From the NCBI GenBank assembly GCA_039818205.1, contig JBCBUK010000022.1:1-39920 (forward strand): 39,920 bases of DNA, read 5' to 3'. The position numbers were made by a program, and so were the translations under genes. Positions 1 through 39,920 of this stretch are shown here, one piece after another; position 1 is the first letter of the stretch; every line of letters begins with the position of its first letter. The notes under the pieces are model-generated. The model searched no databases. It had not been told where the DNA came from and saw nothing but the letters and a program-made list of their open reading frames with translations. Origin of the DNA: Verrucomicrobiota bacterium (GTDB taxonomy: Bacteria > Verrucomicrobiota > Verrucomicrobiia > Opitutales > Cerasicoccaceae).

Positions 1-2
1 TC

Positions 3-470
3 CAAAACCGCACTGAATTCTCTTCCTCGTTTGCCCCAAGCGGACTTGGAGACGCTGAACTATATGTTAACCGATCCGAATCTCTCGGGGTCGATAAAAA
101 TACAGTTCTCGATGCTCCGGTTGGAACAGGAATCATCGTCAAAAGTCTTAATGAGTCATCGGGTCGAGATCTCGCTGGACAAATCAACGCCAACACAGGA
201 CTCCGGCAGGCGGAGCTTGAAGGTGTTGGACAGCTCTTCCAAATCGAGGGCCAGACGAGGCAAATGATTTACCAAGCGCGTGTGGGCATGGTTGTCGATC
301 TCGTCGCTACGACCACCGACGGGTTAAAGGAAGTTGCTGGAAAGATCATCGATGCTTCACCGTGGGGCCTGGCGTCTAACGCAACCGACCTTGTGCGAGA
401 TATCACCGTACAAACCTTCGACGGGACCCAAGAAGAATACACGCTAATCGCGCCAAAGGGAGATGCCTAG
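3..470 (+). CDS. Hypothetical protein, 5'-truncated at the window edge (at least 155 aa)
   Basis: The frame of ORF 264..470 is open without a stop from position 3 (QNRTEFSSSFAPSGLGDAELY...), so the gene starts left of the window. Confidence 0.7.
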   Translation, partial: QNRTEFSSSFAPSGLGDAELYVNRSESLGVDKNTVLDAPVGTGIIVKSLNESSGRDLAGQINANTGLRQAELEGVGQLFQIEGQTRQMIYQARVGMVVDLVATTTDGLKEVAGKIIDASPWGLASNATDLVRDITVQTFDGTQEEYTLIAPKGDA

Positions 471-639
471 CGGTTCGTTCAGTTTCGCATTGTTGGCGGT
501 GTTGGTCCTTGGGCTGATGCTCGCCTACAATGCTCTCTGCATCGTCCATAATCATGTGGCACCCTTTACTCCTTGGGAAGAAATGCAAACGATCGCTGCG
601 CTGGCAATTGCATGGTGGGCGAGGGGGAAGGCCAAATGA
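463..639 (+). CDS. Small two-segment membrane protein (58 aa), holin-like; missing from the ORF track
   Basis: ATG463..TGA639 encodes MPSGSFSFALLAVLVLGLMLAYNALCIVHNHVAPFTPWEEMQTIAALAIAWWARGKAK; it overlaps the upstream stop and is ATGA-coupled to the next gene. Confidence 0.6.
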   Translation: MPSGSFSFALLAVLVLGLMLAYNALCIVHNHVAPFTPWEEMQTIAALAIAWWARGKAK

Positions 640-860
640 ACTTTGTTTTTCAATACCTGGTGATCCTATTTGAGCGCAAGCCGTCCGTTGGTTGGGTGGG
701 GTCGTTTCTCGCAACTAGCGGCGGCGTCTACTCTTTCATGGAACACACCATAAACGTTCTGACGATCATTACGCTGCTAATCGGAATCATCACTGGCGGC
801 ATTACGCTTTATCTGCAAATCCGGACACTCCGTGAAAAGAATCGCTCATCACGCAAATGA
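636..860 (+). CDS. Small membrane protein (74 aa), holin-like
   Basis: ATG at 636 in an ATGA overlap; hydrophobic segment INVLTIITLLIGIITGGITLYL followed by a basic tail. Confidence 0.6.
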   Translation: MNFVFQYLVILFERKPSVGWVGSFLATSGGVYSFMEHTINVLTIITLLIGIITGGITLYLQIRTLREKNRSSRK

Positions 861-925
861 TGCCAAGACCGCCGAAAGAATAGCCGCTGGAGAGCACTGG
901 CCGAATGCGTGCGTCCACTTGAAAT

Positions 926-955
926 GCTGCCTTAGACATGGGCAGCTTTTTCTTT
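926..955 (+). terminator. Rho-independent terminator
   Basis: GCTGCC-ttagacatg-GGCAGC followed by TTTTTCTTT. Confidence 0.7.
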
Positions 956-1001
956 GGGAAGCGTGCAAGGCCGTAGGTACACTATTTCAGGAAAGGAAAC
1001 C

Positions 1002-1847
1002 ATGAAAGTAACACGAGAGAACGACGCGATCGTCATTGATATTGATTTTGATCACTCAAAACCGAACTGGTTTTTGTTGAATAGCGATCGGCACTGGGAC
1101 AACCCGTCAAGTGATCAGGCGATGATGAAGCGCCATCTTGAAAAGGCCAGGGAGCGCAATGCACCGGTCTTAGATTTCGGTGACTTCTTCTGCGCGATGC
1201 AAGGAAAGTATGACAAGCGAAGCAACAAGAGTAGCATTCGCCCGGAGCACCAAAACGGGAACTATCTTGATTCACTCGTAGAGACGGCGGTGGACTTTCT
1301 GAACCCATACCGGGATTTGCTCGCCTTCATGGGTCCCGGCAACCATGAGACATCGATTCAGGATCGCCATGAAACAGATCTAACCGAGCGTCTGGTTGCC
1401 TTGCTGCGGTCCAATGGTAGCCAGGTCTGCAAACACCGTTACTCAGGATTTACCCGCCTAAATTTTCGCCGCAAAGACGGGCGAGTCAGGGGCTCTAAAG
1501 TAATGTGGCACACGCACGGATATGGCGGAGGCGGTCCAGTAACCAAGGACGTGATCCAGGCCAGCCGACAAGGGGTTTTCCTTGAAGGGGTCGACCTTGT
1601 TGTCTCAGGGCACACTCACGACGCTTGGGTCATGCCACAAGCAACACGGGCGTTAACCTGCAAAAACCGCATCGTCGAGAGTGAGCGCTTGCACGTCAAG
1701 ATTCCCTCAGCCAAGAATAAACACGGCAAGGATAGTTGGGAAGACTTGAAAGGAATGCCACCCAAGCCAATCGGCGCCTACTGGCTGAAGGCCGAGTTCA
1801 GCAGCGTTCACGATGCCATATTCCTAGACGTCGAGCGGGCGCGGTAA
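1002..1847 (+). CDS. Calcineurin-like metallophosphoesterase
   Basis: Motifs DxH (SDRH), GD (FGDFF), GNHE, HG and GHTH; AGGA upstream of ATG1002. Confidence 0.85.
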   Translation: MKVTRENDAIVIDIDFDHSKPNWFLLNSDRHWDNPSSDQAMMKRHLEKARERNAPVLDFGDFFCAMQGKYDKRSNKSSIRPEHQNGNYLDSLVETAVDFLNPYRDLLAFMGPGNHETSIQDRHETDLTERLVALLRSNGSQVCKHRYSGFTRLNFRRKDGRVRGSKVMWHTHGYGGGGPVTKDVIQASRQGVFLEGVDLVVSGHTHDAWVMPQATRALTCKNRIVESERLHVKIPSAKNKHGKDSWEDLKGMPPKPIGAYWLKAEFSSVHDAIFLDVERAR

Positions 1848-3023
1848 TCAAGGCAGTATTTTCCCGTAGGCCTGGGCATCGCGCTTAGTTGCAACGCCCT
1901 TGTAGCTGTCCCATATCTCCGTCGCCTGACGGTGGCCTGCAAGCTCGGACGCAACACCGCTATGGCCGTCGAGGGCGCAACGGTAGGTGAGGGCGGAATA
2001 TCGCATTACATTCTTTTCCTTTTTGATGCCCGCTTTTCTGAATGCGCCCGCGATTAGAAACTCCTGATGCTTCTGATCGAGCGCACACATCGCCTTGAGG
2101 TTTGCCCGCTCCAGCCAGGGCCAAAGATTAGGGAAGGCCAAGCTGTCCGTTATTAGGTGCGTATTCTCCGTTTTGAACTTCTCGACCGGCATATAGATTT
2201 CATGGTCCTTGAGTCGGATTTCTTGAGGTTCGAGCCGAGACATGCTGGCCGCTCGGATCCCTGCAAATGCTCGAAGGGCTAACAGCGCACAAGTCTCCCG
2301 CTCTGCCTTGTTGGCCGAGAATAGTTTCTTCGCGTCGTCGATCGGCAGGATTGGCTTTGTCTGCTTCCGGACGCGCTTGAGTCGTAACCCCTCGGTCGGA
2401 ATCGAATCGACCGCTTGCAACTGCTCGAGGCCGAAACGGTAAGCGGCGCGAACATAGTTGCGATAGTTGCGTTGGGTAACGGCGTTGTCGCTCACCTGGT
2501 CAATCCAGTCTTGAAGTTGGTCCCTCGAAATTGACGAGGCTGGCGTTTCATCGCCGAAGGTCGCGCAGAACCGATCAAATAAAACCGTTCGAAGGTGAGA
2601 AAGGTAATCCTTGCTCGCATCCTGGCGGAATTGCCGGTCATGAATGAATTCGTCACACATCTTCCGCAGTGTGACCGCCTTTCGGGCCTTTCTGGGTAGG
2701 GAGGCCAGGCGGGCGAGGGCATCTTCGGGCGATTCGTAGCCAAGCTGCCGGCACTCTGCCTTGAGGTTTATCCAGCGTTTCCACTCGAAGGCGTTGAACT
2801 CATCAACCCGAGTCATGTTCTCAAGGGCGATGGCAAATTCGTCACGTTCCTCTTTAGTTGCAAACGTTCGACGAACCGGGTTCTTCTTACCCTCGACATT
2901 GTAGGAAACGCCATAAGGAGCGCTGGGCCGTTCTTTTCTGAAAAAATACTTTGGCGCTCCGACTACCTGGTGTATGATTTGGTGTTCCATCTGGTGTATG
3001 CCTGGTGTATAAGATGCATACAA
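1848..3023 (-). CDS. int: Tyrosine recombinase/integrase (true start possibly ATG 2990)
   Basis: AGIR, KT, NxxR-Y-S in place of HxxR, LAGH and terminal Tyr (DSYK); SAM-like central domain; adjacent to a tRNA-derived att site. Confidence 0.9.
   Translation of the reverse strand: MYASYTPGIHQMEHQIIHQVVGAPKYFFRKERPSAPYGVSYNVEGKKNPVRRTFATKEERDEFAIALENMTRVDEFNAFEWKRWINLKAECRQLGYESPEDALARLASLPRKARKAVTLRKMCDEFIHDRQFRQDASKDYLSHLRTVLFDRFCATFGDETPASSISRDQLQDWIDQVSDNAVTQRNYRNYVRAAYRFGLEQLQAVDSIPTEGLRLKRVRKQTKPILPIDDAKKLFSANKAERETCALLALRAFAGIRAASMSRLEPQEIRLKDHEIYMPVEKFKTENTHLITDSLAFPNLWPWLERANLKAMCALDQKHQEFLIAGAFRKAGIKKEKNVMRYSALTYRCALDGHSGVASELAGHRQATEIWDSYKGVATKRDAQAYGKILP
2966..3010. repeat. Four direct repeats TGGTGT(AT), probable integrase arm-type sites
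   Basis: TGGTGT starts at 2968, 2980, 2992 and 3003 (spacing 12, 12, 11). Confidence 0.7.
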
Positions 3024-3096
3024 ATATAGACATTACGCGACAAGATGAAAAAATCGCCGATACCCCCAATCCCTTTAGTGGTCTAGGTTTGCGCAT

Positions 3097-3125
3097 AAAT
3101 AAAGGCCTAGCGGCGAACTAGACCT
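3097..3125 (-). terminator. Terminator following the tRNA 3' end
   Basis: Minus strand AGGTCTAG-ttcgccg-CTAGGCCT then TTATTT. Confidence 0.65.
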
Positions 3126-3132
3126 AAAGAGG

Positions 3133-3193
<61 letters not shown>

Positions 3194-3209
3194 ACACACA
3201 TTTGTTGAT

Positions 3210-3222
3210 AATCAATGACTTA
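3210..3222 (+). promoter_or_regulatory. IHF binding site in the att arm
   Basis: AATCAATGACTTA is an exact match to WATCAANNNNTTR. Confidence 0.65.
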
Positions 3223-3251
3223 AGACTTATTCGGTATCTAATGGTATCAGT

Positions 3252-3686
3252 TTAATCTTCAATCAATCCATTTCCACCCGTAACCTTTAGTCGATCTCGA
3301 ATTGCTGAGAGCTCATTTTGGGCCTTGTTAAACTCAGTGCGCAGCGAGTTCAATTCTGTAATCAATGCAGCATTCAAAGCAACCTGATTACCGAGTTCAA
3401 TGGCGATAGCATCCAAATTTGAATCGATATCGCCCAACCTGGAATCCACGTCTGACTTGCTGGCAGCATCACCAGCCCCGCCAGCCCCATCGGTTCCAGC
3501 GACGGCGCTCGACACGTCTGTGATCGTTGGCTGGGTTATATTGTCTTTCGACTCCCCAGAAACCTGCGCCGAGGCAATGGCCACCGCCGCTTGGCGCGAT
3601 ACGCGAACTAGCTGACCCTCAATGTTCATCAGAATGTCTCCATCCTGGGCACCGCTCATATTTGCTGTGAGATATGCTTTTGCCAT
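3252..3686 (-). CDS. Short coiled-coil virion or fibre-like protein
   Basis: Last gene of the tail operon; heptad-rich C-terminus ending L..GLI. Confidence 0.55.
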   Translation of the reverse strand: MAKAYLTANMSGAQDGDILMNIEGQLVRVSRQAAVAIASAQVSGESKDNITQPTITDVSSAVAGTDGAGGAGDAASKSDVDSRLGDIDSNLDAIAIELGNQVALNAALITELNSLRTEFNKAQNELSAIRDRLKVTGGNGLIED

Positions 3687-5614
3687 CAGTAGGTGTTTTC
3701 TGGAGTGATCGGAATTACGCCGGAATCATCTACTGCCAGCTCAAGTTCATGGTCGATGGCCTCATTGAAAGGTAGCTGATCGCGAGCAGCAACGAGAGCC
3801 GCGCGATAAGTAATCGTCCTTCCTGTTACTGTTGGCCTTCCGGCAATCACTTCAAAGCCTCGCCGAAAAAATAAAGGGATTGAATGGCGGTTGATTAAGT
3901 AAGCAGGAGAACCTTCTGCATGCGTCAATCTCGATGTTCCAAATCGCGCCCTCAAAACGTGAACGGGCGTCTCTCCTGCGATTGGCGATTCGAGACTCTT
4001 GACCGTTAGAATCTCAAAATTCTTCGTGTCATTTTCATCGATAATAAAAAGCAGCAGATTGTCGTCAGCAATCTCCTCATCCGTTTGCGTTCCAGGAATA
4101 TCATCGAAGCCAATCGGTTCATTAGACGAATATTCCCCAATAAGCAGATTGCCGCTTTCATCGTCCAAAGATTCGCTGTCGAGATATTCTGCTGCCAGCC
4201 GAACCGGCACCGCAAAATTAAGAACCCTGCCGAGCTGAGTGAATACAGCCGAACCAAAAAAACGAAACCACAATCTCGCATAAATAAGAGAGCCCTGTTC
4301 TTTGCCCAAAAGAGCAATGACGTGATAAGGCTCGCCGCCCGTCAATTCAGATGGAGCCTGCAAGAGGTGGATGTAATTCATATTCTCAAGCTCCTCATCC
4401 TCAACGGAGCTAGGGTCATCGGGCTCAGCAGCAGCGAGGATAGGCGCTATCAATCTTTCTGACTCAACCTTACAAGAAACGGCGCTGCCCGTATCAGAGA
4501 ATCCGCTCGTCTCAGTAATTCGCATCACCGCACGATAATTCCAAGGCTCGTATTCAAAGATAAAATTCGACCCCTCACGCAGGCCTTTTGCCGCCAAAAC
4601 CTCTTCGCGAATGGAAAGTGTCTGCTCATCATAAGGCGTGGATTCACGGTCATAAAACTCAGAGACCTTTGCCGCCGCCTGAGGCCATGCACGGGTGATC
4701 CATGCGCGATCCGCCTTGGTCGCTTCGCGCGTCTCGGCAGAATCATGGCGCGATAGATAGGGCGGAGAAATCCAGTTCTCCTCATAAGCTAGAGCGCGAT
4801 CCTCGAAAGACATTTCATAGCCGCTGGACACATCAATTTCAGTGTTGGGCTCCCAGGTAGGACGAGATGTCAAATCATGCTGAGTGATGACTGGCAATCC
4901 AGCAGGCTCACCAGTCCCCCTCAAGAATCGGCCAGCTTCAACCGTGCCCATGTCTCCAATCCGAAACCAGGTGTCTGCATAACCGTTGATCTCTTCGATG
5001 TAGTTTTTGACAGTCATGCGAGAATTCAGTTGAGGCGACAGATACTCAGTATCCTTTGCGAGCTCCAACTCTTCGGCAATCGCTTGCCAGCTGGCCTGAT
5101 CCAGTAATTCTGGTGGTAATCCGGCGCCCGCAACTTCACTGGTGAAAGCTTCCGCCAAAGCGGCAATCGGGTTGCATTGTCCATCATCTAGATCAGCCAC
5201 GCTTGCGGTAACAATTGCCTGATCGGCTTTGCGCCGATAGACAACTTTAATGTCCGCAACCGACAATCGCTCAAATCCATTGTAGAAATTCTCAAGCACC
5301 AGCAACGGGCGATGGCGATAGGCAGGATGATCGCGCCCCGGCTTGGTCAGAACAGGATCAGTCAACACTTGGTCATCAGTTCCCCAATACCAATAAGCCG
5401 TTGGCGTTCGCAAGGGTATCGAGAACTGATAGGGATTAGAACTCGACTCCTTCGTAACCGGATTTTCCGGCTTCCAGACACTCTGCGAATCAACAATGAT
5501 CTCCAGCAGCTCGCTCGCCTCACCAATCCCGAAAACACCCGCGAATGATGCGAAATAATCATGTCCGATGGGTTGCCCGCCGCCACCGCCGCCGCCTTTA
5601 CCTCCGCCGCTCAT
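3686..5614 (-). CDS. Tail tip/central fibre protein (GTA/gpJ-like)
   Basis: N-terminal GGGKGGG, HPAYR, NPIAAL and LRARFGT motifs typical of putative phage tail proteins; position after NlpC/P60. Confidence 0.8.
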   Translation of the reverse strand: MSGGGKGGGGGGGQPIGHDYFASFAGVFGIGEASELLEIIVDSQSVWKPENPVTKESSSNPYQFSIPLRTPTAYWYWGTDDQVLTDPVLTKPGRDHPAYRHRPLLVLENFYNGFERLSVADIKVVYRRKADQAIVTASVADLDDGQCNPIAALAEAFTSEVAGAGLPPELLDQASWQAIAEELELAKDTEYLSPQLNSRMTVKNYIEEINGYADTWFRIGDMGTVEAGRFLRGTGEPAGLPVITQHDLTSRPTWEPNTEIDVSSGYEMSFEDRALAYEENWISPPYLSRHDSAETREATKADRAWITRAWPQAAAKVSEFYDRESTPYDEQTLSIREEVLAAKGLREGSNFIFEYEPWNYRAVMRITETSGFSDTGSAVSCKVESERLIAPILAAAEPDDPSSVEDEELENMNYIHLLQAPSELTGGEPYHVIALLGKEQGSLIYARLWFRFFGSAVFTQLGRVLNFAVPVRLAAEYLDSESLDDESGNLLIGEYSSNEPIGFDDIPGTQTDEEIADDNLLLFIIDENDTKNFEILTVKSLESPIAGETPVHVLRARFGTSRLTHAEGSPAYLINRHSIPLFFRRGFEVIAGRPTVTGRTITYRAALVAARDQLPFNEAIDHELELAVDDSGVIPITPENTY

Positions 5615-5814
5615 TTCTTCTGACTCCCTCCCTGCGATAGTCTCACTACCGATTTTTGATCATAGATAGCGCCAATCCAGATCGCCTGCACCGGTCGAGT
5701 TCCCAGGTGTATCGGATAATGCTTGTTTTGATTCGTCCCCGTGTCTGTCGGCGAAATATTCGCGACAAGGTTGGGCTTATCCGGCCCGCTGCTTGATCCA
5801 TGTAAACTACTCAT
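5611..5814 (-). CDS. Small tail-tip assembly protein
   Basis: PT...YPIHLGT..V motif; overlaps both neighbouring genes. Confidence 0.55.
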   Translation of the reverse strand: MSSLHGSSSGPDKPNLVANISPTDTGTNQNKHYPIHLGTRPVQAIWIGAIYDQKSVVRLSQGGSQKK

Positions 5815-6295
5815 GACGTGCCCATTCTTCGATAATCCGCCAGTGGCCGATCAGCTTATTCGACCAGGATGGATCACGCAAATTGCGGATCACCACTCCC
5901 GGGCCAGAAATACAAGTAATAATACAATCCTCTTGCTCACCGTATTCGCCAAGATAACCAGCCATATGATACTCACCATTGCCCGCTTTTCCCGTTAGCA
6001 AGTCGCCAACTTCGTATTCCCCATCTTGAACCTCCTCGAATTCAGGTCTATTTTTTAAGAATCGATACATCGTGGCTATTTGCCTCTGAGCGGCCACTTG
6101 AGACATGCCGCGCGGAACGGGGAAATCGGAGCCGAGCGCGCCGCAAGCAATATGAATGCTTGCCTGCAAATTGTGGCAATCGACAAACTTTCCTTTCGCT
6201 TTGGCGTTTGTCCGAAACTTCGTATCGAGCCATGATTCAGCCTCCTGGATAAAATTACGCTGTCGATGACGTTGCGAATAATACCATTCAATCAT
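5807..6295 (-). CDS. NlpC/P60-family tail-associated peptidase
   Basis: W(L)DT.F, DC catalytic Cys (FVDCH), GDLL, His (YHMAGY); GTA-type synteny. Confidence 0.75.
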   Translation of the reverse strand: MIEWYYSQRHRQRNFIQEAESWLDTKFRTNAKAKGKFVDCHNLQASIHIACGALGSDFPVPRGMSQVAAQRQIATMYRFLKNRPEFEEVQDGEYEVGDLLTGKAGNGEYHMAGYLGEYGEQEDCIITCISGPGVVIRNLRDPSWSNKLIGHWRIIEEWARHE

Positions 6296-8376
6296 TTTTT
6301 ACCTCCAGAGTTTCCGCCAGGTATATCGACCTTGACTAAGGACAGGTTTGCCAAAGCAACCTGAGCGCCACCCCAGTTGTCGGCGTTATCAAATTTACCT
6401 CGTGGATTGTCAGCCGCATGATAGGCTTTGCAGGTTCCAAATTGACCATCGCAGCCCGGAATTAAATCCACAGGATCACCAAGCTCAAAAAACGTTTCCG
6501 GGTCACGATCCAGGACAACCGTGAGCGATCCGTCAATGATCGCATTCGAAGACTTAATGCGGATTTCCTCACCCCCTACGTTGCGCAGAATCCCACCAGC
6601 AAACCAATCCTGAAATCCAAATCCATCAGGAAGCGCACCGCCATTCGAACGGGTAAAGTTTTCCAGTGTCAAGCTGTAGGGGTATCCAGGCGCCCCAGGA
6701 TCTTGGACATCAGCGCCAAATGTCCAATCACTTTCCAGCAGCTTGCACAGTCCGCCAAATAACTTCCACGCCGGGGGACACACCCGCGCCGCCCGATGCT
6801 GCGGTATGAGGATGTCCAATGCACTCCATAGGCCACACTGAACCGAAACTCGGTTTCCATTGACGATTGGTTTTTTCACCCGGCCATTGAATTCCACACG
6901 CGCATTGCTCGCCGCAGACCCGTTCACATCGACACGTTGAATCAGCACCTCGACCGATTTCACTTTTTTGTGGCAAAGCTTATCGATGAGCCCGATAGCG
7001 CTCAAATCACAGTCTAGCGCTACACTGTTATCCAGGGTGATTGTCCGGCGAATATTACCATGAGTGATTTTTCCATTGGCCATTTGGAATTCATCGCCAG
7101 CCAGAGAAAGCGGGTATTCATAAGACGTGTATCGCTCGACCGTGTCGCCGCTTTTCAGCGTGTAGAGACTGGCGCGAATCGACTGAGCTCCGATTGTTTG
7201 ACCAACCACTTCACCATCGGGAAGGGTTGTTTCTGTAGGCAACTCTCGAAACTCAATCTTCGACTCCACACAATCCGGCTCCACCCACCGGAGCTTCAGC
7301 TTCTTTCTGGAGAATCGAACAAGGAGTGCCGCCATCACTCGAACAGAGTCAGCCTCCCAGATAGTCCCTGCCTCAATCGGCTCATCGATTTCAATTGTAG
7401 CGGATTCAATCGCCGTCACACGGCGTATCTTTAGCTCACTGCCTCGCTGAAAGGCAACATGTCCAATGTTAGCAAACGAATCGCCATCATTGACGTAAAC
7501 CAAAGTTTGTCCCGAGACGAGATTGCTCGAAAGCTCAGTTCGCACCATGTGGGCAGGAATCCAAAACGGCTCCACAATGCCCCCACGTTCCTTGAAGAAG
7601 CGAAGGACATCGACCCATTCAGGGTCATTAAAAGCAGTGACGCCAAAAGTGACCACATCATAGGGCAACGTGTCGTTATACTCAACGTGGAGCTCTCGCG
7701 CGGCGCCAATGCTGTTTCTCTCAAGCTTCAATACTGAAGCGCCAGCCTGCGGCGCGATGGCGTAATTGATCGACTCAAAAGGGAATAACTTTGGCGAAAT
7801 ACCGGAAACTTCAGATCCCGCCGCAAATTCACCAGGCGAAAACAACAAGGCTTCAGTAGCCTGAGAGGACTCAATGAATTTCACCGAAAATTCATTGCAA
7901 TCCTCGTCTTCGATACTCGGTTCCAGATCCTCAATAAATCCAAACAACAAGGGTGCCGTGCGCGTGGCCTCCGTAACTGGCCATGCCTGCGGTTCTTCCT
8001 CTTTATGTATTTCATAGCTGGAAAAATCCGGCTGGTATTCATCGTCCAGATCGAAAGTTATATTAACGGCGCCGCGAATTCCCAGCGCCCCTTCATCGGT
8101 CATCCTCACGGCGGGCCAGAAAGGCATCGCTACCCGTTCAATACTTTGAGCACGGCGTGTGTCCGCGATTTCTCGCAAATCAAAATCGTCCAGCACACAC
8201 GAGAAATTGAAGGCCTCCACCTTAAGCGCATCGCCATTAGGTGTTCGCGCCTGGCGGTCGCTCAAGCCATTGCTGGACTTGGCGGGCATGGAGAACTCCG
8301 CCTCAGGCGGCGTCCCCCACTCGGGAGGCTCAGTCCACAGAAACAACATTTCAGAATTATATTCTATAGTCTTCAT
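6292..8376 (-). CDS. Fused distal-tail plus hub protein (BR0599/DUF2163-like C-terminus)
   Basis: RFF..RGG....FW.P motif; Cys set RVC...GLC and GCDG..GTC..KFDN..N.GG. Confidence 0.8.
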   Translation of the reverse strand: MKTIEYNSEMLFLWTEPPEWGTPPEAEFSMPAKSSNGLSDRQARTPNGDALKVEAFNFSCVLDDFDLREIADTRRAQSIERVAMPFWPAVRMTDEGALGIRGAVNITFDLDDEYQPDFSSYEIHKEEEPQAWPVTEATRTAPLLFGFIEDLEPSIEDEDCNEFSVKFIESSQATEALLFSPGEFAAGSEVSGISPKLFPFESINYAIAPQAGASVLKLERNSIGAARELHVEYNDTLPYDVVTFGVTAFNDPEWVDVLRFFKERGGIVEPFWIPAHMVRTELSSNLVSGQTLVYVNDGDSFANIGHVAFQRGSELKIRRVTAIESATIEIDEPIEAGTIWEADSVRVMAALLVRFSRKKLKLRWVEPDCVESKIEFRELPTETTLPDGEVVGQTIGAQSIRASLYTLKSGDTVERYTSYEYPLSLAGDEFQMANGKITHGNIRRTITLDNSVALDCDLSAIGLIDKLCHKKVKSVEVLIQRVDVNGSAASNARVEFNGRVKKPIVNGNRVSVQCGLWSALDILIPQHRAARVCPPAWKLFGGLCKLLESDWTFGADVQDPGAPGYPYSLTLENFTRSNGGALPDGFGFQDWFAGGILRNVGGEEIRIKSSNAIIDGSLTVVLDRDPETFFELGDPVDLIPGCDGQFGTCKAYHAADNPRGKFDNADNWGGAQVALANLSLVKVDIPGGNSGGKK

Positions 8377-10484
8377 GATACGCGATGACGCTGGATGCGT
8401 TGGTCAACGATCTCCACCAATCCAGATTCCTGCTCTCTGAAGCTCTCCGCCTTCTCCATACTGTCCACAACAATGACTTTCGTTTTGTCTTCACCGCCCG
8501 CGCCACCACTAGGAACGATGCTCGCCCCAGCATTACTCCGACTAGGCGGCTTAAGGTAATTGGACTCAAAGTAGCCAGGCGAGAAAGCCTTAACCACATC
8601 ACCCGGAATTACGAATTCTTCATCTTTTTCATTCACGGTAATCAGCTGCTCTCCGCCACGAACCAAGCCGCCGCCATAGTAGCCACCGCCGTAGGTGAGA
8701 CCAGTGATCCTAGCGACATTAATCATACCCGCAGCCACGGCGGCGCCCGCCGCAACGGGAGCGATGAATGGACCAACATACGGGATGCTTACCATTGCGT
8801 TATAGGCGCCAACCGCTGCCTGATAAGTCTTCATAGTGGCGTCTACAACCGCAAAGCTCTTTTGAGCGATGAACATAGCCTTATAAGCCGCTGACTGTTC
8901 ACCGGCAAATGCTTTGGTGTTTTCCGCTAGCTCTCCGAATACACCCGATACTGAGCTGACCAGAATTTGCTTTTGTGCCTGGTGGTAGGCGAATCGCCGC
9001 GCCTGCTCCTCTTGCTCAATCGCGCGCAGAGCCGCCTGCTTCTCCAGCTCTTTGTTAATGTAGAGCTGATTCACCTGATCTCGCTGCATTGATAATCGCT
9101 CAAGCTCTTGTTCATGACGGGCGTCTAATTCGGTAAATGCGTTCGAGAAAGGGGTGAGGTAGGGGTTCCCTTCAAATCCATCAAACTCAGGCCTCAGAAG
9201 CGCGGGGGATCCCGGCTGATTAGGCGATTCAGGCGCGGCCAAGGCCGGATCAATCCGCGTCTTGCGCAGTTTTTCTTCAGCCTCGGCCATTTTTTCAGCC
9301 GCTTGTTCGATCTCAAAGATTTTCTGATTGAACACAGTAACGAAAGCCTCCGAAGCAAACGGTGCATCCTCCAGTTTTTTCAGTTCAGCTTCCGCCGCAT
9401 CAACCGCTCCCGCGACCGCTTGTGTCAGCTCTTTCGGGTCAGGCATCGAGAACTCGAAGTCGATCTCAGGAATCGCACTGCCGCCAACCTTCTCAATCAC
9501 TATATTAAATGCACGTATAGCCTTGTTGATGCTCTCAATCGCACTTTTAACCGCACCCTCAATAGCCTCAAATAACATCTCCCCAAACTTTCCAGATTCG
9601 CGCAAGATCACCTCGAAGAATGTCAGGAACGAAACCTCCATCTTTTTGACGACAATCTGCAACCCCTGCCAAGCATCCATGAGTGTTCCAATTGTCACTA
9701 CTAGGCCCTCACTGATAAACCGAGCAACGGTCTCGACGGCATGCCCTAAGCCATTCCCATTGCCCAACAGAGCCTCAGCAACCGCCGTAATCTCAGGCGC
9801 GAGCTCTGCCGCCAACTGCTGGCCGACCCCCTGTGAAACAATGCCGATTTGCCGCAAGGAATTATTGGCCATGTTCACCGCCGCCTCATCCACTGAATCC
9901 AGCTTCAGACCAAAGCCTTCCAGAATCTCATCCGCTTGCTTGATCGCTTCGCCGGAGTTCTCGAAAACAGGAATCAGCGCTGTCGCGTCCGACGCCAAGG
10001 CCTCCATGTAGAAGGTCATTTCAGCCTGACTCAAATTGGCCTTTTGCAGACTATCAACATACAGGCCCAAGGCCTCATCGGAAGACAGGTTTTTGAAGTC
10101 TTCCGCCGTAACGCCAACCTTCGGACCAATCTGCTCAAAGAAATCCTTCATCGGCCCGGCGCCCGTAGCAAGGAAATCGCCGACTTTGTCATTCACATCC
10201 TTAAGTATGTCAGCCAGCTTCTCTTGCTGGATGCCATATTTGCTCGCCGCAAAAGTGATTGCCTGGAGCCTTCCAACCGATTCAACGCCTGATGTCTTTA
10301 CCTGCTGAGAAAGCTCTTCAATATTCCGCAAACCGCTGGCCGTAGCCGCAGTGATTGCCGCAGCCGCAGCCCCGGCAGCGAGGCCCAACTTGCCAATACC
10401 AGCCGTCAATCCCTTTAGCCGATCAAAGTCTGAAGACTTGTGCTTCAAACCGATCAGGATGTTGACTTTTGCTTTCTTCGCCAT
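8373..10484 (-). CDS. Tail tape measure protein
   Basis: 703 aa, Ala-rich and helical, with hydrophobic IPYVGPFIAPVAAG segment; follows the tail chaperones. Confidence 0.9.
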   Translation of the reverse strand: MAKKAKVNILIGLKHKSSDFDRLKGLTAGIGKLGLAAGAAAAAITAATASGLRNIEELSQQVKTSGVESVGRLQAITFAASKYGIQQEKLADILKDVNDKVGDFLATGAGPMKDFFEQIGPKVGVTAEDFKNLSSDEALGLYVDSLQKANLSQAEMTFYMEALASDATALIPVFENSGEAIKQADEILEGFGLKLDSVDEAAVNMANNSLRQIGIVSQGVGQQLAAELAPEITAVAEALLGNGNGLGHAVETVARFISEGLVVTIGTLMDAWQGLQIVVKKMEVSFLTFFEVILRESGKFGEMLFEAIEGAVKSAIESINKAIRAFNIVIEKVGGSAIPEIDFEFSMPDPKELTQAVAGAVDAAEAELKKLEDAPFASEAFVTVFNQKIFEIEQAAEKMAEAEEKLRKTRIDPALAAPESPNQPGSPALLRPEFDGFEGNPYLTPFSNAFTELDARHEQELERLSMQRDQVNQLYINKELEKQAALRAIEQEEQARRFAYHQAQKQILVSSVSGVFGELAENTKAFAGEQSAAYKAMFIAQKSFAVVDATMKTYQAAVGAYNAMVSIPYVGPFIAPVAAGAAVAAGMINVARITGLTYGGGYYGGGLVRGGEQLITVNEKDEEFVIPGDVVKAFSPGYFESNYLKPPSRSNAGASIVPSGGAGGEDKTKVIVVDSMEKAESFREQESGLVEIVDQRIQRHRVS

Positions 10485-10487
10485 GCG

Positions 10488-10901
10488 TTAAATTTTTGCC
10501 TGAGGGACGCCTAGTCGCTGCATTATACGCACCATGCGCTGAGCGTCTGAGCCTTCTTTCTTAATGAGCTTGGCCGAGTGACCGATTTTAGTTCGATGCT
10601 GATTGAATCGACGATTTCCTTTTTTTCGCTTATAGACTCCAATGGCGTGCTCGATATCGTCCAATTGATCAATTCGCTGTTTCGATTGTCGGACATGATC
10701 GCGCTCTAGAGTAAGCAGAATTTCGGTTAGCGTCAGGTTTGCGGCGACGTAGCTGGCGGACTGTCCGATGATGAGGCCGCAGTCGGCGCAAAGCTCGTCA
10801 ACATTCGCATGGCTTCGCGAATGTTGGACGGCACCAGCTTGCCCAGATTTACTTTGCTTTCGGCGCGCCTTTTTAAGATCAGCTCGGCTTGGGTAAAATT
10901 T
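10488..10901 (-). CDS. Tail assembly chaperone -1 frameshift extension (gpGT-like)
   Basis: The -1 frame is open from 10904 to TAA at 10488-10490 (...VDELCADCGLIIGQSASYVAANLTLTEILLTL...); slippery A_AAT_TTT at 10895-10901. Confidence 0.75.
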   Translation of the reverse strand, partial: KFYPSRADLKKARRKQSKSGQAGAVQHSRSHANVDELCADCGLIIGQSASYVAANLTLTEILLTLERDHVRQSKQRIDQLDDIEHAIGVYKRKKGNRRFNQHRTKIGHSAKLIKKEGSDAQRMVRIMQRLGVPQAKI

Positions 10902-11137
10902 AGCTCAACTCCTTTCTCAAAGAGGTCCATGAAAGACTCAGCGGATAGCTCATCCAGCCACTCAACGGATTTTCCGGTAGTGAGCTCAATGATCTTGGAC
11001 TCAACTTGCAAGTTTGGTATGAACTCATTGGCAACGCGACGAGGAGGTAGCTCGCTGACAACCACATCTTCCATCTCACCATTGTCCAGCTTCACAGGAA
11101 CCGACTCCCCGCCGCGTGTTACAATATCTTTATTCAT
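10733..11137 (-). CDS. Tail assembly chaperone (gpG-like)
   Basis: Acidic 134 aa protein between tail tube and tape measure, with a slippery site at L-N-F. Confidence 0.75.
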   Translation of the reverse strand: MNKDIVTRGGESVPVKLDNGEMEDVVVSELPPRRVANEFIPNLQVESKIIELTTGKSVEWLDELSAESFMDLFEKGVELNFTQAELILKRRAESKVNLGKLVPSNIREAMRMLTSFAPTAASSSDSPPATSPQT

Positions 11138-11158
11138 AAGCTACTATTGATGCAGAAA

Positions 11159-11662
11159 TTAGACTGGAGGCGTATAGACGTTAGTCCACACACCCGGCTT
11201 ATCCAGGTAGCAGAAGACTTTAAGAGTAAGGCTATCATACTCCTCACCATCGCCTTCCCAGGCATTATCCAGAACGATACCGCAGCGAAAGGAATGGTGC
11301 AGAAAATACGGATCGTTTTCGACATCCTCACCTGAGGCCTCAGCCCATCCGTATCCCTCGACCACCTTGCCGATTTGAGGAGCGTCGCCCGCAGCTCCGA
11401 AAAGCTGAACAAGCAACTCATCCGAAAGCTCGTCATATTCGAATTCGTAAGAGAGCTTACGGTTTGCAGTCTTGATCTTGCCTAATACCTTGGCTCGGTT
11501 GTGGGTTTTGAATCGCTCTTTTATGTCAAACTCGGGCATTGGATTGCCTTTCTTGACCGATCCGAAATTAGTTGTGTATCCAGCTGCTTCAGCTGGAGAA
11601 GCCGGTAAAACATCACCGGGAAGGAACCGGAAGTCCCATGTTGATATTGATTCGTCACTCAT
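11159..11662 (-). CDS. Probable major tail (tube) protein
   Basis: Acidic, beta-rich 167 aa protein immediately upstream of the chaperone and tape measure. Confidence 0.65.
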   Translation of the reverse strand: MSDESISTWDFRFLPGDVLPASPAEAAGYTTNFGSVKKGNPMPEFDIKERFKTHNRAKVLGKIKTANRKLSYEFEYDELSDELLVQLFGAAGDAPQIGKVVEGYGWAEASGEDVENDPYFLHHSFRCGIVLDNAWEGDGEEYDSLTLKVFCYLDKPGVWTNVYTPPV

Positions 11663-11674
11663 ATTTTTTGTTGA

Positions 11675-12484
11675 TTAAGTTTGGAAGTTGTTCATCCACG
11701 AATCCCCTAGGACAATACCTATGCGCTCAGATGAAGCTGGCTCCGGGTGTGTGCCATCGGAATAAGTTATAGCTACTCCCAGGGGATCATCGATTGAAAC
11801 GGTAACAGCATTCGCGTCAGCCGCACCCACGGCTTCCTGTGCATTTCGAACAGCAAGCAAACCAGCTGAAGGTGCGCTAGGTGCTTGCCAATTTGGACTT
11901 CTCCCAATCAGCCAGGGAGTATTTGCGTTAGCGAGCGATACGTTTGTTCGGAAGTAGCTAAGTAGACTAGTCAAATGAGGTTGGTAGTTGCTGTATAGGT
12001 TGGGATCACTTCGATCACTCGACCCCTGAAACCAAATGAAGCCCAGTAGATTAACCGTCGCACCGAACTGGCCAAGCCGCTTGAACGCATCTTCAAATCC
12101 CTCTAACGCCCTTTCACTCTGGTCGGACTGCCCGCCAGGTATTGGCTCCAATCTATCTCCCTCGGGAATGAAGGCGGTGATAGAGTGGCCGCCAACCGCA
12201 TGCTTGAGCGTGACAAGGTTGCGTAGACCCCGCTTTGCAAGTTGCCGCCCTGCACTGACGTTGAGCCCAAAATTGTAGTCATCGGGAAATCCTGTTGAGT
12301 TCATCCGCTCGGCAAACGTATAGACACCGTTCTGCTTGCCGTTTGTTAACTCAATTAATCGGTGATCATTACCCCGATCGACATTCGCAAAGGACTGGCT
12401 AGAGGGTCCATTCATGAGGCTTTGCCCCATGCAAACCACCACGTTCCAGAAACTAGCATCTTCGATTCTAATTGGAGTGTTCAT
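11675..12484 (-). CDS. SGNH hydrolase, sialate/carbohydrate O-acetylesterase-like (SASA)
   Basis: GQS nucleophile (CMGQSL), AVGG, WFQG(S)SD and DxxH (DGTH). Confidence 0.85.
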   Translation of the reverse strand: MNTPIRIEDASFWNVVVCMGQSLMNGPSSQSFANVDRGNDHRLIELTNGKQNGVYTFAERMNSTGFPDDYNFGLNVSAGRQLAKRGLRNLVTLKHAVGGHSITAFIPEGDRLEPIPGGQSDQSERALEGFEDAFKRLGQFGATVNLLGFIWFQGSSDRSDPNLYSNYQPHLTSLLSYFRTNVSLANANTPWLIGRSPNWQAPSAPSAGLLAVRNAQEAVGAADANAVTVSIDDPLGVAITYSDGTHPEPASSERIGIVLGDSWMNNFQT

Positions 12485-12495
12485 AATTCAAGATC

Positions 12496-15400
12496 TTAGA
12501 TTAAATCCGATGCACTTGCGTCACGACTAGCGTCACTCGACCCTATCAAATCAGGCTTTGCCAATCCCGACTCTGAGAAATCAATGATGCGCTTCAGCCC
12601 ATTGACGAACAAGATGGGTTGCTTTAGGTAAATTGCTTCAGTTGATCCACCATCGCCAAAGGTTGAGGTATTGGCAGTTGAACCCAGAAATATTCGTAAA
12701 CGTCCGATGTCAGTGGACCACCCAGAAACCAAGCCGCTACCGCTAAGCCTGTAAGCATACCCAGTTGGTATATCAAATCCAACAGCAACAAGCTGAGTTG
12801 TCTCCGAAGAACTACTGGCTGTCGCGTCGATCCGCAAAGCGTCAATCACCGTGTTTGCACTTGGCGCATATACCAGGATCTCTATCCGTAGATCGTCACC
12901 ATTCTCAAGGCTATCGAACCATGCGTCATTACTGGCAATATTGAGATAATGTGTTGTGTTGTCACTATCGCCTTCGAGCGCCAACTTAACCCAGTCGTTT
13001 TCACCCGCTTGACCGTCAACGTTGTTCGTTAACACTGCATTAGGGCTGCTGAGGTCGTCCCAATTGAAATCATCAAGGATGATCTTTGAACGGTAGACCG
13101 TAGAGCGCCATAAGGCCGGGTTCTTTTTGCGGCGGGTCACTTCAGAAAAAGGAGGTGCCCCCTCTTCGAAGGTCGCAAGACCTAGCAACATCAATGGATA
13201 GTGATTAGTCCCGTCAGATCCGAATTTCCAGCTCGCACCACTCGAAACCGTTTGAGCGGAAGCACTCGAAATATCAAGAAATTCGATAGTGCCGTCATCC
13301 GCATGCAAAGGCACTTCGTTAATATAGACCACCATGTCACCCGCGCGGCGGATCGTAACGAAGACCCTGGCCAGTTCTCCAACGGAAACGTAAGCCGAGT
13401 TTGCTGTCGTGAAAACGTGCGTCGTAAGATTAGCACCGTTGCCGATCTTCAGAGTAAATGTCCCGTCTCCGTTCCACCAAAGTTGCTCACCAGTATTGGC
13501 ACTGACATTCGACCAAATTATAGAGTTATGAGCGGGACGGGCGCAGATGAGCGAGACTGAATGATCTTTGGTGCCAAAGTCTAGGGCTGGCATTGTAGCG
13601 ACGGCACTACTCCCATCTGAGAACGAACCACTTAGAGTCGAGAAGTATGCGAAATGATCAACCTGCTCAAAAAGCGATTCTAAGTCGCCTATTCGCACCT
13701 CTAGGCCATCAACTCGGGTTTCGGAAGCCCCTTGAGTTTCAAGTGTAGAAATTCGGGTCTCATGATCGGCAATACTAGCACCATTGGCCGTCGCTGTTGA
13801 TTCGACGCTGTCAATTCGAGACTCACTTGCCCCATGAATAAAGCATCTAAAATTCGTGATATTCACGTTCGAGCCGCCCGCAGCGACTACGAATTGCACC
13901 CGAACTTCTCCAGCGAAAATCGAGATCAATTCAACCGTATTGCTCCCCGTCACGAAGCCGCTCAGGACTTGGTTTGATGCGACAGTTCCGTCAAGTTCTG
14001 AAAGCCTTGTCTGGCTGATTGCTGATCCATCATCACAATCAAAGGTCAAGGTTACCTTCTGCCCGACAACAACGTTAAAATTCCCGTAAAAGCCCGTTGA
14101 GCTCTCATTAGCGGGAACCGTGAAACCGTCGGACAAAGCGTTTGCAACATCTCCTGATCGCAGGAACCTAGTAGTTCGAAAAGAGCGCCCTCCCCAAAGG
14201 GCGCCGATTGAATCAACGTCAGATCGGTCATTCCGGGTCTCACGAGCTTCTGTGTCGTCGTCTCCGTAAACTTGAATGCTTGTTGCGGTAACGCTTCCGC
14301 CGGTGTTCGATGAACCATACGTGAAGATTACACAGGCCCCGGCTTGGTCTTTCTGAGCAACAAACTCGATTGTGTTGCCACCAACTATCAGATCATTTGG
14401 GCCAAAGTTCTTGTCACCCATAACTGTCGAGAGATTGCTTTCTCGCAAGGTGAGAGAACTTAGCCCAAACAATGATGTGATATTAAAGCTCACCCGGACA
14501 ATCTGACCTTCGAACACATCGAAGAAATAGCGAGCAACTTGAGATAAGCCCCCCGTTACATCGAAACTTGTCGCAGTTGGATTGGATATACTTCCAGTCC
14601 AAATATCATTTATCGCGCTATCCCAACGCCTAGTTATATTCACATCCAGCTTAGCCTGGGAAATTGATTTATCGGCAGGCAATGGCGCAGAATCCGCAGC
14701 CTCAGTGAAATCCGTATAGTCGCCTGCCGATCCTCCATTGAACACCATCCGGTCTGTTGCAGTGAATCCATTTCCCTCAACAAGCACACGATAGTAGTCT
14801 TTATTAGCAACGAGGCCAACAGTTGAAGGCGCCGCCCCAGAGCAATCGTGGTATCCTTGGAACGCGCCGTCATTTGCGTTTAGTTTCGCTTGGCTTGTGG
14901 CGTCGAGATTGCCTTCATTGATGGATTCAGGATCAAGATTTGAACCGTCTTTGTTTGCTTTGAGCTGACTAGAAGCGATTCTTGATTCTGTTTCTCCATC
15001 AATAGCGACCCGCAACGCATCATCCGCAGCCTCGCGCGCCACCTGCTCAGCGCTCAGATCGGCTTGAACTTCAGTTTTGTCGGCAACGCGCAATCCGTCT
15101 ACTTCAGCAGCGCTGTAGTAGGACTCAACCAAATCGGGAGGATCGCCAGCCAGGCCACCTGCCGCATTGCTGATATTGATGTCAGCAACCCAGACTTGTA
15201 TCAGCTCCGATGGATCAGCAGCAGTCAGCACATAAGCGTGAATCCGATGCTTGCCTTCTGATAGTGACATTTCGTCCTTGGAAAACTCGATCACCGCATG
15301 CGCCTTAGAGCCATCCGCCCAGCTTACATCCGTCAAGGTGTTATCCAATTCAGCCCCGGTTAAGACCCGTTCTAAAGTCTTCGGCGCATCCTCGGCGGGA

Positions 15401-15594
15401 GGGTTTCCGCCAGACCATGCGCGCGCCGCAAAGTTGAGACTCGCGACGTTGCCGACCGAGCGGACTTGACCAAGCTGACCGATGCCCAGCTCAAAGATGA
15501 GCGTGGCGCCTTTCTCCACCGTGAATAATTCGTTCAGCTTCGGTGAGGAAACATCAGCCAGTCTGCGGATACTATATGGAGCAAGTTCAGGCAT
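12496..15594 (-). CDS. Large fibre/receptor-binding protein with tandem beta-sandwich, coiled-coil and LamG-like modules
   Basis: 1032 aa, S/T/G-rich; RIxxLE trimer motifs; DFGT.D.S LamG-like start; duplicated GQ.V..F...G.NT.E modules. Confidence 0.65.
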   Translation of the reverse strand: MPELAPYSIRRLADVSSPKLNELFTVEKGATLIFELGIGQLGQVRSVGNVASLNFAARAWSGGNPPAEDAPKTLERVLTGAELDNTLTDVSWADGSKAHAVIEFSKDEMSLSEGKHRIHAYVLTAADPSELIQVWVADINISNAAGGLAGDPPDLVESYYSAAEVDGLRVADKTEVQADLSAEQVAREAADDALRVAIDGETESRIASSQLKANKDGSNLDPESINEGNLDATSQAKLNANDGAFQGYHDCSGAAPSTVGLVANKDYYRVLVEGNGFTATDRMVFNGGSAGDYTDFTEAADSAPLPADKSISQAKLDVNITRRWDSAINDIWTGSISNPTATSFDVTGGLSQVARYFFDVFEGQIVRVSFNITSLFGLSSLTLRESNLSTVMGDKNFGPNDLIVGGNTIEFVAQKDQAGACVIFTYGSSNTGGSVTATSIQVYGDDDTEARETRNDRSDVDSIGALWGGRSFRTTRFLRSGDVANALSDGFTVPANESSTGFYGNFNVVVGQKVTLTFDCDDGSAISQTRLSELDGTVASNQVLSGFVTGSNTVELISIFAGEVRVQFVVAAGGSNVNITNFRCFIHGASESRIDSVESTATANGASIADHETRISTLETQGASETRVDGLEVRIGDLESLFEQVDHFAYFSTLSGSFSDGSSAVATMPALDFGTKDHSVSLICARPAHNSIIWSNVSANTGEQLWWNGDGTFTLKIGNGANLTTHVFTTANSAYVSVGELARVFVTIRRAGDMVVYINEVPLHADDGTIEFLDISSASAQTVSSGASWKFGSDGTNHYPLMLLGLATFEEGAPPFSEVTRRKKNPALWRSTVYRSKIILDDFNWDDLSSPNAVLTNNVDGQAGENDWVKLALEGDSDNTTHYLNIASNDAWFDSLENGDDLRIEILVYAPSANTVIDALRIDATASSSSETTQLVAVGFDIPTGYAYRLSGSGLVSGWSTDIGRLRIFLGSTANTSTFGDGGSTEAIYLKQPILFVNGLKRIIDFSESGLAKPDLIGSSDASRDASASDLI

Positions 15595-16096
15595 GTTGCG
15601 ATTTGGACTTTACGAGCAGATTGATGTTAAAAACGACCATACCAAGATCGCGCGGACCCCGGTCATACGCAGGATTGCCCAGTGCAAATGTATCGCGCTG
15701 GTCATTCGCCGCGCGAACCACTTCAAGAACATCCGAAACGCAGCGCATAGCAGCCTTGCCCGTTATGTTCTTCTTCAAGTTTTCGATCACCGTAATCACG
15801 ACCAGATTGCTCAGATAGACATCCGGCTTATTCGACCTGGCCGACGCCGGATCACCTTCCGCCTGGGTGATGACAATCGAAATGCCCGGATTGGCATAGG
15901 CCTTTTTCAAGGCTGCGTCATATTCGTCATCCTCCGTTTCGCTAGTGAATACCGGGACAGGTCCAAACAAATTAAAGAGGAGGCTATTAGCTTCGAGATA
16001 CGCGCGTAAATCACTATCCGGGTTCGCCGCCCACCATGTGGCGAAATTGGCGTCCAGCAGTGCGACCAAGCTAGGAACTACTTGATAAAGCTTCAT
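15587..16096 (-). CDS. Putative tail terminator/completion protein
   Basis: Size and synteny only. Confidence 0.45.
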   Translation of the reverse strand: MKLYQVVPSLVALLDANFATWWAANPDSDLRAYLEANSLLFNLFGPVPVFTSETEDDEYDAALKKAYANPGISIVITQAEGDPASARSNKPDVYLSNLVVITVIENLKKNITGKAAMRCVSDVLEVVRAANDQRDTFALGNPAYDRGPRDLGMVVFNINLLVKSKSQHA

Positions 16097-16689
16097 GCCA
16101 ACCCCCTTTCAAATACACGATGCAAGCGCCGGTTAATCTTCTCCTGATGCTTCCGCGCAACGTAAGCTTCCATGTCATCGATCTCGCTACGGAGTACCTT
16201 ATCGACTACTCGATGTTTGCGATCCTGAACTGAGACCCCGTGCAGATAGCTTTTGATTTCAGCAAAAGGCTTCCGCACACCAGAAGCCACACGCAACAAG
16301 GCGCGTCCCAGCTCCCAGGCTTTTTGCCGCCGTGACCGGCTTTTCAAGTTGGCGTTCTTGGCCTGTTTGCCCCCGCGCCATTCTTTGAACCAAAACGACA
16401 CCGAAAGGAACTTCACCGAACGCTTGCGCGCCGTGATTTCCTGCTTAACAGTGCGCGTCTTGCCCGATTGCGTTTTCCCTCGCCGAATATGATAGCCCTG
16501 GCGCGTCACATCGGTTTCGATTTTACCTTTGCTTGGAGCCAATTCCTGTAGGCGTTTGTTGATCTTCCAGTTGATGCGACGTGCACGATTATTGATCAGC
16601 GGACCCTGCTCACGCTTATTCCAGCGCAAGTAGTTGTCGAAGGCCTTATTAAAGGCCTCGACACTGCCATTGTCGGATGCACGCTTCAT
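16093..16689 (-). CDS. Basic neck/tail-completion protein
   Basis: Very K/R-rich 198 aa protein in the head-tail region; synteny. Confidence 0.45.
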   Translation of the reverse strand: MKRASDNGSVEAFNKAFDNYLRWNKREQGPLINNRARRINWKINKRLQELAPSKGKIETDVTRQGYHIRRGKTQSGKTRTVKQEITARKRSVKFLSVSFWFKEWRGGKQAKNANLKSRSRRQKAWELGRALLRVASGVRKPFAEIKSYLHGVSVQDRKHRVVDKVLRSEIDDMEAYVARKHQEKINRRLHRVFERGLA

Positions 16690-16731
16690 TGTTACGAGGT
16701 GGCGTTCTAAGTGTTTGTGTGAGACTTGGAT

Positions 16732-17106
16732 TTACGCAGAGTTGTGCTGGTAGACATGGATCAGCGCTGCCGCATGAATGTATGCCCATCTTGGCCAATC
16801 CCGCCAATTGTTGCCGTATGTCTGACTGTATTGATTGATTCTACTGGAAATCAAATCTCTCGTTGGCTCCGACAGGATTGAGCTGTATTTGAACTCAGAT
16901 GCCGATGGGTCGATTTTGTATTCTACGACGAAGAAATCCGACTCCCGGACAATTATATAATCAACTCCAAAGATCGGCTCAGTAGCCGCAACCTCAGACG
17001 ATACAACATTATAGGTAGGATCGGACGCCAGTAGCGCCATATCCGCATGAACCGCTGGCAAGGTAACTGCTGCCAGTATCAGTATAGACACGATTTGATT
17101 TTTCAT
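16732..17106 (-). CDS. Secreted hypothetical protein
   Basis: Signal peptide MKNQIVSILILAAVTLPAVHA. Confidence 0.6.
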   Translation of the reverse strand: MKNQIVSILILAAVTLPAVHADMALLASDPTYNVVSSEVAATEPIFGVDYIIVRESDFFVVEYKIDPSASEFKYSSILSEPTRDLISSRINQYSQTYGNNWRDWPRWAYIHAAALIHVYQHNSA

Positions 17107-17126
17107 AACAAAGTGATTTGTTTGAT

Positions 17127-17609
17127 TTAGGCTCGGCGGGCGGCTTGGTTTCCAAAGTAGAATCCAATGATCGAAATCATCGCTATGTTTCGAACCGGGT
17201 CCAAGACGGACACGACAGCATCAGGCGCAGAGCTGCCGACCTTGATCCAGTGGATTTGCTCCATGCTCACTTGCCAGGGCCATGAAGCGCCTACGGTGTC
17301 ATAGTAGCCAACGGCAATCTGCACTGGCAGGCCCTTGATCGCGCCGATAATAACAGGCAGTAAGGGCCAAAGGAAATAGGCGCATATGACGATCAGCGCA
17401 ATGGCGCTACGAACCCAATAAAGACCCTTCCATTTTGCTTCATGACTCCGCGCCGCATTAGCAGCATCAACTGTTGCTTGATGCTGAGTCAATTGAGCCA
17501 TCATTAGGTCATGGCGGTCTTTGAGATTATTACTGTGAATCGTAATAATTGCCGACCCGATTGCAGTTGCAAAGCCGGACAGGATTTCAGGTGAAAGAAA
17601 AGGATTCAT
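17127..17609 (-). CDS. Holin-like multi-pass membrane protein
   Basis: Several hydrophobic segments; C-terminal IIGFYFG typical of 3TM holins. Confidence 0.6.
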   Translation of the reverse strand: MNPFLSPEILSGFATAIGSAIITIHSNNLKDRHDLMMAQLTQHQATVDAANAARSHEAKWKGLYWVRSAIALIVICAYFLWPLLPVIIGAIKGLPVQIAVGYYDTVGASWPWQVSMEQIHWIKVGSSAPDAVVSVLDPVRNIAMISIIGFYFGNQAARRA

Positions 17610-17797
17610 GGTTTGGTGAAATCGGTTATTGAATCGTTATCCAAAGCAAAGGAACTCGTCCCATCTTTGGCGCTTGGCTGTGTTGCCACAGGAGAAGCGG
17701 AGTTCGTCATGTCAATGACGCGCCCACGCTGAGCGCAGCCCACGAAGGCGACGCATAGGCCCAAGGACAGGGCCATGATGCTAAGTTTGATTCTCAT
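17606..17797 (-). CDS. Small lipoprotein (o-spanin candidate)
   Basis: Basic N-terminus, hydrophobic stretch and lipobox-like FVG-C. Confidence 0.55.
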   Translation of the reverse strand: MRIKLSIMALSLGLCVAFVGCAQRGRVIDMTNSASPVATQPSAKDGTSSFALDNDSITDFTKP

Positions 17798-17812
17798 GGA
17801 ATTAATTTTTAA

Positions 17813-18034
17813 TCATTTAACAAAATACGATAGACCCATTCCAATAATAGTGAGCGCCGATGGGACCGCCAAAACCAAGAGCCCCCACAAAATCCTTATG
17901 CCAGTATCGATCCTAGTTTCTATGCGCTCGACACGCGTTTTTACCCCAGGAGTCCCATTCCCATATACAGTATGCCTGAGGTCTTTTACGTCTCGCTGAA
18001 TCATCTCAATTACACTCATAGATTCACAGTTCAA
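17813..18034 (-). CDS. Coiled-coil protein with C-terminal TM segment (XhlA/holin-like)
   Basis: GNGxPG..RV.RIE followed by a TM segment; likely start at ATG 18019. Confidence 0.55.
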   Translation of the reverse strand: MNCESMSVIEMIQRDVKDLRHTVYGNGTPGVKTRVERIETRIDTGIRILWGLLVLAVPSALTIIGMGLSYFVK

Positions 18035-18338
18035 ATGGTTCGCAGATGAAGACGATTTCGCCGGTTGCAGAATGAGCTCGCGGGTTATTCAGGACACGGT
18101 ATTGCAAGCTATCCCCTCCAATGATGTCACCCTGACCAGGCGCCGCCTCCAACGCCGAACGATGCGCAACCAGCTTTACTTCCTCCCCCGTGAAAGAGAT
18201 AAAATGATATTCCTCGCGATCCTGATCACTGACAGCCGTATCAAGCGCCTTGAAATCCAGCTCACCAAAACTGAAGCTCGCACCATTGCTTTCAATGATG
18301 CTGGCTATCTGAGATTGAGCTGCCGCGCGGTCGAACAT
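18024..18338 (-). CDS. Head closure/head-tail joining protein
   Basis: 104 aa; P..GD.I....YRV beta-barrel pattern; synteny. Confidence 0.55.
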   Translation of the reverse strand: MFDRAAAQSQIASIIESNGASFSFGELDFKALDTAVSDQDREEYHFISFTGEEVKLVAHRSALEAAPGQGDIIGGDSLQYRVLNNPRAHSATGEIVFICEPFEL

Positions 18339-18343
18339 GGCTA

Positions 18344-18814
18344 TTACTTCTTGCCCTTGGACTTGCCCGCTCCTTCGGACTTTTCGCTTGGCGCCGATGT
18401 CTTATTTTCGGACTGCTTAAGCTTGGCTTTGAGCTCAGCGTTCTCAGCGGCAATTTCTTCGATCTTGCTTTTGAGCATTCCGTTTTCCGACTGAAACACA
18501 GACATGTCCAGCTCTGCCGACTTCAGCTTTTCTTTGAGCTCAGCGTTCTCGCGCTCAATGCAGTCCGCCTTTTCCACAACGGTTTTCACCATCTTGTTTG
18601 AACGGCAGAGGTTTTGCAGGCGGACAGCCTGAGCCTTTGAAGTTGCTACCTTGGATGCGCTACGACGCTGATCCAACTCTTCAGCACGACGCTTCGTCAA
18701 CTTTTCTTTTTCGAGAGCCTTCAGCTCCTTAGCAGTCTTCGGCTGATCCTTCGATTCCTGCTTTGCCGCAGCCTCTTTGGATTCATCCGGGTTTTGAGAG
18801 TCTTCAGTATTCAT
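18344..18814 (-). CDS. Charged coiled-coil protein downstream of the capsid gene
   Basis: K/E-rich heptads; duplicated ENAELK. Confidence 0.55.
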   Translation of the reverse strand: MNTEDSQNPDESKEAAAKQESKDQPKTAKELKALEKEKLTKRRAEELDQRRSASKVATSKAQAVRLQNLCRSNKMVKTVVEKADCIERENAELKEKLKSAELDMSVFQSENGMLKSKIEEIAAENAELKAKLKQSENKTSAPSEKSEGAGKSKGKK

Positions 18815-18896
18815 GATCGAATTTTAGGTTACCTTGTTCACCTCCAAACCCGTAGCTCCATGACGGCTTTCGGGTTCTAAAAGGAACTAATAAAGC

Positions 18897-21011
18897 TTAG
18901 CCGTTGGTCTGAATCTTGATGATGCCGACGTGCTTCACGTCGCCATAGGCCAAGTCCCAGTTGGCAGGCGTCGCCAACTCAGCGTTGGTCGCAGACTGAC
19001 CGGCAATCGCGCCGATGAACGCGGTTCCACTCGGGTGAAGGATGTAGCGGGTCCGATCGATGATGGTTTTTTGGTTGAGCTTCTGATCCACATCGAACAC
19101 CAGCGAGGCCACCGAATCAGGCTCACCGGCAACGGAAATCTGCGGCTTGTCACCCATCGCGATGGAGCGATTCTTAAAGAAGTAGGTGCTGTAGACGTAG
19201 CCGCTGGTTGCGCCAGGCCGGACGAGCGAGTCATCCAGGAATACGCGGAAATCCTTGTAAGTCTGCATGATCACCTTGCCGTCAGCATCCTTGACCGTGA
19301 TGATGTCCTGCTGCTTCAACAGGGCGGCATGAATGATGGAATGCATAACAACCACCCCTCGCAGCATGCCCGGCAAGGCTTCACCCATGAGCGCCAATCC
19401 GTCGATGGCCATATCCGAATCAATCAGATTCGCAGGATCAGGGACGGCGCCATCTTCATCGAATTGACTCAACACAAGCGGCGCGAAGTCGGCATTGCCG
19501 AAGATGCCAGTCAGCATACTGTAGAGCGCCTTGGAGCGTTGGCGCATGCGCAGACTGCCATAGATGCCCATCGCGAATCCAAGCGGGTCAGTGCCTGAAA
19601 TAGCGCCGGAAAGCGAGGATGCCGCCGCTGCCGACACACGGTTGAGCGGAACAGCAATTTGCTTGCCAGAGGCGATTCCGTTGATGGTCGGCGCGTTTTC
19701 TTCGTCTTGAACTTCGTCATCGTAGTCCGGTTCCTGAAAGAATGGGATGTTGATCGTTTCGCCCGGACCCGAAGCGCGCCGAACCATATCGGTATCAGTG
19801 TAGACAACGTCCGTGTTGAGGATGTTGTGCTGCTTGATGACGTATTCGGGCATTCCATTGACCCATACGTCAGGCACCCACAAATCGGAGATCTTGGTGA
19901 CAGCGAACTGAATGCCCTTAGCGGCGAGCTCTTGAGCATGTTTCAGCGTGGCGCCGGAAAATTGCTGAGTGATCACTTGCCCGCCTTGGCCTTGGCCCGC
20001 GCCCATTGGCACCGTTTCGGCGCCGTCTTCCTGGAGTGACTTCGTTTTCTTCTTTTCGGCGGCGAGCTCCGCTTCGAGATCCTTTACCTTGTCGGCCTTG
20101 GCGCGAAGGGCTTTGATTTCGTTTTGAGTGTCTTCCTCCTTCAGCGCGGCGTCGATTTGGTCGCAGGCGGCTTGAACACCCTCGTCGGATTCAATGTCAA
20201 CATCGTCGTCGAGGTTGAATGCAAGGGCGAAGGCCCGATTCAAACGAGCCTGATCGTTGGTAAACATGGCACGTAGGGCCTTCTTGAGTTTGTTCATGGT
20301 ATTTGATTTTAGATGATTAGAATTGTTTAAATGATTTTGGATGATGCCGGGCATGATGTCCTCAACTGCCGCTCGCAAAGAGGATTTGAGATCGACTGGT
20401 TTTTTCCCGATGCCAAGCTTGGCAAAAAGACCATCAGTAGCCGCCCCATCGGCAACGAAAGCGCTGGCGAAAACTTTGGTGACGCGAAGCACGGGCGCTC
20501 CCTCGTATTGCAGCTCAATGTCTTCCGGCCTTTCCCGGTATTCCGTGCCTTCCTCGTCCAGATAGACGAGGTATCCCCAGATTTCTACTGACTGCTGTAT
20601 GAGGCGCGGTGACTTGTCCGCCATCTCCAATACCTGCTCCACGATGAGGGGATACTTTTTCTTGAAGTAGTCGTAGAACTCATACTGAGAAGCAACCAAC
20701 TGCTCACCAGAGACAGAGAGCCCGGAGAAGAATCCAGGGATATCAAGCTCACTCTTGTTGAGTGATTCGAACCAATCATTGAGCCAATCGGAGCCTGCGC
20801 CACGGTGGTCGTGGGTCCAGTAGGATCGCAGCTGGCCATCATATTGATCTTGGGCAGCATCAACTACGTTTTGCAGCGTGACAGTATCAACCATGAAACC
20901 ATGCCCCTCGGCAGGTCCAACTTGCATAAGCAGGACGCCACTTAGGGTTTGCGCGGCTGCATCCACCGCAAAGCGCTTACCTTTGCCGTTTTTGAGTATG
21001 AATTTTTTCAT
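18897..21011 (-). CDS. Fused prohead protease-scaffold-major capsid protein
   Basis: N-terminal G.A.GH...D, TH, S and DGLF protease-like motifs; charged helical linker; capsid domain from about residue 370 (TKISDLWVPDVW, GETINIPFF). Confidence 0.8.
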   Translation of the reverse strand: MKKFILKNGKGKRFAVDAAAQTLSGVLLMQVGPAEGHGFMVDTVTLQNVVDAAQDQYDGQLRSYWTHDHRGAGSDWLNDWFESLNKSELDIPGFFSGLSVSGEQLVASQYEFYDYFKKKYPLIVEQVLEMADKSPRLIQQSVEIWGYLVYLDEEGTEYRERPEDIELQYEGAPVLRVTKVFASAFVADGAATDGLFAKLGIGKKPVDLKSSLRAAVEDIMPGIIQNHLNNSNHLKSNTMNKLKKALRAMFTNDQARLNRAFALAFNLDDDVDIESDEGVQAACDQIDAALKEEDTQNEIKALRAKADKVKDLEAELAAEKKKTKSLQEDGAETVPMGAGQGQGGQVITQQFSGATLKHAQELAAKGIQFAVTKISDLWVPDVWVNGMPEYVIKQHNILNTDVVYTDTDMVRRASGPGETINIPFFQEPDYDDEVQDEENAPTINGIASGKQIAVPLNRVSAAAASSLSGAISGTDPLGFAMGIYGSLRMRQRSKALYSMLTGIFGNADFAPLVLSQFDEDGAVPDPANLIDSDMAIDGLALMGEALPGMLRGVVVMHSIIHAALLKQQDIITVKDADGKVIMQTYKDFRVFLDDSLVRPGATSGYVYSTYFFKNRSIAMGDKPQISVAGEPDSVASLVFDVDQKLNQKTIIDRTRYILHPSGTAFIGAIAGQSATNAELATPANWDLAYGDVKHVGIIKIQTNG

Positions 21012-21043
21012 GATTTTACAATAAGTGAGAGTGACACAATCGA

Positions 21044-22570
21044 CTAAGAAGCGTCCTGAGCGGGCGAAGCTTCAGCCTTCGGGATTTCGTTCATAAACAA
21101 AAACGATAGAGGAACCCTGACTGACTCCGGGTCGATCTCGGCGGATGGGTCTGCGGCTTCGAGCGCCTTGATGTAGACATTGCGCCGTCGCTTGAGCACT
21201 TCATCGGGATAAAATCCTTTACGCTCCCAAATGTCCGCATGACATTCCTCACCCGATTTGAGGCGTTTGAGATTTGCGTTAGTAACCTTCTCTTCATCCA
21301 GGACCGCCGTTGACCGGAAAGCCCAATCCACGAGCTCAGCTTGCCCCTCAGGATGCTCAGGCAAATCCCCCTCATTCGACGCCTTACTCATGCGCCAGAA
21401 CTGGAGGCGATTGAGAAACTTATCCTCAATGAATTGTATCAGGTATTGGCGCCGCGAGTCCCATTGCACACCCAACCCCTTAAAGCCGCTATAGTTGACA
21501 TCCCCAAGCCCACTGAACCAAAGCTCAACCGGAAGGCCCACCGGTGAGGAAATCGCATGCAACATGAGCATGATGAGCTCTTTGTAATCCGATGCATTGT
21601 ATTCCCCTTTGAGAAACTCAAGCTTCTCGCCATCCTCAAGCTCCAGGATGGTTCCCGGCGAAATCTCAATGCGGCGCTTTTTGGTATTGAGCTTGTCAGC
21701 TGGCGAATCACCGTCTTCGACCTCCGGCTTGCCGTCATCATCCAGATCCTCTGACAGGCCACTCAGTCCGCTCGTTTCCGCCGTGCGCTGAATCCAACCA
21801 AAGATGGAATTGACATCCTTAATCTGCTTTGTCTTGGCGCGTGTGATCTCGTAAAGGTCTCTGGCTGTCTGGAGGCTTGGCAGTAACCACGGCAAGCCAC
21901 GCCCCATTAAGACGCGATCCTTGTCGTAAATATGAATCACATCACGCGCGTTGATGATCGTCGATTTACCATCCGAAAAATCGATGGTTCCTTGCGCGTT
22001 CAAAGAGCCAAACCTGTAGGCGCGCGGGCGACCATTGGCCGAATACAGGATACCGTTCCCCTCGCGCTCAAGCCCTTCTTTGATAGGCGATCCGCAGAAT
22101 TCCGAAGGAACAACCTGAACCTTTCCATTTTTCAGCAGGACAATGAACAGTTCGCCCGCCAACAACATCTCTGCCCAAATGATGCGCTCCAGGGAGCGAA
22201 GCGAATCGCCGGAAATCGTAACACTCTTACTCCAGCGCCTCCACAGCCTTTCCTTGATATCGTTAAACGCATTATCCGTTGTGCGAGAGCGCATATTAGA
22301 CAGACCAACCGCTTCAGGGAACTTGGAGACAAGCCCCGCCAGGTATGGATTATTGCGAATCTCGCGCCTAAGCCGTGAGATCGTGATGGAACGCGCGGCT
22401 CCAGTGAATGCCAGATCCTCGTGCACCGATCCGCCAAAATAGCCATAGTCGCGCTCATCATTCGACGTAGCCGAATCATAATAATGAGTGACGCCGTAAT
22501 TCTTTAGCGAAATCCTTGAAGCGGGACGCCGTGAGTTGGAGTCAAGGGCAATGCTATTCATCGGCTCCAT
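21044..22570 (-). CDS. Portal protein, lambda family
   Basis: R...RNNPY, GELF, NG....GRP.AY, VIH...R....RG.PWL.P and VNYS. Confidence 0.92.
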   Translation of the reverse strand: MEPMNSIALDSNSRRPASRISLKNYGVTHYYDSATSNDERDYGYFGGSVHEDLAFTGAARSITISRLRREIRNNPYLAGLVSKFPEAVGLSNMRSRTTDNAFNDIKERLWRRWSKSVTISGDSLRSLERIIWAEMLLAGELFIVLLKNGKVQVVPSEFCGSPIKEGLEREGNGILYSANGRPRAYRFGSLNAQGTIDFSDGKSTIINARDVIHIYDKDRVLMGRGLPWLLPSLQTARDLYEITRAKTKQIKDVNSIFGWIQRTAETSGLSGLSEDLDDDGKPEVEDGDSPADKLNTKKRRIEISPGTILELEDGEKLEFLKGEYNASDYKELIMLMLHAISSPVGLPVELWFSGLGDVNYSGFKGLGVQWDSRRQYLIQFIEDKFLNRLQFWRMSKASNEGDLPEHPEGQAELVDWAFRSTAVLDEEKVTNANLKRLKSGEECHADIWERKGFYPDEVLKRRRNVYIKALEAADPSAEIDPESVRVPLSFLFMNEIPKAEASPAQDAS

Positions 22571-22826
22571 GCATACGTGTTACGGTTTGGCCGGGAGCCG
22601 ATGGCTTATGTGAGCCCTCTTTCCGGGAATACAATGCGTCAATCAGACGCTCCAGTTTACCTTGCCGATCAAGAGCTTTCTCGTAGGCGACTTGAGTAAT
22701 CGCCGTGCCAGAGATGTTGAACGATTGTCCGTTATTTTCGTGATTGGCAATCGTGACACGCACGCGATCCAACTCAGCTTCAAGCCGGTCGATTCGCTCA
22801 TCAATTGTTTCTCTACCCTTTGGCAT
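22554..22826 (-). CDS. gpW-like head completion/adaptor protein
   Basis: Helix-GQSFNISG-helix pattern between terminase and portal. Confidence 0.7.
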   Translation of the reverse strand: MPKGRETIDERIDRLEAELDRVRVTIANHENNGQSFNISGTAITQVAYEKALDRQGKLERLIDALYSRKEGSHKPSAPGQTVTRMHGADE

Positions 22827-22858
22827 TTACCAATAAGGGCCAGTGACACAATAGCCAT

Positions 22859-24802
22859 CTAATTCTGCACCTCAATCACGCCACGCTCTGAAGATTTCTT
22901 TTTTCTGGCCGCAGCAGAACGTTGATTCTTTAGGACGTAGAATAGCGCTATTCCGTAGACCTCACAGTCACCTCCATGATTGTTTTTGGCCTTTGATTCA
23001 AATATCCAATCCGGCTTGCCCGCCGCCTTCTTTTTTCGAGGAACGCGCCGCTCATCGAGTAACTGAATGAATAACTGCTCACGCTCGCGAGCCGCCTCGT
23101 TCAGCTCGAAATCAGAACGCAACTCAAACTCATCACTGGATTGCAGAGAGTAATAATGCCAGCCGCCAATTTCCCCCTTCAGACGCTTCTCAAGCTCCAG
23201 TTTGAAATGATAGGTAGAAATCTCCAGGCATTTGACTTTGATCTCTTTACCCTGATTCCTGCCACCCATGAAGGCGTTACGATTCTCGATGCGGACAATG
23301 TCTTTCTTGAGGAATTCGTAGCCCTCAACCCCATACCATCCCATGCCCTTCGTTTGGCGCAAGTAGATCGCCTCAAGCGTTTCCTGGCGACGGTCTGCAA
23401 AGGAAATGTCAATGATCACATAGGATCGCTTACCTAGTTGCTGATAGTCTCGCTGGATTTGCTCCAGATCATCAAATGATGCTACACACTTCCCTTTGAC
23501 CGTAGCATGGTCAATGCACCACGATTCCCCATTCCAGTTGTAGCCCCGGACAACGTATGGGATTCCCCAAGTTTGCACGTCTGCCTCAACGATGATCAAG
23601 TCAGCCTTTTCTACATCAGCAGGCAGTTTGCCACGGACGTAGTTCGCCTCCAATCGGGTAAGCTCAGAGCTTTTTAACGTCGTAGCGTTTTCCACCCAAG
23701 GAAGACCCATTCGGAGATTCCAGAATTTCTGACGATCCGTGTAGAATCCAGTATCGCGAGAACTCAGAAAATCGACGGCCAAAGCCCCCATCTCGTTAGA
23801 CTTATTCGGGCCATAGAGCCCGTTTACGTGTCCGGTCCAATACTTCGGATGCCCTTTTTTTGTAGCCCTCCAATGAGCGCGGGGGTCGCGGACAGCATTA
23901 GTAACCGCCTTCTGATCATGCAACTTGCCACATTCCGCGCAGCGGTAGCGCGTGAGATCACGAACCGCATCGAGGTCATATTGGTCTTTCGAAATTCGTG
24001 TCCGCGGGTCATAAGTCCAATCCACTTGCTTCCAAGCCAATTCCTGAAAGTGCCCGCAGGGTAACGGGACGAAATAGCGCCGTTGATCGCCCAACAGATA
24101 CTCGACCCAAATGGTCATAGTCTCAAGCGTTGGCGTCGAACTAAAGCAATGCCAACGAAGATCATCAAAGGATTCAGAACGCGCCCGACACTGATCAATG
24201 ATTGACGCCTCTTTTGCCGTCGCCAAAAGCCACTTGTCCACCTCATTGCCCAAAACCCGCTGGCGAGTTTTACCACTAACACCCGTAACAGTATTTGCGC
24301 CAACCATTTTAAAAGCGGCGCCCGGAAACAGCATGCGCGTTGCCGCAAACAAATGGCGGTTATTCGGCTTACGCGCCCGCAAAATCGGGTTCGAATTTAC
24401 CAGTGGAATCAACTCCTCATTCGACACATCCGAAGCAGAGTCGGCATTCATATCAATCCAGAGCATAGACCCCGGATCTCCGGCCACCGAATATGCAAAG
24501 GCCATGCGCAATAGGAAAGTTTTACCAATGCGCGTAGGAGCGACGAGGATCACCTCTTGAACGTTTGGATCATCAATCGTATCCAAAGGCTCGCGCAAAT
24601 ACGGCGTGTAGCTAAAATCAACCTTGCCCGGCTTAGATTCATTGGCGCCAGATGGAAGGACGATTTTCGATTCACACCACTCAGAGGCGCTCAATCGCTC
24701 AGGAGCCGAAAAGAAGCCACGACTCGCCCCAATGAGCGACTTGAAGGCCGCTCTATTCTGAATGGCCAGCCGCTTGCCGAATCCCGTTAGAAAATACATC
24801 AA
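22859..24802 (-). CDS. Terminase large subunit (GpA type)
   Basis: TPYLREP, Walker A PTRIGKT, NEVD, SSTPT, GDQRRY.VP..CG, DVQ and NNH..DCE.Y. Confidence 0.95.
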   Translation of the reverse strand: MMYFLTGFGKRLAIQNRAAFKSLIGASRGFFSAPERLSASEWCESKIVLPSGANESKPGKVDFSYTPYLREPLDTIDDPNVQEVILVAPTRIGKTFLLRMAFAYSVAGDPGSMLWIDMNADSASDVSNEELIPLVNSNPILRARKPNNRHLFAATRMLFPGAAFKMVGANTVTGVSGKTRQRVLGNEVDKWLLATAKEASIIDQCRARSESFDDLRWHCFSSTPTLETMTIWVEYLLGDQRRYFVPLPCGHFQELAWKQVDWTYDPRTRISKDQYDLDAVRDLTRYRCAECGKLHDQKAVTNAVRDPRAHWRATKKGHPKYWTGHVNGLYGPNKSNEMGALAVDFLSSRDTGFYTDRQKFWNLRMGLPWVENATTLKSSELTRLEANYVRGKLPADVEKADLIIVEADVQTWGIPYVVRGYNWNGESWCIDHATVKGKCVASFDDLEQIQRDYQQLGKRSYVIIDISFADRRQETLEAIYLRQTKGMGWYGVEGYEFLKKDIVRIENRNAFMGGRNQGKEIKVKCLEISTYHFKLELEKRLKGEIGGWHYYSLQSSDEFELRSDFELNEAAREREQLFIQLLDERRVPRKKKAAGKPDWIFESKAKNNHGGDCEVYGIALFYVLKNQRSAAARKKKSSERGVIEVQN

Positions 24803-25569
24803 GCTACCTCGTCCACCGGTTCCGACAACTCCTCATCAATACGGCCCATCATCCCATCCATGAGCGCGAAAAACTCATCATTCTTGGCATCAATCACGTT
24901 GCGCGCGTGGTCAGGATTATCTGGGTTTACCTCACGACAATACTGTTCCCCTTGCTTAATGAGGTAGCGCCTGACCTCCTGGAGTATCCCACCAACCACT
25001 GACATGACCTCATCGAGATTGATTGCGCTACGCTGCTGTAATTGAATCTCAAGCCAGCGCTCACAGGCGCTTGAGGCGTTCTTGTTCGCCTCGTTAAGGT
25101 TTTTCATCGCGTAAGTTACTGACGCGTGGTCGCCCTTAGATACTGCCTGATCAAACATTGCTTGAGCGAGTCGCGCAGTCTTTTTCGCGTTATCAAGCAT
25201 GATATCGGCGAAATCGCGCGGGTCATCAGGCAACGAGCCAGGATCAATAACTGCCAATTGAAGCTTCGAATCGTGAACAGGCTTATCCGATCCTTTCGAC
25301 ACTCGCGCCGCCTCCTTTCTGCGAGGAATAGCAGGCGCATTTTGCGCCCTCCAAGCATCTGCCTCAGCCAATGTCCGAAAGCCAGATTGACGCTTATTAT
25401 CGGGGTTACGAGGCATGCCCTTGCGCGCATAGAGCTGGCAAATATAGCTTCGTTCGACATCCCAGTAGCGTGCCAAGTCCGCGCCGCGCACCCCCCCCTC
25501 ATGCACCTCCTCAAGATCGAACCCGTGTGTCCCGCCTTCTTTCATCCGCTGAAGGAAATCGCCGCCCAA
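24799..25569 (-). CDS. Terminase small subunit
   Basis: Winged-HTH (ADLARYWDVERSYI..L...GMP) plus coiled coil, directly upstream of the large subunit. Confidence 0.75.
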   Translation of the reverse strand: MGGDFLQRMKEGGTHGFDLEEVHEGGVRGADLARYWDVERSYICQLYARKGMPRNPDNKRQSGFRTLAEADAWRAQNAPAIPRRKEAARVSKGSDKPVHDSKLQLAVIDPGSLPDDPRDFADIMLDNAKKTARLAQAMFDQAVSKGDHASVTYAMKNLNEANKNASSACERWLEIQLQQRSAINLDEVMSVVGGILQEVRRYLIKQGEQYCREVNPDNPDHARNVIDAKNDEFFALMDGMMGRIDEELSEPVDEVA

Positions 25570-25646
25570 GCTTCCCGCAACCCACCGAACAACCCGCCAC
25601 TCCGTGATGAAAAATGGCTTAGGTCCGATAATTTGTTGAGCATGTT

Positions 25647-25728
25647 AATCAAAATTTTCGAATAATGTTCATGGAGAGGCTTCAACGTGAAGAGGAACCT
25701 CTTTGAACGTTGACTCTACAAAGGACCC
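25647..25728 (-). other. Putative cos packaging site
   Basis: GGGTCCT (lambda cosQ sequence) at 25722-25728, a dyad at 25682-25713 and GAAAATTTT, all upstream of terS. Confidence 0.55.
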
Positions 25729-25761
25729 GCACTGACACAATTGATAGGGGAGGGGGCCTGC

Positions 25762-26412
25762 TCAAAGCCCCTCAAGCTTATCCCTGACCTCGTAGAGCCG
25801 ATTCTTGAATGTTTGTTCGCTCACACCCAATCGCTTGGCCAGCTCACGCGCGCTGCTGACCTGGAGTAAGCTTGGGTCGATATGGAAAAACAGCGCCATC
25901 AGTCGAACGTAGCCCGTCTCTGCATTCCGCACTGACTTGATGCCGGTCTCGGGTAATACCAACTCAACCAGCCGACGCAGGCGAAGCTCCTGCTCGCCCG
26001 ACTGAAACAACGCATTGAGCTCGACATGAGCCTTGATTTCACGCGCTTTACCGGTCCTGGCCTCCAAGGCGAAGGCCTTGAAAGCCGATATTGTCATGCC
26101 AATCAGCTCTCTTTTTCGACCAACTTGAGATTTTTTTCTATTTTCCTCATTTGTGAGGAAAAGTTGATAATCAACGCCTTGCGTGAATCTTGACTCAAAA
26201 AATCGCATCGCGTTAAACTTTTTTTTATATCCAAGCCATCTCCAGGCGAGATCAAAGCACACAGGGAACGGCTCCTCGAAACGGCTGAACGATTCGGCCA
26301 CTTCATCCAGGCCAAAAGCGTCATCCGGCTTCACTGCCGACCATCCCTCCTTTTCAACTAGCCAATCGACTTGGCTGATATCCATATTTACGCGCTTGCC
26401 CAATCCAGCCAT
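25762..26412 (-). CDS. Regulator with AntA-like N-terminal DNA-binding domain and C-terminal HTH (late regulator candidate)
   Basis: FPV.FD.AW.WLGY..K....F..GVDY; SARELAKRLGVSEQT. Confidence 0.6.
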   Translation of the reverse strand: MAGLGKRVNMDISQVDWLVEKEGWSAVKPDDAFGLDEVAESFSRFEEPFPVCFDLAWRWLGYKKKFNAMRFFESRFTQGVDYQLFLTNEENRKKSQVGRKRELIGMTISAFKAFALEARTGKAREIKAHVELNALFQSGEQELRLRRLVELVLPETGIKSVRNAETGYVRLMALFFHIDPSLLQVSSARELAKRLGVSEQTFKNRLYEVRDKLEGL

Positions 26413-28526
26413 TACGCCGCCCCTCCGATCTCTTCAGTCTCGGCTAAATCCACCCCGGGAAGTTTGGGACGGTTTTTCTCTATATACGCGCGTATGTATG
26501 CGGGTGTATGTGTGTGAGTGTGTATAAGGCCATCAATTACCTTCCCATCCTTCCCGCGACTCAATGACTCGTTTTCAGCACCCATAACAGTGCTTCGATT
26601 TCTCAGTTGCTTAGAGGCAAACGGGTCGTAGCCGATGGCAAAGCCAAAATCGTAAACGCCTTGTGGTATGATTCTTATGATAACTTCGGGCGTCTCTCGG
26701 GGGAAGAACTCAGGCAGGCATTCAGCCACATCTCCAGCCAGCCAAAGGACATTCGGAAGCTTGTTATGCTTCCGCCAGTATGAACGAAAATGCATGCGAT
26801 AGAGCCTCCAAAAGGCTAATTTGTGACCATAGACCCTAGTCAAATTCTCGAAATTTCGAGGCAAATCAGGCGATTTTTCATCAATATCGGCCTCTTTTTC
26901 GTCAATTTCATCAACGTTCGACGCCTCAGACTGTCCGTAATCGAGCTCATCAAGCATCTCGTCCAGGTCAAATTCACCATCAGGCGCACAATTTCTCGCA
27001 TGATCAGACCCGGAATTCCCAAGGATACCGACCGCCTGAGCCGTTTTTCTAGCCGTTGAGCCCTGTTTTTGAACGTTTTCTCCCGAAGAATCACCATTTC
27101 TAGGCCGGAAAATCTTCAAACCCGGCCGGGAAACTCGGGATTTCGACGCCCCTTTGCGTGGGGGTCTGGGGGCGACGGCTGATGCCGAGGCAGACCAAGC
27201 CCGCTCAGCATCCTTTTGAGCGCTGCTAAATTTCACGTTGATTAGGCGGGCCACCTCTTTGAGGTAGCCCTCGCGAACCGTGATCTCATCCACGTTGATT
27301 AGCAGTTTGTATATCTCGTCCAAGGCCACCCCCTTTGCCCTGGCGCTTGCTTCCGTCGTTTTAGGCAAGAGAGATTGGACCGCAATTTCCATTGCGGATA
27401 AAGGCGCCTCCGACAGCTCATCAATGGCGCGGGCGCCACGCTCGCGTAATAGCTCATCCGGGTCCGAAGATTCAGGAAGTGATAGAAAGGTTAGGTCTAG
27501 GCCCGATTTCAGCGATTCGGCCAAAAGCCGATAACCCGCTTTGCGTCCAGCTGAATCACCATCCAAGAGCACATTGAGATTGCTTGAGTATCGTCGGAGC
27601 ATGGTGAGCTGATCCGCCGTCACTGCTGTCCCTTGCGGCGCAATGGCGTTCAATAGCCCCACCGAGTGGCAACGAATCGCGTCCAGCTGACCTTCCACCA
27701 TCAGAAATGCGTCACCCTCGCGAATCGAACGCCGCGCGCGATCTAGGTTGAACAACAGCCTGCCTTTTTTGAAAATTCGAGTCTCTGGCGAGTTGACGTA
27801 TTTCGCCTCACGCGCGGGATCTTCGGGCGGAGTTGCCGCCGTCTGGCGAGCAGTGAAGGCGCAGCAACGCCCTTGCGCATCCAGGATGGGAATCATCAAT
27901 CGCCCTTGAAAACGGGCCTTGGCCCATTTTAGGTTTCGATCCGATTCGCGATGGTAGTAAAGACCGCTTTCACGAATCACTTCGCTGGAGAAGCGTTTGC
28001 GCAACTTCTTTAGGAGACAATCGCCATCATCAGCGGGCGCATAGCCAATTTTGAATTCAACCGCCGTTTCTATCGTAAATCCCCGGCTATTTGTCCAATA
28101 ATCACGAATGCTAACGCCTTCATCGCCATCCGTCTCAAAGCAAGTTCGAAAGTAATTCGCCGCAAGGTCATGGAGAGCATACAGCTCTTGCCTTAGGCCC
28201 CGGTTCGCGCGTTGCCCCTCTGTTTCTTGTTCATACTCCAGTGATACGGAAAAACGGCGCGCAAGAAACTCCACTGCCTCGACAAAGGAGAGATGTTCCT
28301 TCAGTTCCAGAAATCGAAATACATCGCCCTTTTCGTCAGTGGAATAACAGTGAAATACATTCTTGCCATCATTCACAAAGAACGAAGGCGATTTTTCATT
28401 CGTGAAAGGCGATAGACCTTTCCACTCACTGCCAGCACGCTTGAGCTGAGTGTAATCTTGGACAAGCTCAACGAGGCTCGCACGCGCGCGAACCTCGTCA
28501 ATGCAACTTTCCTTTATGCGCGGCAT
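26412..28526 (-). CDS. dnaG: DnaG-type DNA primase with a non-canonical C-terminal extension
   Basis: GLSPF..EKSPSF, RF.GRLMIPI, KYVNSPET, VEG.LD, GTA and DGD.AG. Confidence 0.93.
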   Translation of the reverse strand: MPRIKESCIDEVRARASLVELVQDYTQLKRAGSEWKGLSPFTNEKSPSFFVNDGKNVFHCYSTDEKGDVFRFLELKEHLSFVEAVEFLARRFSVSLEYEQETEGQRANRGLRQELYALHDLAANYFRTCFETDGDEGVSIRDYWTNSRGFTIETAVEFKIGYAPADDGDCLLKKLRKRFSSEVIRESGLYYHRESDRNLKWAKARFQGRLMIPILDAQGRCCAFTARQTAATPPEDPAREAKYVNSPETRIFKKGRLLFNLDRARRSIREGDAFLMVEGQLDAIRCHSVGLLNAIAPQGTAVTADQLTMLRRYSSNLNVLLDGDSAGRKAGYRLLAESLKSGLDLTFLSLPESSDPDELLRERGARAIDELSEAPLSAMEIAVQSLLPKTTEASARAKGVALDEIYKLLINVDEITVREGYLKEVARLINVKFSSAQKDAERAWSASASAVAPRPPRKGASKSRVSRPGLKIFRPRNGDSSGENVQKQGSTARKTAQAVGILGNSGSDHARNCAPDGEFDLDEMLDELDYGQSEASNVDEIDEKEADIDEKSPDLPRNFENLTRVYGHKLAFWRLYRMHFRSYWRKHNKLPNVLWLAGDVAECLPEFFPRETPEVIIRIIPQGVYDFGFAIGYDPFASKQLRNRSTVMGAENESLSRGKDGKVIDGLIHTHTHTPAYIRAYIEKNRPKLPGVDLAETEEIGGAA
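26456..26556. repeat. Inverted 18-bp arms with tandem GGGA iterons around an alternating purine-pyrimidine core; candidate origin
   Basis: CGGGAAGTTTGGGACGGT at 26456-26473 versus reverse complement CGGGAAGGATGGGAAGGT at 26539-26556 (15/18); palindrome ATACGCGCGTAT at 26484-26495. Confidence 0.55.
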
Positions 28527-28792
28527 TAGTTTTTACAGGGATCGTGAGGCTTCCTGTGTTTAACCCCCGCTATCACCGACCCGGCGCTCTCCAGAAGTGA
28601 CCCGGTTATCATAGCGACGTATTTCTTTCCACTCTCGTCTACCAACTGGAGATCGACAGACGGATTTCCACCTTCCATGCCGTCGCAAACGACAATGCAT
28701 TTTTGCAGCGTCAGTCCTTCCCAATCTCCATCCTTATTATAGTTGGGAGCCTCAAGCGGACTATTCACAATTTTGATGTTCAATACATTCAT
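28526..28792 (-). CDS. Hypothetical protein
   Basis: 88 aa ORF coupled to dnaG through a TAATG overlap. Confidence 0.65.
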   Translation of the reverse strand: MNVLNIKIVNSPLEAPNYNKDGDWEGLTLQKCIVVCDGMEGGNPSVDLQLVDESGKKYVAMITGSLLESAGSVIAGVKHRKPHDPCKN

Positions 28793-28842
28793 GATTTTTA
28801 TTGTTATAATTCAAAATTTGACTCGTGTGATAAAATTCACCC

Positions 28843-29043
28843 ATGACTACTATTGACTGGAAGAAAGCTCCGAAGGATGCCCTGTGGTGGGCGGTCGATG
28901 AGGATGGCAAAGCTCACTAGTATTGCCGACCTGAGGCCGATACTCGCATGCGCTGCCGTTTTTGGAACGCCGCATCCCATCCAGCTCCGACCTTTGGCTA
29001 TCAGGGCGACTGGACGCAGAGCCTGGTTGAGCGACCTCGCTAG
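28843..29043 (+). pseudogene. Small Trp-rich phage protein gene with an in-frame TAG at codon 26
   Basis: MTTIDWKKAPKDALWWAVDEDGKAH*YCRP...FW....PAPTFGYQGDWTQSLVERPR*; extended -10 TGaTAAAAT at 28828-28836. Confidence 0.7.
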
Positions 29044-29209
29044 GGCAGGGAGTATGCCCAACGACACACCAAGTTAATTTACCCGTATCTATGTGTATCC
29101 ACGCATCGCCCGCCCAATCATCGCCGCGCCTGATTCTCTTATCGTGCTCAGGCGCCCGCACATAACGCATTTCCTCTCTGCGTTCTTCTGTTAAAAAATC
29201 CTGGATCAC
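28850..29209 (-). CDS. Hypothetical protein; the C-terminal half is probably a shadow of the antisense gene
   Basis: GTGA-coupled to the helicase stop; only the first 50 or so residues look protein-like. Confidence 0.4.
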   Translation of the reverse strand: MIQDFLTEERREEMRYVRAPEHDKRIRRGDDWAGDAWIHIDTGKLTWCVVGHTPCPSEVAQPGSASSRPDSQRSELDGMRRSKNGSACEYRPQVGNTSELCHPHRPPTTGHPSELSSSQ

Positions 29210-31377
29210 GTCAGCGCCTCTCTTTCTTTGCGTTCACGTTCAGTCTCTTGCCCAATAAAACGCACCCCGCGATAGCCGGACACATCGCCGCCTTCGCTGC
29301 TCTTTACTGAACGGCTTTGCGCCGCCTGGAAGAGGGATAGCATCATGTCGCCAAGCTGGCGTTGCACCTTGCGCGTTGTTTCCGCTTCCCAGCCCTTGAG
29401 CTCACAGTAGCGAGCATAGGCGCTGGTAATGTCTTCAGTCGGTAGACTGGAGCCCGCATGCTTCTCAATGGAATTTTCCAAGAACACCCGAATCGAATTA
29501 CTTTCCGAGAGCAGATCGGCTACCCGGCTTTCCTGCTTGTCCGTCTGGCTGATCTTGATGTTCACTCGCCCCTCATCATCAATTTTCATGATTTTGAGGG
29601 CCTCAGAGAGAATCGCATTCAGGATTCCTGGACCTTCGGTATCTACGAGGAAGCGCGCAAACTTGTTGATGACTTTCTTGGGCTTCGGAGCATCGAAATT
29701 GATTGTCAACAGGCGGCGGTCCCACGCCTCTTCATCATCCGCCGAGCTGACTTTCAATTTGCCATTACAGACAATGCCAATGTTATAAGTGCCCTCCAGC
29801 TCGATGGTCTCATTGCTTCCCTTCAACTCAGCGTCCACGAGGTCATCCCCGGTAAGCTGTTTCAATCGTTTGGCGCCCTTGACCTGGAGAAAGTTCCCCT
29901 CCACGTCCATACCCATAAGCATGGTTTTGCCAATGTAGCGCCCCATCTCGAAACGCTCGACTAGGTGCTCAGTCCGCAGCTCTGCGATGTTATGGCGCCC
30001 AATTAAATACTGAAGCACTTTCAATATAGTGGACTTGCCACGTCCGCCCGGACCCGTGACGATCATAATCTTTTGCGCGTCATTCTGCCCGATTAGGCAT
30101 TGCGCCATCCATTGCATCAGCAGGTGAACATCGTCCTTTTCCTCCAGCCCCGGCCTCACTAGATCGCGTAGGAAGCGCTTCGGCTTGGCGGACGGGTCAA
30201 ACGGGACGGGAATCGGATTGCGCGAGTAGTTGCGCCACGAAAACGGCTCCAGCGATATTTGGCTCAGGCGCCGCTTGCCCGCACAGGATCGCAGGTCAAT
30301 CATACCATTCTTGAGATGTATGACGCCAGTCCCCGTCTTGAAAATATCACGTTTTGCGACTTCACCCTTCAGGAAACCGAACACGCCATTAATGAAAGTC
30401 ATGTTGCGGACATCCGGGCTTTCCAGGCGCGTCAACTCATCCGGGAATATGCGCTCCCATCCCTCCGGCTGCTGGCCTTCTCGGCAATTGATTCGGTGAA
30501 AATCCCGATCTCTCGAAAGGCTTAGCAAGGCATCCGAAATCATCTTCTTTATCTGATCTTCAGCCATCAGGCGCCACCCACCAGTGGCGCTATCATAGGC
30601 GTAATAGCGATCCTCATTCGCTTCCCAGATCACATTATGCCGACGAGCGAACCAGCCCGCCCAAAATGGCTGAGAGAGGCTCTTGAGTGAGTGAAGATCA
30701 ATCGCAACTTCCCCCGGCTTGGGCGGAGGCGGCGCACTATAGGTGAAGGGGCGACCATACACGCGCGTGAGCACGTCCCAGAGCTCCCGCTCCCAGGCTC
30801 CCGTAATTCCCTCAGGCCAGCAAATATCCCAAAAGAAAAGGTCACACACCGGGGCAAAGCTTTCCTCGAAAATATCCACATCGACCAACTCACCGGCGCG
30901 AACCGCTACGAATGAGAATCCATCGCCATGCAGCGGCGCAATGCTCTCGCGCAGGTATAAATGCCCGGCGATCCGATTGCCGCGCTTCACCTTATAGGAA
31001 TTCATCAGTTCACCATCCTCGGCCACACCATCCGGGAAGCTTGGGAAGCTTTTCGCGCGCGCCTCCGGGTCAATGCGCAATCGGAAAAACAACCAGTAGC
31101 CCGCATCACTGCGCACAATCACCGTAGCGGAAAACTCAGGGTTGACCGCCACAAACGCCAAAAGCTCTGCCTCATCGGACAAGTGAAGACTGACAAGGCC
31201 AGCCTCGCCCAGCATCACGCCAATGCTGCCCGCTACCAGCGGGATTTGTGCAATGTCCAGCGCACCCAGATTTTTAAAGCCTTGCCCCACGGGATTCCCG
31301 TCCGGGTTGATCGGCAGAAAGACAGACCTAGGCCCCATGACTTCATACAATCGCTTTGTTGTGCGCTGTTCAGACAT
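29206..31377 (-). CDS. P4/D5-type SF3 helicase with a degenerate N-terminal Prim-Pol domain
   Basis: D5_N-like I..KNG.IDL, Walker A GPGGRGKST, LK.LTG.D, IVCN and WDRR; N-terminal IGV.LG..GLV without the DxD motif. Confidence 0.88.
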   Translation of the reverse strand: MSEQRTTKRLYEVMGPRSVFLPINPDGNPVGQGFKNLGALDIAQIPLVAGSIGVMLGEAGLVSLHLSDEAELLAFVAVNPEFSATVIVRSDAGYWLFFRLRIDPEARAKSFPSFPDGVAEDGELMNSYKVKRGNRIAGHLYLRESIAPLHGDGFSFVAVRAGELVDVDIFEESFAPVCDLFFWDICWPEGITGAWERELWDVLTRVYGRPFTYSAPPPPKPGEVAIDLHSLKSLSQPFWAGWFARRHNVIWEANEDRYYAYDSATGGWRLMAEDQIKKMISDALLSLSRDRDFHRINCREGQQPEGWERIFPDELTRLESPDVRNMTFINGVFGFLKGEVAKRDIFKTGTGVIHLKNGMIDLRSCAGKRRLSQISLEPFSWRNYSRNPIPVPFDPSAKPKRFLRDLVRPGLEEKDDVHLLMQWMAQCLIGQNDAQKIMIVTGPGGRGKSTILKVLQYLIGRHNIAELRTEHLVERFEMGRYIGKTMLMGMDVEGNFLQVKGAKRLKQLTGDDLVDAELKGSNETIELEGTYNIGIVCNGKLKVSSADDEEAWDRRLLTINFDAPKPKKVINKFARFLVDTEGPGILNAILSEALKIMKIDDEGRVNIKISQTDKQESRVADLLSESNSIRVFLENSIEKHAGSSLPTEDITSAYARYCELKGWEAETTRKVQRQLGDMMLSLFQAAQSRSVKSSEGGDVSGYRGVRFIGQETERERKEREALT

Positions 31378-31392
31378 ATACGCAGTAGCGAC

Positions 31393-32238
31393 CTAGAATT
31401 TCTTGCCGCCATGCATATGCGGGCGGGTCTTGTTAAACTCCGCTTTCTCCACGATGGCTCCCGCAACATCCAAACCCATGAAGCATGCAGTATCCATGAT
31501 GCGAATGATCGTATCAGCGAACTCACATTCGACCATCGGACGATGGGGCAGCTTATCGTCTGAGAGGCCTTTTCGGTAGCCTTCCAAGGCTTCGCTTAGC
31601 TCGCTATGCATCAGCGAGATCCAGAGGCCTACATGTGCCGGGCGGAAGCCCAGTGACACATCCTCATAGAAGCCCTTCGAAACCGCCGTTTCGTGAACCT
31701 CGCCAGAGAACACCGAAAAAGCATGCTCGATGCCCCGTCCAAGCTTATAGCGCGAGCGCAAATCAGCAGCCAATTGAGGATACTCAGAAGCGATCAAATC
31801 GGCGTAGAGCGACAAGGCCGCACGGCAAGCCTCATGATGCGGTGCATGCGCTCCACCATCTAGCCTCAACACAAAATACTCAGCCAATGGATTTACCGGC
31901 GCTCCGTCCGATTTCGTAACAATATACTTGTTCTGTAAACCATCACCGGAATTCGGCCCCTTAGCGGCAGGAATATCGATGTCTTCCAACGAGATTTCAC
32001 GGATGAAATCCCATTCAGGATGCTCCTTTTTGTCTTCCGCGCTTATCTCCGTATCGGTGACTTGGCATTTGCCATGCACCTTTCCCCAACAAATTTCAGA
32101 CTCGTTTTCATGCCAGTGCCAATCGGAATCAGCAGCATGGTAGCGAGCGGCTTCAATCGCATCATCAGCACGGGATTGTGCCTCATGCGCGGTGTCATGG
32201 AATTCTATTCCATCATTTGGATCATATGAATAATACAT
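31393..32238 (-). CDS. Multidomain protein with C-terminal MazG-like NTP pyrophosphohydrolase
   Basis: L.HSELSEALE..RK...E.ADTIIRI.D...K..FN..RP.HGGK. Confidence 0.8.
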   Translation of the reverse strand: MYYSYDPNDGIEFHDTAHEAQSRADDAIEAARYHAADSDWHWHENESEICWGKVHGKCQVTDTEISAEDKKEHPEWDFIREISLEDIDIPAAKGPNSGDGLQNKYIVTKSDGAPVNPLAEYFVLRLDGGAHAPHHEACRAALSLYADLIASEYPQLAADLRSRYKLGRGIEHAFSVFSGEVHETAVSKGFYEDVSLGFRPAHVGLWISLMHSELSEALEGYRKGLSDDKLPHRPMVECEFADTIIRIMDTACFMGLDVAGAIVEKAEFNKTRPHMHGGKKF

Positions 32239-32242
32239 AGTT

Positions 32243-33118
32243 CTACTGGTTAAAATATCTCGTTAATTCTTGGCCTATCCAGCGCCCCACCGGAACACTA
32301 ACGCCGTTGCCAATACCGCGATAGGCTTCCGTATCTGAGCAGTTGAACGCATACCAGTCAGGCACCCCCTGAAGCCGTGCGTATTCACGGACGGAGTAAG
32401 GGCGAACGCCCATCGGAAAGTGTTTGTCGGCAAGTAAGCGAGTGCTCTTATCCTTCGCATAATGCGCCACGCAAGTAGGGGCAATGTCGCCCTCGGCTGG
32501 ATCGGAGATAATAGGGCGATCTCGATACTTGCCCTGCATGCGGTTTCCAATCGCCTTAGGCAACGTTACGCGCGGATCATCTTCCACAATCGACGCGAGC
32601 GAAGCGCGCTTGCCCACTTCAGGCTCACGCCAACCAAAATTCCTTTTGGCGCCAAAGATAATCAGCCTGTCACGCCGTTGCGGTAGCCATGTTTGACTCC
32701 GAATCGGGCAAAAGCTAATGACCCAATAGTCAGGCAGTTGCGCCATTGCCTCCATCACGAGAGGAAAGGCGCGCATCCCCGGAACGTTCTCAATCACGTA
32801 GACCTCCGGGCGCTTCAAGGCCATGTGACGAAAAGCATGGAGAAATAATTCATCCCCGGACCTTGTCCCATGAATGTCGGCGATGGTTGAATACTTCGTG
32901 CATGGGTAGGTAAACACCATCACGTCAGAGTCATTCTCATCACTGACGAGCTTCTTTGAGATGTCGGAAGTTACGACATCGTGCCCCAGGTTTTCACGCT
33001 GGACTCGCGATGCCGTTCCATCGATCTCAAAGGACTGACCAATGGACACACCGGCCTGACTCAAGCCAATGTCCATCAGGCCGAAACCTGAGAAATAACT
33101 GTTTACCGAAAACCCCAT
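32243..33118 (-). CDS. DNA (cytosine-5) methyltransferase
   Basis: Motif I FSG.G, motif IV PC, motif VI ENV, motif VIII Q.R.R and motif X GNGV. Confidence 0.9.
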   Translation of the reverse strand: MGFSVNSYFSGFGLMDIGLSQAGVSIGQSFEIDGTASRVQRENLGHDVVTSDISKKLVSDENDSDVMVFTYPCTKYSTIADIHGTRSGDELFLHAFRHMALKRPEVYVIENVPGMRAFPLVMEAMAQLPDYWVISFCPIRSQTWLPQRRDRLIIFGAKRNFGWREPEVGKRASLASIVEDDPRVTLPKAIGNRMQGKYRDRPIISDPAEGDIAPTCVAHYAKDKSTRLLADKHFPMGVRPYSVREYARLQGVPDWYAFNCSDTEAYRGIGNGVSVPVGRWIGQELTRYFNQ

Positions 33119-33119
33119 G

Positions 33120-33494
33120 TTAAAGCCACCTCAGGGCGGCATAGTTGATAGTGAGGTGCACGGTGTTATCTGCCACGATTAGCAGCCACACCGAGAGCCA
33201 CGCTGGATCGTCTTTGTGATATCCAGTGCCTTGACAATCGGCCCAAGTAAGGGATGACGACGTGATCCAGTTTTTTGCGAAGCACACGAAGCGCGCCAAA
33301 CGAAAGCGGTCGATAAAAAAGTGTGAAATCAGAATTACCGAGAACGCGGCCAGCGATGGCGACAGGATCAGAAAAGGCAATGCATAGACCGTGGCATGCA
33401 CTGCCGCAGCAAAGCTGTTCTTGGTCTTATTCTTAGCCATCCAGTCCGTTTGGGTGACGTAATCACCAATGAGATGTAATATTAGTTGTATCAT
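33120..33494 (-). CDS. DUF3307-like membrane protein
   Basis: HLIGDY..Q..WMA..K, H...Y, HF.ID and DN..H. Confidence 0.75.
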   Translation of the reverse strand: MIQLILHLIGDYVTQTDWMAKNKTKNSFAAAVHATVYALPFLILSPSLAAFSVILISHFFIDRFRLARFVCFAKNWITSSSLTWADCQGTGYHKDDPAWLSVWLLIVADNTVHLTINYAALRWL

Positions 33495-33540
33495 CTATTG
33501 CTAATACTTAATAGATATTTTACCGGAACTTGTCGGATTG

Positions 33541-33729
33541 CTAACTCCTCGCCAACTCGAACGATGCGTTGTGAATCAGCCGCAGATTGCCCTTGGCCTT
33601 CTGACGGCTGGCGAATCCCTGAGACGATGCACCAACGATCTCATGGTTATTTGATACAATGCGCCAACGATACTTACCGCTGTTGTCGCGATAGAAGGTG
33701 ACGCCAGGTTTGAGCACTTTATGCTTCAT
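33541..33729 (-). CDS. DUF1508/YegP-like protein
   Basis: Y.D..GKYRWR....N.EIV..S..G. Confidence 0.75.
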   Translation of the reverse strand: MKHKVLKPGVTFYRDNSGKYRWRIVSNNHEIVGASSQGFASRQKAKGNLRLIHNASFELARS

Positions 33730-33749
33730 CTCGATTCCTTTCTACTGAT

Positions 33750-34370
33750 TTACGATTTCGTGCTGAATGAAATTGGTTGATCGACCAAGAATGCGCGTGC
33801 AGCGATTAGTTCCTTGATGGCCTGGACGTGAGAGTTCAGCAATACGGCTGCAAGCAGCTTGATCGTATCCGATTCATGCAGTTCGCATTGGTCGCCGCGC
33901 TTCATTACAGAATCCCAAAGAGGATGATTGCGTCGTGCCCAGCAATTGAACTCATCCCAATTTTCAATTCCGAACTGGGGCGGATCATCCTGCGCTTTGG
34001 TTAGCTTCAACTCAGGTGAACTTACCGGAGAAATCACCGGATGCCGCTTACCACGAAAGCACATGCTTCGCGATTCACGTGCCTTCGCGGGATCGGGATC
34101 AATCCAAGCGTCACCCAACTCGACGGAAGCATTGGCAACTGGGATCGTGCTGATCTCAACTTCGCCAGATATTTTCTTCAACCACTTTGGCAGTGCTTCA
34201 GGCGCCAAAACCAGCCATGATTCACCATCATTGAAGGTATGGCTTGGGCCATGCCTTCCGCCACCCCAAGCATCACAAATGTAATCGCATTTATAGTGAT
34301 CTCTTAGCGCGTCCTTATTCAGCGTTTTGCCACTGGCTGCTGGTCCGTAAATAATAACAATACGCTTCAT
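33750..34370 (-). CDS. P-loop domain protein
   Basis: IIYGPAASGKT at the N-terminus. Confidence 0.6.
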   Translation of the reverse strand: MKRIVIIYGPAASGKTLNKDALRDHYKCDYICDAWGGGRHGPSHTFNDGESWLVLAPEALPKWLKKISGEVEISTIPVANASVELGDAWIDPDPAKARESRSMCFRGKRHPVISPVSSPELKLTKAQDDPPQFGIENWDEFNCWARRNHPLWDSVMKRGDQCELHESDTIKLLAAVLLNSHVQAIKELIAARAFLVDQPISFSTKS

Positions 34371-34834
34371 TTTCGCCCCCGCATCTCGTTGTCGATGATA
34401 GTCTCCATCGGCACCTTGTTATTGGTGCGCAACAGGAAGACAGGCTCTTTGTTTTTGACCCAAATTTTCTGCTCCTTCAGGATGCGCGCTGGAACGTGCT
34501 CGCATACTTCAGCGATGGTCTTGACCGGCATGCGGCGCCCTTTTCTGCTGAGGTTGTGTTCATAGGCAGCACGAAAGAGGCGCTCCTCGGCGGCATAGAC
34601 GGAATCTTCCTCCGGTATCTGCAACACCCATCCAACCAGTTCCACGCCCTCAAGCTTGCTCTCAGGATCAGACACCATCATGACAAATTGCTTACGCGCG
34701 ACAGGCGGTTTATCCTCATCTTCGACAGCGGCTTTCAGCTCCAAGCTGATATCCTCAAGGATCTGCGCAACTGTGCTCACATCCAGCCCGTTACGGACCA
34801 TGACCATTTTGGCTAACTCTAAATCAACTTTCAT
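34367..34834 (-). CDS. Hypothetical protein
   Basis: 155 aa, ATGA-coupled to the next gene. Confidence 0.65.
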   Translation of the reverse strand: MKVDLELAKMVMVRNGLDVSTVAQILEDISLELKAAVEDEDKPPVARKQFVMMVSDPESKLEGVELVGWVLQIPEEDSVYAAEERLFRAAYEHNLSRKGRRMPVKTIAEVCEHVPARILKEQKIWVKNKEPVFLLRTNNKVPMETIIDNEMRGRK

Positions 34835-34965
34835 AAGTAATCTTTTTCCGTATTTAAAAACTTCGCGTTTTTCGCGTCCTTCTATTAAAGAATCTGCCCC
34901 TCAACTACTCGTCTCCACCGTATGTCCAACGCTCCAGCCGCCCGATGCGGCGTGTCACAATTCGC

Positions 34966-35301
34966 TTAGAATAGCTCCGATTGCGGTTCTTCCACCACCG
35001 GCGCCATTGCCTTGCGCGACGCCTTCCGCTGGGGCGTATCGACAATGCGAGCGCCCACAGTTCGACGACGCCAGCCGTCAGGCGGTGGTGGTAGCGCAAT
35101 GGAATGATGCACATGACCAGGCATGCCAGATTGCGGATCAATCGGCGGCTGAAGCTCTGCGCCGTCATACGTGCGATAGGGACGCCAGAGCTCAAGCTCC
35201 CAGAAGACCCATTCGAGGGGGCGGGTATGCTCATCCGCGTGCGCCCTGGCACGCTGGTAATAGGGGTGATTCTCTTCATAGCTAAGCTGTCTCCTTTTCA
35301 T
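34966..35301 (-). CDS. Hypothetical protein ending in QSELF
   Basis: ATG35301; more protein-like composition than the overlapping frame 34905..35279. Confidence 0.5.
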   Translation of the reverse strand: MKRRQLSYEENHPYYQRARAHADEHTRPLEWVFWELELWRPYRTYDGAELQPPIDPQSGMPGHVHHSIALPPPPDGWRRRTVGARIVDTPQRKASRKAMAPVVEEPQSELF

Positions 35302-35515
35302 GTCGCATGTGACGCCGCGCATAGGCGTCTTGCGTAGATTTGGGTAATTCAGGTTCGTCAGTGATCGCCTCCACACTCACCGGAGCCTCAGTGGGCTTTC
35401 CGGTCCAAACGGAAATGCTCCCTTCCGCGATGGCACGATTCGCGCACAGCATACGTAGTCCATCGGAAGTAACGATTTCCACCCCTGTGGATGCCTCCTT
35501 GATCGTGAAATCCAT
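35282..35515 (-). CDS. Hypothetical protein
   Basis: Abuts the upstream gene. Confidence 0.6.
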   Translation of the reverse strand: MDFTIKEASTGVEIVTSDGLRMLCANRAIAEGSISVWTGKPTEAPVSVEAITDEPELPKSTQDAYARRHMRHEKETA

Positions 35516-35923
35516 TTATTTGGATCGCCCTTCGTTCCAGTTTTGCCGAGTTTCGCGAATAACCTTATGGCGCTTCATTTTCTCCAGAAACTTGACATTG
35601 ATCGCCGACTGAACCGCGCGCGTTTCCCCGTTTTCTCGAATCTCCAGAATGGCCCCCGTCTCAGTTACCACCCAGCCCTTGACTCCGGCAAAGTGTGCTG
35701 TATCGACCGGCTCAAAATGACGGCGCGGTGCCTTGACCAGCCCACTCATTCCAGTGCGATTTGCCGGAAGCTGATAAGCTGCCGTGTCGCCAAAGGCGGG
35801 CTTGATCACATTGACCGCGCCTCGCCTCGCTTCGCCCTCAGCCAATTCAGTAGCGGCGGTGCATCCGCACTGGCGCGCCTTCGCTCGAAATGTGCGCTTT
35901 GATTGCTTAGCTTGTTTCATCAT
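35516..35923 (-). CDS. Hypothetical basic protein
   Basis: Tight operon packing. Confidence 0.55.
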   Translation of the reverse strand: MMKQAKQSKRTFRAKARQCGCTAATELAEGEARRGAVNVIKPAFGDTAAYQLPANRTGMSGLVKAPRRHFEPVDTAHFAGVKGWVVTETGAILEIRENGETRAVQSAINVKFLEKMKRHKVIRETRQNWNEGRSK

Positions 35924-35933
35924 CTATTGATTG

Positions 35934-36644
35934 TTAAAAACTATGGTGCCTGAGTGTTTCGTAGACTTTCGCAATACCCTCACTGCACCAGGTTGCTCCC
36001 CGCCAGGCGCGATGAGGCCGAAGCTCTTGGGGTATGCCTAGCAGGCGGCTGATATCATCGCAGCTAAAGCCGCGATCCGGCACTGGCGTGCCGCGCAAGA
36101 TGGCGTAGGTGATCGCAAGTGTTTGGAGGTCGATCACGCGATGCGAAAAGGGGAACCAGCGGGGATTGCGACCAAGGTCGCTCCATGCCTTTACAAGGAA
36201 AGCCAAATCAAACTTGGCAGGATTGAGCCCTGCCATAATCAGCTTGTTGCCATGCGGCTTCAACCAATCGAAAAAATGCGCCACGCCTTCATAGTATCCG
36301 CACTCAATCTCGTCCAGGCGATTTAGCGTCCAACCATTCACCTCAAGCGCTTCCGCATCAATGGCGGCGCCCGGACGTGGCCGAAAGTCGAACTGACAAA
36401 TATCGCCATCAGGGAAACGCGCCCCGATTTCGATCAGGCTATTCCGTTCAGAGTGAAGCCCCGTAGTCTCTACGTCCACAACCACCGCATTCGCGGGCAT
36501 GAGCTCTTGAAACAACTCAACCGATGGCCGCAACGCCGGAGAGGGCAATCCCTGTCCCTCTCCGGCTTCACTTGCTAGGATACTGCTATGAAACCCAGCA
36601 CTACTAACGCTGGAAGAATGGATAGTTGAATTCTTGGCACTCAT
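35934..36644 (-). CDS. DnaQ-like (DEDDh) 3'-5' exonuclease
   Basis: DVETTG, N...FD..FL and PH.A; the last Asp is replaced by Gly. Confidence 0.82.
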   Translation of the reverse strand: MSAKNSTIHSSSVSSAGFHSSILASEAGEGQGLPSPALRPSVELFQELMPANAVVVDVETTGLHSERNSLIEIGARFPDGDICQFDFRPRPGAAIDAEALEVNGWTLNRLDEIECGYYEGVAHFFDWLKPHGNKLIMAGLNPAKFDLAFLVKAWSDLGRNPRWFPFSHRVIDLQTLAITYAILRGTPVPDRGFSCDDISRLLGIPQELRPHRAWRGATWCSEGIAKVYETLRHHSF

Positions 36645-36650
36645 TAATCC

Positions 36651-36950
36651 TTATTTTTTATTGCGGTAGACACCGCGTTTTTTCTTCGAAAGATAAATCT
36701 GCTTAGCCTTGTCCAAATCGCTTCGCGAGGGCTGTTTCAGATGCTTGATCAGTGGCAGTATGCGGAGCTTGAACGTCCCCGTAGCCATTCCCAGATATGC
36801 CGCTTGTTGCTTGCGGGTATTCAGCAGAACATTCGATTGCGGACGCAACAAACCCTTGGCCATGTAGATTTGTGTCTGCCGCTCCAGCGCCTCATTGACA
36901 CTCGTATCAATGATCGACTTCAAACGTTCCTCTGACAGCGTGATTTCCAT
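36651..36950 (-). CDS. Excisionase-like HTH protein
   Basis: LLNTRKQQAAYLGMATGTF; ATG36950 lies one nt after the upstream stop. Confidence 0.55.
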   Translation of the reverse strand: MEITLSEERLKSIIDTSVNEALERQTQIYMAKGLLRPQSNVLLNTRKQQAAYLGMATGTFKLRILPLIKHLKQPSRSDLDKAKQIYLSKKKRGVYRNKK

Positions 36951-36951
36951 T

Positions 36952-37311
36952 TCAAACCTCAGCAAGGCGCGTATCAATGCATACCCACTGCTCAGCGCCG
37001 CCATAATCATTTCCGCCTATGGCCACGTAGTAGTCATCAGCATCATCCACCGGCACAGCAACCACACCAGGGCACCAAGATTCCGGGTGATCCAGGGTGC
37101 TCGTCCAGTTTCCGTCACCAGTGGCTTTGTCGCCTAAGCAGACAATCAACCACCCCGTAGACGCAGGCTTAGCCATTAGCCTAAACGTGCGCATTGCCTT
37201 CATTCTCCACTTGCGCGGAGAATTTAGTACAAATTCAATGCACGGATACAAATCGCAATCCAAGCGAGGCTTCGCGCCCCCTGCGGTTATATCTTTGGTT
37301 ATCGGCTCCAT
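36952..37311 (-). CDS. Hypothetical protein
   Basis: Likely start MEPITK, with GGAG upstream. Confidence 0.55.
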   Translation of the reverse strand: MEPITKDITAGGAKPRLDCDLYPCIEFVLNSPRKWRMKAMRTFRLMAKPASTGWLIVCLGDKATGDGNWTSTLDHPESWCPGVVAVPVDDADDYYVAIGGNDYGGAEQWVCIDTRLAEV

Positions 37312-37339
37312 CTTAGGCGTCTCCAAGTGAAATATGCGG

Positions 37340-38038
37340 TTATGCGATTGCCGCCTTGGCCAAAGTGACTTCACGAGAATCCTCAACACCGCGTCGAAAA
37401 CCAAGTCCATCGCTATTTGCTGCTTTTGAGCGATGCCTTTTAGCGTTCAGTGTCTTTGCGAATTCCTCGACCGCAGCTTTCTTGCCAGCCAAAACGAGGC
37501 CGTAGCATTCGGACTTTTCTTCGAATTGCCGCTTTTCAGATGATATACGAGCCCGGAGGCCATGCGCCAAGCCTTTGAAATATCCGTTACGATAAGCAGC
37601 ATTCGGATTATGATTATATTCCTTTTTTTGGAGCGCGCGCTCAATTTTCCAAAGTCGATCAAAGGTTTCCGTTAGATGCGACCACAAGAATTTTGCGGTC
37701 GCCACATCGTCAGCGGTGCCCACGAAGCTTACCGTGACGCCGGAAAATTCATTGCGGAATGTGATATAACATCCTGTGAATTCTTGAATCACGGCGGAAA
37801 CCGAAGTCATCTTTGGCGTCCACCGCGCGCCGCCGGTCGGGACAGACCCTTGCTCAACCTTCGTTACAGCAGGCTCATCCGAATGAGCGTGGATGCTTCC
37901 AATTTCAATGTCATGCTCCGCCGCTAGCTGAACTGCTTTGGCCATCGCCGCCTCAGCCTCGTTGGCATTGCTGGATTCACTTAAGCGTAACAGCTTCGCG
38001 ATTCGATCCGTAACTGTATTTGTTTTAATGCTCTGCAT
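37340..38038 (-). CDS. DUF2786-domain protein
   Basis: RIAKLLRLS.S.N.NEA.AAM.KA..L...H.I; FVG...D; Y.NG...G. Confidence 0.75.
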   Translation of the reverse strand: MQSIKTNTVTDRIAKLLRLSESSNANEAEAAMAKAVQLAAEHDIEIGSIHAHSDEPAVTKVEQGSVPTGGARWTPKMTSVSAVIQEFTGCYITFRNEFSGVTVSFVGTADDVATAKFLWSHLTETFDRLWKIERALQKKEYNHNPNAAYRNGYFKGLAHGLRARISSEKRQFEEKSECYGLVLAGKKAAVEEFAKTLNAKRHRSKAANSDGLGFRRGVEDSREVTLAKAAIA

Positions 38039-38085
38039 TGGTAGTGTGGTTTGTTTGATAGTTGTGGTTGTTTGTTGGCAGTGGA

Positions 38086-38131
38086 TAGTAATACCGGCAG
38101 GGCCATCGCTGGCCCCACCGGACCACTACTA
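38086..38131 (-). other. Long GNRA-capped RNA hairpin in the early transcript
   Basis: TAGTAGTG-gt-CCGGTGGGGCCA-GCGA-TGGCCCTGCCGG-TATTACTA. Confidence 0.6.
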
Positions 38132-38545
38132 CTACTGCGATTCAGTTTTTGACTGAAAGGGTTGAGGCTTGCCTCCGTTGTGCGTCGCTAGCTGAATGGC
38201 CTGGCATGATTGAGCTGACTCTTCAGTATTGGATAGAGCAGGATCAGGTTCGCATGGCAAAAACCCAGGAGCGCCTTCAGCAACCTGTTCCAGAAGCTGA
38301 GATAGCAATCCTTTGCTTCCTTGAGCGGGAATTGGATCTTCCGAAAGACGTTTCCGCACCGCCGCACAACGCTCAAGAAAGCACTGTTTCTGTTGCGGTG
38401 AGAATTGAAGTTTCTGGACAAGCACCTCTAGCGTGCCTGATTCAAGCAGCTGCGGATCAACCCGGAAATAAAGCTCTAACAGCCGCACGTAACCTTGAAG
38501 CGCGCCTGGTTGATCTGGCGAATATTCTCTGAGGATTCGAACCAT
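38132..38545 (-). CDS. Putative regulator paralogous to the C-terminal domain of 25762..26412
   Basis: GYVRLLELYFRVDPQLLE versus GYVRLMALFFHIDPSLLQ. Confidence 0.55.
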   Translation of the reverse strand: MVRILREYSPDQPGALQGYVRLLELYFRVDPQLLESGTLEVLVQKLQFSPQQKQCFLERCAAVRKRLSEDPIPAQGSKGLLSQLLEQVAEGAPGFLPCEPDPALSNTEESAQSCQAIQLATHNGGKPQPFQSKTESQ

Positions 38546-38548
38546 GTC

Positions 38549-38758
38549 TCAGTTACCCTCCTTTTGAGTGGCACTAGCTGACGCGTGGTTGCTTCTTGTG
38601 GGACCATCAATTCCGAGCGGGGGAGTGAGTTCACGGTCGCCTAGCAACAGGCATGCGGCATGTTCTTCTATTGAGCGGTCATGGGCTTTAGCTTGCCGCA
38701 GGAATGACTTATATTCCCGTGGGGAGAGTCTTTTTTTGATTTCAATTTCAAGCTTCAT
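38549..38758 (-). CDS. Cro-position small regulator (ribbon-helix-helix-like)
   Basis: First gene divergent from the repressor; RLS..EY......A....RSIEE pattern; likely start ATG38758. Confidence 0.55.
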   Translation of the reverse strand: MKLEIEIKKRLSPREYKSFLRQAKAHDRSIEEHAACLLLGDRELTPPLGIDGPTRSNHASASATQKEGN

Positions 38759-38851
38759 GAGTTTTGATTTCAAACCATTAAGGTTTCAAAACGAAACTAC
38801 TGCAAGAAAAAAAGTTGCTATTTCAAAACTTTTTTCTAAAACATTCCCAAC
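38759..38851. promoter_or_regulatory. Divergent promoter/operator (genetic switch)
   Basis: AT-rich; repeated TTTCAAA; dyads GTTTC-aaaac-GAAAC and AAAAAAGTT..AACTTTTTT; TTGCTA-16-TAAAAC (+) and TTGCAG-17-CTTAAT (-). Confidence 0.65.
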
Positions 38852-39817
38852 ATGAAGGAACTAATCACGGGAGAAGACATACGTGAATACCGAGAAAAGC
38901 ATGGGCTCACTCAAACTGAGTTCGGTGAAATGGCTGGCTGGAAAAAGCTAGTTGTCACCAACATTGAAACCGGGCGCCGGAAGATCAGCGAACCTGAACA
39001 ACGATTCCTCAAATTGCTGATGCGTGGTGAAATGCCTGAGCGAGCGCCAAAAATCGATGGCAAACTCATATTTGAAGGTCTTGAGGCCGAGAAAATCGCA
39101 ACTTTTGCTCGACGAGAAGGCTTCTCTTCTCCCGAAGATTGGGTTGTTACCAAGATTCGCGCTTACCTCGCCATGCATGGAGCCGAGCCCGAATCAGACG
39201 ATACCGATTCCGATGAAACTAATGAGCCCTTGGAGCATGAATGGCATACGCTTCCATGCTATGGAGTGGCCGCTGGATCGCCGATATCCGGGGACGAGTT
39301 CGAAGCGGAGTTCAAGGAGCCCTACGACGACAATCACTTTGCGCTTAAAGTCTTCGGTGACAGCATGGAGCCTCGCATTGCCAATGGTGAAGTTCTTGTC
39401 ATGCGCAAGCCACAATCACTCAGGAACCCGCACGTGAAAAAGGGTGAAACCTACTGCTTTCTCCTTAATGGCCAACGTACGCTCAAGCAATACAACACGC
39501 GACCAGCTACCCCCTATGAGATCGAAGAGGGCAAAAGCTATGAATCGCCAAGAGGAGGCCCGCCACGCGTCAAGATACTGGAATCACTTAATCCAAGTTA
39601 CCCCGAGATCGTGCTTACAGAGAGCGACGAACCGCAAATGCTGGGGTGGCTTGATTTCGAAAGCCAGCCGCACCCCAAAGATGCGAGGTCCGTCGAAATG
39701 ACAAATTTCGACCGACACGGTCAACGGCTCTTTCGCAAGCGCGCCGAAAAAGACGTGCAAAACTCTCCATCCTCAACTCCTGAGCAGAAATCGAAGCGCA
39801 AGCAGTCTGGGCAATAG
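38852..39817 (+). CDS. CI-like repressor (XRE HTH plus S24 peptidase)
   Basis: REKHGLTQ.EF.....IE.GRR HTH; AAG cleavage site; GDSMEP Ser; LK Lys. Confidence 0.9.
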   Translation: MKELITGEDIREYREKHGLTQTEFGEMAGWKKLVVTNIETGRRKISEPEQRFLKLLMRGEMPERAPKIDGKLIFEGLEAEKIATFARREGFSSPEDWVVTKIRAYLAMHGAEPESDDTDSDETNEPLEHEWHTLPCYGVAAGSPISGDEFEAEFKEPYDDNHFALKVFGDSMEPRIANGEVLVMRKPQSLRNPHVKKGETYCFLLNGQRTLKQYNTRPATPYEIEEGKSYESPRGGPPRVKILESLNPSYPEIVLTESDEPQMLGWLDFESQPHPKDARSVEMTNFDRHGQRLFRKRAEKDVQNSPSSTPEQKSKRKQSGQ

Positions 39818-39920
39818 ACGTAGGAAGCATTGCTTGCCCGCTGAACAAGGGCGTAATAGGTCTTCCTTTCTTGAATAGGATTTGGTTTAGGTAGATTGTA
39901 TTTTTCTGAACTAACATCCG

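Follow-up and report, generated by a model that had tools for sequence, protein, structure and literature searches.

The window analysed here (39,920 nucleotides) is the entire contig C22 of genome G000, from a marine bacterium, and carries a lambdoid prophage with an integrase, tail, capsid, portal and terminase genes, a C5 methylase, an exonuclease and a CI-like repressor. A scan of 37 ORFs of the window gave no match to a polymerase family. The genes from helicase to dnaG are arranged head to tail on the minus strand. A 723-aa initiator-helicase (29206..31377), with a Prim-Pol domain, D5_N, an SF3 ATPase and a winged helix, is followed by a 119-aa ORF without a family match (28850..29209), a further, 88-aa ORF (28526..28792) and a 704-aa dnaG fusion (26412..28526). 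The next gene on the same strand (25762..26412) encodes a 216-aa protein with a C-terminal HTH, a syntenic marker shared with a relative, and precedes terS and terL. Stop and start codons overlap at 28526, where the 88-aa ORF meets dnaG, and at 26412. Promoter and terminator scans gave results at chance level. Among the sequencing runs listed for the region, none was an RNA run and one was a DNA sample, X1. Contigs of X1 matched positions 24000-33000 with zero differences, with a single piece covering 24000-30567; this speaks against a mis-join, although X1 may be the source sample and hence not independent.

The helicase has the features of a D5/P4-type SF3 initiator-helicase, namely D5_N, Walker A and B, motif C, an arginine finger and a winged helix. 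Its SF3 AAA+ domain (aa 401-625; 29503..30177, minus strand) was described as intact in an earlier note made from the sequence, and rightly so: Walker A (residues 442-450), Walker B (D491), motif C (N538) and R554-R555 are all present, and 52 of 58 conserved columns are kept. Conservation is similar in the other later parts of the protein (17/20 columns in one part, 7/7 in the winged helix). The winged helix (29209..29502, minus strand) is the predicted origin-binding domain, a role assigned to it from SaPI Rep and P4 alpha. TIGR01613 scored 99.1 bits, slightly below its cut-off of 108.7, as it did on an intact relative, and the predicted structure matched ASFV PrimPol, SaPI5 PriRep and poxvirus E5. 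By analogy with the SaPI Reps (PMC9371898), the helicase would unwind 3' to 5' and bind iterons.

The N-terminal domain (aa 1-190; 30808..31377, minus strand) had no direct Pfam match. Against a profile of the N-domains of 77 relatives it scored 39.8 bits, with 500 shuffles reaching at most 3.8, and the relatives themselves match PF09250. The best match of its structure model (pLDDT 66.5) was the pRN1 ORF904 Prim-Pol domain (VIA Z 8.6, rmsd 3.6, 152 aligned), which was also the top Foldseek match, followed by other AEPs. Thus, the Prim-Pol ancestry proposed earlier was upheld by both profile and structure model.

For the active site, 85 of 152 homologues, picked by N-terminal coverage or length, were aligned at the N-terminus. 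The two motif I positions are Asp in 83 and 82 of these 85 relatives, and the window helicase has H65 and S67 there (D65H, D67S; 31177..31185). The residues run H65, L66, S67, D68, E69, just as had been claimed for the place of the catalytic DxD. The motif III position is Glu in 78 of 85 and H139 here (E139H; 30961..30963) in alignment A1, or S127 in a larger alignment, neither being acidic. W95 does occupy the canonical motif II His position, but its earlier use as a sign of decay did not hold. This column is Asn in 38, Gln in 26, Lys in 10 and His in 4 of the 85 relatives, so W95 is uninformative in a family that itself lacks the His. A relaxed motif II His is also described for other AEP groups in the available text of PMC5862659. 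Motifs I and III, on the other hand, are essential to AEP catalysis according to the part of PMC4538821 at hand, and because both are lost the Prim-Pol domain of the window helicase is very likely dead.

Decay extends beyond the active site. After removal of 8 rows with other N-domains, the window N-domain was found to keep 17 of 31 conserved columns, the joint lowest among 78 rows. In 24-row trees, the window N-domain had an end branch of 2.13 and the other parts of the protein one of 0.65, compared with 0.30 and 0.34 for the intact sister P0002. The Prim-Pol domain is the fastest-evolving part of the helicase, at about three times the rate of the remainder, and relaxed selection has most likely left it as a vestige. 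Custom profiles for PriCT or zinc-binding accessory modules found none in the window ORFs at E values up to 1.

The first 445 residues of the dnaG fusion (27192..28526, minus strand) form a DnaG core with a Cys-poor zinc-ribbon-like domain, a catalytic N-domain, a TOPRIM domain and a helical bundle. The catalytic core is complete, with the TOPRIM Glu, the DxD and DPD acids (E278/D282, D322/D324 and D355/D357, all intact) and the basic ridge, and TIGR01391 scored 353 bits against a cut-off of 283.6. All 56 columns conserved at 90% or more in 58 chromosomal DnaGs are kept on an end branch of 0.73-0.85, a pattern that points to selection. The N-terminal zinc-ribbon domain matches PF01807 (E 2e-27); its Cys/His ligands are mostly absent, as they are in chromosomal DnaGs of the host order.

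The host's own dnaG adjoins rpoD on contig C3 and its product is 50% identical to the phage DnaG over residues 1-439, with the resemblance ending at about residue 440. Against a profile built from the C-terminal domains of 37 Opitutales DnaGs, the 259-aa tail of the phage protein scored -2.2 bits; the best of 300 shuffles reached 2.0 bits and all 20 outgroup tails scored 2.2-54. Judged from these comparisons, the DnaB-binding tail is lost, and the present tail matches a phage accessory protein instead. Hence the earlier description of a full bacterial-type DnaG with intact TOPRIM acids was correct for the acids and not for the length.

Phylogeny places the source of the gene in the host's family. 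The phage DnaG nests among chromosomal DnaGs of host family f1 (SH-aLRT 98), and quick trees place it with G007, G006 and G011, which represent other genera of that family. Capture from the present host genus was rejected (AU p 0.011).

The origin of the fusion is illuminated by L013, a syntenic prophage in genome G003 of the same genus. Its gene order is helicase, two unrelated ORFs, a 370-aa gene, HTH, terS, terL, portal and capsid. The L013 helicase is 43% identical to the window helicase and has intact Prim-Pol acids, and the 370-aa gene occupies the slot of dnaG. The 370-aa protein and the DnaG fusion have in common a phage-derived domain, here called domain X (about aa 553-641 of the fusion; 26604..26870, minus strand), with E 7e-15 and 37% identity over 89 aa; third codon positions are the least identical. 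The N-terminal 100 residues of the 370-aa protein had no Pfam match; homologues of this PriCT-like start (L019, L020 and P0170) match PriCT-1 (PF08708) at or over the cut-off. DnaG is absent from the L013 prophage, and the DnaG matches of G003 lie on other contigs. Since L013 combines intact acids and no DnaG with PriCT-1 and domain X in the slot of DnaG, it appears to preserve the state before DnaG replaced PriCT in place. The earlier proposal of a degenerate Prim-Pol with a captured host-type DnaG in the primase slot gains its support from this relative.

Domain X had no Pfam, PHROG or Atlas identity. Weak Atlas leads (0.83-0.84) toward a DnaB/DnaG tail were ruled out by the C-terminal profile test described above. 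A likeness to the tail of the accessory protein of another locus, L048, was not supported (probability 0.1), and that protein gave no usable Atlas match. No other carrier of domain X turned up in a protein search or in viral contigs, and 400 genomes of the order gave only G003 and one match at E 8e-4. No second DnaG-X fusion was found in any of these three sets.

A candidate replication origin is embedded in the 3'-terminal part of the dnaG fusion (26457-26555, codons 658-690), 2.65 kb downstream of the helicase. It consists of two inverted pairs of iterons with a 9-bp period around a 69-bp spacer, and it is the sole such site in the window. The spacer is 58% AT compared with 48% for the window. 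The layout agrees with that of SaPI origins: at least two iterons per side in opposite orientation, an AT-rich centre, though only modestly so in the window, and a position downstream of the helicase. In SaPIs, such iterons are bound by the winged helix of the helicase, according to the available text of PMC9371898. Of 45 loci, 37 have the same layout at most 3.5 kb downstream of the helicase; these loci were the source of the pattern, and about half of them are near-clonal. Among 22 fresh loci, 5 showed it clearly and 1 doubtfully, and it was present in 4 of the 9 with Prim-Pol-type helicases. As background, 4.8 Mb of host DNA contained 5 occurrences, and 1.26 Mb of viral DnaG loci yielded the layout in 6 loci, including one after a D5 helicase. 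The iteron matches at L020 are probably due to chance. By analogy with SaPIs, 26457-26555 is likely the replication origin. In 10 related lineages besides the window, iterons sit inside the accessory gene; the dnaG fusion is thereby tied to that gene independently of domain X. Embedded iterons may be one reason why the 3' half of the gene was kept.

To place these genes in their family, 64 helicase ORFs were grouped into 40 clusters at 70% identity, with two duplicate loci, L022 and the non-helicase L254 excluded. Intact acids were found in 24 clusters: 23 as judged by their representative, and one of 21 members in which a contig end truncates the representative. A separate gene for a PriCT (9) or a CxxC zinc finger (13) follows the helicase in 22 of these 24 lineages, as found with profiles built partly from the same loci; one of the two remaining lineages stops at a contig edge. 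DnaG was found in none of the 24 within locus flanks of up to 10 kb, and in none of the 5 viral records searched in whole. The decayed clusters are the window and L048, both without an accessory module, with DnaG in the window only. In L048 (P0038), motif I reads N-x-D, motif III is lost and the end branch is 1.99 versus 0.61; this decay is independent of that in the window. The L048 provirus, 92% complete, had no DNAG_N or Toprim_2 match, so Prim-Pol decay does not need DnaG capture. A strict coupling of DxD loss to dnaG thus failed in one of the two decayed lineages, and the co-occurrence of loss and capture amounts to a single event, as the DnaG-X fusion is known from one genome only.

The other 14 clusters have different N-termini or none. 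Alternatives include a fused TOPRIM (L252), DUF3854 (L016) and a BT4734-like domain with PriCT-2 (L065). In L015, L058, L064, L066, L245 and L251 the helicase is about 490-520 aa long and has no N-domain, and in L064 and L251 a separate TOPRIM-like gene lies immediately upstream of the helicase. This variety suggests that primase modules are often swapped on such helicases. Single-protein scans of viral contigs gave no match, and cultured-phage records held only distant helicases.

The features read directly from the DNA are three lost Prim-Pol acids, no PriCT, a complete DnaG core, the loss of its tail, a shared domain X and inverted iterons. We consider it probable, at roughly 0.68, that the prophage swapped its AEP for DnaG: a two-gene primase decayed, and a host-family DnaG that took the place of PriCT-1 in the origin-bearing gene now primes. 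This reading is favoured because the Prim-Pol domain has lost its active-site residues while an intact host-type DnaG is fused into the neighbouring origin gene. If it works as SaPI Rep and P4 alpha do, the helicase would use its winged helix to load itself as two hexamers at the inverted iterons, and unwinding would proceed both ways, each hexamer moving 3' to 5' along the leading-strand template. The DnaG fusion would then prime the displaced strand for extension by a host polymerase. A tail-less DnaG would not be expected to dock on host DnaB, and domain X, as a putative docking element, may aim DnaG at the phage fork. When the helicase (1-710) and domain X were modelled as a complex, the score was 0.00 against a mark of 0.32; with the fold of the partner uncertain, this speaks neither for nor against docking.

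A more far-reaching version of the swap can be put forward tentatively. The AEP may be split throughout the family, with a 'large subunit' (PriCT-1 or zinc finger) supplied in trans from the origin gene; here, a DnaB-blind DnaG docked through domain X on the SF3 hexamer would act as the dedicated primase. If true, a single tail swap would have retargeted a cellular primase to a helicase that runs on the other strand.

It is also conceivable, though unlikely, that the Prim-Pol domain died first and that the phage uses host DnaG, the captured copy being an uncoupled booster free of DnaB and host control rather than a dedicated partner. L048 fits such a course, having a decayed Prim-Pol and no DnaG, and so do the helicases without an N-domain; host DnaG could serve because the SaPI primase is dispensable in vivo, as reported in the available part of PMC7581432. 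However, L064 and L251 are not clearly primase-less given their upstream TOPRIM-like gene. Moreover, DnaG has taken precisely the place of PriCT in the origin-bearing gene with domain X kept in frame, and it has lost the DnaB-binding tail yet kept 56/56 conserved columns, all of which argues against such a course.

The earlier note had suggested that the dead domain was kept for origin or partner binding. In that case it would bind the origin or the DnaG fusion, much as the live domain once met PriCT in trans. The domain has been neither shortened nor put out of frame, and the model of the whole helicase predicts a folded structure for it (pLDDT mostly 60-91). It also retains hydrophobic and Gly/Pro positions and H150, though some relatives drop the domain entirely. 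But the loss of 14 of its 31 conserved columns and its roughly threefold faster evolution do not support a retained role, and origin binding is accounted for by the intact winged helix and the iterons; we regard this explanation as improbable. It is barely credible that the N-domain retains or has rebuilt a metal site (from D68/E69, or from His65 and His139 with the conserved His150) and primes or catalyses another reaction: two of the three lost acids did become His, both on predicted core strands (61-66 and 135-141), but AEP motifs I and III are essential (PMC4538821, available text), the PriCT partner is gone, and D68/E69 were ruled out as compensation, by alignment and secondary structure only, because positions 68-69 are acidic already in most intact relatives (e.g., IDIDHDE, IDIDDDE) and begin the next helix.

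The pairing of DnaG with an SF3 helicase is already known, and the claim of an undescribed system cannot be sustained. P4 alpha combines a DnaG-type primase, D5_N, SF3 and an origin-binding winged helix (PMC4889955, PMC2777425, both as available in part). It shares a TOPRIM primase, the SF3 motor and the winged helix with the window; unlike P4 alpha, the window has a separate, downstream, chromosome-type DnaG of the host family, and its helicase retains a dead AEP domain. In the accessible portion of the viral survey PMC4889955, SF3 with DnaG makes up 14% of cases, and the viruses carried one primase type only, with a single exception. In-place displacement and AEP-DnaG swaps on D5/SF3 helicases are likewise an established idea, deduced from domain architectures (PMC2579912, in the text available). 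What the window adds is an unusually clear snapshot of a likely swap with the earlier state at hand. In the available parts of the literature, neither the present helicase family nor a half-finished swap was found described, and the same holds for an origin embedded in a trans-encoded PriCT or zinc-finger gene; comparable cases may nevertheless appear in the per-virus tables of PMC4889955.

Two other systems come close. The SaPI pri-rep-ori units (Rep1, PriRep5) have a self-loading SF3 helicase with a C-terminal winged helix (structure match 7ola) and, shortly downstream of its gene, inverted iteron sets that flank a central spacer (PMC9371898, available text). In SaPIs, however, the primase is an AEP, either encoded upstream of rep or fused to it, whereas the present iterons are embedded in a gene that codes for PriCT, a zinc finger or DnaG. 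pRN1 ORF904 (PF09250 plus SF3) has the same fold and domain order as the window helicase. It carries the PriCT-1 bundle in the same protein, as does the usual AEP, PriCT being the proposed counterpart of the primase large subunit (PMC5862659, in the part available), whereas PriCT is encoded by a separate gene in the present phage family. Unlike ORF904, this family lacks the motif II His, and the window copy has also lost all three acids.

The window and its relative show which clade donated the gene, where the junction lies and how the old enzyme is decaying, next to a syntenic earlier state. The two form a testable pair for how a cellular DnaG that lacks the DnaB-binding tail can serve a 3' to 5' helicase, and they expose a family-wide layout in which a trans-encoded PriCT or zinc-finger module lies in the origin-bearing gene. 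A host-like DnaG accompanies a D5/SF3 helicase in 3 of 80 viral DnaG loci, with the same full cellular-type DnaG core: in L158 and L166 a DnaG gene is followed by a primase-less helicase, and in L195 the two are fused. These distant phages have no AEP remnant and look like the end state of a swap that is half-way here.

Decay of the Prim-Pol domain has also occurred in a second lineage, independently of that in the window. In L048 (8998-11876), which lies in a provirus that is 92% complete, motif I reads N-x-D and motif III is gone; an unknown helical protein stands in for the accessory gene, and no DnaG was found in this provirus. In the window helicase, histidine now occupies two of the three positions that lost acids, H65 (31185) and H139 (30963), with the conserved H150 (30930) nearby. 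The gain of H65 and H139 close to H150 is possibly due to chance, or the three residues possibly form a new metal site.

The pairing of a host-like DnaG with a D5/SF3 helicase recurs in unrelated phages, in which a full host-like DnaG lies immediately 5' of the helicase or is fused with it (viral contigs L158:9998-13650, L166, and L195:9887-13270). In L195, iteron-like inverted repeats directly follow the DnaG/D5 gene. Most zinc-ribbon Cys/His ligands are absent from chromosomal DnaGs across the host's order (L070-L106), as they are from the window DnaG (27192-28526), and are retained in chromosomal DnaGs of other Verrucomicrobiota. The chromosomal dnaG of G003, the same-genus genome (L095; G003:C25:25824-27138), appears to be split into two parts that are read in different frames; a sequencing error is perhaps the cause.

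Just 3' of the helicase, the accessory gene encodes either PriCT-1 or, in alternation with it, a stand-alone CxxC zinc-finger protein (L017, L028-L049, L054-L056, L059-L062, L237-L242, and L247). The latter has no clear Pfam family and is likely a trans-acting primase zinc-binding module. In L013, the syntenic prophage of G003, two ORFs other than those of the window separate the helicase from the accessory gene (2531-5140), and this interval looks like an insertion hotspot. One of these ORFs carries a motif that we take to be phospholipase D/HKD-like; family searches with this ORF gave no match. The window HTH protein (25762-26412) has an additional N-terminal half, which is missing in its L013 counterpart.

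Judged by sequence identity, the host genome carries several related prophages: stretches of three host contigs (C11, C17, and C31) match the tail region (11700-14940) at 74-82% identity, and contig C8 matches the left end (1-882) at 88%. The window-type helicase is absent from these prophages. The C-terminal half of the 704-aa head protein (18897-21011) contains the major capsid domain, and the whole is probably a protease/scaffold-capsid fusion. In the matching sequencing run X1, a 52-base contig of lower depth connects 30538-30559(+) with 30644-30673(-), likely reflecting an amplification fold-back or a short inversion (30538-30673).
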